Part shown: piece after piece, positions 1-60,652 of the stretch
How the letters are laid out: every line of letters begins with the position of its first letter
Position numbering within the stretch: the first letter of the stretch is position 1
DNA from: a virus
Lineage: Duplodnaviria > Caudoviricetes
Virus record (IMG/VR): IMGVR_UViG_3300044630_001263
Span: 1-60,652 of that record
Reading direction: 5' to 3' (one strand)
DNA: 60,652 bases
The notes under the pieces: generated by a model
Seen by the model: only the letters and a program-made list of their open reading frames with translations
Database searches by the model: none
Told to the model about the DNA's origin: nothing
Position numbers and translations under genes: made by a program

Positions 1-831
1 ACACGTTTGGGTAACTACACACAAATTAACTCTAAGACTGTTACAGTTACTGGCACTAAGCGTGCTGTTGACCAAGCAGGTGTTGCTGACGAATACGCTT
101 ACCAGCTCAAAAAGCGTGGTACCGAACTTCGCCGTGACGTTGAGTTCGACTTGGTAAACAGCTGGAAATCTTCTAATGGCTCTGGCACCCGTACTTTCGG
201 TGGCTATCAAGCTTGGGTTAACTACACTGCTGCTAGCACAACTCCTGCTACTGCATTGAACGTATTGGCTACTCCCGGTGAGTACACTGCTCCTACTAAT
301 CCAGGTGGTGGTGTTGCTGGTACCTTTACTACTGTTACTTCTGCTGACAAGACCTCTTTGGCTTTGTCACATGTTGACACAGTTATGCAAGGCATCTATG
401 AAAACGGTGGTAAGGCAACTAAACTGATGTTGTCTCCTGCTAACCGCCGTGTGTTCTCTGCTAAGGCTCAGTCTGCTGGCTCTAGCTCAAGCAATGCTGG
501 TGATGGTAACGTTCGCCGTAACATTGATGCTGATGGTAAGCTCCGCCAGTCTGTCGAGATCTATATGTCTGACTTTGGTGATATCATGGTTGTTCCTAAC
601 TATGTGATGGGTATTTCTAATACTGCCATTTCTGGTTTGGATAATGCAGCTAACTTCACAGCATTCTTGTATGACCCAATGTGGTTCAGCTACGCTAGCT
701 TGCGTCCCCTGCAAGAAGTTGACCTCGGTCAGCTTGGTGACTCTATCATCGGTCAGATCGTTGAAGAGGGTACACTTGAGTGCCGTAATCCTAAGGGTTG
801 CGGTATGATCTTCGGTTTGTCTGGCGCTTAA
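1..831 (+). CDS. Major capsid protein, C-terminal part (DUF5309/SU10-like), truncated at window start
   Basis: Frame open from base 1. Has RLGNYTQI, YQLKKRGTELRRDVE and IVEEGTLECRNPKG motifs typical of this capsid family. Followed by a strong terminator and follows the scaffold gene in circular order. Confidence 0.85.
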   Translation, partial: TRLGNYTQINSKTVTVTGTKRAVDQAGVADEYAYQLKKRGTELRRDVEFDLVNSWKSSNGSGTRTFGGYQAWVNYTAASTTPATALNVLATPGEYTAPTNPGGGVAGTFTTVTSADKTSLALSHVDTVMQGIYENGGKATKLMLSPANRRVFSAKAQSAGSSSSNAGDGNVRRNIDADGKLRQSVEIYMSDFGDIMVVPNYVMGISNTAISGLDNAANFTAFLYDPMWFSYASLRPLQEVDLGQLGDSIIGQIVEEGTLECRNPKGCGMIFGLSGA

Positions 832-854
832 TAGTTAGCTAACTAACCTATAAG

Positions 855-888
855 AGGGAGGTGAGGGAAACCTTGCTTCCCTTTTTTA
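855..888 (+). terminator. Rho-independent terminator after capsid gene
   Basis: AGGGAGGTGAGG-GAAA-CCTTGCTTCCCT stem-loop (with G-U pairs) followed by a T run. Confidence 0.85.
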
Positions 889-909
889 TTTTTATCATAA
901 GGAACACAA

Positions 910-1197
910 ATGGAATTTCTACGAATTACTGCTACTAACGGTACTCGAACATATATTCCTGATAATTATGTAGTTAATATTTCTACATCCGCAGACACAC
1001 TTGATGCTGGTAGTGACTACCGAGCACCTAACGTTATTCGTGGCAAAATTACTCAGGTGAAATATTATGATGGTGCTAACACTACGGCTGGAGCTATTGT
1101 GGTTGCGACTACTACAGCTTTCGACGGCTCTAATACAAAATATGAATACGGTTGTTTTACCGTTGACGGGTCTTTTAGTGCTGCAATGACTAACTAA
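910..1197 (+). CDS. Hypothetical virion-module protein
   Basis: 95 aa ORF with AAGGA ribosome binding site, in the structural operon. Confidence 0.7.
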   Translation: MEFLRITATNGTRTYIPDNYVVNISTSADTLDAGSDYRAPNVIRGKITQVKYYDGANTTAGAIVVATTTAFDGSNTKYEYGCFTVDGSFSAAMTN

Positions 1198-1211
1198 ATA
1201 AAAGAGGACAC

Positions 1212-1535
1212 ATGGGCTTTCTATCACAAGAGGGAAACAAAAATAGTTTCCAAGTAAAGACGGATGAAAAAGATTTCCGCTTAGAACAAGACGTAAGCGC
1301 ATACAAAGATTATGCTGCTCAACAAAGGGAGCTGGACTCCTTTGCCGCCAACGGTCGTACATACCGTTCATTTGCAATTATCCCTGATATTGTAGCTATT
1401 GATATCCTGACTAAGTATGGTCTTGATATTCACTCAGATACATTCATGCATGAACCTGCAAACCTAAGAAGATTAAAACAAATTATTGAAACAGACTATC
1501 CTTTACTTAAAACAAGTAACGTAAAGGCTCTCTGA
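1212..1535 (+). CDS. Hypothetical head-module protein
   Basis: 107 aa ORF with GAGGA RBS, between capsid and adaptor genes. Confidence 0.7.
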   Translation: MGFLSQEGNKNSFQVKTDEKDFRLEQDVSAYKDYAAQQRELDSFAANGRTYRSFAIIPDIVAIDILTKYGLDIHSDTFMHEPANLRRLKQIIETDYPLLKTSNVKAL

Positions 1536-1554
1536 TTTTACAGGAGAATAATTC

Positions 1555-2466
1555 ATGGCAACACCCCGATATGACGCACTCGTAGATAAAGTACGGGACT
1601 GGTCAAACAAACCCGAAGTAAATACTATTCCTGATAGCGTAATTGAAGATTGCCTAGACTATTCTGCTGATGAATGCTATCGACTTTTAAGAATACCTCC
1701 ATTAGAGGAAGTAGTTCGATACACAGTTACAGCTGACGATAACACTGGAGAAAATAGCGCAGGATTACCTTATGGTAATGCTTACACATCATTTTATATC
1801 CCAGAAGACTTAACTCAGTTTGTGTATATACGAACCATTGCACAGGAAAATACTGGCACTGCTTACTCCACTTTCCCTTCTAATGTAAGTAAAGTATTTA
1901 ACGAAGTAACTGATAAACGTACATTCTTTGACTTATATAGTGAGAAGTACTCAGTATACAACTGGATGTGGGAAAAGAACAAGATCTATATTCACCCACA
2001 GTTAGCTGTTGGCGCTATTGTAGAGATCCATTACTACAAACGACTACCCGCTTTGAATGCAATATATAATGTTTCACCTATTAACTATATTATTAGTTTG
2101 AGTGATGCTAATCAACCTTATGTTGAATTAGTAGAGTCTGGTGGCACTAACCTTTATTTTTCAACTAGTGCTGGTGTTACCCGATGCTTCTCTACTATTG
2201 AAGCGGCTACGGCATACAGCACACCTGTTACAACAAAGATGTATACAGGTAAGGAAGTACCTAATTGGTTAAGAGATCAAAATGAAAGAATGTTAATTTG
2301 GGGAGCACTATATAATCTAGGAGCCTATTTGTTCGATGAAAAAATGGAACAAAGGTATCAAGGTAAATTCCTAGAAAATATTGCTTCTGTTAACAGTGAA
2401 GAAAAATTCCGTAGAGCCTCTGGTGGTAATGTTCAAATTAACTTTAATACCAACGGCTTGATATAA
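1555..2466 (+). CDS. Putative head-tail adaptor (tail tubular protein A-like)
   Basis: Position after the capsid genes. LRIPPLE, I-x-P then YYKRLPAL, and NWL...LIWGAL patterns typical of podovirus adaptors. Confidence 0.65.
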   Translation: MATPRYDALVDKVRDWSNKPEVNTIPDSVIEDCLDYSADECYRLLRIPPLEEVVRYTVTADDNTGENSAGLPYGNAYTSFYIPEDLTQFVYIRTIAQENTGTAYSTFPSNVSKVFNEVTDKRTFFDLYSEKYSVYNWMWEKNKIYIHPQLAVGAIVEIHYYKRLPALNAIYNVSPINYIISLSDANQPYVELVESGGTNLYFSTSAGVTRCFSTIEAATAYSTPVTTKMYTGKEVPNWLRDQNERMLIWGALYNLGAYLFDEKMEQRYQGKFLENIASVNSEEKFRRASGGNVQINFNTNGLI

Positions 2467-2478
2467 CAAGGAGTAAGA

Positions 2479-5400
2479 ATGGCATACGAAGAAAAACCGG
2501 GTAGTACTAATGCCCCCTCAATTGGTGGAGAATACAATGGCGATGGTTCGTCAGGTACATCCTCATATCCTGTTGAATACGCTGGAACCAACGAAGACGG
2601 TGGTTATCAGATAGGTCCAGGAGCTACAGGTGATTTGTCTGCTGGTGGTGAATATGATAATTTAGAAACTGCTGACTCACTTAGCTATACAAACCTTGCA
2701 GCTCAAAGCGCGGGTGAAGCGGCTTTAAGTGCGGCTGAAGCTGCTCAATCTCTTGAAGACATTGGTAATGCTTTGCAAGAGGCAGAAGACTTTGCTGATG
2801 ATGCTGCTGCAAGTGCCGCAAGTGCTGCAACTAGCGCAACTTCCGCAGGAACATCTGCTACTAATGCGGCTAATAGCGCAACATCTGCAAGTACCTCTGC
2901 AACAACAGCAACAACAAAAGCGGCTGAAGCAGTAGTTAGCGCAGATAATGCCGCAACTAGTGCAACAACAGCAACCACCAAAGCAGCTGAAGCTTCTACT
3001 TCTGCTTCAAATGCCGCTACTTCAGCGTCTACTGCAACAACTAAAGCAAGTGAAGCTGCAACTAGTGCGACTAATGCCGCAAATAGTGCAACTACTGCTA
3101 CGACTAAAGCTTCAGAAGCAAGTGCTTCAGCAAGCTCTGCCGCAACATCTGCGACAACCGCGACAACACAAGCAGGAATCGCGACAACATCTGCGACAAA
3201 TGCGTCTAATAGTGCGACAGCCGCAAGTACTTCAGCTACAAATGCCGCAACTAGTGCTACAAGTGCTTTTAATTATGCTACAACAGCAGTTAATAGTGCA
3301 ACAACAGCAACAACACAAGCTACTAATGCTGCAGCATCTGCAACATCTGCTTCAACTAGCGCCACTAATGCGGCTACTAGTGCTACTTCTGCTTCTAATT
3401 CTGCAACCTCTGCTACCGCAAGTGCGGCTACTGCTACAACTAAAGCAGCTGAAGCAGTTGTAAGTGCTACGAATGCTTCTGATAGCGCATCTGCTGCTTC
3501 AACGTCTGCTACTAATGCCGCTGGATCAGCATCTGCTGCAAACACTTCAGCGACTAATGCGGCTACCTCTGCTACTAATGCTTCAAATAGCGCTACAACA
3601 GCAGTTAATAGCGCAACAACAGCGACAACACAAGCGACTAATGCAGCAGCATCTGCCGCAACAGCTACTACACAAGCGACTAATGCGGCTACTTCTGCTG
3701 CAACAGCAACAACCAAGGCTTCTGAAGCAGCATCCTCAGCGACATCTGCCGCAGGGTCTGCTACTACCGCTACAGATAAAGCGGCTGAAGCAGTTGTGTC
3801 TGCTAATAATGCGGCATCAAGTGCGTCTGCGGCTAGCACTTCAGCTACAGCAGCAAGTACTTCAGCGACTAATGCGGCAACATCTGCAACATCTGCTAGT
3901 GGTTCTGCAACAACTGCTACGACTAAAGCAACCGAAGCTGCTGCAAGCGCTCTTGCGGCTAGTACTTCAGAAACAAATGCGGCTACAAGTGCAGCTACGG
4001 CTACAACACAGGCAACCAATGCGGCTACCTCGGCAACTTCTGCAAGTAACTCTGCTACAAGTGCTTCGGATAGTGCCGCAACAGCAACAACTCAAGCGGC
4101 TAACGCTTCAACAAGTGCTACTAATGCGGCTAACTCATCGACATCTGCGGGTACATCCGCTACTAATGCCGCTGGTTCAGCAAGCAGTGCAACTACCAGT
4201 GCGTCTGCCGCCAGTACTTCTGCGACTAATGCCGCAACATCTGCTACTAGTGCGTCTACTAGTGCAAGTACTGCTACTACATCTGCCACATCTGCTATCT
4301 CAGCTCAAGCTGCTGCAGAAGCGGCTCGTGATCAAGCATTAGCGGCTTTTGATAACTTTGACGATAAATATCTTGGTGAAAAAGCAGTAGCTCCAACAGT
4401 AGATAATGATGGTAATCCTCTTCAGACTGGTGCATTGTACTTCAATACAGTAAGTAACTCAATGAAGGTTTACTCAGGCACAGCTTGGCTAGATGCTTAT
4501 GCTTCTTTGTCAGGTGCTTTGCTTGCAGCTAACAATCTTAACGACTTATCTAATGTTGTTACAGCACGAACTAATCTTGGATTAGGTACAGCAGCTACAA
4601 CAAACAGCACAGCATACGCAACAGCTGCACAAGGTACTCTTGCTGATAATGCTGTTAGTGCTATTACTTCTAATGACGGTAGTGTTGTTATTAGTCCAAC
4701 TGGAACAATAAGAGACCTCAGCGTAGGTCTTGCCGCAAGTACAGCTACATTAATCAGTCAAGTACGTAACGAAACAGGAGCTACACTTACCAAAGGTACT
4801 GTAGTATATATTAGTGGAGCCTCTGGTAACAAGGCTCTTGTTTCTAAAGCTATTGCTACAGGCGACTCTACCTCAGCACAAACTTATGGTATGGTTCAAG
4901 CTGACATTACTAACAACAATAATGGTTATGTAGTTATTATTGGTGTTGTAAGTGGCTTAGATACTTCTGCTTTCACAGAAGGTGCTCAACTATATCTTAG
5001 TGGGGTTACTGCAGGAGCTTACACAAGTACTAAACCTTATGCACCACTACACTTAGTTTATGTTGGTGTTGTTACACGTAGCCATGCTAACCAAGGTACT
5101 ATTGAAGTTAAAATTCAAAACGGTTATGAGATGGATGAGCTACATGATGTGTCTGCTCAGTCACCTGCTAACGGTGACACCCTTGTATACGTAAGCTCAA
5201 CAGATCTTTGGACTAAGACTCCTCAGTCAACACTGTCTGTGGCTAGTGCTGCAGCTGTGCCGTTTAGTGGTGTTACAGGTAAGCCTACTACATTGGATGG
5301 TTATGGTATTACAGACGCATATAGGTCAAGTAACCCAAGTAACTACATTAACACAGCCCAAGCTCGTGCTGCAATATCAGTTACAGGCGCAGGGTCATAT

Positions 5401-8400
5401 GATTCCGCTACTGGTGTAATTAATATTGTTGGTGGTGTAACTAGTTTTAATACTAGAACTGGTGCTATTAGTTTGACTTCAGGTGATGTCACTGGTGCAT
5501 TAGGATTTACTCCTTATAATAGTACTAATCCTAGTGGGTACATCACAAGCGCTGCGTTGAGTCCTTACCTGACTACTGCATCTGCGGCTAGTACTTATGC
5601 TCCGTTAACAGGTACAGGTGCTTCCGGTACTTGGGGTATTTCAATTAGTGGTAGTGCTGCGCAACTTGGTGGAAAAATAGCGCAGGACGCTGTTGGAGCA
5701 AATACTATACCAACTAGAAATGGTGATGGTTACTCATATTTTAATTACATTAATAGCAACACTGGCAATAGTGAAAACGCTCCTGTCTCACAAGTAATTA
5801 CTACTCAGGGCAGTGACGGATTTTATCGTAAAGCAAGCATTGCTCATTTTACTAGTGCTGTGCAGTCGAATGCTTCTGGAACTTGGGGTATTTCGATCAG
5901 CGGAAACTCCGCAACTGTAACTAACGGGCTTTATAAAGTCGGCACAAACGCCATACCTGCGTATGTATCGTTAAATACAACTGCCGATAACTGGATGTGG
6001 CTGTGGCAAGCTAGCAGTGGTAATGATTGGTATCTTGGCCCAACTACTGCTAATTTTGGCCTCGGTGGAAGTCGTCTTGCTATTAGCAGCTCCGGAAGTT
6101 CACCCAATGCTGAGTTAAGTATTGAACGAGGAACCACGCGGTTGTTGGAAATCCTGCAAGCCAACCTTCAATACAAAGGTAATGTAGTTCTCCACGCAGG
6201 TAACTACAGTTCTTACTCGTTGCCTTTGAGTGGTGGTACTATTTCTGGTGCATTAACTATTAATGCTGGCAGCTCGTACCCTCTACAAGTAAACAGCACA
6301 CAAAGATACATTGCCCGTTTTTATAACACCTCTGTAGCTGGTGCTGGCTGGTGGCTTGCCAATGATGCAAACACGTTAGTGTTCCATGCAGACTCGTCTG
6401 GCGATAAAGCGTCACTAAACACAGATGGCGTATTTATTACAACAGGCTCATTCCGGGCACCGTTGTTTTATGATAACAACGACACTGCGTTCTACACAGA
6501 CCCCGCAAGTACTTCAAATGTAAGCTTATTGCATGCTCAAAGTTTAGTTGTCACAGGCACTACGACAGATCGTAATGTTGTGAGGGTAATACCCAAGGGG
6601 GCTTCGGCTTCTTATAACAACACAGTTACTGGCGCGTTCAAGATTCGTTTGCCTATCCGCGCCAACGACACGATGTGGCGCATGACTGTAAAAATCTACA
6701 ATTACAGCGAAAACAATATCTCAGAGTACAACCTTGGAAATTACTCGTACTCTGCCGGGTCTTACAACTCAGCAGCTTCGTTCAATGGTAGTAACAACGC
6801 TACCGCAAGAACTGTTCGATTCGGAAACGATGGCTCTTATGACTGTGTTTGGATTGGCGAAACCGACGGTACTTGGAGCCACCCCGTAATTGCCGTAACT
6901 GATTTTGTTGGCGGTTATGCCAATGCATCCGGTGGAAATTGGGATGATAACTGGGACATTTCTCTAGCTACGTCCTTCGGTACAGTTGCTGGCACTATTA
7001 CCCCAGCTAATAAGTTCTACGCTGTCACAGCTGATAGCTCTATGTATTCCCCAATCTACTACGACAGCAACAACACTGCGTATTACACAGATCCAACTAG
7101 CACATCTCGTTTAAATTCAATGCTTGTTGGCAATGGGGCGTTTGCAGACATTCGGATGACTGATGATGAATCTCCAAACGGTCAAAAGTATATTCATGCT
7201 AACGGCAACAATATTGGCTTTTTAAGTGGTGCTGGTAGTTGGATTTTTCGAGTTGATAACGGTGGGACAGCCATTGCAGAATCATCATTACGTGCACCAA
7301 TTTTCTACGACAGTAACGACACTACTTACTATTTAGACCCAAATTCCTCTACAGCTGCAATTCTTGCTGGCAGTATTGGTGTTGGTACATTGTCGCCTGT
7401 TAATCCTGCTTGGGGTACCGCTTCTAATACCAAACAAATAACACTTCATGGTTCAGGATATGGTGTATTGAATCTTCGTGGTGACAGTACAACATCAACT
7501 TGGTATTCAATGGGCGTGGGAGATGGTCGTTTTTATGCTGCATATGACAGTATTGCTGGAGTTCACAGACTTGTATTTTATGGGGCTAATATGGGTGTTA
7601 ATGCAGGAAGTTCACCTGCTTACAACCTTCATGTAGGAGGTACAGGTTACGCCACTGGCGATTTTCGTGCACCAATCTTTTATGACGGCGACAATACGGG
7701 ATTTTACACAGACCCTGCAAGTACTAGTCGTATGAGCAACATTAATTACGACAATTTGTATTTTGCAGGTGATACTACTTACGGGTTAATTGGTAGAAAT
7801 GGCTACTTAGACACAGTTAATGGTCGCGGCAGTGATCCACTTGAGTTGAATTATTATGATGGTGGCCCAGTAAAAATTGGTAGCGGTACAAATGGAAGCA
7901 AAGCATTATACGCTTCAGAGCTCTATTCAACAATTTTCTACGACAGTGCCGATACAGGCTACTATTTAAATCCAAACGGCAGTTCACTTTTGTATGGTCT
8001 TGTTTTGTCTGGGAATCAATATTTCCGTCCAAACACTTGGATTCAAATGGATGGTAACTATGGTATTTATTGGCCGAGTTCAACGGGTACCCCACATTGG
8101 AATCCGAACAGCGGTACTTACGGCCCAATGGAGTTGTCTGGTATAAGAAATAGTTATTCGGGTATTAGGCTTCCAAGCTCCAATAACACAACTATTGGTA
8201 TGTTTGATAGCAGTGGTAACGGTGGTTTGTACAATTATAGCTATTGGATTTACTACTGGCTTGTAGGAAACGCTTGTCTTGGTGTTCGAACATCTTCAAC
8301 AAGTGCTTCTTATGCAATGTATGTTGATGGTGGTATTTACTCTACGGGTAACGTGGTTGCCTATTCAGACGCTCGTAAGAAAAGAGAAATTGTAACTGTT

Positions 8401-8685
8401 GACAATGCTCTTGCTACTGTTAATAAACTTCGTGGTGTATTTTATAAACGCATTGAAACAAATGACGAAAAGGTTGATCCTAACAAACGTCAAATTGGCG
8501 TAATTGCTCAAGAAGTAAATGAAGTTTTACCCGAAGCAGTTACTTATGCAAAGGATGTAGATGAGTATGGTGTACAATATGGTAACATGGCTGGTCTATT
8601 TATTGAAGCTATTAAAGAGTTGAATGCAACAGTTGAAAAATTAAACTCTAGAATAGAAGAATTAGAAAAGAAAGTTAACACATGA
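2479..8685 (+). CDS. Long tail fibre with Ala/Thr/Ser heptad stalk and C-terminal intramolecular chaperone (peptidase S74-like)
   Basis: 2068 aa. ATS-rich repeats, FDDKYLG...DNDGNPLQTGALYFN module, and SDARKK...IGVIAQEV...LFIEAIKEL chaperone signature with terminal coiled coil. Confidence 0.9.
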   Translation: MAYEEKPGSTNAPSIGGEYNGDGSSGTSSYPVEYAGTNEDGGYQIGPGATGDLSAGGEYDNLETADSLSYTNLAAQSAGEAALSAAEAAQSLEDIGNALQEAEDFADDAAASAASAATSATSAGTSATNAANSATSASTSATTATTKAAEAVVSADNAATSATTATTKAAEASTSASNAATSASTATTKASEAATSATNAANSATTATTKASEASASASSAATSATTATTQAGIATTSATNASNSATAASTSATNAATSATSAFNYATTAVNSATTATTQATNAAASATSASTSATNAATSATSASNSATSATASAATATTKAAEAVVSATNASDSASAASTSATNAAGSASAANTSATNAATSATNASNSATTAVNSATTATTQATNAAASAATATTQATNAATSAATATTKASEAASSATSAAGSATTATDKAAEAVVSANNAASSASAASTSATAASTSATNAATSATSASGSATTATTKATEAAASALAASTSETNAATSAATATTQATNAATSATSASNSATSASDSAATATTQAANASTSATNAANSSTSAGTSATNAAGSASSATTSASAASTSATNAATSATSASTSASTATTSATSAISAQAAAEAARDQALAAFDNFDDKYLGEKAVAPTVDNDGNPLQTGALYFNTVSNSMKVYSGTAWLDAYASLSGALLAANNLNDLSNVVTARTNLGLGTAATTNSTAYATAAQGTLADNAVSAITSNDGSVVISPTGTIRDLSVGLAASTATLISQVRNETGATLTKGTVVYISGASGNKALVSKAIATGDSTSAQTYGMVQADITNNNNGYVVIIGVVSGLDTSAFTEGAQLYLSGVTAGAYTSTKPYAPLHLVYVGVVTRSHANQGTIEVKIQNGYEMDELHDVSAQSPANGDTLVYVSSTDLWTKTPQSTLSVASAAAVPFSGVTGKPTTLDGYGITDAYRSSNPSNYINTAQARAAISVTGAGSYDSATGVINIVGGVTSFNTRTGAISLTSGDVTGALGFTPYNSTNPSGYITSAALSPYLTTASAASTYAPLTGTGASGTWGISISGSAAQLGGKIAQDAVGANTIPTRNGDGYSYFNYINSNTGNSENAPVSQVITTQGSDGFYRKASIAHFTSAVQSNASGTWGISISGNSATVTNGLYKVGTNAIPAYVSLNTTADNWMWLWQASSGNDWYLGPTTANFGLGGSRLAISSSGSSPNAELSIERGTTRLLEILQANLQYKGNVVLHAGNYSSYSLPLSGGTISGALTINAGSSYPLQVNSTQRYIARFYNTSVAGAGWWLANDANTLVFHADSSGDKASLNTDGVFITTGSFRAPLFYDNNDTAFYTDPASTSNVSLLHAQSLVVTGTTTDRNVVRVIPKGASASYNNTVTGAFKIRLPIRANDTMWRMTVKIYNYSENNISEYNLGNYSYSAGSYNSAASFNGSNNATARTVRFGNDGSYDCVWIGETDGTWSHPVIAVTDFVGGYANASGGNWDDNWDISLATSFGTVAGTITPANKFYAVTADSSMYSPIYYDSNNTAYYTDPTSTSRLNSMLVGNGAFADIRMTDDESPNGQKYIHANGNNIGFLSGAGSWIFRVDNGGTAIAESSLRAPIFYDSNDTTYYLDPNSSTAAILAGSIGVGTLSPVNPAWGTASNTKQITLHGSGYGVLNLRGDSTTSTWYSMGVGDGRFYAAYDSIAGVHRLVFYGANMGVNAGSSPAYNLHVGGTGYATGDFRAPIFYDGDNTGFYTDPASTSRMSNINYDNLYFAGDTTYGLIGRNGYLDTVNGRGSDPLELNYYDGGPVKIGSGTNGSKALYASELYSTIFYDSADTGYYLNPNGSSLLYGLVLSGNQYFRPNTWIQMDGNYGIYWPSSTGTPHWNPNSGTYGPMELSGIRNSYSGIRLPSSNNTTIGMFDSSGNGGLYNYSYWIYYWLVGNACLGVRTSSTSASYAMYVDGGIYSTGNVVAYSDARKKREIVTVDNALATVNKLRGVFYKRIETNDEKVDPNKRQIGVIAQEVNEVLPEAVTYAKDVDEYGVQYGNMAGLFIEAIKELNATVEKLNSRIEELEKKVNT
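2800..4320 (+). repeat. Low-complexity Ala/Thr/Ser/Asn coding repeat (about 7-residue period) in tail fibre
   Basis: Recurrent SATNAAT/SATSAST units; recurrent ACTAATGC(G/C/T)GC at DNA level. Confidence 0.85.
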
Positions 8686-9029
8686 GCATTACATATACAT
8701 TTAATATTCGACAGTTAAGCCGTACTAAAGTATATGGGATACCCGATATTGTTTCGCATATTCATTACGACTATGTAGGTACAAATGAGTCAGGTAATTC
8801 TTCTTTCTGTCAGGGAGTTGTTCCTTTTGAATTAAAACCAATTGAAACAACTAACCCTTCCACAGGTGAAGTTACTGTAACACCCGCAGTATTTGATCAA
8901 AACAATTATATACCTTACGATCAAATTACTGATGAGGTTATTTTAGGATGGCTTGATGATTCAGTATCTGAAGAAGTAATACAGATTTTCAAAAATATTA
9001 TAAGTCAAAAATTGACTGAACAGGAGTAA
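8682..9029 (+). CDS. Tail-fibre-associated protein, paralog of next gene
   Basis: Shares ITYT, GT(N/D)E(S/N)GN and (Y/F)IPYDQ(I/L)T-E-IL-W with 9032..9394. Confidence 0.7.
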   Translation: MSITYTFNIRQLSRTKVYGIPDIVSHIHYDYVGTNESGNSSFCQGVVPFELKPIETTNPSTGEVTVTPAVFDQNNYIPYDQITDEVILGWLDDSVSEEVIQIFKNIISQKLTEQE

Positions 9030-9031
9030 TC

Positions 9032-9394
9032 ATGGCAATTACATATACATGGGCTGTAACAGGCTTGAAGGTCACCAAAGTAGGTGACGAAACAGATTAT
9101 GTTGTACAAACATATTGGAAGAAAACAGGTACGGATGAGAACGGTAATACAGGTGAGTTCAGTGGTGCAACACCATTGGACCCTAATCCTGAACAATCTG
9201 ACTTTATTCCTTACGACCAACTCACAGAAGAAATTATTCTCAGTTGGATTCAACCTGTAGTAACTGGTTCTTATGAGGAGCATGTTAATTCACAAATTGC
9301 AAAACAAATTGCAGCTAAGATTGACCCTATTACAGAACCAGCTCTACCATGGGCACCTCCAACACCACCTGCACCAACACCTACTGAGGTGTAA
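9032..9394 (+). CDS. Tail-fibre-associated protein
   Basis: Paralog of 8682..9029; LPW motif near C terminus; AGGAG RBS. Confidence 0.7.
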   Translation: MAITYTWAVTGLKVTKVGDETDYVVQTYWKKTGTDENGNTGEFSGATPLDPNPEQSDFIPYDQLTEEIILSWIQPVVTGSYEEHVNSQIAKQIAAKIDPITEPALPWAPPTPPAPTPTEV

Positions 9395-9396
9395 TC

Positions 9397-9996
9397 ATGG
9401 CGGGATACTTAGGCAGTGGTACACTAGATCTTTCAAGTATTAATTCAGTGTTTGATGGTCGAGGTTTAAACTTAAACGCGTATCGGGGTACCCAATGGTA
9501 TACTGCTGCTGGTGGATCAGGTACGTTTCCAACTACCGCAATTTCGTTTAGTGATTTTTGGAATAAAGGACCTAGTCCGGCTGTTACAGTTTCTTTAGCA
9601 TCAGTAACTTCTAACGAGCCTTTTGCCGCAACACCTTATGCTGGAGGTGAACCGTCCACTGCAGAACTAAACTTTCTTTCTAATGGTACTTGGAGCGCTA
9701 CCCTCGAAGCCAGTGCAAGTAAATCCGGCAATTGGGCGACACCTACAACTACTAGCATTGGTGCGGGATACTGGATTCGGTTTACAAGAACATTTTTCTC
9801 TGGCGGGGCAGGCAACTCGGCAACAGGGTCTACTGGGTGGCTGCAGTTAAATACTACTCAGGGAATTTTTGTTTCGCGCACCAGCGGTTTTGGCGTCACA
9901 ACAGCAGATTACACAATAGAGATTTCTACTAATAGTGCAGGTTCAAATATTGTGGCTAGTGCATCTTTGATTACTCTGACTGCGGCATATTATTAA
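9397..9996 (+). CDS. Putative tail-tip/fibre-associated protein
   Basis: 199 aa, Gly/Ser/Thr-rich and beta-type, with an N-terminal SG-L-LS-IN...ISFSDF motif seen in fibre accessory proteins. Confidence 0.55.
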   Translation: MAGYLGSGTLDLSSINSVFDGRGLNLNAYRGTQWYTAAGGSGTFPTTAISFSDFWNKGPSPAVTVSLASVTSNEPFAATPYAGGEPSTAELNFLSNGTWSATLEASASKSGNWATPTTTSIGAGYWIRFTRTFFSGGAGNSATGSTGWLQLNTTQGIFVSRTSGFGVTTADYTIEISTNSAGSNIVASASLITLTAAYY

Positions 9997-10077
9997 AATA
10001 AAAACTGTTAAATTTATATTTAACAAAATAGGAAGTCACTACCTAACTTTAGTGACAATTTAAAAAGGAAAATAATC

Positions 10078-10326
10078 ATGGGAAAAAATGAAAAGACCCC
10101 CGTAACTATTGATGGCGTAGAATACAAATACGAAGACATGACTCAACAACAACAAATGTTTTTAAATCATGTTGCAGATCTTGATCGTAAGCTTGATTCA
10201 GCAAAGTTTAATGTGGACCAACTTCAGGTAGGTCGTAATGCTTTCTTTGCTTTGCTTAAACAAGAATTAGAAAATAAACCACAAGAACATTCTAATGTTC
10301 AAGACGTAGAAGTAAAGGCACATTAA
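10078..10326 (+). CDS. Hypothetical coiled-coil protein
   Basis: 82 aa ORF, RBS AAGGA. Confidence 0.65.
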   Translation: MGKNEKTPVTIDGVEYKYEDMTQQQQMFLNHVADLDRKLDSAKFNVDQLQVGRNAFFALLKQELENKPQEHSNVQDVEVKAH

Positions 10327-10329
10327 CAA

Positions 10330-10575
10330 ATGAACACCACTCAAGAACAAGAAGATATAAGTCACTCACAAATATATGAACGACTTCTCGCAGTAGAAGT
10401 TAAAGTAGATAAGCTAGACAAAAGTACAGAGGAAGTCGTTAAGGCTTTCAATGCAGCTCAAGGTGCATTCATTGTTCTTGAATGGTTTGCCAAAGCAGTT
10501 AAACCAGTAATTATTATTGGGACATTCTTTGGAGCCATATGGCTAGCTATAGATAATAAGCTACATTTAAAATGA
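10330..10575 (+). CDS. Small membrane protein (lysis-region candidate)
   Basis: Coiled coil followed by a C-terminal hydrophobic segment. Confidence 0.6.
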   Translation: MNTTQEQEDISHSQIYERLLAVEVKVDKLDKSTEEVVKAFNAAQGAFIVLEWFAKAVKPVIIIGTFFGAIWLAIDNKLHLK

Positions 10576-10865
10576 AGTGGCTTTTAGCTGCAGTATTATT
10601 AATGGTATCAGTAGCATCTTCTCAAACGATTAGATGCTCTACAGTGGAGTTCTATGGATTAGGTATGACAATATTTAATCCATCAGAACGACACGTTCAC
10701 CTTAACAGGTGGCTAGACTTTAATGGTCCTAAATGTAGTAAAGAAGATTTAGTATTAATCTGGAATAACCTACCTGAATGGGCTGGCACTGCTGATAGCG
10801 CTGGGCTAAGAAGTAAGGTAGCTATTCTTTATCAACAACTCATTGATAAGGAAACAAAGAAATGA
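10572..10865 (+). CDS. Secreted/periplasmic hypothetical protein
   Basis: N-terminal signal-peptide-like MKWLLAAVLLMVSVASS and two Cys. Confidence 0.6.
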   Translation: MKWLLAAVLLMVSVASSQTIRCSTVEFYGLGMTIFNPSERHVHLNRWLDFNGPKCSKEDLVLIWNNLPEWAGTADSAGLRSKVAILYQQLIDKETKK

Positions 10866-11101
10866 AACTATACAGCTATGATAAGTATTATCCTTTGGTA
10901 CATCCTTCTTACCACAATGCAAGTCTTCAACTCTATAACAAAAAACTGGAGCTATTAAATGTTGAAAGAGAAATTCTTAGAGAAATTAAAAGGGTTACTA
11001 AAGCCTATCACGACATGGAGCATGAACTCTATCTTCTCAAAAATAAAGAGCTTCTTATCGAAAGACAAATCAACGATCCAACCCTCGACATCTACGCATA
11101 A
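10862..11101 (+). CDS. Hypothetical protein
   Basis: 79 aa ORF with ATGA overlap to the previous gene. Confidence 0.5.
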   Translation: MKLYSYDKYYPLVHPSYHNASLQLYNKKLELLNVEREILREIKRVTKAYHDMEHELYLLKNKELLIERQINDPTLDIYA

Positions 11102-11111
11102 GGAAAAACCT

Positions 11112-11348
11112 ATGGAAGATCTTAAAGGAAAACTAACTTATAACGTTACGTTTATGGTTAGTGCAACACTATGTTTATCTGTGTTAGCTATGATTTCTGC
11201 TTTTTGTTTTGGATTATATTCCAGACAAGTAGAGGATGGTGAAATATTTAAACTATTGTCACCTGCATTTCAAACTATTATCGGTGGATTTATTGGTTTA
11301 CTTGCTGGTATTAAACTGTCTCATGACGAACATAGGAATACAAAATGA
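11112..11348 (+). CDS. Two-TM membrane protein (holin/antiholin-like)
   Basis: Internal ATG with AAGGA RBS inside track ORF 10959..11348; two hydrophobic helices. Confidence 0.6.
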   Translation: MEDLKGKLTYNVTFMVSATLCLSVLAMISAFCFGLYSRQVEDGEIFKLLSPAFQTIIGGFIGLLAGIKLSHDEHRNTK

Positions 11349-11761
11349 GTTTACTGGATAATTTAAATCCCCTATTATCTATCGGTGGAAAGATCCTCGA
11401 TAGAGTATTACCAGACCCAGCTGCCGCATCTGCAGCCAAGGCTGAACTACAAAAGTTAGAACAGACAGGTGAGTTAGCTAAGATGGCTAATGAAACTAAA
11501 CTGTATGAAACTGAACAGAACAATTTAACTCAGCGTATGCAGGCTGATATGGCTAGTGATTCATGGATGTCTAAGAATATAAGACCATTGACTCTAGTTT
11601 TTCTTTTGATAGCTTACTCAGGATTTGCTATTGCATCTATATTTGATTATGAGACTCGTGGAGCTTATGTTGAGCTACTAGGGCAGTGGGGCATGCTAGT
11701 TATGTCCTTTTATTTTGGTGGTCGTACAATGGAAAAGATTGCAGACAGGGTTAAAAAATGA
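11345..11761 (+). CDS. Holin (3TM, GTA-holin-like)
   Basis: DSWMSKNIRP...FYFGGRTMEK signature; directly upstream of the endolysin. Confidence 0.8.
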   Translation: MSLLDNLNPLLSIGGKILDRVLPDPAAASAAKAELQKLEQTGELAKMANETKLYETEQNNLTQRMQADMASDSWMSKNIRPLTLVFLLIAYSGFAIASIFDYETRGAYVELLGQWGMLVMSFYFGGRTMEKIADRVKK

Positions 11762-12216
11762 CAAAGCTAAGCGAAAACTTTACACTTGAAGAAGCTACAC
11801 ACTCAGACACAGCTGTTCGAATGGGTATCAACAATCAACCCGATGAACGTCAGCTGGAGAATATGAAGAAAGCAGCTGAGGGTATGCAACAGATTAGGGC
11901 TGTGTTAGGTAAACCTATCAGTATTAATTCTTGGTTACGACTACCTGAAGTAAACGTAGCAGTAGGCGGCTCAAGAGTATCGTCTCATATGGACGGTTGG
12001 GCTATTGACTTTACTTCATCATATGGTAATCCACTTGCTGTATGTAAAGCTATTGAGGCTGCAGGTATTAAGTTTGACCAAATGATTCATGAGTATGGTC
12101 GTTGGACTCACATCTCTTTTGCACCTGAAATGCGTGGTCAAAAGCTAACTATCTTCCGACCTGCTAACAAATATAAAACAGGTTTATTAACCGAAGAAGA
12201 ATATAATAAAACTTAA
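11758..12216 (+). CDS. Endolysin, peptidase M15 family
   Basis: LSENFTLEE, SSHMDGWAID (SxHxxGxAxD) and WTHISF zinc-ligand motifs. Confidence 0.85.
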   Translation: MTKLSENFTLEEATHSDTAVRMGINNQPDERQLENMKKAAEGMQQIRAVLGKPISINSWLRLPEVNVAVGGSRVSSHMDGWAIDFTSSYGNPLAVCKAIEAAGIKFDQMIHEYGRWTHISFAPEMRGQKLTIFRPANKYKTGLLTEEEYNKT

Positions 12217-12230
12217 TCGGTACCTATTAG
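12213..12230 (+). promoter_or_regulatory. Putative phage RNAP promoter, copy 1
   Basis: TTAATCGGTACCTATTAG, upstream of the nozzle gene; matches the recurrent motif. Confidence 0.7.
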
Positions 12231-12248
12231 TAATAAAAAGGATATCAC

Positions 12249-13772
12249 ATGGCAACACCAATTACAGACCTAGGTAAGGGAGGTCTCAACACAGACTTAT
12301 CACCCTTGATTGTTCCACCTAATGTTTTCTCTGATGTACTCAATGTTCGATTTGACGATAACGCAGTACAAACAATTACTGGTGAGGCAGCATACAGGAC
12401 TGTAGCTATTGCTCCTAACTATGGTATTCACTGGAAAAGACCCGACCAAGGATATAACATCTTTGCTAAGAATGGAGCTATTGTCAGAGTAGACGCTGCT
12501 GGTAATACATCAAATATGTTTGCTTCAGCTGACGTAGTATATGACAACAGTGATTGGCAAGGTACACAATTCAATGGTGGCTTTGCTATCATTCTTAACA
12601 ACGGACAAACAACACCGTTATACTGCTTATATGGTAGCCCATCGGCAGGTTCTACATTTCAACCATTACCTAACTGGAACTACGTTGCAGGTTTAGCTGT
12701 AACAGCCAAAGTAATCAGGGCATACAACTATTCCCTTGTTGCGGCTAACCTAACACTTACACAAGACGGTATTATTACTTACGCTCCCGGAACAGTACGT
12801 GTGTCTGTTCAAGCACCTACAGGTAATATCCCGCAGACATGGCAACCAGGAACTACAACAGACACTGCTGACGAGTTTGAATTAAGCTCTACCTCTCAAG
12901 TACTCGATATGCTTGACCTTCGTGGTAATATGTTTATTTATTCTGAAGACAGTATTAATATATTGTCTATTGGAACAGTCTCTAAAGTAACTCCATACTC
13001 AAAGTCTTATGGTATTTTAGGTGTAGACTGTGTATGCGAGTTTGATGGTAATCACTTTGTTGTTGATCGTAATGACATTTATATTCACAATGGTTCAGGT
13101 AACATTGAATCCATTGCTGACTTCCGAATTAAAAAGTATTTCTTTAATAACTTAAATAAAGCTCAGATTAGTAAGGTACACGTAGTACGTAATCCATTCT
13201 ATAAAGAGATCTGGATTAACTATCCTAAGGGATCTTCTACTGTATGTAATGAAACTCTTATCTTTAATTATAAGAATAATACATGGACAAAGAGACAATT
13301 AGCTAGCGTTACATACGCATTTAATGCTCCACAAAATTTAAGTAATACCTTTGTGTATGCTAAACAAGAGTTGTTGTTTACAACTACCAGCACACAAACA
13401 TTGATTACTAATGATGCTTACCTTATGTACAATGGTACTACATTTGTACCTTATAATTCTTATATATCAAAGAAAATTAATACAGGTGATTTAACAATTA
13501 GCTCTCTTATTAGTTCTATTTATCCTGTATTTGATAAAGTATCTTCAACAGCAAGTATAAGTATTAAAGTACGTGGTCAGAATAACTATATTGATGAGCC
13601 AACATATACTTCAGAAGATACATTTACATTCCTACCTAATAATCAAAAATCACAGGGCTACAAAGTAGATCCACGGGTTAATGGTCGTGTAATGAATTTA
13701 TATATTACATCAACAGATTATTGGAGACTACCAATGATCTCATTTGATGTACGCCCAGCCGACAGGAGGTAA
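12249..13772 (+). CDS. Putative tail nozzle / DNA stabilisation protein (tail tubular B or P22 gp10-like)
   Basis: 507 aa, beta-rich, GGLNTD N terminus and EIWINYP...FNYKNNTW motif; precedes the ejection proteins. Confidence 0.65.
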   Translation: MATPITDLGKGGLNTDLSPLIVPPNVFSDVLNVRFDDNAVQTITGEAAYRTVAIAPNYGIHWKRPDQGYNIFAKNGAIVRVDAAGNTSNMFASADVVYDNSDWQGTQFNGGFAIILNNGQTTPLYCLYGSPSAGSTFQPLPNWNYVAGLAVTAKVIRAYNYSLVAANLTLTQDGIITYAPGTVRVSVQAPTGNIPQTWQPGTTTDTADEFELSSTSQVLDMLDLRGNMFIYSEDSINILSIGTVSKVTPYSKSYGILGVDCVCEFDGNHFVVDRNDIYIHNGSGNIESIADFRIKKYFFNNLNKAQISKVHVVRNPFYKEIWINYPKGSSTVCNETLIFNYKNNTWTKRQLASVTYAFNAPQNLSNTFVYAKQELLFTTTSTQTLITNDAYLMYNGTTFVPYNSYISKKINTGDLTISSLISSIYPVFDKVSSTASISIKVRGQNNYIDEPTYTSEDTFTFLPNNQKSQGYKVDPRVNGRVMNLYITSTDYWRLPMISFDVRPADRR

Positions 13773-13774
13773 TA

Positions 13775-16768
13775 ATGTTTAATCCACCTATCACAGGTGA
13801 TAAAGAGCTTGATGCTTACCTATTTGATCTTAGCTTAAATATTGATGGTTTGTCTGGAGGCACTGAGTCTAATCCTAATCTTCCTAATGGAGATCCTGGT
13901 GCGTATGTCTACCAGTATATTCATGTTAAATATGCTGATGACAACATAGGCACAGGATTCTCCAACACACCTACCCTTAAACTTTTCTTTGGTATATTTA
14001 ATAGTAGTTCATCTGTAGAGTCAACTAATCCAGCAGACTACACTTGGTATAAATCTATATTTCCATTTGGTACTATTAACTTTTTGTACTACCTTATTCT
14101 TGGTGGTAGAAAAATTAAGTTTGCTGTTAATACGTCTCCTCCAGACTATCATTGGAAACAAGACGATGGCAATGCTATTGACTTAGATATTATTGTTCCT
14201 CCGTCTACAATCTCTTTTAATGAGATTATGAATAATGCAATCACTGAGCTTAAGATTGCTCGTGATGCTGTAACAGCTACAAAGATTAATGTAGCGGCTC
14301 TTGACCAAGCATTTGGTGACTTAAGACCTAATACAGTGTCTGCTGCTCAGATTGCTACTAATGCAGTAACTAATCTTAAATTGTTAGACGGTGCTGTTAC
14401 TGCCGCTAAAACAAACGTTGCAGCATTAAGTCCACTTACTGGCTTTCTTAACCCTGACACTGTAAACACAGCTCAGATTGTTAATAACGCAGTATCTAAT
14501 TTAAAAGTTCTTGACGGTGCTATCACAGCTAACAAAACAAATCTTGCGGCTCTTGATAATACATTAGGTAATCTTAAAGCAGATACTGTCAGCGCTGCTA
14601 ACTTAGTTGCTAATGCAGTAACTGAAGTTAAAATTGCTGCTGGAGCTGTTAGCGCGGCTAAAACAAACATAGCGGCTCTTAGCCCATTAAGTGGTTTGTT
14701 AAATGCCAATACAGTAGATACTGCACAACTTGTTACTGGTGCTGTTAATGATTTGAAGATTGCAGCTGGAGCTATTACAGAAAGTAAAGTTGGTACAGGT
14801 GCTATTACAGAAACCAAGATTGGCTCTAACTCTGTAACGTCTGATAAAATTATTGCTAATGCTATTGTTGCAGATAAAATAGCGGCTAACTCAGTAGTAG
14901 CCGATAAGATTGCCGCCAATGCAGTTGTTGCAGGTAAGATTGCGGCTAATGCTGTTACTGCAAGTACTATTGAAGCAGGAGCAGTTGTTGCAGGTAAGAT
15001 TGCCGCAGACGCAGTCACAGCAACTAACATTGCGGCTAACTCTATTGTGTCTAGTAAGATAGCCGCTGATGCTATTACCTCAGACAAGATCAGTGCCAAT
15101 GCAGTTGTTGCGGGTAAGATTGCAGCAGACGCAGTAACAACAAACACTATTGCGGCTGGAGCTATCGTTGCTAATAAGCTTGCGGCAAACTCTGTAACGG
15201 CTAACGCTATTGCGGCTAACTCAGTTGTAGCAAGCAAGATTGCAGCTGGAGCTGTTGTTGCAGAAGCTATTGCAGCAGGTACAATTACTGGTGACAAGAT
15301 CTTTGCTAACACTATTACTGGTGCTAACATTGCGGCATTCACTATTGGCGCTCAAGCTATTGCGGCTCAAGCTATTACATCTGTTAAGATTGAAGCTGGT
15401 GCGATTATTGCAGATAAGATTGCGGCTGGTGCAGTAACTACTGACAAACTAACTGTATTAAACCTTGCGGCTATTACAGCTAACATGGGTACACTTACCT
15501 CAGGTGAAATTATTGTTGGCTCTGCCCCTACAATTAGTGGCACAACAATGACTGGATCAGGTACACACTTGTACTCTAACGGTAATTTTGTTCTTGGTAA
15601 TGCAACAACTAACGTTACATTTAACGGTTCAGTATTAAGTCTTAATGGACAAGTTGTTTATCCAGGAAATATTGATACAAGAAACCTTACAATTAAAGAT
15701 GCTGCTGGTAATATTATTTTAGGTGCTGGTACAAGCCTTAACTTTTCAAACATTATTGCAAATAGTGGTTGGTTAAACAGCAATATTTCAATTAGTTCTA
15801 ATGGTACTCTTAACGGAGCTGGAGGTGGAACTGTTTCTGCCGCAGGGCTTGGAGCTGTTAAAACAGATTTAACAAATGCCCCAGCAGGGATTCTCAATAG
15901 TAATATTTCACTAGGAACTCTTGGTGCAGGTGCATTTGCTTATTTAAGTGCTATCACTAGTGCTAACGTAACAACTTATATTTCTGGTGCGGCTATTGGC
16001 ACAGCACAAATTGGAGTGTTGACTGCAAACAATATTGGTGCAGGAACTATTGATGCGAGTAAGATTGCTGCAGGAACTATTTGGACTAATAACCTTCAAG
16101 TAGGTTCTTCTCCTGCTATCTCAGGCACCAACATGACGGGTGCTGGAGCAAGGATTAATAGTGATGGTACATTTGCTTTAGGTAACAGTTCTACTAACAT
16201 TACTTATAATGGTAGTGCTATGTACCTTAATGGTAACGTAGTTGCTACAGGTAATATTAACGCTAATGCGGTAACAAACTTTTTAACATTATCTACTGCT
16301 ACACCTCAATCGTTAATTATCCCTGATGGTGATCCAACTAACGTTAGTGCAGCAAATATTGTATATTTAACTGCAACCTACACAGCTTCAGGTACTGGTT
16401 TTGTAACAATTAATTGGGATGCAACTTCTATTTTTGGTATTCCGTTTGCTACAGGTCAAGGTCGTATTATTCCTGTTGTGTTTTCAGTATGGCGAAACTC
16501 AACTAACTTAGGTAGTAAACCTTTTATAGTTGATACACCGCCTGCTGGAGTAAACACTTATACCATTAGAGCTGTTTTAGGAACACCTCCTTATACAGAC
16601 CCACTTAATAATTACCCATCTTGGGCGCGTACTGACATATCTCCACCTAACGAAATGTGGGATTACAGTATAGGATATTATCCTTATACTAATATGGCAG
16701 GATACACTGAGTCTAAAAGACCAAAAGCATTAACAGCTCAAATTACAATTGTAGAATACAAAAAATGA
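13775..16768 (+). CDS. Second tail fibre/spike with 10-aa repeats
   Basis: YIHVKYADD...NPADYTWY module and many A(N/G)AV(T/V)A(D/G)KIA decamer repeats; followed by a chaperone gene. Confidence 0.75.
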   Translation: MFNPPITGDKELDAYLFDLSLNIDGLSGGTESNPNLPNGDPGAYVYQYIHVKYADDNIGTGFSNTPTLKLFFGIFNSSSSVESTNPADYTWYKSIFPFGTINFLYYLILGGRKIKFAVNTSPPDYHWKQDDGNAIDLDIIVPPSTISFNEIMNNAITELKIARDAVTATKINVAALDQAFGDLRPNTVSAAQIATNAVTNLKLLDGAVTAAKTNVAALSPLTGFLNPDTVNTAQIVNNAVSNLKVLDGAITANKTNLAALDNTLGNLKADTVSAANLVANAVTEVKIAAGAVSAAKTNIAALSPLSGLLNANTVDTAQLVTGAVNDLKIAAGAITESKVGTGAITETKIGSNSVTSDKIIANAIVADKIAANSVVADKIAANAVVAGKIAANAVTASTIEAGAVVAGKIAADAVTATNIAANSIVSSKIAADAITSDKISANAVVAGKIAADAVTTNTIAAGAIVANKLAANSVTANAIAANSVVASKIAAGAVVAEAIAAGTITGDKIFANTITGANIAAFTIGAQAIAAQAITSVKIEAGAIIADKIAAGAVTTDKLTVLNLAAITANMGTLTSGEIIVGSAPTISGTTMTGSGTHLYSNGNFVLGNATTNVTFNGSVLSLNGQVVYPGNIDTRNLTIKDAAGNIILGAGTSLNFSNIIANSGWLNSNISISSNGTLNGAGGGTVSAAGLGAVKTDLTNAPAGILNSNISLGTLGAGAFAYLSAITSANVTTYISGAAIGTAQIGVLTANNIGAGTIDASKIAAGTIWTNNLQVGSSPAISGTNMTGAGARINSDGTFALGNSSTNITYNGSAMYLNGNVVATGNINANAVTNFLTLSTATPQSLIIPDGDPTNVSAANIVYLTATYTASGTGFVTINWDATSIFGIPFATGQGRIIPVVFSVWRNSTNLGSKPFIVDTPPAGVNTYTIRAVLGTPPYTDPLNNYPSWARTDISPPNEMWDYSIGYYPYTNMAGYTESKRPKALTAQITIVEYKK

Positions 16769-17181
16769 ATTACACAATTTACAAAAAATTAAATGGAGAA
16801 ATATTTTCTCAATTTGGAGGGTCATTAGAATCTTTGCAACTAAATATAGATTTTGATACACAAGATTATATTGAAGGTAATTATTTAAGAGAATTTTATT
16901 ATATTCAAAATAATGAGCCTGTTGAAATCTCAAGGCCACCAGATGTTTGGTATGATTTTAATTACAATACAAAACAATGGGTAGCTAATCGAGATAAAGC
17001 AATTGATTTTATTTCTGAAAAAAGGAAAAAATTACTTATTGATTCTGACTGGACTCAGCTGCCCAACGGACCTTTAACGCAACAACAACAAGAAGCTTGG
17101 GCAGTATACCGCCAACAACTTCGTGATATACCTCAGCAGTCTGGATATCCATTTAACGTAGTGTGGCCAACACCACCATAA
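16765..17181 (+). CDS. Tail fibre assembly chaperone
   Basis: R--LL-DSDWTQLP...W--YRQQLRDIPQQ-GYP--V-WP--P signature. Confidence 0.85.
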   Translation: MNYTIYKKLNGEIFSQFGGSLESLQLNIDFDTQDYIEGNYLREFYYIQNNEPVEISRPPDVWYDFNYNTKQWVANRDKAIDFISEKRKKLLIDSDWTQLPNGPLTQQQQEAWAVYRQQLRDIPQQSGYPFNVVWPTPP

Positions 17182-17189
17182 TAAACAAT

Positions 17190-17609
17190 ATGAAAATAAT
17201 TCTACTAACCACCGACCAGACAGTTCAACATTGGTCTGTTATCTCAGGATACCTGAGTAAAGTAATTGAACACAGCCAAGGAGAATCATCACTTACAGAT
17301 TATCTTAAGAAGATCCTCAATGAATATGTTCAGTGTTGGGCGGTAGTAGATAACAACCTTAATATTATTGGTGTAGGTTTAACTCAATACTTACAATACT
17401 CTCAACATAAAACACTTCACATCATTGCTTTTTCTGGTAGTGACTTTGAAGAACAGTCTAAGGTGTTCCCTACAGTGGAACAATTTGCCCGTGATTCTGG
17501 TTGTAAAGCCATTGAACAATGGGGTCGTCCAGGATGGGCAAAGGTACTACCAAAGTATGTGCCAGGATTTAAAGAAGCTTACGTAGTAATGCGAAAGGAT
17601 TTAGAATGA
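17190..17609 (+). CDS. GNAT-fold-like internal virion/head assembly protein
   Basis: FARDSGCKAIEQWGRPGWAKVL motif; sits immediately before the ejection proteins. Confidence 0.55.
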   Translation: MKIILLTTDQTVQHWSVISGYLSKVIEHSQGESSLTDYLKKILNEYVQCWAVVDNNLNIIGVGLTQYLQYSQHKTLHIIAFSGSDFEEQSKVFPTVEQFARDSGCKAIEQWGRPGWAKVLPKYVPGFKEAYVVMRKDLE

Positions 17610-18484
17610 AATATAAAATTAATGGTTCTATAAAGAAGAACTATGGTGGTGGAGGTGGTCAAACAGTAAGTAGTATTCCCGATTGGGCGCAACCTTACTT
17701 ACAGAATGTTGGTAATGCCGCAGAAGCTGGTTATAGATCAGGTGATTTGGGTAAAGTAGCTGGTGCTTCTAGACTCCAACAAGATGCTTTTGGTGGTGGC
17801 GCTAACCTTATTGGTTCTACCACAACAGGTGCCGCTAATGTTTTGGGTGAGCAGTCAGGTAGACTATCTAACTTAGCTTCTACTGGTGTTGATACATCAG
17901 GCTCTGAAGCTCTTATTGGTAGTGCTACAGGCTCAATGGCTGACCAAGCTAAACGACTTACTGGTATGGCTATGGCACCTAGCGCTGAAACTCTTGCGGC
18001 TCAAAAGTCAGGTATTCTTCTTGACGCACAAAAGAAAGTTGCTGGATTGAATACAGGTTTTGGTTCAGCAGGTACACTAGGTTCTGCACGACAAGCTGTT
18101 ATGCAGGGTGCTCAAAACGCTGAGACTACAGGTCAGCTTGCTAAAGTTGATGCTGACTACGAAAACAATATGTTTAAGAATAGACTTGCCGCTGAACAGG
18201 CCTTGTCAGGTACTCAAACAGGTACTCTTAATGCCGCTACTAACCTTGCTAATCTTAAGTCAGGGGATGCAACTACTCGTCTTGCAGCTGAACAAGCTCT
18301 TCAGGGCGGTGCTACAACAGGCGCTAACATTGTTAATACTGGTGTGTCTGGTATTTCTAAACTTGGTGAACAACAACGTGGTATTGACCAACAAGGTCTT
18401 GACGCGGGTTGGCAGGGTCTTCAGCGTTATGCTTCAACTATCTATGGTAACCCTGCAAGACAACAAGCGACTGGAGGTAAATAA
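17606..18484 (+). CDS. Putative DNA ejection (internal virion) protein
   Basis: Gly/Ala/Gln-rich; GGGGG...IPDWAQPYL N terminus and GTLGSARQAV motif. Confidence 0.65.
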   Translation: MKYKINGSIKKNYGGGGGQTVSSIPDWAQPYLQNVGNAAEAGYRSGDLGKVAGASRLQQDAFGGGANLIGSTTTGAANVLGEQSGRLSNLASTGVDTSGSEALIGSATGSMADQAKRLTGMAMAPSAETLAAQKSGILLDAQKKVAGLNTGFGSAGTLGSARQAVMQGAQNAETTGQLAKVDADYENNMFKNRLAAEQALSGTQTGTLNAATNLANLKSGDATTRLAAEQALQGGATTGANIVNTGVSGISKLGEQQRGIDQQGLDAGWQGLQRYASTIYGNPARQQATGGK

Positions 18485-19365
18485 TGGCTGGAATACAAGG
18501 AACACCTTCAGGCGCGGGTTCTATGGGAATGGATACTCAAGCTACCCCTTCTGTTTTTACTCCATCAAATCAACCAAACGCTAATATGATGAGTCCTGCT
18601 GTACAGCCAATGCCACAACCCTCTATGGGCGGTGGTAAGGGTGCTGGTCCTATGCAACCACAAAAGACTGCTATGGGTACACCTATTGTGTATGGTAATG
18701 TATATTCATCGGATACTCCCCCATCAATAGGTAATCCTAATACACCTAATACACCTATTGAACCTGCTTTTGATGCAACACTTCAAGCAGCTGACGGTAC
18801 TACAAGTGTACCTGCTTATGCCTATGGTACAACAAATGTTTCAGGTTATAATAATGGAACTGTAGAAATAGAAGATCCATGGGGTTGGAGTAAACCACAA
18901 CCTGTAACCGCACCTATGGCGGCAGAAATTAAGCCGTCTACAGAACAAGCTTTGGGTCGTATGCCTGATAGAACAGAGCAACAGTTAGCTTCTATGGCTA
19001 TGAGTAAAGGTATTGATGCCGCTGATAAGGGTATTACAGCAGGTTATAACGCATATAAAATGGCAGGACCATTAGCAGAAGCCCAAGCTGTTTCTCAAGC
19101 TGCAGCTACAGATATGGCTCTTGGTGGAATGGGTGGTACAGCAGGTGCTGCAGCATTAACAGAAGCTGCCGCTACTGGTGCTGCTTTAGCTGAAGGCGGT
19201 GCTGCTGCTAGCGCATTAGGAACTGCAGGAGCAGGAGCAGGTGCTGCTGGTTTAGGCGGTGCTTTAGGTGCTGGTGGTAGCGCGGCTATGGCGGCTCTTG
19301 CATCTAACCCTGTTGGCTGGGCTATTGGCGCAGGACTTTTAGCTAAGAAGCTTAAGATATTTTAA
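18484..19365 (+). CDS. Putative DNA ejection (pilot) protein
   Basis: Pro-rich N half, Gly/Ala-rich C half ending in hydrophobic NPVGWAIGAGLL. Confidence 0.6.
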   Translation: MAGIQGTPSGAGSMGMDTQATPSVFTPSNQPNANMMSPAVQPMPQPSMGGGKGAGPMQPQKTAMGTPIVYGNVYSSDTPPSIGNPNTPNTPIEPAFDATLQAADGTTSVPAYAYGTTNVSGYNNGTVEIEDPWGWSKPQPVTAPMAAEIKPSTEQALGRMPDRTEQQLASMAMSKGIDAADKGITAGYNAYKMAGPLAEAQAVSQAAATDMALGGMGGTAGAAALTEAAATGAALAEGGAAASALGTAGAGAGAAGLGGALGAGGSAAMAALASNPVGWAIGAGLLAKKLKIF

Positions 19366-19374
19366 GGAAATACT

Positions 19375-22300
19375 ATGGCACCATTATCAGGTAAACAACA
19401 AAGAGAGTACCTCAAGTTCCAGAATAAAGAAGCTCGTGAAGCGGTTAAAATGGAACTTGACGAAGGTCGTAAACAACAATTACATGAGATTAAACTTCAA
19501 GAAGCAGCCGCAAAAGCTAATCAAGGTTTAGGTCATAAAGAACAAGTTAATAATGCTAAACTTAAAGACATGGGTATTCCTCCTGCTAAGATGAATAAAC
19601 AAAAGTTAGGTATTCCAACACAAAACCCATTGGCAGGTACTGGTATGTTTAAACAAGGTCAACGTAGCCTTGCTCAAGCTCCTATCTTCCAAGCACAAGG
19701 CACTGATACAGTCCCTGCTATGCTTACTCCCGGAGAAGCAGTTATCCCAGCTCCAGCAGCACAAAACCCTAAGAACAAAAAAGCTATTAAGCGTATGGTT
19801 CAAGAAGGTCGTAAGGCTAATCGTCTTCGTGATGGTGCTGTTGATGTGCGCTATTCAGATGCTCCTGGACAGGCTAAGTATCACATGGACGGTACCAGTG
19901 GTGTACCCTCATTAGCATATCGTCATCCAGACGTACCCGGATCTTCGTTTAATGATGGTACAATGAGTGTACCTGACTTTAGTCGTGGTTCATCTGCTCA
20001 GGCAAACTATAACAATGGTACCTATGGTGTTGTGCCTCAGCAAGTTCAACAAGCTGTAGGCTATAACAACGGTAATGAAAATGTATCTTACATGGATAGG
20101 TTCCTTAACTTTATTGGTGGTCAAAAGATACCCGAACAACAACCTGTTGTTGCTCCGTTAGCTGCTCCAGCTTCAGACTTTAATACTGTTATTGAAAAAG
20201 TATTTCAAAGGGAATATCCAAGTGAAGATAAGGCTTATCATGTAGTTAAAGGAGATAAGGGCGGTCCAACTAAATATGGTATCAGCCAAAGAGCTTATCC
20301 TAATCTTGATATTAAAAATCTTACTAAAGAGCAAGCAATTGAAATTGCTAAAAGAGATTATTGGGATAAAAATAAAATAGACGAATTAGATCCTGCATTG
20401 CGTGAAATTCATTTTGATACTGCTTTTAATAAAGGAAACAGTGCTGCTAAGACTTTGTTGAAACGTTCTGGTGGTGACCCAACTAAATATCTAGATGAGC
20501 GTCAAAAGTATGCAAATGAAATTGTAAAAAGTGACCCTTCACAAAAGAAATTTCAAAAAGGTTGGTCTAACCGAGTTGGTGATCTCCGTAAGGTAGCTGA
20601 AACCGCTACAGATGTTTTGATTCCTTCAGCACAAGCTGGTACATTACCAACTGCAGAAGTACCTTCAGCAAGTGCAACTAAAGCTCCAGTTCCTCCCTTA
20701 AGTAATATTCCTACAGGTCGTGAAGTTTTAATTGCTAAACAAGATTTAGCTACAAGTACTAATCCTCGGGTTATTCAAGCGGCTAAAGATGTTTTGGCAA
20801 AAGCTAACCAAGCTATTCCAACATTAGCAGATACTAGAGCACCTATTTTTGATGTTACTAATGGTGTAACTAAACCTGTTAATTTATTTAACCAAGATCA
20901 AAAAGATTTAATAAGGCTCAGTGAAATTATTAATGACCCAAGTATTACTGCTAATGATAAAAAATGGGCTTATACAGAAATAGATCGTATTAAAAGAAAT
21001 AATCCTTTAGAAGTACCTACAGCTAGTTCAGTACCTACTGTTGTTTCTGATACAGATACTAATAAAGAAATTCCTAAACCAGTAAATGTATTAGACAATC
21101 AACAAGCAATGGCTAATGATCGTGAATTTAATACGTCTCTTAGTACTACTTCAGAGATCCCTACCTTAGAAGGTAATGGTTTAAAACCAGGAGACAAAGA
21201 CAGGTTTAATATGCTTGGCTTAGAGTCAAAGAAAGAGCTTGATAGGGTTAGCGAAGAAGTTAAACGAGTAACACAAATGCAAGGAACGCCTGAAGAAAAA
21301 CAAGGATTCCTTGCTAAAGCTTTGGAAGGTATTTTTGGACCTAAAGGTTTATTTAGTGATAAAGAACTTATTCGTTTTGGTATATTAGCTGCTGGTGGTA
21401 TGCTTACTGGTGGTTCTGTTGGTGGTTCTTTGCGTGTTGCTGGTTTAAATACACTTCAAGCAGCTGATAGACGTCAATCTGAAGAAGCTTCTGCTGCTAA
21501 ACAACAAGCTCAAATAGATGCTTATAATGCAAGACAAGATAAACAATTAACAGCTACTGCTGCAGCTAATGCTCGTAAAGATCAGCAATCATTGTATAAC
21601 AACCTAATTAAATCTGCTCAAGATATAGGTCAGATAAGCCCAGAGGTTTCAGCACAACTTTATAGAGCAAGTTTTGCTGGCAAATTTGGTGATATCGAAA
21701 GTGTATTAAACACAGATAAGTTTGCCACACCTCAGTATCGAGCTGGATTAAAACCAACTGATAAGCCTTCTACTTTTATTCAAGAAGGTTTTACTACGCA
21801 CAATGAAATGTACAGGGATCCTAAAGATCCTAATTTATTAATTTCAATTAGCAGGGGTCCAGATGGTAAGTCAGTTATTTCTAGAGTACCTGCTAAAGGA
21901 TATCGTGAAGTAACATCTACTGCAGATACTGTAGCAGAAAAAGAAAGACAATTTAAAGATACAAATTTAAGTGCTCGTTTGTTTGGTGTAGATGACAAGA
22001 AAAATAAAGGTATTTATTTTGATTTATCTAAGCAAGATGCTGTTGGGCAATTAAAAACATGGCAGAATCAACAACGTAAATTAAATTTACCAGACGACTA
22101 CACTCAATTTTCAGAGCAAATTAACCATGCTTTAGATATTGCAGCTAAAACGGGTGAACGTAAACCTCACGTAGGTAAAATGCTAGATATGCTTGTTATT
22201 AATAGTACTGCATTAACTAATAATGATATTATTATTGATTCTACTACTAAGAAAATGATTGAGCCGGGTAAACTTGGTAAGCTAACTGAAGATGTTAACT

Positions 22301-22542
22301 TGTTTAATGAAAAGAAATTAGGTAAAGAAGCTGACAAAAAGAAAGTTCTAGCTGCTTCAAATGCCTTTATTAATAAAGTTTCAGAAGGCTACAATGCTCC
22401 CGGAGATAAGCTTTCTCAGCTTCAACTAGCCGAAAAGGTTGGTAGAGATAATCCTATGTTTAACAAAATCAAAGAAGCACCAAACCCTTATTGGGGTTAT
22501 GTGTATTACCAGATGGCTATTGACAAACCTAAAAAGGAATAA
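19375..22542 (+). CDS. Internal virion protein with glycoside hydrolase family 108 lysozyme domain
   Basis: RE...DKGGPTKYGISQRAYP..LT-EQA..YW...FDTAFN-G...GWSNR at about 20.18-20.59 kb; also GTDTVPAMLTPGEAV. Confidence 0.8.
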   Translation: MAPLSGKQQREYLKFQNKEAREAVKMELDEGRKQQLHEIKLQEAAAKANQGLGHKEQVNNAKLKDMGIPPAKMNKQKLGIPTQNPLAGTGMFKQGQRSLAQAPIFQAQGTDTVPAMLTPGEAVIPAPAAQNPKNKKAIKRMVQEGRKANRLRDGAVDVRYSDAPGQAKYHMDGTSGVPSLAYRHPDVPGSSFNDGTMSVPDFSRGSSAQANYNNGTYGVVPQQVQQAVGYNNGNENVSYMDRFLNFIGGQKIPEQQPVVAPLAAPASDFNTVIEKVFQREYPSEDKAYHVVKGDKGGPTKYGISQRAYPNLDIKNLTKEQAIEIAKRDYWDKNKIDELDPALREIHFDTAFNKGNSAAKTLLKRSGGDPTKYLDERQKYANEIVKSDPSQKKFQKGWSNRVGDLRKVAETATDVLIPSAQAGTLPTAEVPSASATKAPVPPLSNIPTGREVLIAKQDLATSTNPRVIQAAKDVLAKANQAIPTLADTRAPIFDVTNGVTKPVNLFNQDQKDLIRLSEIINDPSITANDKKWAYTEIDRIKRNNPLEVPTASSVPTVVSDTDTNKEIPKPVNVLDNQQAMANDREFNTSLSTTSEIPTLEGNGLKPGDKDRFNMLGLESKKELDRVSEEVKRVTQMQGTPEEKQGFLAKALEGIFGPKGLFSDKELIRFGILAAGGMLTGGSVGGSLRVAGLNTLQAADRRQSEEASAAKQQAQIDAYNARQDKQLTATAAANARKDQQSLYNNLIKSAQDIGQISPEVSAQLYRASFAGKFGDIESVLNTDKFATPQYRAGLKPTDKPSTFIQEGFTTHNEMYRDPKDPNLLISISRGPDGKSVISRVPAKGYREVTSTADTVAEKERQFKDTNLSARLFGVDDKKNKGIYFDLSKQDAVGQLKTWQNQQRKLNLPDDYTQFSEQINHALDIAAKTGERKPHVGKMLDMLVINSTALTNNDIIIDSTTKKMIEPGKLGKLTEDVNLFNEKKLGKEADKKKVLAASNAFINKVSEGYNAPGDKLSQLQLAEKVGRDNPMFNKIKEAPNPYWGYVYYQMAIDKPKKE

Positions 22543-22544
22543 AT

Positions 22545-25500
22545 ATGGATCTAAGACCATTATCTGAAATTCCAGATGACAAACTTCTTATAACAAATGA
22601 GAAAGGACAAGATGTTTCTGTAAAGCCTCATGATGCAGATACATACTATACGGATGCTGGTCTTGGAAAACGTATTGTAGGTTTTGATGCTGCAGAGGTC
22701 CCCAAAATAACTGAGACAGGGGGATTCTCTGCAGGATCTTCTTTGGGTTTAGCCCAGAGTGCTGCTACTAAACAAGTATTAAAAGACTACGGTTTTAATC
22801 GTGAAATTATTGTTGGTAAAGACGAATACAAGCGTGACTTAGTTAAGCTAGTTAATCCTCAAGGTGAAACAGCAGAAAACTTTTTGTTAAGAAATCGTAT
22901 TGTACAACCTACAAAGTATACATCCGACAAAGATATGATTGATAGATCATTTCAAATCTTTCAAGATGCAATGATTCAACATGAACAAAAAACTCCAGTT
23001 CAAAAAGCAAGAGAGTTAGTTGAAGCTACTTTATCTAGCGGTACTATGGTACCCAGATTACAAGCTAATACTGTAGAAGAGTTTCAAGACTATACTAAGG
23101 CTACAAGCAATAAAGGTTTAGCTGAACAAGAACAAATGATTAAAGATCTTGAGAAGAGAATACAATCTCCTAAGATCAACGAGTTACAAAAACAAGATTA
23201 TTTAAATCAACTAAATAAGCTAAAAGAAAACTATCAATACAACCTTAACTTACCTAAGAACATGTATGTAGATTCCTTAGAGGGATTCCGACAAAAAGGT
23301 GCTTATGGTACTATGGCAGAGTTTGGTAGGGCTTTAGACTTAGGTTGGATAGCAGTAGATAATAGCGCTGCAAACTTTCTTCAATGGTCAGGTGACTTAG
23401 TTAAGTCTAAACCATTAATGCAGTACGGTAAAGACTGGGAGTTTGATAATAAGAGAGCTAGACGTCTTGTAGACATTTCTGCTGGTGATAGAGATATTAC
23501 TGGTGGTACTGTTACCTCTCTTGATGATGTTGAAAAGGATTTTAGTAAGGTATTTAAATTCCTTGGTACCTCTGTATTACAGTATGGTCCTCAAATGGCG
23601 GTAATGATTGGCGGCTCTGTTGCTGGTGGTTTAGCAGGTGGTCCAGCAGGAGCATTTGTTGTACCTATGGCAATGGGTATTGCTGATGTGTATGGTGAAA
23701 TGCCTGACAATGAAAAAGATCCTTACATGGCGGCTGCTATTGGTAGCGCTGTTGGTCTTGTTGACCGTTTTGGTTTTGCTAAAGGCTCAATTAAAGGTTC
23801 AGACCTACTAACTAAAAAGGGTTTAGCTGAAGTATCTTCTAAGATAGCGGCATCTAAAGGCATCTCTGTTCCTGAAGCAACAAATCTTTTGCATAAAGAA
23901 ATGATTGGCATTACTAAAGATTATGCTTTAATTGCAAAGAGTGTTGCAGCAGATCAGTTAGCTAGCAAACAAAATTTATTAGACTTGATGCTACAGATAA
24001 ATAAGTATGCAGGTAAAGAAGCTTTAACAGAAGCTATTCAAGAATCAATTCAATATGCTGGTATTAGAGGGACAACCTCTTTAGACTTTGATTGGTCAGA
24101 GCTATACAAGCGTACTAAAGAAGCGGCTATTGTTGGTGGTATTTTAGGTGGTACATTTAGTGCTCCTGGAGCGATGATAGATAGAGCTAACTTTAATCAG
24201 CAACTTAATATGCTTGCTGGTATTGAAACAAAACCTTTAACTCGTAATACTGCTATGGAGCAGGAAGAAATTGCTCGCAACGGTACTAAACTTGATGATG
24301 TTCAACTTGCAAATAAATTAAGAAACTATAGCAAGTCAGGCGGTAAACCTGTTAATACATTATCAGATTTAATTATGCCCGGAACTACCCCTAATACTTT
24401 ATGGCAAGACTTTAATAGCTTGTTAACTAATGGTGGGTTGTTTAGCCAAACAAGAGATAACAATTTAGCACAATATACTCAATATGAAGGTGGTAGAGAG
24501 ATTGCTGGTTTGTTTGATGCTAACAGTGTTCGTGGTGTATACTCAGGTATGTCACCATTTAAACGTATACACTCTATTGCTAACAGCGTTATGTCTTTGT
24601 TTCCTAATAGCGCAGAGAAAAGAAAATTATTTAATACAGATAATAACAAAGACATTGGTGAAATACTTTTAGAATCTTATAACAATGGATTGCAACATCA
24701 AGGTGCTTTAGAATACAGAGCAAAATTAGATACAATGGGTCAGGCATTAGCAGATACTATTGATGGTCTTGGTAACAATACTGGTTGGTCTTCTACTGAG
24801 ATTAGACAACCTGATTTCTTTTTAAAGAATCAAATTGTAGATCCTAATTTGGTTAGAGCTAATGCCGATGAGTTTATTAAAACTATTGAACAGAATTACG
24901 TGTCTAAGGGTTTTCCTGGGGGTAAAGTTAATAGGACTTTCTTAGAAGACTTAGCTACTCGTATATCTGAAAACATGACTTATCGTGAAATGAAAGACTT
25001 AAAAGATCTTGGTATGCTTGATAGCCCTGTTTTAAATAAATTTAGGTCTAAAGACGTAGAGCATAATGCTACTCGTTTAGTTGAAATGGTTTCAAGATCC
25101 GCAGTTAAGAATACTATCTTTGGTTCTAATGGAGAAGTAGTAGCTAAAGGTATTGCTAAGATGCTGGATGCTAATCAAATTACAGAGCAAGAAGCTAGTC
25201 AACTTGCGATGAACGTTGATCAAATGATTAAATCTTTTGATGGTAATCTAAATCAACCACAGAATCCAGTAATTAAAGGTGCAACAGATAATCTTACATT
25301 TACTACAATGATGGTGTACATGGACACTTCTTTGTTTGCTAACTTAGCTGAAGTTGTTTACGGTTCTTTAGGTCTATCACCTAAACAAATGGTTAAATAC
25401 TTTGGTTTAGTAAGTAAAGAATTTGCTTCAGATGTTGTAGCTAAGTTTGCTCAAGCTGGTAACAAGATAACTGGTGGTAAGATACCATCATTAGAAGAAC

Positions 25501-26489
25501 GTGAAATGTCAAAGAACGTGTCTATGCTTCAGCATACAGGTCACTTTGGTAAGATGAACGATATTGCTTTTAATGTTGGTGCTAATATTAATACACAGGC
25601 TAAACGTAATCTAAGTAAGATTATGTTTAAATTTAACCTTGTTGAGTCAGCAACTAACGCAGCTCGTGCAGCTCGTGGTGCTATTGCTTCAGATGAGATT
25701 AATTATTTAACTAGTATTATTGCAGAGTCTCCCAATAACAATGATGTAACACGCTGGGCAAGAGATCGATTAAGTTATTACCGTATGGATCCAGATAAGA
25801 TGGTAGATATCTACAATCAATTAGGTCAAGTATCGGTAGAGACACTTAATAATTTATCTGAAGGCGATCCTTTATATCAAGACTTAGCTAACCAATTAAC
25901 TAATGGTATAACAAACTTTATTGACGAATTCTCTGCAAGACCTGAGCCAGGAAGTTCTGCTAAATTATTTGATGACCGTAGGTTTGATTTGTTTACTCAA
26001 TTCAAAAAGTTTACTTGGCATTTTACTGCAAACATTATTCCTCAGATGTGGAATATGTATATTAAACGCGGTGAAGTTAAATATTCTTATAGCACATTCT
26101 CATTGTTAATGTTATCATTTGCAATGGCTTATGCTGGTATGTATATGAAGTCAATGCTTCGTGGTGAAGAACCAGAAGATGATGAAGTAAAATTTAATAA
26201 AAGATTAAAGCAAGCCTTTGATTACTCTGTTGGTGGTGCTTATACTGATGTGTTAAACACAGTAACAGAAGCTACTGCTGAAAGACCGGACGGGTCTCTT
26301 AAAAATAGTCCATTCAAAACCTTTGTATCACAGTCCCCTTCAATAAACTTATTGTTTAATACAGGAAAAGATGTGTACAAGGTTGCTACCGAGGAGGAAG
26401 ATGCCAAGGCAAAAACCAACTTGATCCGTAGAATACCCGTGTTTGGAGAAATTCCAGCTGTGCGGGACATGTATGTAAAGGAAAAATAA
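22545..26489 (+). CDS. Large internal virion protein with N-terminal thermonuclease (SNase)-like domain
   Basis: DADT...RIVGFDAAE...DEYKRDL matches the SNase DGDT/RxxGxDAPE/DxYGRxL pattern; remainder helical with Gly-rich hydrophobic stretches. Confidence 0.65.
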   Translation: MDLRPLSEIPDDKLLITNEKGQDVSVKPHDADTYYTDAGLGKRIVGFDAAEVPKITETGGFSAGSSLGLAQSAATKQVLKDYGFNREIIVGKDEYKRDLVKLVNPQGETAENFLLRNRIVQPTKYTSDKDMIDRSFQIFQDAMIQHEQKTPVQKARELVEATLSSGTMVPRLQANTVEEFQDYTKATSNKGLAEQEQMIKDLEKRIQSPKINELQKQDYLNQLNKLKENYQYNLNLPKNMYVDSLEGFRQKGAYGTMAEFGRALDLGWIAVDNSAANFLQWSGDLVKSKPLMQYGKDWEFDNKRARRLVDISAGDRDITGGTVTSLDDVEKDFSKVFKFLGTSVLQYGPQMAVMIGGSVAGGLAGGPAGAFVVPMAMGIADVYGEMPDNEKDPYMAAAIGSAVGLVDRFGFAKGSIKGSDLLTKKGLAEVSSKIAASKGISVPEATNLLHKEMIGITKDYALIAKSVAADQLASKQNLLDLMLQINKYAGKEALTEAIQESIQYAGIRGTTSLDFDWSELYKRTKEAAIVGGILGGTFSAPGAMIDRANFNQQLNMLAGIETKPLTRNTAMEQEEIARNGTKLDDVQLANKLRNYSKSGGKPVNTLSDLIMPGTTPNTLWQDFNSLLTNGGLFSQTRDNNLAQYTQYEGGREIAGLFDANSVRGVYSGMSPFKRIHSIANSVMSLFPNSAEKRKLFNTDNNKDIGEILLESYNNGLQHQGALEYRAKLDTMGQALADTIDGLGNNTGWSSTEIRQPDFFLKNQIVDPNLVRANADEFIKTIEQNYVSKGFPGGKVNRTFLEDLATRISENMTYREMKDLKDLGMLDSPVLNKFRSKDVEHNATRLVEMVSRSAVKNTIFGSNGEVVAKGIAKMLDANQITEQEASQLAMNVDQMIKSFDGNLNQPQNPVIKGATDNLTFTTMMVYMDTSLFANLAEVVYGSLGLSPKQMVKYFGLVSKEFASDVVAKFAQAGNKITGGKIPSLEEREMSKNVSMLQHTGHFGKMNDIAFNVGANINTQAKRNLSKIMFKFNLVESATNAARAARGAIASDEINYLTSIIAESPNNNDVTRWARDRLSYYRMDPDKMVDIYNQLGQVSVETLNNLSEGDPLYQDLANQLTNGITNFIDEFSARPEPGSSAKLFDDRRFDLFTQFKKFTWHFTANIIPQMWNMYIKRGEVKYSYSTFSLLMLSFAMAYAGMYMKSMLRGEEPEDDEVKFNKRLKQAFDYSVGGAYTDVLNTVTEATAERPDGSLKNSPFKTFVSQSPSINLLFNTGKDVYKVATEEEDAKAKTNLIRRIPVFGEIPAVRDMYVKEK

Positions 26490-29400
26490 ATGTCTTTAAT
26501 GAATGTGCGACCTAGAACAGGTCCATTAAGTGGTGGTGAAGCAGAACCTGCTTTAGTTCCTGAGAGTGTCCAACGACAAATTGAAGTAAACCCCATACCA
26601 AGAAGTATGGAATTAGTTCAACCTGAAGGTACTCAAATACAGTATCAATCTGATATGTATCAAGTGCCTAGGTATTCAGTAGAAGAGGTACCTACAGGAA
26701 GTGACTTTGGTGCAGGAGCTACTTCTACTACTGTACCTATTGACTATGCTTCTGAAGTTCCTGTTGATATTGAAGAACAAGGTATTCGTTTGGCTGAGCC
26801 AACGAGTCTTCCTAACTTTAATACACCAGATGAAGCTTATGAAACAATTAACAAAGCGATTCAAGACTTAGGTCCAGTGTATTCTTCTTTTAAAGTTGAT
26901 ACCGAGAAAAGAAAAACTTGGAGTGGTAATGACGGTAATGAAGCTATTGCTTTATCTAAACATTCTAATGACTTTGCTGAAAGACTTTTTAATGGTGAAG
27001 GTATTTTTGGTAATGAAAACCTAAGTAATCTTTATCAAAATGATTTAGGTATTACTGAGGAAAACTCTGCTGCTTTAGGTGGTGGGCTTATGCTAGCTGC
27101 TACAGGTGCTTTGTCTAATGTAAAATCAAGAAAATATAAAGACTTTATTGAAGACAAAAAGACTGGTAGTATAGAACCTACTTACGAAGATATTATTGAA
27201 AATCCTTTTAACATTTCTAAAGGAATGTCTAATGAGGAACGTAAAGAAGTTTATTCAGAAGCAAATCAAGCTATCAGGTCTGATCCTAATAGTCAACCTG
27301 TTATGCAGTCATTTGTAACTGATATCCAAGATCGTATTGGTAAAAACTTTTCACGACCAGACACTCCCGGTGGATCAGCTACTCCAAGAAAAGTTAGTAG
27401 AGAAATTGCTGCAGCAGAAGCTTACAGTTTATACGACAAAGGCTATATTGATATTGGTAAAGATAAGAATGGGGTTTATTACCCATTGTTGACTGCTAAA
27501 GGTGAAGACATGCTTGCAGACACCAAACATGCTGCTGCTCTTTATGATGTAGAATTACGTCATATGAATGTTAATGAGCCACTTATTCGTTCTCAATCAA
27601 CTCCTCCTGCTAGTTTTAGATTTGCAGGTAAGCAACAGATGTTTGCTCCTAACTTAAAATTCAAAGACAATTTAGGTATGGATGTTATTGATGCGGCTAT
27701 TGCTATTCAAGCAGCAGTAGGTTTTAAAGTTAACCCTATTAACCTTAGTTTGTTAGAGCAAATGGCTAGCAGTGCTTACTCAGTTGGTCCAAACTTAAGT
27801 CCTAATTTATCTACAGCAGTATTTAGTTCCTCAGGTAATTTAATTAACGCTGGTAATAATATTAGTAGTGGTAATGCTGGCTTTGTTAACCAAACCTTTA
27901 CTGTTCCTTTTGCTTATTCGGATAGCCCTTACTCTAAAACAATTGCAGACCTTTCATTAGGTAAAGTATCTGAGAAAGTCAAAGAGCTTGTTGCATCAGG
28001 TATGCCCCAAGGGAAGATAGCAGAGACTGTTGGTGATATTAATACTCGTAAGCTACAGCAAGTTAATAAACATTTAAGTGATTACTTAACTAGTAATTTA
28101 TCAAAGGGTATTCGATTTAATATGATGCAGCGTTCGCCTAGCACTAATCGAATGTTCCCATTGGCTACAGATATTAACACAACTAACCATAGCGGGACCA
28201 TTAGACCCGGTGTTGACTTCGGTTTAAAGCTTACATCTACTATTCGTGGATCATTACCCGATACATTTAGCCGAGTAAAGGCTATTGCAAGCAAAGTCTA
28301 TGATACTAAAAATAAATCAGGTATTGCTGTTGGTGAGTCTATCCATCGTGCTTTATGGGCATTACCAAAAGAAGATCGAGTGTTGTTAGATGCTATGTAT
28401 CAGATCAGTAAGTTTGCACAAGACTTTGGATTTATTAGCTTTAGAAACTTTAGACCAACACCTAAAGATTATATTGAAGCTTTAACCCCAGACGTCCTTC
28501 AAAAGATGGCGGCATTTGGTACTAAGTTTAAATCATGGTCTCAAGGTAACTTACCTAAAACAAATGAACAAGCTGACCTTCCTCCAGCATTTAACAATGA
28601 ATTAAAAGCATTCTTTGAAAAGAAAGAATGGGGACCCCGAATCCGTAATGCTATTATGGCTTCTGATATTGTTAATGCTGCTAAGGCTGGTGGAGGTGTT
28701 GTTACATTAGACGCACCTATTGAGACTGATGCTTCTCAATCTAATGCTTTTATTATTTCCATGCTAATTGGTGATTTAAAAGTTGCTAATATTCTTGGTG
28801 GTTATTTTGGTGGTGATCAAAATTATGCTGATGTAAGAAAAGAATATAAAGACTTACGTAATCTTGTATCATCAACAGTTAACACAGATATTGAAGATAC
28901 TTTAAGAGGTACAGACGAGGCAGGTAAGAAAGAAGCATTCCAAAATTTAATGGATGAAGCTAAGCTAATGTACGGTAGCGAGTTTGATAAGATTTATGCT
29001 CGAGGTATTGTTGTTGCTGGTCTTTACGGTAAACACCCTGAATATATGTTTACTGAAGTTGAGACTATGCTTAGTAAACTAGCAGGTCTTAGCGACAAGT
29101 TAGATAACATTGAAGCAATGTACCCTAATCGTAAAGAATTTCTTGAAGACTTGTGTTCTATATTTAGCACATCAATGAGAAATCACTTAAAGAATTTACA
29201 AGGTTGGCAACAAGTTGCTTCGTCTATTGCAAGTCTTAAGTCTGCATTTAATGGTTCTTCTAGAATTAAATCATTTGGAAATACATATATTGATTTAGGT
29301 TCAAGCTATGCTACAATGGTGGAAGATGAATCTAATACCATTAAAAATATAATGGGTCTTCCTGATGAAGTAAAGAACTTATCAGGTAGAGCATATGATA

Positions 29401-30338
29401 TTGCAGCCCCAGGAAGTGTAGGCAAGTCTCTTGCAGACCTTCGTGAGATGAAAGATCGACTCAAAGAACTTAATGTTAATATCGAAGACTTTGAAGAGCA
29501 ATTGTTTATGTCAGCTTTTGCTGGGGACAAAGCTCGTAAGGCTTTACCTGTTGTGTTGATTCAATCAGGTGACGCATTCCAAATGGCTTCTGCTATTGTG
29601 TATGCTAATCAAGATAACCCAGATAAAGAACCTTTGAATGTCTATAGTATTCATGATGCTACAGGTACAGCACCAGGATCTACATTGTTGATGTATAATG
29701 CTTACAATAATATTTCACCATATATTATGGCTAAGAATAGTAAGAATGTGTTACAAGATCTTGAACAATCTATGGTTGATGATTTCAAAAATGCAATTAC
29801 TGAAGTTAATAAGTCTGGTAAAGCAAACATAGGTACACTGGGTAAGTATAAAGCTATGGGTGGATACTTCGATAGAATGTATAACTCCTTGTTTATGAGA
29901 TCTAGAGATGAACTTAGAGGTCGAGTTGATTTAGATCCAGACTATACCAAGATATCTAAAGAATATAACAAAGCAGTTATTGATTTAGCAATTTCATTTG
30001 GATGGTTACCTCCAGTTAATAGGAATGAGAAAAAGAAACCTAATAACATTGTTACACCACAACAATTTGCTTTGTTGTCTAGATTAGCTATAACACATGC
30101 TGGCTGGAATGAAAATAATCAAAGTACATTCCCTTCATTAGATAAATTAGTTGAACAACATAACCAAAAAGTTTCTGATTTTAATAAAGCTAATAGGAAA
30201 AATGCTGCAGTTAAACCTAAAAGATATTTTAAAATGGATTCAAGAAACCGTTATAAGTTTGAAAAGTTTATTGCTAACAATGAAACATTTGTTAAAGAAA
30301 TGGCTTCTAATCAAAATCAAATTGTAAACGCTAAATAA
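26490..30338 (+). CDS. Putative virion-encapsidated single-subunit RNA polymerase (N4 vRNAP-like, compact)
   Basis: Ordered motifs STNRMFP, PIETDASQSN (motif A), KIYARGIVVAGLYG (motif B), LPVVLIQSGDA and YSIHDATGT (motif C); last gene of the ejection-protein block. Confidence 0.8.
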   Translation: MSLMNVRPRTGPLSGGEAEPALVPESVQRQIEVNPIPRSMELVQPEGTQIQYQSDMYQVPRYSVEEVPTGSDFGAGATSTTVPIDYASEVPVDIEEQGIRLAEPTSLPNFNTPDEAYETINKAIQDLGPVYSSFKVDTEKRKTWSGNDGNEAIALSKHSNDFAERLFNGEGIFGNENLSNLYQNDLGITEENSAALGGGLMLAATGALSNVKSRKYKDFIEDKKTGSIEPTYEDIIENPFNISKGMSNEERKEVYSEANQAIRSDPNSQPVMQSFVTDIQDRIGKNFSRPDTPGGSATPRKVSREIAAAEAYSLYDKGYIDIGKDKNGVYYPLLTAKGEDMLADTKHAAALYDVELRHMNVNEPLIRSQSTPPASFRFAGKQQMFAPNLKFKDNLGMDVIDAAIAIQAAVGFKVNPINLSLLEQMASSAYSVGPNLSPNLSTAVFSSSGNLINAGNNISSGNAGFVNQTFTVPFAYSDSPYSKTIADLSLGKVSEKVKELVASGMPQGKIAETVGDINTRKLQQVNKHLSDYLTSNLSKGIRFNMMQRSPSTNRMFPLATDINTTNHSGTIRPGVDFGLKLTSTIRGSLPDTFSRVKAIASKVYDTKNKSGIAVGESIHRALWALPKEDRVLLDAMYQISKFAQDFGFISFRNFRPTPKDYIEALTPDVLQKMAAFGTKFKSWSQGNLPKTNEQADLPPAFNNELKAFFEKKEWGPRIRNAIMASDIVNAAKAGGGVVTLDAPIETDASQSNAFIISMLIGDLKVANILGGYFGGDQNYADVRKEYKDLRNLVSSTVNTDIEDTLRGTDEAGKKEAFQNLMDEAKLMYGSEFDKIYARGIVVAGLYGKHPEYMFTEVETMLSKLAGLSDKLDNIEAMYPNRKEFLEDLCSIFSTSMRNHLKNLQGWQQVASSIASLKSAFNGSSRIKSFGNTYIDLGSSYATMVEDESNTIKNIMGLPDEVKNLSGRAYDIAAPGSVGKSLADLREMKDRLKELNVNIEDFEEQLFMSAFAGDKARKALPVVLIQSGDAFQMASAIVYANQDNPDKEPLNVYSIHDATGTAPGSTLLMYNAYNNISPYIMAKNSKNVLQDLEQSMVDDFKNAITEVNKSGKANIGTLGKYKAMGGYFDRMYNSLFMRSRDELRGRVDLDPDYTKISKEYNKAVIDLAISFGWLPPVNRNEKKKPNNIVTPQQFALLSRLAITHAGWNENNQSTFPSLDKLVEQHNQKVSDFNKANRKNAAVKPKRYFKMDSRNRYKFEKFIANNETFVKEMASNQNQIVNAK

Positions 30339-30340
30339 AC

Positions 30341-30391
30341 AAATAAAAAACCCCTACTAGGATTATTCCTAATAGGGGTTATTTTTTTTTT
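30341..30391. terminator. Bidirectional terminator where the two genome arms converge
   Basis: A run, AACCCCTACTAGGA-TTAT-TCCTAATAGGGGTT stem-loop, long T run. Confidence 0.9.
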
Positions 30392-30630
30392 TAATTTGGT
30401 GCTTTACTCTTAGCATCTTGGTAATGCTTATCAGCAATACTACGAGCTTGTCCGTCAGAATAACCTGCAGTAAGAAGGTCATTTATGTTTTCGTTTTTAA
30501 CTGCAAGCCTAATAGCTTCGTTAATCTTGGGTGTGTATGCCAACGATGTGTCAATACCATATCGATGACATAATTCCATATCATCGGTATCTCCACCTAG
30601 TTGAGCGTCATAGTTATAACTTGTTTTCAT
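30391..30630 (-). CDS. Hypothetical protein
   Basis: 79 aa; start overlaps the Dps stop. Confidence 0.65.
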   Translation of the reverse strand: MKTSYNYDAQLGGDTDDMELCHRYGIDTSLAYTPKINEAIRLAVKNENINDLLTAGYSDGQARSIADKHYQDAKSKAPN

Positions 30631-31061
30631 TTAAAGCTCTTTCCAAGAGTTGCTTTTACTTTCCAGTTCAGTTTAGACAAGTCTTTAAGGTAATCGCCAA
30701 CTAATGTAGCCAAACCACCTTCACTTGCCATGTCTGCGTCATCATAAAGCTTTTGTGCGTATTCAATTAGGCAATCAAAGTCTTTGTTAAGCCAACTAAA
30801 CATTTCCTTGCTTGTCTTTTCTGGGCTATCACATTCGACAATCTCAGTTAGACTAAGGATTTCTTTAAGAGAGCATGGTACTCCCTTATCCATCTGACGA
30901 ATCTGTTCACCAAGCATATCATGCTGTGCCCACAAGAAATCATAGATCTCTTTTAACAATTCATGGTCTTGAGCAAACATAGGACCTTCAACATTGAAGT
31001 GGTAACCATGTGACTTGTAGTATGTTACAAAATTATTAGCAAACAAATCTTGTAATTGCAT
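30627..31061 (-). CDS. dps: Dps/ferritin-like DNA-protection protein
   Basis: HGYHFNVEGPMFAQDHELL-EIY...HDMLGEQIRQ resembles the Dps HWNVxG..H...D..AER ferroxidase signature. Likely start is MQLQDL (144 aa). Confidence 0.8.
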   Translation of the reverse strand: MQLQDLFANNFVTYYKSHGYHFNVEGPMFAQDHELLKEIYDFLWAQHDMLGEQIRQMDKGVPCSLKEILSLTEIVECDSPEKTSKEMFSWLNKDFDCLIEYAQKLYDDADMASEGGLATLVGDYLKDLSKLNWKVKATLGKSFK

Positions 31062-31083
31062 ATGTAATGAATTAATATTTTTA

Positions 31084-31236
31084 TTACTCTTTGCTGTTGC
31101 TAGTGGTGGTGTCATTGCCATCTTGTTTTTCCTTTTCTTTTTCCTGACCTTCAGGTGGTTTCTTACCAAAGATCAAGTCATAATTGCTTTGGAACTTGTT
31201 TTCATCGGTTGGTCTACGACCACTACCCTTACCCAT
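31084..31236 (-). CDS. Small hypothetical protein (50 aa; not in ORF track)
   Basis: MGKGSGRRPTDENKFQSNYDLIFGKK...; fills the gap and overlaps the upstream stop. Confidence 0.6.
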   Translation of the reverse strand: MGKGSGRRPTDENKFQSNYDLIFGKKPPEGQEKEKEKQDGNDTTTSNSKE

Positions 31237-31441
31237 AATAGCCTTTACTAATATTTAACTCGTAGGATGCAACGTTTTCACCTAGGATATACTTACCCCA
31301 TACCTCAGGTAATTTTAAGCCCTGTAGCTCAATGTCGTACCAATAGGCTCTGTCATCATAGAGGGTTTCTTCAGGAGTTTTATAGTAGTCAGGACATAAA
31401 TCTTCGATATCATGTTTATTGATCATCATCGTCATCCTCAT
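31229..31441 (-). CDS. Hypothetical protein
   Basis: ORF packed between neighbours; exact start uncertain. Confidence 0.55.
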   Translation of the reverse strand: MRMTMMINKHDIEDLCPDYYKTPEETLYDDRAYWYDIELQGLKLPEVWGKYILGENVASYELNISKGYYG

Positions 31442-31754
31442 GTAATAGCGCTATTAAATCATTGTTTTTATTATTCTTTTTTAATTCGAAATAATATTCA
31501 GCATTTTTATCAATAAATTCTTTGAATAAAGTTAACTCTTTAATTAATAAATCAAGCTTAAAAGACTTTTCTTTTAATGTTTGTTGATTATATACGTGCA
31601 TATCTAATTCTACCTTACGATAGCAGTCAGATATACATATAGAACCATCCATTGAGTATGCAGAGATATCTACAGTTGCTTCTATTAATGCTGTACCTTT
31701 ACCCTTATTAAGGAACTTCCTTGAATAATATCTTGGGTGTTTTTGTTTAGCCAT
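31416..31754 (-). CDS. Hypothetical protein
   Basis: 112 aa with AAGGA RBS. Confidence 0.65.
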   Translation of the reverse strand: MAKQKHPRYYSRKFLNKGKGTALIEATVDISAYSMDGSICISDCYRKVELDMHVYNQQTLKEKSFKLDLLIKELTLFKEFIDKNAEYYFELKKNNKNNDLIALLHEDDDDDQ

Positions 31755-31770
31755 TTTGTGTCCTTGATTA

Positions 31771-31843
31771 GTCGGTAGTAGTGGGATTCGAACACCACAT
31801 TCCAGAGATAACGTCTGATTTTAACCATTTAAAATATACTACC
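31771..31843 (-). tRNA. Degenerate tRNA-like gene, anticodon unresolved (loop CGTTATC)
   Basis: Acceptor GGTAGTA/TACTACC, D arm TTTT/AAAA with GG loop, TCAGA/TCTGG anticodon stem, GTTCGAAT T loop with a bulged T stem. Confidence 0.6.
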
Positions 31844-31851
31844 TTTTTTTT

Positions 31852-31916
31852 TGTGACCCTGTAACGGTAGAGTCAGACCGAGTTCTGTGACTCCGTAACG
31901 GTAGAGTCGGACCGAG
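31852..31916. repeat. Tandem 31-bp direct repeat (2 copies, 34-bp period, 28/31 identical) between the tRNAs
   Basis: TGTGACCCTGTAACGGTAGAGTCAGACCGAG at 31852-31882 and TGTGACTCCGTAACGGTAGAGTCGGACCGAG at 31886-31916. Confidence 0.9.
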
Positions 31917-31990
31917 GGTTGCGGAGAAAGGAGTCGCACCTCTGACCTCTGGATTATGAGTCCAGCGCTCTTCTACTGAGCTACTCCGCT
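31917..31990 (-). tRNA. tRNA with CAT anticodon (Met, possibly initiator-like)
   Basis: AGCGGAG TA GCTC AGTAGAA GAGC G CTGGA CTCATAA TCCAG AGGTC AGAGG TGCGACT CCTTT CTCCGCA ACC; 1:72 mismatch. Confidence 0.85.
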
Positions 31991-31993
31991 TTT

Positions 31994-32011
31994 CTATTAG
32001 GTACCTGCTAA
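31994..32011 (-). promoter_or_regulatory. Putative phage RNAP promoter, copy 2
   Basis: TTAGCAGGTACCTAATAG on the minus strand, 3 nt upstream of the tRNA-CAT 5' end. Confidence 0.7.
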
Positions 32012-32251
32012 GAAAGGTTTAACCTTAGTAGGTGTAAAGCCTACAGAAGTCCTAAGTATTTGATCATTATCATCAACCATAATCATAGTAGGTACTGTGC
32101 GTATACCATAGTATGCTACTGAGTCTTTGTTGCTTTCAATAGGCATACTTACAAGTTCAATCTCAGGATATTCTAACAGAGCTTCTGCTAAAAACACATC
32201 TAATTGCTTACATGGTTGACACCATGCTGCAGAAAATTTAAGTAACTTCAA
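31997..32251 (-). CDS. Thioredoxin
   Basis: WCQPC active site and VPT cis-Pro motif; adjacent to RNR. Confidence 0.9.
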   Translation of the reverse strand: MKLLKFSAAWCQPCKQLDVFLAEALLEYPEIELVSMPIESNKDSVAYYGIRTVPTMIMVDDNDQILRTSVGFTPTKVKPFLAGT

Positions 32252-34125
32252 ATCTCACACCCTCCAGCTGTACAAGCAAGTGTCTGAGCACCTTCTACAT
32301 TGTCACGGTCTTCCACAAATAAATCCCAATCAATGCTAGGTAAGGTATCAGACAGACGATGGTAGACCGATAAGTCAATGTTCTCATAAGGAGCTTGCCT
32401 GTAAGTACCCCCATCATCAGGTAAGAAGCTGATTCCAGTACATTCATCAAAGTGTTCATATACCCATGCTCCTACTTCCATCCATTCGTGATCTTTAACT
32501 GAGATAGTTACTGAGGGTTTATGCTCACACCAGTGGCGTTGATAAGCTAACCAGATATTCAAGTGTTCAATAGCATTAAGATCTTCACGAGTAAATCCTG
32601 GTGAGTGCTGAGGGAAACTAAACACAGATGTCTGGTCAGGCTTCATAACGCAGTCTTCATTAGGGATACCCTGAGAGATCAAGAACTGAGTCAATGGATC
32701 TTTCTTATCCTGACGAATACGTCTGATATAGTATGGTGCATGACCTGCGTGGATACCACTTGATGTCTGTGTGAGTTGTGACACAGTACCCTCAGGCTTA
32801 ACACAAGTAATAGCGGCTGACTCAGGAATACCCAAGATAGCTGCCCACTCTTTGTTAGTCTCACGGGATACATCACGGAGTGTCTCAAGGATTTCCCGAA
32901 GTGAGAAGTGTGTGCTACCACGGAGGTAAGGGTTATCAAGGATACCAGTCATAGACACACCCAAGAGACGTTCTTGGTTAGTGTTTGTACGCCATACATC
33001 ACGGAGGTAAGGGAAGTCAGTCAGTGTAGACTGCATAGTACCCATGATAGTAGCCAAGCGAACCTTAGTCTTTAGTGATTCAATATTATCTTCAGGAGAC
33101 ACAACTACTGTAGACAAGTTACAGAACTGGTATGGCTTAAGGATAATCTCTGAGCATGGGTTAGTACCGTAGTCTACCTTAGGATCTCTACGACCCCACT
33201 TAGCGGCTTGTACTTGAGAGGCTTCACGGTTGAAGATACCACGTTCACCTGAGTGACTGTTATAGATATCCAACCATTCCTTCATGAACTCACCGATAGA
33301 AGGTTTACTGTTGTATACAGCAGAGTTGTTAGCCAAAGCACGTTCACCATGGTTTTCCCACCATGCACCCGCCTTAGCTGTAGCGTGGTCATAGTCACCC
33401 AAGTCACCCAATGAAATCATCGCTGACCTACGTACACCACCCACAACGACTACCTCACCGATCTTACACATGATATCGTGGGCTTCAATAGACTTAAGCT
33501 TACGACCTTGAGCAGCCTTAAACTTATCTACTGTATACTGGAACAAGTCTACAAGTGGACCAGGACCTGAGGCACGACCACCGAATGTCTTAAGTGGAGC
33601 ACCTGCTGGACGTACTTGAGAAACATCCCATGTTGGGATAATACCCTCATACAACATTCCAATAAGCATTTTATAAGCTTCACACCAACCTTCTTTGGAG
33701 TCAGCTACCACAATATTGTAGCTAGTAGATTCAGTCATTGTAGGTACAACAGGCAACTGGTTAACATACTGTTGTTCACAAGAGAAACCTACTCCTGTAC
33801 CACACAAGAGGATATACATGGCTTCATCAAAGCATCGTTGGTTATCAACAGGCAAGTAGCTACAGTTATATGCGGCTACGTGTGTACGCTTAAGAGCCTC
33901 ACCAGCAGTCATAATAGACCGCATAGAGGGAAGCACTGAAAGGTCATTAATATTACTACCTAAAAGACTCCAGATAGAGTCATCTTTATTAATTTTATCT
34001 TTAAGTTGTTCTTGAAAGAATGCTACCCAACGGGCAGAAGTTTCATCCCAATTCTCTCTACGCTTTTCCTCAGGGAGGTAGCGAGCGTAACGAGATTTAG
34101 CGATTAGTTGTTGATATGAGTTCAT
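32248..34125 (-). CDS. nrdJ: Class II (adenosylcobalamin-dependent) ribonucleotide reductase
   Basis: YNC, GTGVG, GGVRRSA, TNPCSEI, CNL, TCVKPEGTVSQL and C-terminal ACTAGGCEI; no beta-subunit gene nearby. Confidence 0.92.
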   Translation of the reverse strand: MNSYQQLIAKSRYARYLPEEKRRENWDETSARWVAFFQEQLKDKINKDDSIWSLLGSNINDLSVLPSMRSIMTAGEALKRTHVAAYNCSYLPVDNQRCFDEAMYILLCGTGVGFSCEQQYVNQLPVVPTMTESTSYNIVVADSKEGWCEAYKMLIGMLYEGIIPTWDVSQVRPAGAPLKTFGGRASGPGPLVDLFQYTVDKFKAAQGRKLKSIEAHDIMCKIGEVVVVGGVRRSAMISLGDLGDYDHATAKAGAWWENHGERALANNSAVYNSKPSIGEFMKEWLDIYNSHSGERGIFNREASQVQAAKWGRRDPKVDYGTNPCSEIILKPYQFCNLSTVVVSPEDNIESLKTKVRLATIMGTMQSTLTDFPYLRDVWRTNTNQERLLGVSMTGILDNPYLRGSTHFSLREILETLRDVSRETNKEWAAILGIPESAAITCVKPEGTVSQLTQTSSGIHAGHAPYYIRRIRQDKKDPLTQFLISQGIPNEDCVMKPDQTSVFSFPQHSPGFTREDLNAIEHLNIWLAYQRHWCEHKPSVTISVKDHEWMEVGAWVYEHFDECTGISFLPDDGGTYRQAPYENIDLSVYHRLSDTLPSIDWDLFVEDRDNVEGAQTLACTAGGCEI

Positions 34126-34152
34126 GTGTTCCTTGTTGTTGATTGTTGTCTG

Positions 34153-34170
34153 GTATTAGGTACCGTCTAG
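34153..34170 (-). promoter_or_regulatory. Putative phage RNAP promoter, copy 3
   Basis: CTAGACGGTACCTAATAC on the minus strand, between the RNAP and nrdJ genes. Confidence 0.7.
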
Positions 34171-36368
34171 CAGAAAAAGTATTTAGATTCCATAACCTCA
34201 CTGAGTACTAGGTTACCCAGTTCAGGTTGGCTGAAGGTGAATGTATCCTTATTATCCATAAGGGTATCTTGAATGATGTTAAAGAAGTTTTCTACATCAT
34301 ACTGTGCGATGAAAGTCATCTTAGTTACTTCCTGAAGGAAATCAACTTCATCCGCATGTGTACTGAAGCTATCATGGACTGCTCCAAAAGAACCGTTAAA
34401 GCTAACGATAGTGTTTGCCATGTGAGCAGCATCATATGAGTGAACAACGTTAGGGCTGATACCAGAAGCAAAGGAGCGTCTACAAGGAACACGTTCCCCA
34501 GTCTCCTTGTTAAGTACGTCAACCTTAATAACGTGCATGACGCGTCCGTCTTTATTTCCTTGGATACCTTTAATAGTTCCTCTTTGTTTCCGTTCATGCT
34601 GGAGGTAAGCCTTGTATACCACAGGGAACCCTGATGGGGTTGTCCATGTAAGTTGGTTTTTTCCTGAATTGAGTTCATGTTCAGCTATCTTCTGTAAATA
34701 CTTGGTTGTCTTAAGTGGTCCTGCACAGACCGTGTTAATGGCTTTGATTAGGTTACCTGCTAAGATATCACACTGTTCTTCAGTGATGTTATACTTAACA
34801 GTGAAACCTTCTACGTGGCAGTCGTCATACATATTCTTTGCGATACGTAACTTACCTGCACTGTATGCACGAGTCATTGAGCCTCGTTTAGCAATGCCTT
34901 TACGGATATGTTTCATAGGCATATCCTTAGCTTCGAAGTACTCAGGCATAATACTAATGAGTTCTTTAGCTACAGCTACATAGAAGTCTTTCTGGATAGG
35001 TGTAGGAACAAGTGACACCAGTGTACCAGCTTGTTTATCCTTAGACATAGCCGCTAAGTGTTGCCACCCGTTATTAGAACCGTCAATAGGTATAGGTAGA
35101 CCAGACATAAAGTCTTTCTTCTCCATTGATGCTCTCTTGTATCCTAACAGTTCATTACAGCAAGCTAAGAAGCTATAAGCTTTCTCTGCATCCTGATGAA
35201 TAGTCTTCATACGAGCAGTCTCATAGATAAACCCTATGTTGTTATCTACCCATGCAACCCTGTCTTCCAGTGTCATCTTATCTACAGAGATAGTGTCTAA
35301 GCCTTCACCCTCAAGGTAAGTCTTGTAGTCTGTCTGGAAGTATTTAGGTATCTCATTGATATTAAAAGACTTATTATAGCAAGCTGCTGCATGGACTTTG
35401 ATCCAGAACAAACCACGTTCAGTAACCTTCTTCTTATTAGCAAACAAGAATAAGCTACGAGCTAAGTCACTACCTTGGAACTCTAGGAATGATTCTGCAT
35501 AGTACACTCTACCACGGTAGTCACATGAAACTTCCTGATAAAATGTTCTTTCATTAATCAATTCTGCTTTCTTAAGTACCTGCATATACTCAAAGTATTT
35601 ACTGAGCATACGCTGTAGCTTAGGATCTTTCTTACCAAGGAACTTAGTACCGTCTGTATGGAACAGTTTCTTAGGTAACTCTAAGTTCTCATGGTGTATG
35701 TTGTACTCTCTGACAACACCATCTTCATCAACTAACTCAAGGATTTCCTTAGGAGTTTGTGCTTGCATAGCTGATAATACAGGTGTATTAAGCTTCCAAG
35801 GTTGTTGACGTAATGTTTCAAGAGACCGTACAAAGGTTTTATTAAGGTTCTCATGGAACAACTTAGAGTTAGTCCAGCCTTTAATAAAGGGTTCTTTAGT
35901 TAATGGACTATAGAGTCCAGCAATAGGTAACAAAGGTTCAAACGAAGTACCTATTAAGGTAGGCTTGATATCATCTGCTTGGTTAACAATGCGCACCATG
36001 TATGGGGCTTTGTAACCAGCATACTCTCTGAAGATATCAATCAGTCCGTCTTGGAGGAAAGTTTCAAGCAGTAAGTCTCCAAGAGATAAAGTTGTTTTGA
36101 TGTCTGTCTCATCAGCTCCGATAGCTCTTGCAATTCTTTTTCCGATAAGGTCAGATGCGAAAGTGAGTTTAACAGAGGCAGAATGCGTTGCATTTTTATT
36201 TCGGATACAGTAACGAAGTAATGTATCCCACGACTCGTTAATAAAGCGTTCAAGTTCGTATTCCCATGTTGGATAGTGTGCTAGAAGGCGAGCACCCTCA
36301 TTGTAAATCTTATCTGAGTTGATAACAACCTTCGATACACGTTCAGTAAGATAGTTTAATGGATTCAT
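34167..36368 (-). CDS. T7-family single-subunit DNA-directed RNA polymerase (short N terminus)
   Basis: DYRGRVY, QGSDLAR, DGSNNGWQH (A), RKGIAKRGSMTRAYS (B), PNVVHSYDA, VHDSF (C) and C-terminal SKYFFC. Confidence 0.95.
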   Translation of the reverse strand: MNPLNYLTERVSKVVINSDKIYNEGARLLAHYPTWEYELERFINESWDTLLRYCIRNKNATHSASVKLTFASDLIGKRIARAIGADETDIKTTLSLGDLLLETFLQDGLIDIFREYAGYKAPYMVRIVNQADDIKPTLIGTSFEPLLPIAGLYSPLTKEPFIKGWTNSKLFHENLNKTFVRSLETLRQQPWKLNTPVLSAMQAQTPKEILELVDEDGVVREYNIHHENLELPKKLFHTDGTKFLGKKDPKLQRMLSKYFEYMQVLKKAELINERTFYQEVSCDYRGRVYYAESFLEFQGSDLARSLFLFANKKKVTERGLFWIKVHAAACYNKSFNINEIPKYFQTDYKTYLEGEGLDTISVDKMTLEDRVAWVDNNIGFIYETARMKTIHQDAEKAYSFLACCNELLGYKRASMEKKDFMSGLPIPIDGSNNGWQHLAAMSKDKQAGTLVSLVPTPIQKDFYVAVAKELISIMPEYFEAKDMPMKHIRKGIAKRGSMTRAYSAGKLRIAKNMYDDCHVEGFTVKYNITEEQCDILAGNLIKAINTVCAGPLKTTKYLQKIAEHELNSGKNQLTWTTPSGFPVVYKAYLQHERKQRGTIKGIQGNKDGRVMHVIKVDVLNKETGERVPCRRSFASGISPNVVHSYDAAHMANTIVSFNGSFGAVHDSFSTHADEVDFLQEVTKMTFIAQYDVENFFNIIQDTLMDNKDTFTFSQPELGNLVLSEVMESKYFFC

Positions 36369-37973
36369 TTATTCAAAGTCAACAAAAGTAGTTTGCATTA
36401 AGCGACCAGTATCACTGTCGTATTTAGTATTACCACAGTCACCAGTCATACCCGTGAATCGAGACTTCAATACACGAAGCTTAATTGTGTTACGCATCTG
36501 TTCTGTCTCAGCAATCATGTTGCGAGCAAAAGCAATGATGTCGAATGAGATTTGTTTAATAGAGCCTGAGCCTTTGATGTCATCAATAGATGGCAAGTGA
36601 CCCTCTTCAAAGGGTTTTTCACCCTTACGCAAGTGAGACACAACACCTAACCAGACATTATGTTTCTTACAGATCTTAAGTAAGTCACTCATGACTGAGT
36701 CAACTGCTTCATTACCTGTACGACCCTTAGCACCCTCAGACACAGCAATAGTGATGTGGTCAAGGATGATATACTTACAACCCATCAGGGCTAAGTGTTC
36801 GAGTTTGTCTATAAGAGACTCATCTCCTACAGAGCCTTGGTGATCAAGCAGTACTAAGCGTTCATCACCGAACACCTGTTGGTGAGCAGCATACATATCT
36901 TCTTCTGTTACTTGATGTGTCAGAAGGTTCTTACGTAACTGCATACCAATAAACTTCTCAGCAGAGTCACCAATAGATTCTTCGAGTGACACCATACCGA
37001 TCATATCAGTTGTTTTAGCTAGGATTTCAAGTACAATTTCTTTAATGACTGTACTTTTACCTGAGCCTGTACCTGAGGTGAACAATACAATCTCACCTAA
37101 GCGCATACCATGTAGCTTGTCGTTGAGGGTCTTTAAACATTCAGGATAAGGAAGAGAGGTAGTTTCTTTCTTACGTTTGAATTGTTCCCAGATAGCTTCA
37201 CCTTTAACAACACCTGCTGGACTGAATGTACGTGCATCAAATATACAGTTCATTAGTACTGCTGAACCATGTTTGATTAACACATCACATGGATCTTTCT
37301 CAGGTAAAGAGGCTACCTTTACTTTATCATAGCCGATAATCTTAGCGGCTTGATCAGTAGCTTTCTTACCGACCTCATCTTGGTCAAGCATCAATACTAC
37401 TTCATCGAAGTTACGTAGCCATTCACGTTGTTCAAGGATCATTGATATGGCAGATGCCGATGGCAGGGCTACTACTGGGTAAAACCTACCATACTTATCA
37501 TGTTGAGCTTGAGCAACAGCAAGTGCGTCTAGCTCTCCTTCCGTGATGATAATGCGTTTACCACCCGTTGATACATTCTGACCGAAGAGTTGTACACCCT
37601 TGAAGTCACCGTGAATAAGAAATGTTTTAGGGAGCTTACGCTCTTTGTAAGCAACGATACCGTTGTCTTTAGTATAAGGGTAAAAGTGGCTACTAATAGT
37701 GCCATCCTCAGCATAGGAAACTTTAACCCCGTAATGAGCCGATACTGGTTTGGTGATTCCTCTTTCTTGAAAGCCTCGTGTGTCATACTCTTTAATCTCC
37801 TCTAGTGTGTGCATATCGTAATTTTGTTTGTGGTAAACAGTTGGTTTAAAGTTGGGGTCTGTTGGTGCTGACTTGCAGCAAGAAAAGCAATAGCCGAATT
37901 CATCATTCTCTTTATATGAAAAAGCATCTGATGAGTCGCACTTAGGACAAGCGGTATGAATCCATCTTGACAT
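36369..37973 (-). CDS. Primase-helicase (T7 gp4-like)
   Basis: N-terminal CPKC...CFSC zinc finger, TOPRIM EGELD and DQD, Walker A GTGSGKS, ILDHI, KGSGSIKQ and KSRFTG. Confidence 0.95.
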   Translation of the reverse strand: MSRWIHTACPKCDSSDAFSYKENDEFGYCFSCCKSAPTDPNFKPTVYHKQNYDMHTLEEIKEYDTRGFQERGITKPVSAHYGVKVSYAEDGTISSHFYPYTKDNGIVAYKERKLPKTFLIHGDFKGVQLFGQNVSTGGKRIIITEGELDALAVAQAQHDKYGRFYPVVALPSASAISMILEQREWLRNFDEVVLMLDQDEVGKKATDQAAKIIGYDKVKVASLPEKDPCDVLIKHGSAVLMNCIFDARTFSPAGVVKGEAIWEQFKRKKETTSLPYPECLKTLNDKLHGMRLGEIVLFTSGTGSGKSTVIKEIVLEILAKTTDMIGMVSLEESIGDSAEKFIGMQLRKNLLTHQVTEEDMYAAHQQVFGDERLVLLDHQGSVGDESLIDKLEHLALMGCKYIILDHITIAVSEGAKGRTGNEAVDSVMSDLLKICKKHNVWLGVVSHLRKGEKPFEEGHLPSIDDIKGSGSIKQISFDIIAFARNMIAETEQMRNTIKLRVLKSRFTGMTGDCGNTKYDSDTGRLMQTTFVDFE

Positions 37974-37976
37974 ATA

Positions 37977-38135
37977 TTAGTTCCAGTCTCGGTCTTCTAG
38001 GTACTCTCTGATACGTTGTCTACGATCTTTAGCTTCTTGTTGAGTTTCTTTCTTACGTTTGAATTGAGTTTTGAATTCATCTTTGAGTGATGGGATTTCT
38101 TTCTCAAGGGGTTTGATAGGTTTATTCTTCTTCAT
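37977..38135 (-). CDS. Small basic protein (52 aa; not in ORF track)
   Basis: MKKNKPIKPLEKEIPSLKDEFKTQFKRKKETQQEAKDRRQRIREYLEDRDWN fills the gap exactly, with an ATGA overlap. Confidence 0.6.
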   Translation of the reverse strand: MKKNKPIKPLEKEIPSLKDEFKTQFKRKKETQQEAKDRRQRIREYLEDRDWN

Positions 38136-38548
38136 GATTTAGGTTTTAAAAACTTTACAGCTCCGATGTTACCGTTGTACCAGAGACGCTCTCCGTTAGG
38201 AAGTTCATCTCTTGACAGAACCTCACATGCCCATTGCTCTTGTACTTCGCGATATGTAAGCATTCCTTTTCCGAATACCCAGTCGTAGATAACAAAAGTA
38301 AATGCCTCAAGTCCATAGCAGTCAATATCATCAAGGAGTTCTCGACAGGAGGATGTGTAAGATCTCCAATCAGACTCTCTTCGAGTCTTAACTCTGCGCT
38401 TTGCTCCTGTAGGTAGTCTAGATGTTTCACTTATGAGTTGCTTTCTTCCGATGTATTGTCTTCCAGTTGGTCCGAAAACGGCATAGATGAATCCGAAGGC
38501 GTTGGCTGGTCGCTCTGTGAGGGCAATCCAGTGTCCGTAGTCTTCCAT
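38132..38548 (-). CDS. GIY-YIG family endonuclease (T4 endonuclease II-like)
   Basis: GFIY...YIGRKQ...ESDWRSYTSS...E...YNGNI. Confidence 0.75.
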   Translation of the reverse strand: MEDYGHWIALTERPANAFGFIYAVFGPTGRQYIGRKQLISETSRLPTGAKRRVKTRRESDWRSYTSSCRELLDDIDCYGLEAFTFVIYDWVFGKGMLTYREVQEQWACEVLSRDELPNGERLWYNGNIGAVKFLKPKS

Positions 38549-39279
38549 GATAGGCGTTCCTTTAGTTCTTCAAATGATAGTGGCTTAAGGTCTTCATCAG
38601 TCTCTCTAATGTAAATGCAGTTAGCACATTTCAAAAAGAAAGGTTCCCAATTATCACCACATTTTTCTTTCCAGATGTCAATAACCCTTGACCACAAGAG
38701 GTTATTAGGTACACCATTAATAAGCTTTTCAGCTGTCTTAGGTCCAACACCACGTAGTCCTTGGATATTATCTGTAGCATCTCCTGTGAGGATCTGCATC
38801 ATAAGGAATCTATAACCGTCTTCTGGTTCAACGTAATACATTGTATCCTTACGGAAGTTATAGTGCCATCCAGGAATACAGTCTAAGTCTTTATCAATGT
38901 GGCATACAACATAACGTTTACCTTCATTGAGAGCAAGTTCTGCAGCAATACCGCAGTAGTCGTCTGCCTCACCACCGTCTGACTGTATACTAAAGTCCTT
39001 AGCATACTCGTAGAGATCTTCAATACGATCTTTAACCTCAGGTTCAATGGTGTCTTTACGATTACCTTTATATGCGGCATCTACCTCATACCTGAAGTTA
39101 TCTTTACCTTTAATAAACACTGCACCATGAATAGATCCAGTGTTAGTCATAATCTCTTTCATCTTATCGTCAAGAGCCTTACGACATAACGCTGGAGACG
39201 GTTGCATGTAAGCAATCTGATATAAGATACTATCAGCATCAATGATTGCTACATCGAATTGATCTTCTGATTCAATCAT
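38431..39279 (-). CDS. 5'-3' exonuclease (T7 gp6-like)
   Basis: IDAD, NFR...YKGNR, EADD, DKD and GD-TDNI-GL-GVGPKTA motifs. Confidence 0.9.
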   Translation of the reverse strand: MIESEDQFDVAIIDADSILYQIAYMQPSPALCRKALDDKMKEIMTNTGSIHGAVFIKGKDNFRYEVDAAYKGNRKDTIEPEVKDRIEDLYEYAKDFSIQSDGGEADDYCGIAAELALNEGKRYVVCHIDKDLDCIPGWHYNFRKDTMYYVEPEDGYRFLMMQILTGDATDNIQGLRGVGPKTAEKLINGVPNNLLWSRVIDIWKEKCGDNWEPFFLKCANCIYIRETDEDLKPLSFEELKERLSWKTTDTGLPSQSDQPTPSDSSMPFSDQLEDNTSEESNS

Positions 39280-41126
39280 TAGTGTACCTCTGCATATGTT
39301 TTACCTGTATGTGCGTCACCACCCATGCACTCTATACCAAACCACTTAGGTGCTTCGGTGAATGCTTCGATAGATAACTCTGCTACTTCTTCTGCATACT
39401 CATCTTTAGTTACAACAGCAACCTCATCATGATAATGTAGAGCAAAGTAGTGTGGGATGTTACGTTCTTTTAGTTTGTCTCTGAGATATACCGCTGCAGC
39501 CTTGCAGCTGACACCTTCAGCAGTCTGTAATAGGTAGTTAAGTACTTGATGCTGAGAGCTGACAAAGACCATACGACCATCAATACCTCTGATGAAGGCT
39601 TTATCCTTACCAAATGTATTAGATGTCTTATCGAATAGACTTGATAGGTTATCCTTAAGTTCTTTTAATCCGGGGATTGAGTTTTCAAACTTTTCTTTAG
39701 CAGTCTTACCCGTCTTTGCATCTGTTTTTCCCGTAAGAATGAGACCAAGCTTACCATCACCACCCCCAAACAGAAAAGCATAAAGAAAAGGCTTAGCAAG
39801 CTTACGACTAGTTCCCAGAGCATCCGCATTTCGTTGATGGACATCCCCATTGATTACCTCATTAGTAAAATCATCGTTCCGTATATAATGACAAAGACCA
39901 CGCATCTGATTTCCAGCTGAGTCAGCACCGATAATGGTAGTTCCTGGCTCACATACAAGTAGTCCTCGCATTTCTTTCCCATAAACGGAGTCAACACTAG
40001 GGAGATTAGCAACAACTTCGTGTCTACATCTAAAGGTAGGAGTGCCAATAGTCCACATACGACCATGTAAACGATTGTCCTTACTGTTACGTACTTCATT
40101 GATCCATCCTTCTAAGATACCTTTTCTAGAGCGTATAGTATAGTAGTCAGACACAAGCATTGCATCAGCACCAAGCTTAGCCAAAGAACTTTCAGTGATC
40201 TTCGGAGACTTGTTAACGAATTTTCCATTGATTTTCTCCACATTCCATTCATCAGGTACCCATCCAATAGAGTACAACCAGTCTTTTACTACTTCGATTG
40301 ATCCGACTTTTCCTTGTTCAAAGGAGATTCTGCAGTACGGTCCTTCAATAGGTCGAGTAGTTCTTCCCGACTCTTGTGGTAAATCAAAGTGTTTAACTGT
40401 TGCGACTGTATAGCATCCGTCTTTACGCCAAGCGGGTTCTTTGTATTCGTCTTTTCCATCTGTCTTAATACACCTCATTCCGATCTTGGGTTCAAGTACA
40501 GCCTCAATAGCATCTAACTTGTTGTTGATCTCTGTAAGAAGTGTCTGAGCCTTAGCCATATCAAACATCCAGCCTTTAGCTCGGATATCAGCTTCGATCT
40601 TAGCAAACTCTGTTTCAACCTCGATACCCTTCTTGTAGAGAGGGTACTTACGAATCAAGTTAGTAGCTTCTTCAGCTAATACCTTGTATACCTTAACATT
40701 CAGCTGAACATCTCGGATACAGTATGTAAGCATTTCTTTACTGTAGCTGTTGAACTCAGTGAAGTCAAGCTTAGGGTAGTTTAGTTTAGCACCCCACCCC
40801 TCAAGACCATGTTTATGCTCACGCTTATACTGGTTTAGTTGGGATAGAATCCATGTGTCCACTACCTTAACTGTCTCAGGTAGTTTGAATCCAAGGATAT
40901 AGTCTAGTACTACTAGGTCATAGCCAATAATGTTATGACCAAAGACAATATCAGCCTTGGATATGAAGTCAAGACCTTCAGACAAGCTTGGTAGCTCATC
41001 GTCATAGTCTGAGAATGAGTAAACATTCCCGTTGTCTGAATCAACAGCAACAAGACACCAGATCTTATTTACATCTGGAATAAAACCATTGGTCTCAATG
41101 TCTACACATAGCCTTAATTTACTCAT
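39279..41126 (-). CDS. polA: Family A DNA polymerase with 3'-5' exonuclease (T7-like)
   Basis: DIET, HNIIGYD and YCIRD exonuclease motifs; GADSAGNQMR (A), RKLAKPFLYAFLFG (B), LNYLLQ and YHDE (C). Confidence 0.93.
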   Translation of the reverse strand: MSKLRLCVDIETNGFIPDVNKIWCLVAVDSDNGNVYSFSDYDDELPSLSEGLDFISKADIVFGHNIIGYDLVVLDYILGFKLPETVKVVDTWILSQLNQYKREHKHGLEGWGAKLNYPKLDFTEFNSYSKEMLTYCIRDVQLNVKVYKVLAEEATNLIRKYPLYKKGIEVETEFAKIEADIRAKGWMFDMAKAQTLLTEINNKLDAIEAVLEPKIGMRCIKTDGKDEYKEPAWRKDGCYTVATVKHFDLPQESGRTTRPIEGPYCRISFEQGKVGSIEVVKDWLYSIGWVPDEWNVEKINGKFVNKSPKITESSLAKLGADAMLVSDYYTIRSRKGILEGWINEVRNSKDNRLHGRMWTIGTPTFRCRHEVVANLPSVDSVYGKEMRGLLVCEPGTTIIGADSAGNQMRGLCHYIRNDDFTNEVINGDVHQRNADALGTSRKLAKPFLYAFLFGGGDGKLGLILTGKTDAKTGKTAKEKFENSIPGLKELKDNLSSLFDKTSNTFGKDKAFIRGIDGRMVFVSSQHQVLNYLLQTAEGVSCKAAAVYLRDKLKERNIPHYFALHYHDEVAVVTKDEYAEEVAELSIEAFTEAPKWFGIECMGGDAHTGKTYAEVH

Positions 41127-41617
41127 GTGAGAATATCTCCGTAGAAGGATGTGTATGGAGCCTCAAGCATTCGAGCCTCCATTTCTGAAGGGTCGAAGAA
41201 ATATTTTTCTCTTGAGTCTTTCTTATCGTAGTTTAACTTATGGAACTTAGGTATCTTACGATTACATAGATACTGACAGGCATGTACGAACTCATGGCAA
41301 AGAATGTTAATAAATTTATCCATGACATAGTGGCTTGTTCCCCAATCGTTAAGCATAGGATCTCTTAGCTGAATAAGAATACGATTTTCAGTATCGTTAT
41401 AGGTTGTTAAGCCTTGTTCATTACTGTTTTCTTCATACTCAACTAAGCAAATGTGTACTACAAACTTTTTATCTGTAATAGGTACTTTAAATCGTTTGCT
41501 GTAGTCATTAAGGCAATCAAAGAACACCTGCCTTACTTCATTCTCAGCATCAGGTAGACATGCTACCGTTACACGAATGTTTTTAGGGCGTTCATAGTCC
41601 CTCTTTTTCTTTGTCAT
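41123..41617 (-). CDS. Putative zincin metallopeptidase-like protein
   Basis: LCHEFVHACQ (HExxH) followed by P-E-EA. Confidence 0.65.
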   Translation of the reverse strand: MTKKKRDYERPKNIRVTVACLPDAENEVRQVFFDCLNDYSKRFKVPITDKKFVVHICLVEYEENSNEQGLTTYNDTENRILIQLRDPMLNDWGTSHYVMDKFINILCHEFVHACQYLCNRKIPKFHKLNYDKKDSREKYFFDPSEMEARMLEAPYTSFYGDILT

Positions 41618-41831
41618 GTAAGACCTTTACGTTAGGTGAGCCAAGCTCTTGAAGTTCTTTAGCCATCTCCATGACCATCTCCAAGAAATTATCTACTTGC
41701 TCGTTAAGTCCTTGGATAATTGTATGGAGGTGCCAGTTGTATGCACCTAAAGCTAGTACCGTGAACACCAGTATTGCTGTTGTTTCAGTCATTATTGTAT
41801 AGTCCTGTGTTGATAAGCAACATTGGGTCAA
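41592..41831 (-). CDS. Small membrane-anchored protein
   Basis: Hydrophobic N-terminal helix; true start probably the internal MTETT. Confidence 0.55.
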   Translation of the reverse strand: MTQCCLSTQDYTIMTETTAILVFTVLALGAYNWHLHTIIQGLNEQVDNFLEMVMEMAKELQELGSPNVKVLHDKEKEGL

Positions 41832-42246
41832 TGAATGCTTCGTGAAGTTGTGTATTGTTTACAATAACACCGTGACCCTTTAAGAACTCAAGTCCTCTAG
41901 AGCATTTATAATTATCTCTAAAAACCAATCGATGAATCCCGACAGCATAGATAAGCTTAGCGCAATCAATACAAGGGGAAAGAGTGCTATACAGAGTAGC
42001 ACCCATAGTAGACTGGTTAGAACGGGAAACCTTGGCAATCGCTTGAGCTTCTGCATGGAGAACCTCGTGTACTTGGGTATCATTGTTTGTTCCTATTGGC
42101 GTACCATTGTATGAGAATGAAATGATGTTACCATCTTTTACAATGATAGCACCTACCTTACGGTCCTCTGCGTATGACTGCTGAGAGATCAGGTTAGCAA
42201 TACGCATATAGAATAAATCCCAATCACTTTGTGATTTCAAGTTCAA
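41785..42246 (-). CDS. dCMP deaminase
   Basis: KVGAII, YNG-P-G, HAE and SPCIDCAK zinc-deaminase motifs. Confidence 0.88.
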   Translation of the reverse strand: MNLKSQSDWDLFYMRIANLISQQSYAEDRKVGAIIVKDGNIISFSYNGTPIGTNNDTQVHEVLHAEAQAIAKVSRSNQSTMGATLYSTLSPCIDCAKLIYAVGIHRLVFRDNYKCSRGLEFLKGHGVIVNNTQLHEAFIDPMLLINTGLYNND

Positions 42247-42385
42247 TCTCCTTGTCGTAGTCAGACTCGAGTTCAGCTATGCTATCCAGAATGTAGTCAA
42301 GCTTGTATTCAAGTTCATCTGTTAGTGGAACAAAGAAGTCAATAGTAACTCGTACTACACCTTCCTGTGATGTATCAATTAACAT
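42224..42385 (-). CDS. Small acidic hypothetical protein (53 aa; not in track)
   Basis: MLIDTSQEGVVRVTIDFFVPL... fills the gap between neighbours. Confidence 0.5.
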   Translation of the reverse strand: MLIDTSQEGVVRVTIDFFVPLTDELEYKLDYILDSIAELESDYDKEIELEITK

Positions 42386-42653
42386 AATAAGCCTTCCATT
42401 TTAACCATGTATTAGCTTTTTGATTATAAGCTTCCATAATGTTGTCTTCACTTAAATCAAGGTCATCTATTAAGTGATTAAGACAGAACATTAACTGACC
42501 CATTTCTTCCTCAAGTTTATCTCGGTTACTATCTTTACCAGTAGCTGGGTAGACAGTATCAAGACCAAATCTGAGTACCTTCATAATGTTCTGAGAGACC
42601 TCATTACATTCTTCAGCTGTTGTATACATTGTATACGCATTATCTCTGTTCAT
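42375..42653 (-). CDS. MazG-like NTP pyrophosphohydrolase
   Basis: EECNEV...K-LRFG...LEEEMGQL acidic helix pattern; Q replaces the usual D. Confidence 0.6.
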   Translation of the reverse strand: MNRDNAYTMYTTAEECNEVSQNIMKVLRFGLDTVYPATGKDSNRDKLEEEMGQLMFCLNHLIDDLDLSEDNIMEAYNQKANTWLKWKAYYVN

Positions 42654-42655
42654 GT

Positions 42656-43111
42656 TTATTCCTTAATGCTGTGTGCGGCTTCGATGGCTCGGGCAAATGC
42701 CAAATCAAATTCATAGGTGGGCGGTGACTTGTGCCATTTCATGCGCTCACGGTCAAGAATCTTTGCAATTTCATGGTCTCTCAAAGGCTTGCGCTGTGGT
42801 GGGGTGGTGTCATGCGATGTTTGGTCAAGCATTACAGTACGAGCTAATGCCTCGCAAGTTGGGCATGGCTTTGGCTCTTTGTATAGGGCAGTCCATCGGT
42901 CAGGATGGCGCTCTAAGTCTGCTGGTCGCTTCCCTATTGAGATGCCGCCCTCAATAAAGTTGTGTATCCACGCCACAGGCTTCTGCTCTGGCTGTGCCGA
43001 GGCTTCTTTGATGGCTTTTATGGCGGTGATGGCTTGCAATTGTTTTTGTTGCGGATACATAGATGTTTCCAAGGCATCTAGCGCCAGATTCAATGCTTCG
43101 TCTTTAGTCAT
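42656..43111 (-). CDS. Hypothetical mosaic accessory protein
   Basis: AQPEQKPVAW...PPQRKPL...FARAIEAAH modules; visibly more GC-rich than its neighbours. Confidence 0.7.
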   Translation of the reverse strand: MTKDEALNLALDALETSMYPQQKQLQAITAIKAIKEASAQPEQKPVAWIHNFIEGGISIGKRPADLERHPDRWTALYKEPKPCPTCEALARTVMLDQTSHDTTPPQRKPLRDHEIAKILDRERMKWHKSPPTYEFDLAFARAIEAAHSIKE

Positions 43112-43313
43112 TGATTTCCTCCGCTTCTACTACATAAAACATTTCACCGTTATAGTGATCTAAGAAGTCCTCTCTCACAAGTTCATGAATGATAGTATCA
43201 ATATCAGCCATTGTTTCTTCCTCGTAGTTGATTTCAAAACAGCAAGTTACAACATATCTTTTCATAGGTTCTCCGTGTGTATCTATAAGGTACCGTCTGT
43301 GGTTGCCTTGATT

Positions 43314-43517
43314 TTAATCAAGTTTTTCAATGCTATAGTAGTTATGTACTCTTTTCATTGCATCTCTCAGCAAATGAACTTGAACGATATTCTCATAAGG
43401 CTCAAGACTAAACATGCTTTCGTAGAATCGTTCATCATGAAGGCACTTATAGTACTTCTTTAAGCTAGCACATACGATAGTTTCCTCAATCTCACCATCA
43501 ATTTCAACTGTTACCAT
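43314..43517 (-). CDS. Hypothetical protein
   Basis: Packed ORF on the coding strand. Confidence 0.55.
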   Translation of the reverse strand: MVTVEIDGEIEETIVCASLKKYYKCLHDERFYESMFSLEPYENIVQVHLLRDAMKRVHNYYSIEKLD

Positions 43518-43768
43518 TGTTCAGCCTCCAGTGGATCAATATAACCGAACTTAATCAGTGTATCTTTAACTTCGAAGGGTAACTCATATACACCATCGTA
43601 GTCAATCAGGAACATTCCACGATCAAACCATAGACCTCCACCTGACTCGTCACCCATTTCTCTATGTTCAAACCAACCATAGTTAGTGCTTGGGCTTAAC
43701 TGGATCTCATAGTTTTGTCCACCAAGTTTAATAGTGAAATCATGTTTAACAGCGTTTGATTTTGCCAT
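43511..43768 (-). CDS. Hypothetical protein
   Basis: 85 aa; GGLWF...DYDGV-ELP motif. Confidence 0.65.
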   Translation of the reverse strand: MAKSNAVKHDFTIKLGGQNYEIQLSPSTNYGWFEHREMGDESGGGLWFDRGMFLIDYDGVYELPFEVKDTLIKFGYIDPLEAEQW

Positions 43769-44382
43769 CAGTTTTCCTTGTTAAGGTTGTTTGAAAGGTT
43801 GTAGTACAGAGGACTCATACGAGTCTTTAACTGCAGAAGCATGATAGTTTCTAGTTCCAGCATTTCTTGATCAGAGCCATATGCTAGTACTGTCCTGATA
43901 AACCTTGATGGGCATTCATTATACTCAGCCATAAAGCTTTCAGATGAACATACATACCCGTCATCAGGTTTACCTCGATGTTTACCGATGTACTTCTTAT
44001 CGGTATCTTTATTAACCCACATGTACAGGAAGGATTCACCCTCTTGTTTATAGGCTTCACTATCATCAGCTAAGTAGACAGTCTCTTGGGGAGTACCATC
44101 AATGTGATTCTGCCAGATCTCTTTTACATAGGCTACCATAGGATCACCTTTAGGGGCTTTCCAGAAGACTACAAAAGATGGCTGTCCTTCGTTGGCGCAT
44201 AAGTGTTCATAGACCCATTTGTTATGGAGACCATTATACTCTTTACCTTCAATGGATACTTTAACCATAGCTTTGCCAGTACTAGAAGTATAAGTATCAA
44301 CTTCATCTACAGTACATTCATAGATGTCGAAGAACTTAATACTTCCAGCGACAAAACGTTTGACCGTTTTGATGTGGTTCAT
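43768..44382 (-). CDS. Two-domain protein with C-terminal GIY-YIG-like (Seg-like) domain
   Basis: FLYMW-N----KKYIGKH-G---DGY-CSS...E...YYNLS. Confidence 0.6.
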   Translation of the reverse strand: MNHIKTVKRFVAGSIKFFDIYECTVDEVDTYTSSTGKAMVKVSIEGKEYNGLHNKWVYEHLCANEGQPSFVVFWKAPKGDPMVAYVKEIWQNHIDGTPQETVYLADDSEAYKQEGESFLYMWVNKDTDKKYIGKHRGKPDDGYVCSSESFMAEYNECPSRFIRTVLAYGSDQEMLELETIMLLQLKTRMSPLYYNLSNNLNKEN

Positions 44383-44867
44383 CAGAGAACTTTACCTTCA
44401 GTTTTGAACTTGATTAGTGCTTGTAGATACCACAGAGCTTTGTTTAACTCTTGGACTTCTTGGTCTTTATTACCACAGCGCATCAGGTATTTATACACTT
44501 GACCAAACAAGTGAGCTTCAACACCTGACTTACCTGCAAGCATATCTACCATGAGTTCCATGTATTGTTTACCTGCAGCTACATTCTTGTAGTGTGGAGG
44601 ATTGATGTGGTCTTTGTATAGAGATTGTTTTACCAAGTCTTTAAACTCCTGTGTTTGGAATGTTGGTTTTTCATTAGCATCAATTTCTTTGTTATACTCT
44701 TTACCGAACACTTCAGACCAACCTTTGTTGATTTCTTTACGTTCTTTGTTAAGGTATTGACGAGCTTTGATGTCGAAGAAGTCTTCATTATCCCATGATG
44801 CAAGGATTTTGTTGGCTTTATCTGCAAGGCTGTAGTCTTCAGGCATAGCTTCTTTAGTGTGGCTCAT
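44382..44867 (-). CDS. DUF3310 / T7 gp1.7-like protein
   Basis: DHINPPHY...YKYLMRCGNK...ELNKALWYL. Confidence 0.75.
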   Translation of the reverse strand: MSHTKEAMPEDYSLADKANKILASWDNEDFFDIKARQYLNKERKEINKGWSEVFGKEYNKEIDANEKPTFQTQEFKDLVKQSLYKDHINPPHYKNVAAGKQYMELMVDMLAGKSGVEAHLFGQVYKYLMRCGNKDQEVQELNKALWYLQALIKFKTEGKVL

Positions 44868-45109
44868 CAGTATACATCTCCGTTTTGAATGATTTTATTA
44901 TCTTCATAAGGGGCGGCAACCCTACGATAAAACTCAAGTTTAGCTCCTTCAAGTGCGCCAACAACATCGTTGACAGATTGATAAGATGGACTCTTGTTGT
45001 AGTAGTCACGAATGAATGTCGTGATAAGGAAGTTTAATTCACCTGCACAGTGTGGCTCATACTTGAGCATGTGTTCAGATTGACGGGCTTCTTCAGTGAT
45101 ATAGGGCAT
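44867..45109 (-). CDS. Conserved-looking hypothetical protein
   Basis: MPYI...GELNF-IT...GALEGAKLEFYRR--APYED-KI--NGDVY. Confidence 0.7.
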   Translation of the reverse strand: MPYITEEARQSEHMLKYEPHCAGELNFLITTFIRDYYNKSPSYQSVNDVVGALEGAKLEFYRRVAAPYEDNKIIQNGDVY

Positions 45110-45224
45110 ATTTATTTGTAGTTGTTAAAACGACTTTGGTTATCTTTACGGTTTAGTATTGGTTCTACAGCACCGTAAAGCATGGCTAATAGGGTTACAA
45201 CACCCCAGATTGTTGCTATCACAA

Positions 45225-45632
45225 TCATAAGTACTCCGAGAGAATAGTGTCACAAGCTTTATCTACAGAAGACCTCCATTCAGTTACAAGTGATTCAAAG
45301 AAAGGGTGGATTGTTGCGTCACTTGATTTAAATGCTACAACAGGGATTTTCAATACATAAGCAGCATAGAACACTTCCATAGCAGTACCGTGTTTAGGTA
45401 CAAGTGGGTTGTCTAGGTTAGCTAAGATTAAGTCAGACTCACGAATGTCACGGAGATCTAACTCAAAGATACGCTTCATGTATCGTTTCTCAAATGCATG
45501 AAGACGTCTGCATGGATTAAGTAGCTTACAGGTAGGAGCTAACAGGTGTGTTGCTGTGGAGCGCCAACCTTTAGCCTCTTCTGTTGATACATGTTCCATT
45601 GGACCTGCTAAGTATACTGTTCTTTGTCTCAT
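45225..45632 (-). CDS. Nucleoside 2-deoxyribosyltransferase-like protein
   Basis: VYLAGPM, WR, LNP, DL--I--SD and GTAMEV-YA---IPV motifs. Confidence 0.8.
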   Translation of the reverse strand: MRQRTVYLAGPMEHVSTEEAKGWRSTATHLLAPTCKLLNPCRRLHAFEKRYMKRIFELDLRDIRESDLILANLDNPLVPKHGTAMEVFYAAYVLKIPVVAFKSSDATIHPFFESLVTEWRSSVDKACDTILSEYL

Positions 45633-45778
45633 TTGGTTACTGTTTCTAAGTATAAACCTACATTACCGATAGCATAGCCTAAGAATGCAATGCTTAGACC
45701 TGTACTTCCTTTGAAGAATAAGTCTACGCATACTGCTAGATATACTAAACCAATGATTGCTATTAGTGTTGAACTCAT
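45629..45778 (-). CDS. Small two-TM protein (49 aa; not in track)
   Basis: MSSTLIAIIGLVYLAVCVDLFFKGSTGLSIAFLGYAIGNVGLY...; ATGA overlaps at both ends. Confidence 0.6.
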   Translation of the reverse strand: MSSTLIAIIGLVYLAVCVDLFFKGSTGLSIAFLGYAIGNVGLYLETVTK

Positions 45779-46077
45779 AGTTCCTCGATTACTTTAAGTG
45801 AGTTTGCTGTAAACCAGAGACCTCCTTGAGACTCAGGTCTTTGGTGGCGCATGAAGTCATTGATAACAACTTTACACCATACACGATCTTTCTTGGATAG
45901 ATGCGGTGCATTGGGTTCTGCACAGCAGTGCCATCCTGGACGATGTGCATAGCCTTTAGTCTTATGATCTTCAGCGAAGTACCACACTTCTTTATTTAGT
46001 CGTTGTTTACGATTAATAAAGAGTGGTCCGTAGGTACCGTCTTTACGTTTACGAAACAGCTTGTATGCTATCATCAT
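45775..46077 (-). CDS. Hypothetical protein
   Basis: AYKLFR..DG--GPLFIN...RPGWH...PHL...QGG-W. Confidence 0.7.
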   Translation of the reverse strand: MMIAYKLFRKRKDGTYGPLFINRKQRLNKEVWYFAEDHKTKGYAHRPGWHCCAEPNAPHLSKKDRVWCKVVINDFMRHQRPESQGGLWFTANSLKVIEEL

Positions 46078-46270
46078 TTATTCTTTCAACGTCAGACCAA
46101 GCAGCAAAGTGGTATACATCTTTATTTTCATCAAGACAATAAGAGTACATACCATCGATGTTGATTAGTTTGTATGTTTTATTAAGGTTAGGATGTCTTG
46201 CTTCAGGTGGTATTTGCGTATCACCTATTAGTTTGAAGTAAGAATGACGGGGTAGTTTGTATAGTTCCAT
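46049..46270 (-). CDS. Hypothetical protein
   Basis: Packed ORF on the coding strand. Confidence 0.6.
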   Translation of the reverse strand: MELYKLPRHSYFKLIGDTQIPPEARHPNLNKTYKLINIDGMYSYCLDENKDVYHFAAWSDVERINDDSIQAVS

Positions 46271-46415
46271 GATTAGATATCAAAGTTAACGTCAACAAGC
46301 TCCATTTCACTGGGATCATAGCCTATTGTTTCATAGACTTTGGACTCAGCTTCTTCTTCATCAATAGCACAGACCCACACTGTTGATGTTGGACTAATTT
46401 GAAAGCAATATTCGT

Positions 46416-46640
46416 TCATTGTTTTTCCTTTACCCATGTACAATCAAAACAGATTTTCATCATCCAGCGAACAAACCAGTTAGGTTCACAATTTTCTTTT
46501 GGGTGATATAAGATACCGTCATTTATCTCAGGTTTATTACCGAACATATAGCATTTCCATTCAGACCTTTTGGGTTGTTCAACGAACCTATATGTCGTTT
46601 TGAAGTCTTCTGGGTTGTATGTTAGCACAGTTGGTTCCAT
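46416..46640 (-). CDS. Hypothetical protein
   Basis: 74 aa with GAGG RBS. Confidence 0.6.
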   Translation of the reverse strand: MEPTVLTYNPEDFKTTYRFVEQPKRSEWKCYMFGNKPEINDGILYHPKENCEPNWFVRWMMKICFDCTWVKEKQ

Positions 46641-46812
46641 TATTCAACCTCAATGATGTTAGGGTTTTTAACACATTTAGCACAGGCTAATGCTCGGTGC
46701 ATAGCGTTTTCACCAATGAATACGTCTACATGGTGCCATTTACCAAGCATCCACCATTCAGTATATTCAACCCACCAGTGTTTTTCACGATAGTCTTCTC
46801 TGATACGAACTC

Positions 46813-47109
46813 TCATTCTTCACCTTTCTTGTATGGACGATAGATATATAGAGAACATTGTTTAGCAGTACAGTTGGTTATGTCTGTACGGATACCTCCT
46901 ACACAGTCGTTACAGAAATTCTTAATGGCTTGCATGGGTGAAGTACGTTTTTGAGCTTTCTTAAGTTCTTGTTCTTCAGTCCATGCTTCAAGGAACTTAC
47001 CGCCTTTCTTTACAGCATAGGCTTTTTCTTTACGCCACTGTTCAAGAGCTGCTTTGCCCTTGGCTAGTACTTCTGGATTCATCGAGCGTTTCTTTTTGAC
47101 GGAGTTCAT
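46813..47109 (-). CDS. Basic protein with C-terminal four-Cys (zinc-binding) motif
   Basis: AIKNFCNDCVGG...C----C-LY-YRPY. Confidence 0.65.
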   Translation of the reverse strand: MNSVKKKRSMNPEVLAKGKAALEQWRKEKAYAVKKGGKFLEAWTEEQELKKAQKRTSPMQAIKNFCNDCVGGIRTDITNCTAKQCSLYIYRPYKKGEE

Positions 47110-47275
47110 CGTTTAGTTCCATGTTCATTGTTGTACAAACTTTAGCGGCTTCAGCTTGGAATAGATAACATATTGCATCTTCAAGCTTGATATCACGACC
47201 TGCTACACAAAAGTATGCTCGATCGTAACCTTGTTTGGTGAATACAAAGTATCCGTTAGATTCTGGTTGATTCAC
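47042..47275 (-). CDS. Hypothetical protein
   Basis: Packed ORF with GTG start and GAGG RBS. Confidence 0.5.
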   Translation of the reverse strand: MNQPESNGYFVFTKQGYDRAYFCVAGRDIKLEDAICYLFQAEAAKVCTTMNMELNDELRQKETLDESRSTSQGQSSS

Positions 47276-47715
47276 GATACAGTTACCTCGAATGTTATGT
47301 TGTCTTTGATTGCTTCTTCAACAAGGTCTGCGATAACACTTCTATTAAGGTTAGAACTGATGCGATCTTCCCAATCGATTTCATGATCATAGTCAGTGAT
47401 ATCAAACTCTTCTGACATGTATTGCTCGATAGCTTCAGTCACACGATCATTGACGATTTCTTCAACACGTTGAGCAAGTACGTCATCAAGGTGTTTGTCT
47501 ATCAGAGAGGCAATAGACATGTTCTTAGTAGGGTGATATACATCATCAATTTCTTTTGCAAGAGTGTTGATCAAACAACAGACAGCTGTATTAACACCTA
47601 CACGATCTGCATTAGACAGAGTACTCAACATACTGTGTAAGTATGAGAATGACTCGTCAAGGTTATCGTGAGTGCTGAACAGGTTATTACGATACTCGGA
47701 TAATGGATTTTGCAT
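47272..47715 (-). CDS. Acidic hypothetical protein
   Basis: 147 aa with an acidic C-terminal half. Confidence 0.65.
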   Translation of the reverse strand: MQNPLSEYRNNLFSTHDNLDESFSYLHSMLSTLSNADRVGVNTAVCCLINTLAKEIDDVYHPTKNMSIASLIDKHLDDVLAQRVEEIVNDRVTEAIEQYMSEEFDITDYDHEIDWEDRISSNLNRSVIADLVEEAIKDNITFEVTVS

Positions 47716-47716
47716 A

Positions 47717-47965
47717 TTAAGCCTTTACTGATTCAACGAATTGTGTTACGATTTCACGAAGAACGTCTGGATGGATTACATCAATGATATCAACATCTTT
47801 GTGTCTAACTTCAACGACATAGATATCATCAGCATAGTCAGGTTCAAAGCCTCCTTTCTCATCACGGATTTGACAGCTACTACCTTTATCAACTTCGATA
47901 GTACAGAAGAAGTCTGCATTATCGGTATAGTACCAGTGATAGTACAAGTTATCTGCTATACTCAT
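47717..47965 (-). CDS. Hypothetical protein
   Basis: Packed ORF on the coding strand. Confidence 0.6.
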   Translation of the reverse strand: MSIADNLYYHWYYTDNADFFCTIEVDKGSSCQIRDEKGGFEPDYADDIYVVEVRHKDVDIIDVIHPDVLREIVTQFVESVKA

Positions 47966-48216
47966 TTTAAGCCTTTCAAGTTTTCACGGATTAATTTAAG
48001 TTCTTTACGAATGATACGAGCACGAGTCTTGCAATGATTTAGATTAGCAAAATGTGTGGCTGTATTAGGATTAGCTTTATCAGAGTTTAACCAGTACAAA
48101 GCTATCATTTCTTTGTAGTAAGCAAGATCTTCTTCAAGCCAAAACAGACGACTACGAAGAAGTTTCACCAGTTGGTACTTGTGTTTTGCTGGCAGTGCTA
48201 AAATAGTGATGTTCAT
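47962..48216 (-). CDS. Hypothetical protein
   Basis: Packed ORF, GAGGA RBS. Confidence 0.6.
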   Translation of the reverse strand: MNITILALPAKHKYQLVKLLRSRLFWLEEDLAYYKEMIALYWLNSDKANPNTATHFANLNHCKTRARIIRKELKLIRENLKGLK

Positions 48217-48367
48217 GGATTAATTCCTCAAAGATATCCCATAGTTTATTGAACTTGGCGTCATAGTAGCTGGAGAGTACTTGACGATCTATATCAGTTT
48301 TTAGATCATCGCATACACCCCAGCACTGTATGATGGCTTGCTCTAAGTCAAACCTATCATGACTCAT
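48152..48367 (-). CDS. Hypothetical protein
   Basis: DRFDLEQAI--CW-V-DDL...KF-KLWD-FE. Confidence 0.6.
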   Translation of the reverse strand: MSHDRFDLEQAIIQCWGVCDDLKTDIDRQVLSSYYDAKFNKLWDIFEELIHEHHYFSTASKTQVPTGETSS

Positions 48368-48654
48368 AGAGTATGCCCGTGAGTGGCAGCAACAATACGA
48401 AGCATCAGAGTTTCATCAACTTTAGGAGGCTCAAACCTGTCATCGATTGTCTCAAAGAAACCTTTTTCATCAGCTCCGTAGATGACGTCTACAGAGTATT
48501 TACCTACAAAGTAGAAACAGTTGTTTTCTTTGAGAAAGTAAACACCACGACCGCCTTCCCAGTTCTTTGGATCATATGAGTCTGCTGGTACTTTGTCAAC
48601 TTGAGTTACTTTAAATTGCACTGTTGTAGTGAAGTATGGATGGATTTCAAACAT
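48364..48654 (-). CDS. Hypothetical protein
   Basis: AAGGA RBS, packed ORF. Confidence 0.6.
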   Translation of the reverse strand: MFEIHPYFTTTVQFKVTQVDKVPADSYDPKNWEGGRGVYFLKENNCFYFVGKYSVDVIYGADEKGFFETIDDRFEPPKVDETLMLRIVAATHGHTL

Positions 48655-48664
48655 GATATTTCCT

Positions 48665-49036
48665 TTAGATAGAGTTGATTAAATCGAGGGCTTCTTGAGC
48701 TTCGTCACACAGGTAGAGTTTATCCATCAGATCTTGTTTGATCTTTTCATATTTATCACGTATTGCATTACGCTCTTTTTGATTATCTTCATGTTCTTTA
48801 TCAAATCCATGAGGGAATATAATAGCATCGCCAATGTTAGTGATATTCCAGATATTATCAAACTTTGATTGTGGAACAAGTGGTACACCGTACTCGTATG
48901 ACAATAGAGCGTACAGGGCATCCTTATCACTCTTTTTAGAACTGATATAGTCAGGCGTTTCTTTATCACGCATTTCACTGAGTTTTTCATTAAGACGACC
49001 GACAGCATATTCACGTTGTTGTTTATTGAGTTTCAT
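48665..49036 (-). CDS. Hypothetical protein
   Basis: 123 aa with AAGGA RBS. Confidence 0.65.
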   Translation of the reverse strand: MKLNKQQREYAVGRLNEKLSEMRDKETPDYISSKKSDKDALYALLSYEYGVPLVPQSKFDNIWNITNIGDAIIFPHGFDKEHEDNQKERNAIRDKYEKIKQDLMDKLYLCDEAQEALDLINSI

Positions 49037-49299
49037 GAGTTTAGTTCCTTGAGTTTAGTTTGTGCCCAGATTACACCAGCGAAGAAGCTTTCAGACTGGT
49101 ATCGGATATCTGGATAATCTTTTACATCGATGTCAATCCATTTACTTTTAGGTTCGTATATGTATGGTTGTCCTTTCATAGAGATTTCACGTTCAATACG
49201 ATCAAATTCATCAGATTCGTCTGTATTCATAGGTTCATAGTTTAAACCTAATTCTCTTGCATTATCTGCTTTTCTGTTTAGTGCTTCATCTTTAGTCAC
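49033..49299 (-). CDS. Hypothetical mosaic protein
   Basis: Begins MTKDEALN like 42656..43111. Confidence 0.6.
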   Translation of the reverse strand: MTKDEALNRKADNARELGLNYEPMNTDESDEFDRIEREISMKGQPYIYEPKSKWIDIDVKDYPDIRYQSESFFAGVIWAQTKLKELNS

Positions 49300-49310
49300 A
49301 AAAACCTTTT

Positions 49311-49358
49311 AAATAAAAATCCCTCATGACAGACTCGTTAGAGACTATCACAAGGGAT
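49311..49358 (-). terminator. Terminator downstream of SSB
   Basis: Minus strand ATCCCTTGTGATAG-TCTCTAACGAGT-CTGTCATGAGGGAT long stem followed by a T-rich run. Confidence 0.75.
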
Positions 49359-49369
49359 ATCATTGGGAT

Positions 49370-49873
49370 TTAGAACATTGCTTCTTCAGAGGCATCTGTA
49401 TCAACAGAGGCACCCTCAACATCAAAATCAACAAAGTTTTCAGATTTACGTTCATAGCGAACAAGATCAGTAACTTGTACAGCTACAAGCATAGTAGAGA
49501 TACCAGACTTACTGATTTTACCGTTAGGGAGTTTAATTTCATAAGGTGAGCAGTACACCATAACATTACCGATAGAACCATTACCAATCAACTTTGGATC
49601 AAGTTCTTTCTTACCTGCATCTACCACACGAACTTTGGCAGCATCTGTACCATCTTTCTTAAAAGCTTTCTTCTTAAGATTAACAGAGATCTTACCGCCT
49701 TCAACAGGCTTTACTTTACCGAATTGAGAAAACTCTTTCTCACGTTTCTTGTCACCTTGAATCTGTAACTCAAACTGATCAACACCGAATGGTGAGACAG
49801 GTTTATCGAGTTTAGCCCAGAATAAGGCAACATCTTTGATGATAACGTTAGAAGAATTGTTTGCTTGTGTCAT
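49370..49873 (-). CDS. Single-stranded DNA-binding protein (T7 gp2.5-like)
   Basis: WAKL--P, IGNGS-GNV and L-AVQVTDL motifs, plus an acidic tail ending in Phe. Confidence 0.8.
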   Translation of the reverse strand: MTQANNSSNVIIKDVALFWAKLDKPVSPFGVDQFELQIQGDKKREKEFSQFGKVKPVEGGKISVNLKKKAFKKDGTDAAKVRVVDAGKKELDPKLIGNGSIGNVMVYCSPYEIKLPNGKISKSGISTMLVAVQVTDLVRYERKSENFVDFDVEGASVDTDASEEAMF

Positions 49874-49914
49874 GATATTTTCCTATGGATTAATTAATTC
49901 AAGTATATTTCTCG

Positions 49915-49932
49915 CTAGTCGGATCCTAATAG
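49915..49932 (+). promoter_or_regulatory. Putative phage RNAP promoter, copy 4
   Basis: CTAGTCGGATCCTAATAG upstream of the lone plus-strand gene at 49971. Confidence 0.65.
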
Positions 49933-49970
49933 ATAATTGTTATCTAACAGAAACAGAACAGGAGAACAGA

Positions 49971-50363
49971 ATGTCAGGTGGTAAAGCCCGTAACATTAAT
50001 TCTCTGGCTAATCTAAAGTTAATTACTTCAGAAACAGCTAGAGAAAATCAGAAGAAAGCTACTCAATCAAGAATGTTGAATAAGCAGATCAGAGATGAGT
50101 TTAAACTTAACGCTAAAAACTTCCAAGAAGTAATGAAGGATCTACCTCAACTATCTTCATTGGATGTACTCAGAATGGCTATGCATCAGGCTCTTCAACA
50201 AGATAACTTTGAAGATGCAGCTAGATACGCTAACATGGTAGCAGAGTATGAACAACCTAAACTACAAAGGATTGATCAGACTACCACTACACGTACTGCT
50301 GACCTCACAGATGAGGAACTTCAGAGGATTATCTCAGAGGAAGGTCTTGATAAGAGTTCTTAA
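49971..50363 (+). CDS. Putative terminase small subunit
   Basis: NSLANLK...E-ARE, A----AEYEQPKLQRID and DLTDEEL motifs seen in small terminase-like proteins; AGGAG RBS. Confidence 0.6.
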   Translation: MSGGKARNINSLANLKLITSETARENQKKATQSRMLNKQIRDEFKLNAKNFQEVMKDLPQLSSLDVLRMAMHQALQQDNFEDAARYANMVAEYEQPKLQRIDQTTTTRTADLTDEELQRIISEEGLDKSS

Positions 50364-50388
50364 GAGAATGTCTTATGGTTAAGTAATT

Positions 50389-50434
50389 AAGAGAATGTCT
50401 TTAGGTATACTACCTATTGATATTCTCTTTTTTA
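50389..50434 (+). terminator. Stem-loop terminator after putative terS
   Basis: AAGAGAATGTC-TT-TAGGTA-TAC-TACCTA-TT-GATATTCTCTT then a T run. Confidence 0.7.
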
Positions 50435-50497
50435 TTACTCTTTTTATAATATACTTTTAATAAATATATTATATAATACTATCCAACGGACAGTATC

Positions 50498-50515
50498 CTA
50501 TTAGGTACCAGCTGA
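50498..50515 (-). promoter_or_regulatory. Putative phage RNAP promoter, copy 5
   Basis: TCAGCTGGTACCTAATAG on the minus strand, pointing toward the SSB/replication genes. Confidence 0.65.
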
Positions 50516-50521
50516 ATAAGA

Positions 50522-50731
50522 TTATGATTCTATTGGGTTTTTCTCCTTTAGTGCATAAAAGACTTCGACAACATAAGGTGTCTGTAATGAGTAGAATGTT
50601 AACTTTGACACATCAACATTCTCATCCATCGAGTTTTTGTATCTTTCAATACAGTCAGCAACCGTCTCACCGAACTCTGTGTAGAAGTATTCATCAACAC
50701 AGATCCAGTTAGCTGTAACTAGTTCATTCAT
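50522..50731 (-). CDS. Early hypothetical protein
   Basis: GAGGA RBS. Confidence 0.6.
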   Translation of the reverse strand: MNELVTANWICVDEYFYTEFGETVADCIERYKNSMDENVDVSKLTFYSLQTPYVVEVFYALKEKNPIES

Positions 50732-50888
50732 TTATCTATCCTCACTTTCTTTACCCACAATAGTTTACCTTTGAGAAAAGCCTTTTGGATACCAGTGGTA
50801 TCGTCAAAGACAATTGATATTTCAGACCGTACTCGAGATTGGATTCTCTTGATAAGGTCTGTATAGATTTCTGCGGCTGAGTGCATAT

Positions 50889-51131
50889 TTAAATCTCTAT
50901 TTCTTTACCTATTTTATTTATTAACTCTACAATTTCATCATAAAAGTCATGACCCTCGTAGGTTAAAGCTTTACCTATTACTTCAGCATTCATGAAGATA
51001 GCTTCTAATAGGTGGTGTTCTTCAACATTTTTAATAGTGATCCTTAAAGTGTATGGTTGGAATACTATAGGATAATCTGTGCATTTGTAAACTTCCATAT
51101 TAGTATTGATCCTCTTCAACAAGTGCGTCAT
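50889..51131 (-). CDS. Early hypothetical protein
   Basis: Shares FQP(Y/F)-L-I---- with the adjacent 51100..51321; true start probably MEVY. Confidence 0.55.
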   Translation of the reverse strand: MTHLLKRINTNMEVYKCTDYPIVFQPYTLRITIKNVEEHHLLEAIFMNAEVIGKALTYEGHDFYDEIVELINKIGKEIEI

Positions 51132-51321
51132 AGATGTGCATACAAATCTTTGTCATACGGTTATGTACCTCAGGATTGTTTGTATTGGTTACGTCTGCAA
51201 TGTTTGTATAGTACGAGAACAACGACATCATATCGTAGAACTCTTGTTGGGTGTCTACGGAGATTGTCAGCTCGAATGGCTGAAAGGGTAGCTTATTATG
51301 TCTGCGGGTGATAGTCTTCAT
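51100..51321 (-). CDS. Early hypothetical protein
   Basis: Packed ORF; FQPFELTISV. Confidence 0.6.
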   Translation of the reverse strand: MKTITRRHNKLPFQPFELTISVDTQQEFYDMMSLFSYYTNIADVTNTNNPEVHNRMTKICMHIYDALVEEDQY

Positions 51322-51500
51322 AGTAGATTTCCTGTTATGAGTGATTCGGTTGGTTCATTACAGTACGAGCAGAGGAAGTCTGCGGTACGTCTGTTGGTAT
51401 GGTCATTGCGAACACGTAATACTTTGACGTCATCTATGTTGAATTCATTATTACATGTCTCGCAGTGGACAAACCAGAGTCTTTCAAAGCCTCCACACAT
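51318..51500 (-). CDS. Early zinc-ribbon protein
   Basis: CETC...CSYC; AGGAG RBS. Confidence 0.6.
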   Translation of the reverse strand: MCGGFERLWFVHCETCNNEFNIDDVKVLRVRNDHTNRRTADFLCSYCNEPTESLITGNLL

Positions 51501-51681
51501 GATGTCTCCTTGTTAAAAATAACGAAAAGTTACAAGAAATGTTTAAAAAGAACGTTCAGGTTTTCCACACACAAAAATCCCTCAGGACTTCCCTCAATTC
51601 TCGCCTAAATCTCAGCAAATGTCTCAAAATTACTGTCTATTAGTAACTTTTTGTGAGGGAATGTCTTGAGAGTACTGTCTG

Positions 51682-51888
51682 TTAGTTAATTCCCCTCTCT
51701 TCATCGATAGCTCTGTGCCATTTATCCTCTTGTTTTAGGTAGTTTCTGTGTTTTGTCAGCTGATGATATATGTTTTTCTCATCTTCTGTGAACACCCCTA
51801 TGTTAGCCATAGCTGTTGTGACTGCATCCAGCTCTTTTTCAGAGAGATCTAGAGTGTATTTCCCGAAAGAATGTCTTAGGAATGCCAT
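51682..51888 (-). CDS. Early hypothetical protein
   Basis: AAGGA RBS. Confidence 0.6.
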   Translation of the reverse strand: MAFLRHSFGKYTLDLSEKELDAVTTAMANIGVFTEDEKNIYHQLTKHRNYLKQEDKWHRAIDEERGIN

Positions 51889-51889
51889 T

Positions 51890-52147
51890 TTAGTATCCTT
51901 CCACTATTTGGTCATAGATTGCTGTGTATTCTATGATGATGCCATTGAGTTCTACCTCATTGACCATGTTTTCGAGTACACTTTTGTTGTCTGACACAGC
52001 ATACAGCAGAGTTTCCCCTGTTGTGTCTGGTGACATGACCACTTTACAGCCAAACTCTTGGACTGACTCAATAACTTCTTCTGTTGTACATCCAAAGTCT
52101 CGTGCCTTGAGTGGGTTTAAGAGTAAATAACGTGCTTTCATGCTCAT
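51890..52147 (-). CDS. Early hypothetical protein
   Basis: AAGGAG RBS. Confidence 0.65.
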   Translation of the reverse strand: MSMKARYLLLNPLKARDFGCTTEEVIESVQEFGCKVVMSPDTTGETLLYAVSDNKSVLENMVNEVELNGIIIEYTAIYDQIVEGY

Positions 52148-52152
52148 TCTCC

Positions 52153-52437
52153 TTAAGCTTCTATAATTTCATTGAACCAAGTGTCAGAACTCCAACCAGC
52201 TGTGACACCAAACCTTACTTGTTTACCAACTAAGCTACGTGCGTGCTTATATTGTCTACGAGCATGTTCAACATCACGGTTAATCGAGAGTTTACGGACA
52301 ACTTCCTTATCATCTACTGCATAGACATACCTGTTAGCAGGGTCTGTATAGACCACCATCAACATAGATGTCTCCATGGTGAACATTGCAGTAGTTGTGT
52401 CGCCTTTAGTGGCATAGTTCATAGTCGCTGTAGTCAT
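52153..52437 (-). CDS. Early hypothetical protein
   Basis: AAGGA RBS; C terminus GKQVRFGVTAGWSSDTWF. Confidence 0.65.
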   Translation of the reverse strand: MTTATMNYATKGDTTTAMFTMETSMLMVVYTDPANRYVYAVDDKEVVRKLSINRDVEHARRQYKHARSLVGKQVRFGVTAGWSSDTWFNEIIEA

Positions 52438-52794
52438 GTTAGATCCTTTTGGTAATGACTGTTAATGAAAGCTTGGTACTTACCCCAAGTGGTCTCTCCG
52501 TAAGCCCGAGAAGAGCAGTTAGTTACACGTGTACTACGTGAACAGTAACTTGATCTGGATGAAACTTGCGTTGCAGCTCTTCTGCTGAATACAAGATATC
52601 AACAAGGTTACCTGTTGTTTTGCTATATACTAAGAAGTACATATCATTTTTCCTTTAAACACACACGATACTCACCACACCCAGGATCATCTGAGGCGGC
52701 AATGTTAAGCTCATTACAGACAAAGTCTGCTTGGTACTCGAACTCGAAAGTCTCGAGCAGCTCTTCAGACTCGTCTGGTCTTACAACCCATAAC

Positions 52795-53256
52795 TCATAC
52801 ATTTGCGTTCCTTGCCTGTTGAAATTGTTCTAGCTCTATGTACGCTATATCCCTATAGTACTCAGCAGCATCCTTTGCTTCCTGACTTGACCCGTTCCTG
52901 TTGGGAACAAAACACCATGCATGACGGTTCCACCACCACACAAGAGCTTTAGAAAAGGCAGTATTACCTGACCAATGAGGACAACCCTTAGACACCCAGA
53001 ACTTAAGGTGTCGCCAAGTAGACCGAGGCATTTCACAACCACACAAACCCATCTCTGTTAGCATGAGTTCAAAGTCACCAGCGAACGATGCATCACCTTG
53101 CAGGTAATAAGCAACATTCCTTGATGCCCTAGGATGCGTACGTAAGTACGAAGCAGGAGCGATAGCTCCACAAGGATGCCCAATGAGGACATCATTCTCT
53201 TTAGACCTGATCCTACGGTTGATAAGATCAGACGTCAAGCTGTAACGTTTAGCCAT
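52795..53256 (-). CDS. Early hypothetical protein
   Basis: 153 aa, AAGGAG RBS. Confidence 0.65.
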   Translation of the reverse strand: MAKRYSLTSDLINRRIRSKENDVLIGHPCGAIAPASYLRTHPRASRNVAYYLQGDASFAGDFELMLTEMGLCGCEMPRSTWRHLKFWVSKGCPHWSGNTAFSKALVWWWNRHAWCFVPNRNGSSQEAKDAAEYYRDIAYIELEQFQQARNANV

Positions 53257-53258
53257 GT

Positions 53259-53441
53259 TTACTCTCCTTCTTTGATTTCGATTAACAGAATAGCAATCTG
53301 TACACCAGCACAGATACTAGCAACGATCAGACCGATCACATGGAACCAGCCATACATTACCTCATACTGTATCTTATCGACACAGAACACCATCAGTTGC
53401 GACCACAACAGAATGTAAACAACGTGCATTAACTTAGTCAT
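53259..53441 (-). CDS. Early two-TM membrane protein
   Basis: AAGGAG RBS; two hydrophobic helices. Confidence 0.6.
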   Translation of the reverse strand: MTKLMHVVYILLWSQLMVFCVDKIQYEVMYGWFHVIGLIVASICAGVQIAILLIEIKEGE

Positions 53442-53539
53442 ATTAATCTCCTTGAGCTATGACAACCTGTAACCGACAGGCACGGACGAGCAAGACGCTC
53501 TCGGAAGACCCCGACAAAGGAGCCAACCGAGAAAGCCCT

Positions 53540-54178
53540 TCAAAGAGACACAGCACAGAAGTAACCAGACGAACCAGCACGAGCACGACACACAAAGCCA
53601 GAACGACCAGGAGCAGCCCACAAGTCAACAGACACACCAGAGTCAGCAGCAACAGCAACCGCAGACACCAAAGAAGAGAAGGCAGCAGGAGACAACCCAG
53701 AGGACAGACACAAGAAAGGCAAAGAGAAGCCAGCAACGTCCACCGACAACACACCACCAGACACCAACCAACCACGAACAACCACACCAGAGGCAGCAGG
53801 AACAAAGCCCGAAGAAGGAACACCAAGGCAAGAGGCAGGAACACCAGCACCAGAAGCCAAAGGACACACAGGAGCAACAGCCGCCAAAGCACGACCAGCA
53901 CGAGCCAACACAGCCAAACGAGCAGGAGAGACACCAGCAGCACGAGCACGAGACCACACACCACGAGCACGAGCCAACAAGTCAGCAACAGCCGCAGGAG
54001 AAACAGCAGGAGAGGCACGACCAGAAGCCGCACACAAACCAAGCAACACCACAGACAAACGGCAAGACCGAACCAAAGAAGAAACCGAAGAAGACAGAGC
54101 CGAACGAACAGCACCAGAAGCAACAGGAGACACAGCACCGAGGACGGGCAAAGAAGCAGCAGAGAAAGAGAAGGACAT
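53540..54178 (-). CDS. Adenine-free early gene, 212 aa, unknown function
   Basis: Only 7 A in 639 nt (ATG, 4 x GAC, TAC, TGA). Third positions are mostly T. A-free SD-like GGGG lies 7 nt upstream of the ATG. Confidence 0.8.
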   Translation of the reverse strand: MSFSFSAASLPVLGAVSPVASGAVRSALSSSVSSLVRSCRLSVVLLGLCAASGRASPAVSPAAVADLLARARGVWSRARAAGVSPARLAVLARAGRALAAVAPVCPLASGAGVPASCLGVPSSGFVPAASGVVVRGWLVSGGVLSVDVAGFSLPFLCLSSGLSPAAFSSLVSAVAVAADSGVSVDLWAAPGRSGFVCRARAGSSGYFCAVSL

Positions 54179-54331
54179 AACAAACCCCAAAGAGCGCAGG
54201 AAGGAAAGCCGACAAGCACCGCGCCAAGCGCAAGCCGACAGGGAAGGAAGGACGGGACGCCCACCGAGCAACCGAGCACCCCGAGAACAGGGGGGGCAGG
54301 GAAAACCAGGAGGGGCGAACCCAACCAACAC
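53541..54331. other. Thymine-free plus-strand tract (6 T in 791 nt)
   Basis: T occurs only at 53562, 53625, 53643, 53739, 53982 and 54178. Confidence 0.97.
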
Positions 54332-54461
54332 TTGATTCTTTTAAACACACACAAAGACTTCTACCCACGACATTCTCCAAAAACAATTCTCCAAAGGCTT
54401 CCCCATAGTAGAGCAGGGGGTACCCGAAAAAAGTATTCGAATTATTACATTTATGAATATA

Positions 54462-54479
54462 CTAGTCGGTACATAATAG
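54462..54479 (+). promoter_or_regulatory. Putative phage RNAP promoter, copy 6
   Basis: CTAGTCGGTACATAATAG upstream of the terminase large subunit. Confidence 0.7.
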
Positions 54480-54506
54480 AGAAACATTTTTTATACAAGT
54501 GGAAAT

Positions 54507-56147
54507 ATGAAACAACAAAACAATTCTGAGAAGCTAGAGGCTCTGAGGGAATTAAAGAAGCGAGAGAAATTAGCTTCATACAAGAATAACTTTGAGTTAT
54601 TCGCCAAAGAACAAATTAAAATCTTACCCAAGGACTCCTCCAAGGGATTTCAATTTTTTGAATTCAATGAAGCTCAAAAGATTGTGAATGAAGCTCTTGA
54701 GAAACAACTCAAGGAGACGGGGAGAGTCAGAGCTATTATTCTTAAAGCTCGACAGATGGGTTTAAGTACATACACGACAGGAAGGGTATTCTGGAAGAGT
54801 TACTTTAATGCGTATAATAAGTCAGTAGTTATGGCTCATGATGCGGCTACTAGTGATGCGCTATTTAGTATGTCCAGGAATACTATTTACAATATGTCTG
54901 ATACCTTCAGACCAGTATTGAAGAAGTCAAATGCAAAAGAGATTATGTTTGAGCATAATGATTCGGGGTACAGGCTGTATACAGCTGGTGCTCCTGAGGC
55001 GGGTAGGGGAACAACTCCTACGATTGCTCACTTGTCTGAAGTTGCATTTTGGGGTCATGATGAAAAGATCCTTGCAGGACTATTCCAAGGTATCTCCCAA
55101 GCGGATGGTACAGAGGTTATTCTTGAGAGTACAGCGAATGGGGTAGGTAACTCATTTCACAGGTTATGGCAGGGAGCTGTAAAGGGTGAGAATGATTATG
55201 TAGCTATCTTTGTTCCGTGGTACTTGATGACAGAGTATCGGAGGAAGGCTCCTGAGGGTTTTGAAAGAACAACAGATGAGGAAGTATTAGTCACTAGGTA
55301 TAGCTTAGATGATGATCAGTTATATTGGAGAAGGTTAAAGATTGCGGAGGGTGGTGAGGATAAGTTCCGTCAGGAGTATCCCGCGACACCTGAGGAAGCA
55401 TTTATTGTTTCTGGCTCTAATGTGTTTAACATTGAGAAGTTAAGTAAGCTTGTTCCTCAACCTATATTAGCCAAGAGAGAGTTTAACTTTGAATCCTCTA
55501 TGATGGAGGACTTAAAGGATGGCTCGATTGAGATATTTAAGTATCCTACTTTTGAAGATGCCTTTGCTATCGGTGCTGACGTTGCTTTGGGTGTTGGCAA
55601 GGATTATTCTACAGCCGTGGTTATCAATGCCAAGAGGGAAGTGTGCGCAGTTTATCGTAGTAATACGATTGATCCTAGTCAGTTTGGTGATCTATTATTT
55701 TACCTAGGAAGGTACTACAATAATGCTTTGTTAGCTGTAGAGTCTAACTCTATGGGTATAGCAACATTAAACAGGTTAACTCAAATGGGTTATGTGAACA
55801 TGTACTATCAGACTAAGATGGCGAATGTATCCAAGGAAGAGGGTAGTAGGATTGGCTGGAGAACTACTTCAGCGTCTAAACCTGCTATTATTGGGTTCTT
55901 AAAGAATGCCATTGAACAGGAAGATATCTGGATACCCTCCAGGATTATCATCGGTGAACTTATGAACTACGTAGCAGACGACTCTGGAAAGACAAACGCT
56001 ATTGTCGGTCAGAATGATGATACTGTTATTGCCCTTGCTATTGCGCTTGAAGTAATCAGAACTCATGGTGACAGACTAACAAATACAACAGTACCTTTCT
56101 CACAGAAGATAGGTAACTACAGACCAGTAGAAACTACTTGGATATGA
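54507..56147 (+). CDS. terL: Terminase large subunit
   Basis: ILKARQMGLST Walker A, HLSEVAFW Walker B, ESTANG coupling motif, IGADVA and NDDTVIALAIA nuclease aspartates. Confidence 0.95.
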   Translation: MKQQNNSEKLEALRELKKREKLASYKNNFELFAKEQIKILPKDSSKGFQFFEFNEAQKIVNEALEKQLKETGRVRAIILKARQMGLSTYTTGRVFWKSYFNAYNKSVVMAHDAATSDALFSMSRNTIYNMSDTFRPVLKKSNAKEIMFEHNDSGYRLYTAGAPEAGRGTTPTIAHLSEVAFWGHDEKILAGLFQGISQADGTEVILESTANGVGNSFHRLWQGAVKGENDYVAIFVPWYLMTEYRRKAPEGFERTTDEEVLVTRYSLDDDQLYWRRLKIAEGGEDKFRQEYPATPEEAFIVSGSNVFNIEKLSKLVPQPILAKREFNFESSMMEDLKDGSIEIFKYPTFEDAFAIGADVALGVGKDYSTAVVINAKREVCAVYRSNTIDPSQFGDLLFYLGRYYNNALLAVESNSMGIATLNRLTQMGYVNMYYQTKMANVSKEEGSRIGWRTTSASKPAIIGFLKNAIEQEDIWIPSRIIIGELMNYVADDSGKTNAIVGQNDDTVIALAIALEVIRTHGDRLTNTTVPFSQKIGNYRPVETTWI

Positions 56148-56162
56148 TAATAGGAGAATATT

Positions 56163-56423
56163 ATGGCAAAAGATCCTCGACTAGAAAGAGCTGGTGTATC
56201 AGGTTATAACAAACCTAAGAGAACTCCAGACCACAAGACTAAGAGTCACATTGTTGTGGCTAAGAGTGGTGATACAGTTAAGACTATCAGGTTTGGTGCT
56301 CAGGGTGCAGTAGGCAGTCCTGACGGTTCCAAGCGTAATGAAGCTTTTAAAGCTAGACATGCAACTAATATTGCCAAAGGACCTTTGTCTGCGGCATACT
56401 GGGCTAATAAGGTTAAATGGTAA
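56163..56423 (+). CDS. Small basic conserved-looking protein
   Basis: K-IRFG-QG...FKARH...SAAYWANKVKW; AGGAG RBS. Confidence 0.7.
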   Translation: MAKDPRLERAGVSGYNKPKRTPDHKTKSHIVVAKSGDTVKTIRFGAQGAVGSPDGSKRNEAFKARHATNIAKGPLSAAYWANKVKW

Positions 56424-56427
56424 ATAT

Positions 56428-56574
56428 ATGGCACAACTAAATGTACCCCTCAGGGGCGAAGAAAAAGAACAATTTAAAAAGCTACTTAAGCCCCAACAGG
56501 GCGGTCGGCTTTTAAATCCACAGGAAAAAATTGGTGATAAAATCCCCAGAGATTTTAATCCCCGAAAGAGTTAG
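56428..56574 (+). CDS. Small hypothetical protein
   Basis: MAQLNVPLRG... from the internal ATG of track ORF 56338..56574. Confidence 0.45.
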   Translation: MAQLNVPLRGEEKEQFKKLLKPQQGGRLLNPQEKIGDKIPRDFNPRKS

Positions 56575-56705
56575 TCCTTGTGTCCTAAGAGAAGTTTACT
56601 TCTACTTTGTTGGCTACTAGCAGGGTGATTAAAGAATTAGTAGCACCATACAAGTCTTGTTGTAGACTTTGATTGAATGAATGTATAAACCAAGAAAGGT
56701 TTACA

Positions 56706-58961
56706 ATGAGTGATACAAGTAGAGATATCATCCGCTTTGTGGATAGATACAAAGATCCGGTAGGAGATAATGAACTCCTAGCGATGATCGAACAGGGTGT
56801 AATGAACTCTGTTGGTGACTTCTTGAACAGTTCCGACCTAGCTCGTGAACGGCAGAAGGCTACCTACGAATACGGTATGATGCCGCAATTCCACCTGATT
56901 CCTCAGGGTGCTTCACAGATTGTCTCTTCAGACACTGTAGAGGCTATTGAGGGATACACAGCTATTCTTGCTGAACTTATGTTTAACAACAATAAGATTG
57001 CAAGGTTTATTCCAGCAGGAAATTCCCCTAAGGCTTTCCATGAGGCTAAAGTAGCTTCTGACCTTGTTAACTATGCTATCTTCAAACAGAATCCTGGTTG
57101 GGAAGTATTAAATACATGGGTTAAGTCTGCTCTGTTGTGGAAGAATAGTATTATCCGTTGGGAATATATTGAAGACTTTGACTATCAGTTTGAAGAGTTT
57201 GACTCTATCGGTCAAGAGAATCTTGATCTTTTGTTAGCTGATGAGAATGTAGAAATTATTGGTGATCTCAAGTATGACCAAGAATTAGATACAGACGAAG
57301 AAGGTAATGCTGTCTACAAGATGGTATACAAAGATGTTCGTCTTAAAAAGAAACATAACAAGACAAGGGTCTTGATTAAGAACGTACACCCAGAATGTTT
57401 CCGTATTACACGGGATGCACACTCACTAGACGATGCAGCATTCGTGGGTATTCAGATCGATATGACTCGTTCTGAAGTGAGAAAGTTTTTCCCTGACATA
57501 GCAGAGAATATTGACTGGGACGCCATTGGAGACGGTAGCTACGATTGGGCTACCAAGTACACCGAAGAGCAAGCAGCTCGTAAGCGTCTAGTTGGTGAAG
57601 AGTACTGGCTTGGGGGAAATTCACGGGAGCTATTCCCGTCAGAAGCTAATCGACAACTCACTGTTATTGAGTGTTGGTTACGTGTAGACCGTGATGGTGA
57701 TGGTATCGCTGAACTAAAGCACTTTATTATTGCTGGTTCAACAATCCTTATGGAAGAGGATTGTGACATGATTCCATTGGCGACTCTTTGTCCCTTTGAA
57801 GTACCTCACGAGTTCTTTGGGTTGTCTGTGGCTGATATGATTCGCCCAACAACCTTGGCTTCAACAGCTATTATGCGTGGTTTTATTGAGAATGTTTACT
57901 TAACTAACTACTCACCTAAGCTTGCTGATCCTAATGTTGTAGACTTCAGTGCTCTACAGAACATGAAGCCAAAACAGATTATTGCTACTAATGGTAATCC
58001 TAATGGAGCTGTAGCCGCTTTGACACCAGACACTATCAGTACTGGTACTGTACCTGTTCTTGAATTGTTACAACTACATAAAGAACAAGCTACAGGTTTG
58101 TCTAAAGCTGCTCAAGGCTTGAATGATACGCTATATGTCTCTGGTAATTCAGAGGAGAAGATGCAACGGGCTATGTCTGCTGCACAAGTGCGTATTCAAT
58201 TTATGGCACGTAGATTTGCTGAAACAGGGTTTAAGAGACTCTGTGAAGGTGTATACAAGACTATGCGGGATAAACTGCGTGGTAAAGAAGTTAACTACTA
58301 TGACCAGAATGATTTGTTTAAGTCTGTGGATCCAGGAACACTACCAAGTAACCTGATGCTCTATATTGATGTTGATGTTGGTGAAAACAGTAACAGCAAT
58401 ATCATGAAGAAAATGAATACTGTTGGTCAACAGATTATTCCAGCACTGCAACAAGCAGGAGCTGGTGGAGCTGTTAATCCACAGGCTGCAGTAAATATCG
58501 CATGTAAAGCAATTGAGTCTATGGATCTTGATCCTTTAGACTTCCTTGTTGACTACACTGATCCTAAGTTCATTGAACAAGCAATGAAGTCTAGGGAAGG
58601 TGAGATGGCGGCTGCAGAGAAACAAAGACAACTTGAAGAACAAGTTAAGATGATTGACATAGCACAGAGGCAAGCAACCCTTGACCTCACTAATGTACAA
58701 GCTAAAAATGCCATGCAAGATAACACCAAACAACTTATGGTTTCTTTGGATAAGAGTTATCAAGAGTGGAGTAAGCTCTATATTCAGGCGGCTAAAGAAG
58801 GTGTTGAACTACCTCCTAAACCTGATGTTAAAGAACTCCTTGCTATGGCTAAGGCATTCATCGATGCTGACTCGCATAATGATGCAAGTAAACCTCAAGG
58901 TAGCCAAGCACCACCGCAACAGGCAGGTCCTGCTGCTGCTGGTGAAAACCCAATGATGTAA
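56706..58961 (+). CDS. Portal protein
   Basis: About 750 aa, after terL. SQIVSSDT-EAIE, WLRVD-DGDGIAEL, PHEFFGLSVAD and ARRFAETG motifs typical of podovirus portals. Confidence 0.9.
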   Translation: MSDTSRDIIRFVDRYKDPVGDNELLAMIEQGVMNSVGDFLNSSDLARERQKATYEYGMMPQFHLIPQGASQIVSSDTVEAIEGYTAILAELMFNNNKIARFIPAGNSPKAFHEAKVASDLVNYAIFKQNPGWEVLNTWVKSALLWKNSIIRWEYIEDFDYQFEEFDSIGQENLDLLLADENVEIIGDLKYDQELDTDEEGNAVYKMVYKDVRLKKKHNKTRVLIKNVHPECFRITRDAHSLDDAAFVGIQIDMTRSEVRKFFPDIAENIDWDAIGDGSYDWATKYTEEQAARKRLVGEEYWLGGNSRELFPSEANRQLTVIECWLRVDRDGDGIAELKHFIIAGSTILMEEDCDMIPLATLCPFEVPHEFFGLSVADMIRPTTLASTAIMRGFIENVYLTNYSPKLADPNVVDFSALQNMKPKQIIATNGNPNGAVAALTPDTISTGTVPVLELLQLHKEQATGLSKAAQGLNDTLYVSGNSEEKMQRAMSAAQVRIQFMARRFAETGFKRLCEGVYKTMRDKLRGKEVNYYDQNDLFKSVDPGTLPSNLMLYIDVDVGENSNSNIMKKMNTVGQQIIPALQQAGAGGAVNPQAAVNIACKAIESMDLDPLDFLVDYTDPKFIEQAMKSREGEMAAAEKQRQLEEQVKMIDIAQRQATLDLTNVQAKNAMQDNTKQLMVSLDKSYQEWSKLYIQAAKEGVELPPKPDVKELLAMAKAFIDADSHNDASKPQGSQAPPQQAGPAAAGENPMM

Positions 58962-59007
58962 CAAAAACCCTCCCTCGTAACTGGGGGAGTCTTTCTAGAA
59001 ATAATTT

Positions 59008-59364
59008 ATGGATAAATATCGTAGTGGCTTTGAAAAGAAGATTAAGCCAAAGATGAATCATGAAACAGGTGAATACAAAGTAGAGCCTTTTCGTGAAGCC
59101 CAAGTAGCCTTAGGTCGTGCAGAGTTTGTTCAGCGAGAGCGAGAGCAATTCTTTGGTGACGCCTACAGCGAAATCCTTGCTGACTTATTTGTCACATGGT
59201 TGAAGACAGAGCCTCATTGTTCTAAAGAACGAGAGTATCTCTATCATACAGCTATGGCATTAGGTAGTGTTAAGGAAAAATTAGTTGGTATTGAAATGTA
59301 CGGTAATAACGTCAAGTTCATTAATCAACAAAACAAAAATACCCAAGAGGGGTCTGAGGAATAA
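59008..59364 (+). CDS. Hypothetical head-module protein
   Basis: W--T------ERE-LY pattern commonly found after portal genes. Confidence 0.7.
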   Translation: MDKYRSGFEKKIKPKMNHETGEYKVEPFREAQVALGRAEFVQREREQFFGDAYSEILADLFVTWLKTEPHCSKEREYLYHTAMALGSVKEKLVGIEMYGNNVKFINQQNKNTQEGSEE

Positions 59365-59365
59365 T

Positions 59366-59602
59366 ATGAGTGATTTAAATAAAGCAAAAGATGTGCTAGA
59401 GAAAGCACGACAAGAAATCCTACGTGAATTGGTCCAATGCGGATCAAATGGCGGTGTAGGTCGAGCAGGGAATTATGCACCAACCTTTGTTAATCTAACA
59501 AATGCTATTGATGCAATTGACCGTCTTATGAATAAAGACAAGTCAGATTTCGCTGAACGTATGGCTGTGGCGAAGAAAGCCAAAGCTGAAGCCAAACAAT
59601 AA
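59366..59602 (+). CDS. Hypothetical protein
   Basis: GAGGA RBS; internal ATG of track ORF 59285..59602. Confidence 0.6.
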   Translation: MSDLNKAKDVLEKARQEILRELVQCGSNGGVGRAGNYAPTFVNLTNAIDAIDRLMNKDKSDFAERMAVAKKAKAEAKQ

Positions 59603-59623
59603 CGGACACAAAGGTAAAAGAAT

Positions 59624-60652
59624 ATGAATCTACCACATCTCTCTACCAGTACTCCTGCTTCTGAAATCAGTAGCGCGAGTTTTGATGACGGATCGAATAG
59701 TGCAGACTTGGAAGTGAAGAGCCTTGATGACATTCTACGTAATTCTCCAGCAGCAGAGCTGTTGGGTCTTAGCAAAGAATCTCTACCAAAAGAAGGCGAT
59801 GACGTCCCAAGTCCAGATGAAGTATCGGAAGAAGAAGCCCAAGAAGAGAACGATACCGAGTCTGCAAATGACCTAGATGAAGAAGAAGAGTCAAGTGACT
59901 CTGAAGAAGATAATACAGCTGAGGATGATACGTCTACCCAAAATGCTGACTTACCTTCTGAAGAAGATATTGATTGGGAATACAAGGTACCCGTCACAGT
60001 TGACGGTAAGACTGAGTATGTTACCCTAGAAGAAATCCGTAAGGGTTATTCTACTGACCAACATCTATCTCAAAAGGGGCGTGAATTAGGCGAACTGAAG
60101 AAACAGATCGACCAAGAACGAACTGAAAAGCTACAAGAGATTATTCAATTAGGTACAGTTATTAATGAAGAACTTACCGCAGTTGAAGCAAGTCTCGCAC
60201 AAGAATATCATAAAGTCAAGGCTGAAATCGATAAAGCCCGAGAAGAAGGTGATACCTACACAGCTAGGGAACTCAAAGAGCAACTAGAAGACGTACAGGA
60301 AAAGTACTGGAGAGCACGTAACAAACGTGAAGAACAGACTAAAGCTGTTGTTGAAAAGATTCAAGCTCAACAAATAGAACAACAACAAGTGTTATTGAGA
60401 CAGTATGAGGAAAACATTGTTAACCTCATTCCTGATTACTCAGAAAAAGTTGCTAAAAGTATTCGTGAGTTTGCTATCAAAGAAGGTATTCCAGAACAAC
60501 TACTAGAGGCGGTTTATGACCCCAATGTAGTAAAGTTTATTAATGATTATCGTAAGCTTAAAACAGCTAAAGAAACAGGTGAAGTAAAACGAAAGGCATC
60601 TCCAAACGTGAAGTCCATCCCATCAAAAAAGGGAACTCCGACTTCCCAAAAA
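59624..60652 (+). CDS. Capsid scaffolding protein (truncated at window end; absent from ORF track)
   Basis: Very acidic N terminus, then VTVDGKTEYVTLEEIRKGY...LSQKGREL and coiled coil; frame open to the window end. Confidence 0.85.
   Translation, partial: MNLPHLSTSTPASEISSASFDDGSNSADLEVKSLDDILRNSPAAELLGLSKESLPKEGDDVPSPDEVSEEEAQEENDTESANDLDEEEESSDSEEDNTAEDDTSTQNADLPSEEDIDWEYKVPVTVDGKTEYVTLEEIRKGYSTDQHLSQKGRELGELKKQIDQERTEKLQEIIQLGTVINEELTAVEASLAQEYHKVKAEIDKAREEGDTYTARELKEQLEDVQEKYWRARNKREEQTKAVVEKIQAQQIEQQQVLLRQYEENIVNLIPDYSEKVAKSIREFAIKEGIPEQLLEAVYDPNVVKFINDYRKLKTAKETGEVKRKASPNVKSIPSKKGTPTSQK

Follow-up and report, generated by a model that had tools for sequence, protein, structure and literature searches.

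A predicted, very divergent single-subunit RNA polymerase with a putative virion role in a marine phage

Genes at the Locus

The window, which is the whole stretch of DNA that was analysed (60,652 nt), comes from a marine phage related to Roseobacter phage CRP-7. An open reading frame on its + strand, 26490..30338, remains open for 1282 amino acids and encodes P0001, a protein previously labelled hypothetical. The gene and its neighbours are arranged as follows.

12216..12230, + strand: GxxGGTACCTAATAG promoter-like motif, 19 nt ahead of gene 12249
19375..22542, + strand: first giant protein, 1055 aa, 0 Cys, internal GH108 lysozyme domain, likely ejection protein (PF05838, phrog_315)
22545..26489, + strand: second giant protein, 1314 aa, 0 Cys, all-helical, likely ejection protein (phrog_6958, synteny)
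26490..30338, + strand: P0001 gene, predicted divergent single-subunit RNA polymerase (RNAP), putative virion RNAP (ORF, AF2 model, structure searches)
30349..30380, no strand assigned: terminator hairpin between two convergent arms, 14 pairs, 6 of them G-C, with A/T-run flanks, 11 nt past the P0001 stop
34167..36368, - strand: P0002, conventional T7-like RNA polymerase, 733 aa, 10 Cys (PF00940, phrog_414)

The lysozyme domain of the first giant protein lies at residues 292–354 (PF05838, E 3.6e-16), and the protein also matches phrog_315 (E 2.3e-34). The second giant protein matches phrog_6958, a "virion structural protein", weakly (E 1.9e-4); it has no Foldseek match and no known fold, and its AF2 pLDDT is only 50.3. 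This 1314-aa protein is conserved upstream of the P0001-homologue gene in related loci, and the module of three giant ORFs is kept in 9/9 related loci that have enough upstream DNA. Every gap between the 12216 motif and position 30338 is shorter than 35 nt; therefore, P0001 is the final gene of an operon of ~18 kb that carries tail and virion genes. P0002 is identified by Pfam PF00940 (E 8.3e-56) and phrog_414 (E 1.2e-98), which agrees with an earlier sequence-only reading in which the second RNAP was described as a single 733-aa chain. In CRP-7 and in 11 of 13 IMG/VR loci, the P0001 homologue is followed by a P0002-type RNAP gene on the other strand. The genes of the phage also include those for a Pol A DNA polymerase and for a primase-helicase (Pfam, PHROGs).

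Fold and Active Site of P0001

Direct searches of sequence libraries did not assign P0001 to a family. Pfam (at E<=0.01, PF00940 included), PHROGs and NCBIfam returned 0 families, and none of 32 distant members of the P0001 family matched any Pfam RNAP family at E<=0.1. PDB searches with phmmer and with a profile gave no RNAP match. PF21769, PF21894, PF21624 and PF21867, the Pfam families present on all of the at least 120 N4-type vRNAPs listed, were not found on P0001. Comparison of profiles was more informative. An alignment of 65 P0001 homologues (A2; mean column identity 17%) matched the P0002 family with an E of 0.0068 over 176 columns, in which the GR arginine and the motif A Asp were matched. 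The core profile of A2 scored 36.0 against the P0002 family, whereas 25 column shuffles scored 14.3–21.7 and the reversed alignment 18.0. The score of the P0001-family profile against N4, 26.9, was reached by 2 of 40 column shuffles and is thus not significant. In the ESM Atlas, the top clusters by language-model features were PF00940 RNAPs (score 0.94, 211/256 features), and 20 of the 30 matches listed bear this family set. The only cultured-phage homologue found was CRP-7 gp33 (27% identity, E 8e-43).

The AF2 model of residues 83–1282 (mean pLDDT 89.9, pTM 0.88) matches the overall fold of single-subunit RNAPs (ssRNAPs), comprising the N-terminal domain, thumb, palm and fingers. Foldseek against the PDB yielded 73 matches at E<=1e-3, and every listed one is a single-subunit RNAP; the best were yeast mtRNAP 8c5u_A (7.4e-11), T7 RNAP (5.2e-10) and the N4 gp50 RNAP domain (1.1e-7). 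VIA re-alignment placed ssRNAPs in all 50 entries listed, including T7 RNAP 8dh2_E (Z 19.6, 650 aligned, T7 residues 25–883 covered), yeast mtRNAP (Z 19.2, 675 aligned, rmsd 5.4) and N4 mini-vRNAP 3c2p_A (Z 15.0, 749/1093 aligned). When 48,161 chains were searched independently of Foldseek, ssRNAPs occupied ranks 1–5 (Z 19.0–10.6, 686–742 aligned), with mtRNAP at Z 19.0, T7 RNAP at Z 18.4 (3e2e_A; rmsd 4.6, 689 aligned, T7 residues 26–883) and N4 mini-vRNAP at Z 14.8. A BFVD structure search retrieved T7-like RNAPs and N4-like vRNAP segments. Structure prediction against N4 mini-vRNAP and T7 RNAP, proposed earlier as a check, thus matched both (Z 14.8–19.6). The earlier description of the enzyme as compact and stand-alone also agrees with the model, in which the RNAP fold occupies all 1200 modelled residues and N4-like extra domains are absent.

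Family A DNA polymerases followed the ssRNAPs in the Foldseek-independent search (Z 10.3–5.2, ~300–360 aligned). Their presence among the fold matches, at Z 10.3 or less, is compatible with a Pol A-type polymerase that makes another product, i.e., a DNA polymerase or an injected primase-like starter of replication. Q1025 and the D-A-S-Q-S string of P0001 resemble two elements of family A DNA polymerases, Q849 and DYSQIE, and DNA synthesis is also primed by T7 and mitochondrial RNAPs. This reading is nevertheless very improbable. The ssRNAP alignments extend into the N-terminal domain and span ~690–750 residues at Z 15–19.6, whereas the DNA polymerases align over ~300–360 residues at Z<=10.3; motif C is H-D-A/S instead of H-D-E; no exonuclease domain was found in P0001; and the phage already owns a Pol A DNA polymerase and a primase-helicase.

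The catalytic elements of P0001 were located as follows.

28134..28157, + strand: T/DxxGR-like element, S549-F556 (S-x-x-T/N-x-R-x-F) (A2 conservation, hhalign)
28722..28748, + strand: motif A, E745-A753 (E-T-D-A-S-Q-S-N-A), with catalytic D747 (A2, profile alignment, model)
28989..29033, + strand: motif B, K834-K848 (Kx3Rx7YGK) (A2, model helix)
29562..29573, + strand: pre-motif-C element Q1025-S-G-D1028, the HSxD equivalent of T7-type RNAPs (A2, alignments)
29652..29660, + strand: motif C, H1055-D1056-A1057, with the second catalytic Asp (A2, model, alignments)

All five motif strings quoted in the sequence-only reading are present in the translation at the coordinates given there: STNRMFP (residues 550–556, nt 28137), DAPIETDASQSN (741–752, nt 28710), DKIYARGIVVAGLYG (833–847, nt 28986), LPVVLIQSGDA (1019–1029, nt 29544) and YSIHDATGT (1052–1060, nt 29643). 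They exceed chance: 24 of the 43 invariant columns of an alignment of 27 P0001-family sequences (A1) fall within these strings, which make up 54 of 1282 residues (hand count); the number rises to 27/43 if residues directly adjoining the strings are counted.

Conservation in A2, counted over rows that have a residue, is strongest at the positions expected of a polymerase active site. In the T/DxxGR-like element, R554 is found in 57/57 rows, S549 (position -5) in 54/57 and F556 in 49/57, and hhalign places R554 on R287 of DYRGR in P0002; the T/D at -4 is unconserved in A2, and a Gly precedes R554 in some members only. In motif A, D747 (59/59) and Q750 (58/59) are conserved, and D747 is aligned by hhalign to D429 of P0002; it also pairs with a catalytic Asp of N4. 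The pre-motif-C element, with Q1025 in 63/64 rows and D1028 in 64/64, corresponds in alignments to the P0002-family string VHSMDAAHM and the N4 string IGTGDGMMM. Motif C aligns to HDS of P0002 and D951 of N4 mini-vRNAP; H1055 and D1056 are each present in 64/65 rows, and the sole exception at D1056 is a 310-aa fragment (P0172) with a misaligned end. In the AF2 model, D747 lies within strand 662–666 (block pLDDT 93) and D1056 at the turn between strands 969–972 and 975–978 (block pLDDT 92); a strand and a beta-hairpin turn likewise carry the two Asp in Pol A-type palms.

Motif B reads K834-x3-R838-x7-Y846-G847, which preserves the R/K-x3-K-x7-Y-G spacing, and K834 and R838 lie within model helix 749–760 (AF2). 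Y846 is conserved in 59/60 rows, G847 in 56/60, K848 in 60/60 and K834 in 53/60. The swap of K and R described earlier for this motif stands for the P0001 branch but does not extend to the whole family, since R occupies position 838 in 46 rows, but 12 rows have K there and 2 have G. A deep sister clade therefore has Kx3Kx7YG, with the canonical second Lys.

P0001 could also be an ejection or internal-core protein with an RNAP-derived fold that has lost polymerisation and serves as a DNA clamp, translocation motor or channel part. Its position and composition fit an ejection protein, its sequence has diverged past every RNAP profile, and Gln at 1025 and Arg at 838 are non-canonical replacements for His and Lys (His784 and Lys631 in T7 numbering). 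However, at a mean column identity of 17%, what remains fixed is precisely the GR arginine, both metal-binding Asp, and the basic residue and Tyr-Gly-Lys of motif B, and catalytic residues fixed at this level are unlike a pseudo-enzyme. N4 too departs at the His position, where it has Gly. Loss of polymerisation is accordingly judged improbable. Taken together, family-wide motif conservation, a confident fold prediction and three structure searches strongly support P0001 as a very divergent single-subunit RNA polymerase of the T7/N4/mitochondrial type, and the hidden second RNAP proposed earlier is upheld. Because this predicted, unannotated T7/N4-type RNAP stands beside the 733-aa P0002, the phage is a two-RNAP phage.

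Putative Packaging and Early Transcription

Packaging of P0001 in the virion and its injection are suggested by the operon-end position, the conserved module of three giants, the scarcity of Cys and an early arm whose first ~3 kb lacks the promoter-like motif. P0001 contains a single Cys among its 1282 residues, and members of its family (n=58) have 0 Cys in 44 cases, 1 in 13 and 4 in 1. Both upstream giants have 0 Cys, as does the N4 vRNAP over 3500 residues. The median Cys content of the P0002 family is 1.43% and the minimum 0.81% (n=106), and the replication enzymes of the phage contain 1.8–2.5%.

These values bear on a reading in which P0001 is an active but unpackaged second cytoplasmic RNAP, made late to serve, for example, late or very late transcription or the priming of replication. 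The fold and active site are equally strong under the packaged and unpackaged readings. The near absence of Cys, in contrast, resembles the N4 vRNAP and the adjoining giants and is unlike the cytoplasmic RNAP family, and the P0001 gene is always linked to those of two other giant proteins. Moreover, with its gene closing the structural operon, P0001 would be made too late to drive that operon. An unpackaged enzyme is therefore considered unlikely.

The promoter-like motif GxxGGTACCTAATAG has 9 matches (<=3 mismatches) against 1.12 expected, and 0/100 shuffles reach 9. An exact 12-mer of it is also found in three related loci (L002, L004 and L007). Besides the copy ahead of gene 12249, the following features are relevant to transcription.

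54465..54479, + strand: promoter-like motif, 28 nt ahead of the large terminase gene (54507)
50498..50512, - strand: match nearest the start of the - arm (motif scan)
46506, 43283, 34153 and 31994, - strand: further - arm copies (motif scan)
50513..53441, - strand: first ~3 kb of the - arm, small ORFs, motif-free; candidate early region for the injected enzyme
53520..54330, no strand assigned: T-poor cassette, 811 nt, 8 T on the + strand, between the divergent arms (base composition)

The preferred reading, to which a probability of about 0.6 is assigned, is that P0001 is a competent divergent ssRNAP that is made late, packaged, ejected and used for early transcription, after which the 733-aa RNAP takes over. 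P0001, encoded by the final gene of the structural operon, would be produced late with the two other giants, both Cys-free and one of them lysozyme-bearing. The capsid would hold all three giants, and they would be ejected into the cell before or with the DNA, like gp52, gp51 and gp50 of N4. The injected P0001 would then transcribe the first genes of the - strand arm, those without the common promoter-like motif, and P0002 would subsequently drive the middle and late genes from GxxGGTACCTAATAG promoters. From 50512 to 53441 of the - arm, no match to this motif occurs on the - strand. Sigma-70-like sites are not enriched (36 seen vs 41.8 expected); some lie on the - strand of the early region, and therefore host RNAP could serve early transcription. 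A crude inverted-repeat scan of 50300–54600 for an N4-type hairpin promoter did not reveal any short hairpin that recurs, and the search for an early promoter produced no convincing candidate.

The A-free cassette of the sequence-only reading does exist, as 811 nt with 8 T on the + strand. Its T-free runs are 242, 195 and 153 nt long, and elsewhere in the window such runs do not exceed 29 nt. The counterpart in CRP-7 is a 650-nt stretch with 13 A. P0001 and this stretch (53520–54330) may form one functional unit, which is a distinctly doubtful proposal. The cassette would be the first DNA met by P0001, and leftward transcription would give a ~0.8 kb adenine-free leader into the early genes. 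Transcription of the cassette would draw the genome into the cell, and the first DNA exposed there would lack A/T-containing palindromic restriction sites. No early promoter or hairpin tying the cassette to P0001 was found. If true, the proposal would mean a new coupling of genome entry, nuclease evasion and early transcription, and CRP-7-type phages would represent an unfused state and a possible source of the giant vRNAP of N4.

Comparison with Known Systems

A close parallel is N4 gp50 (Schitoviridae), whose RNAP domain was compared as mini-vRNAP residues 998–2103. Both have a single-subunit T7-type fold (3q0a_A, Z 14.8, 728 aligned), E-x-D in motif A and similar spacing between the pre-C element and motif C, and Cys is absent in N4 and nearly so in P0001. 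In N4, the vRNAP gene closes the structural operon in the order gp52, gp51, gp50, which corresponds here to 19375, 22545 and 26490 followed by the terminator, and a separate T7-type RNAP is also encoded. However, gp50 has 3500 aa and P0001 has 1282 aa, without the 1000-aa N-terminal or 1400-aa C-terminal domain. Motif C is FDG in N4 and a T7-like HDA in P0001, and the companion RNAP is a gp15/gp16 heterodimer in N4 but one chain here. The N4 vRNAP is virion-packaged, and P0001 putatively so.

T7 RNAP (Autographiviridae, PF00940) is the best structural match to P0001. The order of catalytic motifs is the same, HD in motif C is common to both, and A2 scores above all controls against the profile of the phage's own T7-like RNAP. 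P0001 differs in being ~400 residues longer, in lacking a PF00940 match, in its shortage of cysteine and in the missing T/D of T/DxxGR. Its gene lies at the end of the late operon, whereas the T7-type gene is early. The mitochondrial RNAPs, yeast Rpo41 and human POLRMT, give the top Foldseek E-value and Z 19.0–19.2 over 675–686 aligned residues. They are cellular enzymes that require initiation factors and have no sequence-level link to P0001; the likeness is the shared ssRNAP core.

The homologue in CRP-7, gp33 (QBQ72826.1, 1235 aa), is annotated as a "hypothetical protein". CRP-7 has the same order of gp35, gp34 and gp33, followed by the T7-like RNAP gp30 on the opposite strand, and a base-free cassette occurs in both phages. 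In the portions of the CRP-7 paper available, ORF30 is the only RNAP named and gp33 is never treated as a polymerase (PMC6918029).

The phiKZ-type multisubunit vRNAP, crAss-like gp66 and the tape-measure-fused RNAP of P23-45, as far as the accessible parts of their descriptions go, are injected enzymes of (pre-)early transcription, the role proposed here for P0001, and each virion RNAP is paired with a second, non-virion RNAP. They differ from P0001 in their two-barrel, cellular-type architecture, whereas P0001 has a predicted right-hand fold of the Pol A type.

Catalytic motifs and family of P0001

P0001, the 1282-aa product of the last giant ORF of the + arm (26490..30338), had been proposed from sequence as a hidden single-subunit RNA polymerase (ssRNAP) on the strength of five motif strings, and all five lie in its translation where that reading had placed them. 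The strings make up 4% of the protein and hold 24 invariant columns out of 43 in a 27-sequence family alignment. An exhaustive search (E<=1e-3) recovered 56 related cluster representatives, most of them 1200-1660 aa long, and 29 relatives were present in a 90%-clustered collection. In a 65-sequence alignment with a mean column identity of 17%, R554, D747, Y846, K848, Q1025, D1028, H1055, and D1056 each showed at most one exception among the covering rows. Judged from these sequences, the strings are more than chance look-alikes. A hairpin of 14 pairs, with A and T runs on either side, begins 11 nt past the P0001 stop codon.

A deep sister clade of the family (P0174-P0192, approximately 1250-1360 aa) carries DDGNQNG as motif A, Kx3Kx7YGK as motif B, and VHDS as motif C, which read nearer to the T7/N4 consensus than those of the P0001 branch. 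The swap of R and K in motif B noted by the sequence-only reading therefore stands as a trait of the P0001 branch and falls as a trait of the family, since the sister clade reads Kx3Kx7YGK.

Conventional annotation gives no hint of this enzyme. P0001 has no family match in Pfam, PHROGs, or NCBIfam, a Pfam RNAP family was absent from the 32 distant family members searched (32 of 64 homologues), and none of the 56 cluster representatives carries a polymerase label. The only phmmer match of P0001 in the PDB was a ribosomal protein (E 0.17), the profile of the 27-sequence alignment found only lipases among PDB sequences (E>=0.052), and BLASTP of P0001 against P0002, the 733-aa T7-like RNAP of the same phage, was not significant (best E 0.76).

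Profile comparisons with hhalign gave weak matches that fall in register. The 27-sequence alignment met the T7-like RNAP family at E 0.4 with motif C in register, and the single N4 mini-vRNAP sequence at E 0.077, again in register at motif C (D951). The sister clade alone reached E 0.41 against the T7-like family and 0.26 against N4. The 65-sequence profile aligned with the P0002 family at E 0.0068 over 176 columns, and in this alignment R554 stands opposite the DYRGR arginine, and D747 opposite the Asp of motif A, in the P0002 family. The P0001 core profile scored 36.0 in the pre-C/C region, versus 14.3-21.7 in 25 column shuffles and 18.0 with the reversed alignment. When the target was a single sequence (P0002, the phage DNA polymerase, or N4), it scored 24-26, close to the null, and its score of 26.9 against the N4 alignment was not significant, being attained by 2 of 40 shuffles. 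As a positive control, the T7-like family was compared with the N4 vRNAP alignment; this known relationship reached only E 0.035, so profile-profile comparison has little power at such a distance. The search for N4 vRNAP relatives returned close ones alone (71-99% identity), and that profile was not deepened. By language-model features, the nearest ESM Atlas clusters to P0001 are PF00940 RNAPs (0.94), which is a lead to RNAP identity rather than proof of it.

Predicted fold

An AlphaFold2 model of P0001 residues 83-1282, built with the 65-row alignment, reached a mean pLDDT of 89.9 and a pTM of 0.88. Foldseek returned 73 PDB matches at E<=1e-3, and all among the matches listed were ssRNAPs, including yeast mtRNAP (7.4e-11), T7 RNAP (5.2e-10), N4 gp50 RNAP domain (1.1e-7), and POLRMT. 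Structure comparison with T7 RNAP and N4 mini-vRNAP, which had been put forward as a check, matched both. VIA-align gave Z 19.6 for T7 RNAP and 15.0 for N4 mini-vRNAP (749 residues aligned), with yeast mtRNAP at 19.2. The T7 alignment runs over chain residues 25-883, so the T7 N-terminal domain is covered as well. A DNA polymerase identity was weighed on the same model. In a Foldseek-independent search of 48,161 representative chains, ssRNAPs held ranks 1-5; the family A DNA polymerases directly below them had Z<=10.3 and aligned over roughly half the number of residues. In both Z and aligned length the predicted fold thus favors an RNAP, which settles the question as far as a fold can.

Strand 662-666 of the model contains D747, helix 749-760 contains both K834 and R838, and D1056 occupies the turn that joins strand 969-972 to strand 975-978 (model numbering); the D747, D1056, and helix blocks have pLDDT 90-93. 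This predicted placement fits the expectation for motif A (D747), motif B (K834 and R838), and motif C (D1056). P0001 is almost certainly a protein of ssRNAP fold with an intact active site. Membership of the N4 vRNAP family was rejected on size, on domain, and on Pfam, and assignment to PF00940 was rejected by profile. The P0001 family adds a new, deep branch to the ssRNAP fold.

The N-terminal domain, at residues about 150-350 (model 70-270), has weak winged-helix matches of the MarR/PadR/TubR type, with Z 4.4-5.5 over 82-108 aligned residues; in the model, this part may be a promoter-recognition module. Separately, a homologue at 97% identity is labelled by JGI as 'DNA-binding transcriptional ArsR family regulator'.

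Genome layout and the giant-protein module

The window is an entire linear IMG/VR virus record of 60,652 bases with a CheckV completeness of 98%, and its genes form two divergent arms.

Main features of the two arms
From 54507 through the window start to 30338, + strand: structural arm, from gene calls
54507, + arm: large terminase
56673, + arm: portal
59624, + arm: scaffold
Window start, + arm: major head protein
Thereafter, + arm, ending at 30338: tail fibres, holin and endolysin, more virion proteins, then giants of 1055, 1314, and 1282 aa
11345 and 11758, + arm: the holin and endolysin, separate from the lysozyme domain of the first giant
19375-22542, + arm: first giant, 1055 aa, 0 Cys, GH108 lysozyme domain at residues 292-354 (PF05838, E 3.6e-16)
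53441 down to 30627, - strand: second arm, in the order small ORFs, SSB-like protein, DNA polymerase A, exonuclease, primase-helicase, 733-aa T7-like RNAP, class II ribonucleotide reductase, tRNA-Met
31917-31990, - strand: tRNA-Met (CAT), directly downstream of one copy of a promoter-like motif

The record begins within the major head protein gene (1-831) and stops within the scaffold gene (59624-60652). Because both of these ORFs are open-ended, the record lacks a few hundred bases that lie between the two genes. Two 34-nt tandem repeats, 88% alike, follow the tRNA-Met at 31849-31916 (- strand).

From the promoter-like motif at 12216 onward, every gap up to the end of P0001 is shorter than 35 nt, and the P0001 gene therefore closes a late operon that holds tail and virion genes. 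At the same point, 9 of 9 sufficiently long loci, including that of the Roseobacter phage CRP-7, have a giant-ORF trio (approximately 830-1220, 1100-1400, and 1250-1350 aa). Internal or ejection proteins of podophages often carry lysozyme domains, and the first giant holds one. The order of the trio, with P0001 last, is like that of N4, in which gp52 and gp51 precede the vRNAP. The middle giant yielded a low-confidence AlphaFold2 model (pLDDT 50.3, pTM 0.32), with which Foldseek found 0 matches at E<=1e-3.

Composition points the same way. P0001 has 1 Cys in 1282 residues, both giants upstream of it have none, and full-length members of its family have 0 (44 of 58), 1 (13 of 58), or 4 (1 of 58); N4 vRNAP is likewise free of Cys over its 3500 residues. 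The cytoplasmic T7-like RNAP family, by comparison, has a median of 1.43% and a minimum of 0.81% (n=106), and the phage replication enzymes have 1.8-2.5%. For StenR_269, the available part of the source bases the 'putative vRNAP' label only on size, helicity, and cysteine lack.

The second polymerase has its own candidate promoter. The motif GxxGGTACCTAATAG occurs 9 times versus 1.12 expected, a count reached by 0 of 100 shuffles, and in seven of these nine the strand is that of the surrounding arm.

GxxGGTACCTAATAG copies on the strand of their arm
12216-12230, +
54465-54479, +
31994-32008, -
34153-34167, -
43283-43297, -
46506-46520, -
50498-50512, -

Five of these seven are in inter-ORF gaps, immediately ahead of the tRNA or 17-30 nt ahead of the start of a gene, and exact copies occur in three related loci. 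The TAATAG at the end of the motif resembles the TATAG in which T7-type promoters end. The motif probably serves the 733-aa T7-like RNAP as its promoter.

Across the first approximately 3 kb of the - arm (50513-53441), the motif has no - strand match, which would leave a gap in early transcription for another polymerase. Transcription of this region by the host RNAP is possible; sigma-70-like sites showed no enrichment there. As a candidate early promoter, TAAGACATTCTCTTAA had 2 matches versus 1.4 expected. AGACATTCYC with one mismatch was weakly enriched (12 versus 6.9 expected; 2 of 100 shuffles attain 12), and a scan for short inverted repeats as early promoters found nothing recurrent. Exact AGACATTCYC occurs three times on the - strand in early-region gaps (50364-50373, 50391-50400, and 51657-51666), and two of these copies are TAAGACATTCTCTTAA-like units 27 nt apart. 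The - arm also has a 648-nt gap at 49874-50521 that contains AT palindromes and whose upstream end is very AT-rich (GC 0.275-0.29 near 50300-50600); it could be an origin or regulatory region. An ORF of 175 aa on the opposite (+) strand, 49836..50363, overlaps it.

Exactly between the two divergent arms sits the cassette that the sequence-only reading called A-free. On the + strand, 53520-54330 has 8 T in 811 nt (A 341, C 252, G 210), with T-free runs of up to 242, 195, and 153 nt; no such run in the rest of the window exceeds 29 nt. Its ORFs are open only because stop codons cannot form, and third codon positions also avoid T, which puts the constraint at the level of the nucleic acid. CRP-7 has an equivalent of 650 nt with 13 A at record positions 57350-57999, annotated as CDS gp72; its location and its polarity with respect to the structural arm match those of the cassette. 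T-free runs were absent from five related IMG/VR records, which are 35-74% complete and possibly do not include the arm junction, and a literature search for a natural thymine- or adenine-free phage stretch turned up nothing relevant. A functional link between the cassette and P0001 is hypothetical.

From position, module, composition, and the early-polymerase gap, we infer that P0001 is a virion enzyme. The full mechanism, in which an active P0001 is packaged, injected, and used for early transcription, is given a probability of about 0.6.

A putative compact virion polymerase compared with N4

The proposal of a two-RNAP phage has held up: an unannotated, divergent P0001 accompanies P0002, and both enzymes occur across the phage group. 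A P0002-type RNAP is encoded a few kb downstream, on the strand opposite P0001, in 11 of 13 IMG/VR loci (the remaining two end before that position) and in CRP-7, which makes the arrangement a trait of the whole group. CRP-7, an unclassified member of Caudoviricetes, is the only cultured relative found, and its P0001 homologue, gp33, is annotated 'hypothetical protein'. In the portions of the CRP-7 paper available, ORF30 alone is named as RNAP and gp33 is not called a polymerase; phages of this type are described there as 'ubiquitous in the ocean' (PMC6918029). In the passages, abstracts, and titles searched, neither a compact T7-type virion RNAP nor such a function for gp33 is described. Since CRP-7 is in culture, the key experiments are feasible.

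The ssRNAP tree would gain a deep branch of 56 cluster representatives that all lack a polymerase annotation, and the reading of catalytic motifs together with structure prediction can recover enzymes that Pfam, PHROGs, and NCBIfam alike have missed. The best reading is that the putative virion RNAP P0001 works like N4 vRNAP. If so, an RNAP of roughly T7 size would be usable as a virion-ejected enzyme, and P0001 would be a minimal model of protein ejection coupled to transcription. To our knowledge, the only packaged single-subunit RNAPs are the approximately 3500-residue enzymes of N4-like phages. The size of N4-type vRNAP has been attributed to the threading of a 'beads-on-a-string' protein through the tail (PMC13434306). 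If P0001 is packaged, a 1282-residue enzyme at an N4-like genomic position in unrelated, unclassified, and abundant marine podophages would change this picture of size.

Follow-up and report, generated by a model that had tools for sequence, protein, structure and literature searches.

Organisation of the locus

The stretch of DNA analysed here (the window) comprises the 60,652 nt of IMG/VR record IMGVR_UViG_3300044630_001263, a freshwater phage of the Caudoviricetes whose genes are arranged in two arms, with a point of divergence at 54.3-54.5 kb and a meeting point near 30.35 kb. At the point of divergence, the late arm opens on the plus strand with the gene for the large terminase (terL, 54507-56147). 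The early arm, on the minus strand, opens with a conserved motif (54333-54357), followed by a 153-nt leader (54179-54331), the gene for a protein of 212 amino acids, P0002 (53540-54178), and a spacer (53471-53539). The next two genes encode a hydrophobic protein of 60 amino acids (53259-53441, minus strand) and a protein of 153 amino acids (52795-53256, minus strand).

The gene content is that of a podophage with a T7-type RNA polymerase. The polymerase gene (34167-36368; PF00940, E 8e-56), which is also present in all four near-complete relatives, lies 18-20 kb downstream of the tract described below, on a template of normal T content. The replication module includes DNA_pol_A, a primase-helicase with Toprim and DnaB domains, a 5'-3' exonuclease and a gp2.5-like SSB. 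A virion protein of 1282 amino acids (26490-30338) has no PHROG, PDB-sequence or Pfam match, so that these sequence searches reveal in it no polymerase domain like that of the virion RNA polymerase of N4-like phages. The phage encodes a dCMP deaminase (41785-42246) and yields no match to ThyA or ThyX (PF00303, PF02511), and a search for reverse transcriptase (PF00078) gives 0 matches in this 98%-complete record, with the control positive in 3 of 14 genomes. It has been recovered in many metagenomes, and its family has marine and freshwater members. T7-like podophages have all their genes on a single strand, and fixed ends with direct terminal repeats by the early promoters; the genes here occupy both strands. 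Two relatives are recorded as having direct terminal repeats, but the map positions at which their records are broken differ, as would be the case for circular assemblies opened arbitrarily, and therefore carry no information on termini. The proposal of the earlier note that this is the first DNA to be ejected thus gains no support, and a role of the tract in genome entry is purely conjectural.

The minus-strand motif at 54333-54357 (TCTTTGTGTGTG..AAAAGAATCA) abuts the first A-free base and occurs only once in the window with up to 3 mismatches allowed. A regular-expression scan of 70 relatives places it directly ahead of the A-free stretch in 57 of them, a variant is visible in the upstream regions of most of the remaining 13, and variants also occur in a GC-richer clade. 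It may act as the early promoter or as a start signal; since a sigma-70 scan called no promoter at 54333-54357, its role as a promoter is one that we infer. The leader that follows on the minus strand contains 0 A and ends with GGGG and the ATG of the first gene. Indels in the leader between relatives (L003 and L004) are not multiples of 3, which marks it as non-coding, and every relative with a motif found by the regular expression has only 0-2 A in nucleotides 51-100 past the motif. RNAalifold on 30 leaders returns 0 pairs and no consensus structure, Rfam gives 0 matches at E <= 1, and the RNA fold z-scores are -1.6 and -1.8. As the leader is A-free too, the constraint lies on the nucleic acid, and this bears out what had been claimed for these 153 nt.

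On the other side of the first gene, the strict tract is closed by the A-poor minus-strand spacer, in which the MFE fold contains a hairpin whose loop carries a conserved CGAGAGC; in relatives this block is located after the first gene or straight after the leader. A/T palindromes, including GGTACC, ACTAGT and TTCGAA, abound in the 175 nt that separate the tract from terL. A second motif (54463-54485, plus strand), which is found once in the window just upstream of terL and is kept in the intergenic regions of relatives, may be the start signal of the late arm. A resemblance of the intergenic region to the left end of T7 was considered and rejected, with alignment scores of 19 and 20 against shuffles with means of 18-20 and maxima of 26-29.

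Base composition of the A-free tract

In terms of the plus strand, positions 53541-54331 (791 nt) contain 334 A, 246 C, 205 G and 6 T, the latter at 53562, 53625, 53643, 53739, 53982 and 54178. They delimit T-free runs of 242 (53740-53981), 195, 153, 95 and 62 nt, so that the near-absence of A on the minus strand and the run of 242 nt described previously are both confirmed by the counts. The spacer adds a T-free run of 37 nt (53502-53538), and the maximal T-poor segment is slightly wider than the tract (53471-54331, 861 nt, 10 T). Outside tract and spacer, no T-free run of the window exceeds 29 nt; when the window was shuffled 200 times by mononucleotides, the longest run had a mean of 28.9 and a maximum of 42 nt. 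As to read mapping, which the earlier note had named as a check, an assembled contig of 811 nt from DNA run X1 (possibly the source sample) matches 53510-54320 with 0 differences. The A-free tract is genuine.

The first gene and its product

The gene for P0002 contains 7 A in 639 nt, distributed over the three codon positions as 1, 5 and 1, with all 5 internal A at position 2. They belong to the ATG, four GAC codons, one TAC codon and the TGA stop, so that the leftover adenines are indeed the obligatory ones, as had been stated. The expected residue gaps are likewise present in the 212-aa product, which lacks K, N, Q, E, H, I and T and has no internal M; with 15 Arg, 4 Asp, 0 Glu and 0 Lys, it is basic. 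The GGGG that had been taken for a Shine-Dalgarno-like site is found 7 nt upstream of the ATG. All six frames are open across the tract because no A or T is available for a stop codon, and an open frame alone is therefore no proof of coding. The case for coding depends instead on the phase coherence of the remaining A and on the relatives, and on these grounds the gene is a real one, in agreement with the original claim. For annotation, this means that a tract of this kind is stop-free in six frames: in roseophage CRP-7, gp72 is annotated on the strand opposite to the A-free gene.

P0002 matches 17 database proteins at E <= 1e-3, one of which is a 263-aa ORF of the window itself, and every one of them is A-poor. 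The C-terminal 118 amino acids are 56% identical to the product of a gene in relative L048 (E 2e-15). Structure prediction, another of the checks proposed, gives a fold: the AlphaFold2 model (mean pLDDT 74.3) has helices at 18-101 and an alpha/beta domain at 118-212, and P0002 is accordingly modelled as a helical N-terminal domain with an OB-like C-terminal domain. The best Foldseek rows for this model are OB-type B subunits at E 0.03, with none at or below 1e-3. Neither Pfam nor PHROG has a family for P0002 or for the OB homologues of normal composition, the protein Atlas places P0002 in unnamed clusters only (0.82-0.83), and a search for related loci with P0013 confirmed no locus.

Relatives and first-gene cassettes

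Relatives were located by using terL as an anchor, which yielded 205 in IMG/VR, of which 80 were fetched. The terminase is 60.6% identical to that of CRP-7, and the next nearest are those of T4-type phages. The tract is present in 67 of the 68 IMG/VR relatives with enough upstream DNA, with a length of 74-905 nt, and in CRP-7; both the sharing of the trait by relatives and the place of the gene at the head of the early arm, adjoining terL, are borne out. Because the relatives are phylogenetically linked, these counts overstate independence. In L051 the tract is absent, and three near-identical loci of a related clade (L089-L091) have the motif and lack the A-free leader, which shows that the trait is dispensable. 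In two phages with more distantly related terminases, no base-free tract is found in the whole record MW202692 or in the first 50,000 of the 56,736 bases of Vibrio phage 1.232.O, where the longest runs are 72 nt or less.

The zone behind the motif is occupied by different first-gene cassettes in different relatives, and the P0002 gene is one of several that are interchangeable. Its resemblance to a family of OB-like proteins that is better sampled (family A) is confined to the first ~27 residues of P0002, and profile comparison of the two cassette families recovers only a 21-residue N-terminal motif (probability 59%). The model of family A has a pLDDT of 94-97 across the OB-like domain; its best Foldseek E value is 5.7e-3, with none at or below 1e-3, and VIA-align ranks a toxin B subunit best (Z 8.1, rmsd 3.2, 92 aligned), with SSB and PriB at Z 5-6.

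Across 45 representatives of this OB-like family, the share of A-requiring residues ranges from 5 to 50%. Of the 15 loci listed in which the OB domain lies 200-570 nt from the start, 13 have 3-5% A in this domain, with A-requiring residues at 8-15%, and the others, L037 and L044, have about 9% A and 18-20% A-requiring residues; where the domain lies 860-1500 nt from the start, the values are 18-21% and 35-44%. One and the same family is thus A-free near the start and ordinary downstream, from which it follows that the constraint on the nucleic acid overrides the preferences of the protein.

Position dependence of the adenine exclusion

From the operon start of the window onwards, A on the coding strand amounts to 0.4, 8.6 (53332-53831), 23.8 (52832-53331) and 30.8%, and then to about 33%. 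The strict tract is therefore continued by a partly depleted zone on the minus strand (52832-53470), below the background of ~33%, which holds the genes for the 60-aa and 153-aa proteins; in relatives with short tracts, the 60-aa gene is the first one behind the leader. In the relatives, A is likewise graded across 50-nt bins. The lost A is replaced by T, G and C roughly proportionally, with C enriched. Two homologous genes, of L011 and L075 (E 5e-12), are A-poor in their first half only, and three relatives with no cassette (L033, L052 and L077) keep the leader alone A-free. Every A seems to carry a cost: third codon positions of A-free OB genes contain 0-1 A, the one being that of the stop, and the start signals of relatives combine GGAGG with GTG or TTG, or GGGG with ATG.

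The A-free state is set by position from the operon start, not by gene identity. The claim of a single gene with a special property is not supported, since the zone crosses gene borders, covers some genes by half and contains different genes in different relatives. Taken together, the stretch is, with a probability of about 0.9, a real early gene with its leader in a position-dependent adenine-exclusion zone that begins at the motif with which the early arm of this podophage opens. The zone is strict over 0.1-0.9 kb, depending on the lineage, and composition is normal by about 1.5 kb; the only A left in genes within it are those required by the protein, the start, the ribosome site or the stop.

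Possible causes

An A-less zone at this place hints that incoming phage messages meet an adenine-directed hazard. The leading guess as to the cause, itself tentative, is that the first early message has to survive, in its 5' part, a host attack on adenines in RNA, which a message without A in that part would escape. The motif would then be the early promoter, read by the host polymerase, and the hazard could be the RNA degradosome, an enzyme that modifies adenine, or endoribonucleases that require adenine, like those of toxin-antitoxin or abortive-infection systems. Exposure would be greatest in the leader, which is free of ribosomes, and in the coding sequence closest to the 5' end, so that the leader would almost always be A-free and the purge would weaken with distance. 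Such an attack is consistent with the sense-strand specificity, with a tract that begins right behind the motif in the window and in relatives, with the A-free state of a non-coding leader, even where no cassette follows it, and with the seeming cost of every A, as judged from third positions and start signals. Also in its favour are the distance gradient of the window and the graded bins of relatives, the A content of the OB domain, which follows position rather than gene identity, the conservation in relatives and CRP-7, and the predicted folding of the recoded proteins (OB-like domain and P0002 alike). A weak hint of expression is provided by RNA-library run X8, with contigs over 53338-54190 that have 2-4 differences each, although such libraries can hold DNA. 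No RNA-library contig covers 54214-54516, and runs X12 and X22 have almost nothing on the tract, which is uninformative either way; all four runs were compared as contigs, from which starts, ends and expression levels are not readable.

Several points weigh against an attack on RNA. The adenine-specific RNA hazard that it requires is hypothetical. The site preference of RNase E depends more on U than on A, and the tract RNA is 41% U; toxin RNases, for their part, are not normally active when a phage infects. The half-purged genes of L011 and L075 make sense only under a strongly 5'-biased hazard, which is an assumption; the relatives that do without the A-free leader or the tract show that the trait is dispensable; the kinship of the relatives inflates the counts; and the transcription start is a putative one, at a motif that the sigma-70 scan did not call.

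Five other explanations have been weighed against this one. That the tract is an assembly artefact, a non-coding spacer or a product of chance might be suspected from the six frames that composition alone opens and from a window protein devoid of Pfam or PHROG matches, but this is refuted by the identical X1 contig, the presence of the tract in nearly all relatives, the position of 5 of 5 internal A at codon position 2 (with the same phase coherence in every relative examined), a ribosome site and start kept at proper spacing, and confident fold predictions. Moreover, the OB-like family in the same slot of relatives has homologues of normal composition, whereas the window's own family has only A-poor ones. 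Selection on the protein is disfavoured and very improbable. It would require products without Lys, Asn, Asp, Glu, Gln, His and Tyr, for instance because anticodon nucleases had cut those tRNAs (the known ones hit tRNAs reading NAN codons) or in order to escape lysine tagging, and the residues missing from P0002 are in line with it; the non-coding leader, however, is just as A-free, and the purge reaches third codon positions and disregards gene borders. A strand- and adenine-specific error process of limited reach, acting from the operon start in place of selection against A, is distinctly unlikely, although it has considerable explanatory reach. If, for example, an early transcript or primer were copied back into DNA, every undefended A would be erased, which would explain why the zone starts at the motif, fades in a gradient, reaches a distance that depends on the lineage, disregards gene borders and leaves some genes half-purged, while the single A among ribosome site and start fits a mutation-selection balance. 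Replacement of A by the three other bases about proportionally also recalls the mutagenesis of diversity-generating retroelements. Nevertheless, the nearly complete record has no reverse transcriptase, we know of no other adenine-specific mutator, and simple deamination would convert A to G only and deplete C too, while C is enriched here.

It is also quite improbable that a T-less template or an ATP-free transcript is what matters, so that the host polymerase could read the head of the operon even if thymines in the virion are modified, replaced by uracil or damaged, or could transcribe it when ATP is scarce. A context-free effect per base that begins at the transcript start would fit, as would a dCMP deaminase with neither ThyA nor ThyX. 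However, T-containing 6-bp palindromes are depleted genome-wide, which suggests that sites with T can be cut and thus that there is no blanket modification. Avoidance of UV dimers is not supported either, as the template shows a ratio of 0.89 for CC steps. Purging half of a gene, or the leader alone, would not help to complete a transcript, the polymerase gene far downstream has a normal template, the phage is recovered from many metagenomes, and ATP is normally the most abundant NTP. Unlikely, finally, is stealth at the level of the first DNA exposed in the cell, on the model of T7 gene 0.3. Where one strand lacks A, no target that needs adenine on both strands can occur, which excludes all Type I sites, A/T-containing palindromes and inverted Type III pairs, and the beginning of the early arm would be protected for as long as early proteins are not yet active. 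According to passages of PMC3874165, Type I enzymes methylate one adenine per half-site, on opposite strands, and gene 0.3 of T7, which enters first, is expressed during a halt in DNA entry. The phage is under restriction pressure: outside the tract, the window has 8 GGCC against 48 expected and 20 CCGG against 55, and GAGCTC, GCATGC and ATGCAT are depleted as well. In the tracts of 12 representatives, the palindromes that are still possible are depleted (GGCC 0.28, CCGG 0.25, CGCG 0.30) and the non-palindromic GCCG (1.04) and CGGC (0.80) are spared. The gradient is compatible with the order of entry, the first-gene cassettes vary in the way that anti-defence genes often do, and the early arm of one relative encodes T7 gp0.7-like kinases. 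Against DNA stealth, the depletion of GC palindromes is genome-wide rather than specific to the tract, the 175 nt upstream contain GGTACC, ACTAGT and TTCGAA, and an A-free leader of 100-150 nt followed by normal DNA would gain no protection. The records of relatives give no evidence for a genome end here, the terminase is, after CRP-7, nearest to those of T4-type phages, which package by headful and have no fixed ends, and the late arm is wrongly oriented for transcription-driven entry of the whole genome. The proteins, being basic, are not DNA mimics.

Comparison with known systems and implications

A close comparison is with T7 gene 0.3 (Ocr), also a small first gene that heads the early arm and is presumably read by the host polymerase, in a phage that shares with this one the T7-type RNA polymerase, DNA polymerase A, primase-helicase and gp2.5-like SSB. 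The left end of T7, however, is not base-depleted and has no significant similarity to the tract region, and P0002 does not have the features of an acidic DNA mimic of the Ocr or ArdA type: it is basic and OB-like, with no Pfam or PHROG match. Here protection, if any, would be written into the DNA or RNA itself. Composition as a passive defence is known from the avoidance of restriction sites and palindromes, as with GGCC and CCGG here, and from the EcoP15I sites of T7, which are biased to one orientation; but known cases drop particular words genome-wide, while here one base is dropped from one strand, to a degree graded by position, and ten amino acids are sacrificed for it. Immunity to an endoribonuclease through removal of its target is reported to have been engineered for single-protein production in ACA-less, MazF-resistant messages, which lack one triplet through synonymous changes, whereas the tract is natural and has lost every A, leader included, in a manner graded with distance. 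To our knowledge, diversity-generating retroelements are the only process that changes adenines specifically to any base; they need a reverse transcriptase and a pair of template and variable repeats, however, and here A is lost instead of the sequence being diversified. Literature searches on adenine-free or adenine-depleted phage sequence found no description, and passages about CRP-7 in its paper (PMC6918029) do not mention the tract.

If a single base is shut out of the first-read part of an early operon throughout a phage family, in marine and freshwater members alike and at the price of folded proteins recoded with ten amino acids missing, a strong process that acts on every A must lie behind it. 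This process would act on early phage RNA or DNA and would be new to the current catalogue of defence and takeover mechanisms. One wider possibility, which is doubtful at present, is that unrelated kinds of incoming mobile DNA write the first-read kilobase of their early operon without adenine because of an adenine-directed activity, widespread in bacteria, on fresh foreign transcripts or their templates. If so, this phage family would be its clearest form, with a promoter-anchored, graded zone and an amino-acid alphabet of ten letters. CRP-7 and its host FZCC0042, in culture, offer a testable system with a sharp zone start and a measurable gradient, and natural variants are at hand with long, short and no tracts, and with one protein family in both ordinary and A-free form. 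The zone is also a natural experiment on how folded proteins can be built from a reduced alphabet with ten amino acids missing.

Base composition of the tract and its genomic setting

The plus strand of 53541-54331 contains 6 T in 791 nt, so that the complementary early sense strand is almost devoid of A. This interval also contains the window's five longest T-free runs, of 242, 195, 153, 95 and 62 nt. Beyond the tract and its 3' spacer the longest T-free run in the window is 29 nt, and in 200 shuffles of the window it averages 28.9 nt, with a maximum of 42. Log-odds segmentation delimits the T-poor segment as 53471-54331 (861 nt, 10 T). The tract is real sequence: a contig from a DNA sequencing run is identical to the window over 53510-54320, with 0 differences. 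The near-absence of T and the 242-nt run reported in the earlier note are thus confirmed. Separately, the longest G-free runs of the plus strand, 50420-50487 (68 nt) and 50884-50945 (62 nt), correspond to stretches of the early sense strand that lack C.

The minus arm codes for a T7-type RNA polymerase, DNA polymerase A, a primase-helicase, a 5'-3' exonuclease, a class II ribonucleotide reductase, a gp2.5-like SSB and a dCMP deaminase (41785-42246, minus strand; PHROG 174, E 3e-45), and no thymidylate-synthase-type enzyme (ThyA, ThyX) was matched in the phage. The plus arm begins with the large terminase and portal genes; tail fibres and three large virion proteins are encoded there as well. 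The 1282-aa protein of 26490-30338 had no match in Pfam, PHROG or PDB-sequence searches, and 22545-26489 gave two weak structural PHROG matches (E about 1e-4) and no nuclease domain in Pfam or PHROG. The nearest named phage is roseophage CRP-7 (terminase identity 60.6%). The IMG/VR record is 98% complete, and related sequence was found in lake and freshwater runs.

An adenine-free zone anchored at a conserved motif

Eighty IMG/VR loci were retrieved via the terminase, and 68 of them extend over 600 nt beyond it on the upstream side. For 67 of these 68 relatives the top-scoring T-poor segment ends no more than 400 nt from the terminase start, with lengths of 74-905 nt (median 264); the exception is L051, which lacks a tract ahead of its terminase, and such a tract is also missing from two more distant terminase relatives. 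In CRP-7 it lies at the record end, with T-free runs of 224, 168 and 104 nt. The search in related phages advised by the earlier note therefore recovers the tract in nearly all of those with enough upstream sequence. The CRP-7 gene gp72 (L001 141-836, record 57271-57966) is annotated on the T-free strand, and has probably been called on the wrong strand, since the A-free frame of minus sense (L001 113-499) has an ATG, phase-coherent A's and the N-terminal motif of the family.

A conserved, single-copy motif (54333-54357, minus strand) immediately precedes the first A-free base. When A is counted in 50-nt bins after this motif, the second bin holds 0-2 in every relative where the motif was found; the A-free state persists for about 100 to about 850 nt and A then climbs to about 15 per bin, several relatives showing a slow ramp (e.g. 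L073, L074, L040 and L045). In the window, the A content of the coding strand starts at 0.4% over the first 500 nt, rises through 8.6, 23.8 and 30.8%, and levels off at about 33% for the remainder of the 24-kb arm. The extent varies in the wider phage group: L088 is A-poor for about 1.3 kb (4591-5900), and L089-L091 (5252 onward) have the motif without an A-free leader. Together with L051, these loci are natural contrasts for testing the cause of the zone. The earlier description of an A-free gene at the head of the early arm stands as regards the gene, its position and selection on the nucleic acid, but the unit is a zone and not a gene; the proposal that it is the first DNA ejected is unsupported. 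As a further observation, 54371-54393 (minus strand) and the intergenic regions of relatives contain, between two conserved motifs, a direct repeat of TTGGAGAAT-like units, varying in number and spelling (up to about five in L081), which could be iterons, operators or packaging signals.

The first gene as a cassette

Where the minus strand has no A and the plus strand no T, no stop codon is possible and all six frames are open, so that an open frame alone is no evidence of a gene. Better indications come from the residual A's. In the frame from the ATG at 54178 to the TGA at 53540, all five internal A's occupy codon position 2 (four GAC, one TAC), and in every relative examined those of the coding part share a single phase, their contexts being GAC, TAC, GAG or GAT; within the leader, indels of one base shift the phase, L003 and L004 being an example. 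The relatives have a ribosome site properly spaced from the start, either GGAGG with an A-free GTG or TTG, or GGGG with ATG. AlphaFold2, run with 17 family members, predicts that residues 18-101 of the window protein form a helical domain and residues 118-212 an alpha/beta domain (mean pLDDT 74.3, pTM 0.48). Judged by A phase, starts and ribosome sites of relatives and predicted fold, 53540-54178 is a translated gene of 212 aa (43 Ala, 39 Ser, 32 Val, 24 Leu, 22 Gly, 15 Arg, 4 Asp, 1 Tyr, 1 Met), as the earlier note had claimed.

In the short-tract relatives L033, L052 and L077, an A-free leader of 100-150 nt is all that is present, followed by a conserved hairpin with a CGAGAGC loop and by the gene for the 60-aa hydrophobic protein, which comes second in the window; by this comparison of loci, the first gene is an inserted cassette. 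Cassettes include family A, marked by CSDGRVRVCR and AAFGYSADSWF blocks; family B, to which the window gene belongs together with L048 (56% identical over 118 aa, E 2e-15); family C, including L011 and L075, which are homologous over their full length (36% identity, E 5e-12) and A-poor in their first halves only; and others, small hydrophobic proteins among them. Families A and B have a 27-residue N-terminal motif in common (E 7e-8). Contigs of DNA run X1 join the flanks of the window gene across 653 or 763 nt (53539 to 54193; 53539 to 54303), the intervening content not being read, and this skipping of the gene suggests co-occurring strains with another first-gene cassette in one sample.

A protein family in ordinary and A-poor form

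Searching 1.84 billion proteins with a profile built from 15 genes of family A yielded 45 cluster representatives at E <= 1e-3 (21 at <= 1e-10). Residues needing A in their codons make up from 5% to 50% of these 45, with 16 at 15% or less and 16 short ones at 35% or more. Compared with ordinary members, the A-poor ones mostly have Val in place of Ile (54%) and replace Lys by Arg, Ala, Gly or Ser, while 40% of Asp is retained. The loci of an ordinary member come from a GC-richer clade within this phage group; they have terminase, portal and T7 gp0.7-like kinases, as well as the conserved motif and an A-free leader of 103 nt. At 860-1500 nt from the operon start, the family-A gene of that clade contains 18-21% A. 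Its counterpart in the window's clade is nearer, at 200-570 nt, and contains 3-5% A at 13 of 15 listed loci, the other two, L037 and L044, having about 9%; in this comparison distance is confounded with clade. Third codon positions in the 13 low-A loci hold 0-1 A. The predicted fold of the family-A domain (pLDDT 94-97) bears a weak likeness to OB folds (Foldseek best E 5.7e-3, VIA Z 8.1), and the C-domain of the window protein matches the same fold group (Foldseek E 0.03). Additionally, the family-A gene of L049 (2219-2698, minus strand) has 42 extra residues of ordinary composition past the usual C-terminus, as if a stop had been lost.

Possible causes of adenine exclusion

The constraint acts on each single base whatever its context, as seen in third positions, the leader and amino-acid choice. 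It is specific to the sense strand, has a fixed start resembling a transcript start and decays with distance. This pattern rules out a purely protein-level reason, as well as the sole avoidance of stop codons or of particular words. No conserved RNA structure was found, CC steps are not avoided in the template, and reverse transcriptase had no match in the 98%-complete record. The explanation ranked first, tentatively and at a probability of roughly 35%, is a 5'-biased hazard acting at the RNA level on the early message. Such a hazard would explain why the leader is free of A almost universally, why the zone is anchored where it starts and why it fades into coding sequence. The weak point of this explanation is that an adenine-specific agent is so far hypothetical.

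Restriction is a live pressure on this phage, whose DNA is probably not blanket-modified at T, given the depletion of palindromes in genome and tracts alike. Outside 53471-54331, GGCC (8 against 48 expected) and CCGG (20 against 55) are strongly depleted, as are GAGCTC, GCATGC, ATGCAT and GTCGAC, T-containing hexamer palindromes included, with GCGC, TCGA and TTAA at expectation; GC-only palindromes are as depleted inside tracts as elsewhere, and non-palindromic controls are not. Stealth of the DNA against restriction would also supply a per-base logic, since Type I enzymes, according to passages of PMC3874165, methylate an adenine on each strand, and a strand without A would hold no Type I target. 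It is nevertheless rather unlikely. It would require the tract to enter first, and it leaves unexplained the relatives with just a 100-nt A-free leader. More doubtful still is an A-specific mutational process, and a T-less template or ATP-free transcript is given slightly less weight than that.

Relation to described systems

No description of adenine-free phage genes was found in the full-text literature searched, and passages on CRP-7 in its paper (PMC6918029) leave the tract unmentioned; the A-free zone fits no described kind that was found. What is added here is the gradient of A along the early arm, the cassette architecture of its first gene, the trade-off between ribosome site and start codon, and a protein family that exists in both ordinary and recoded form.
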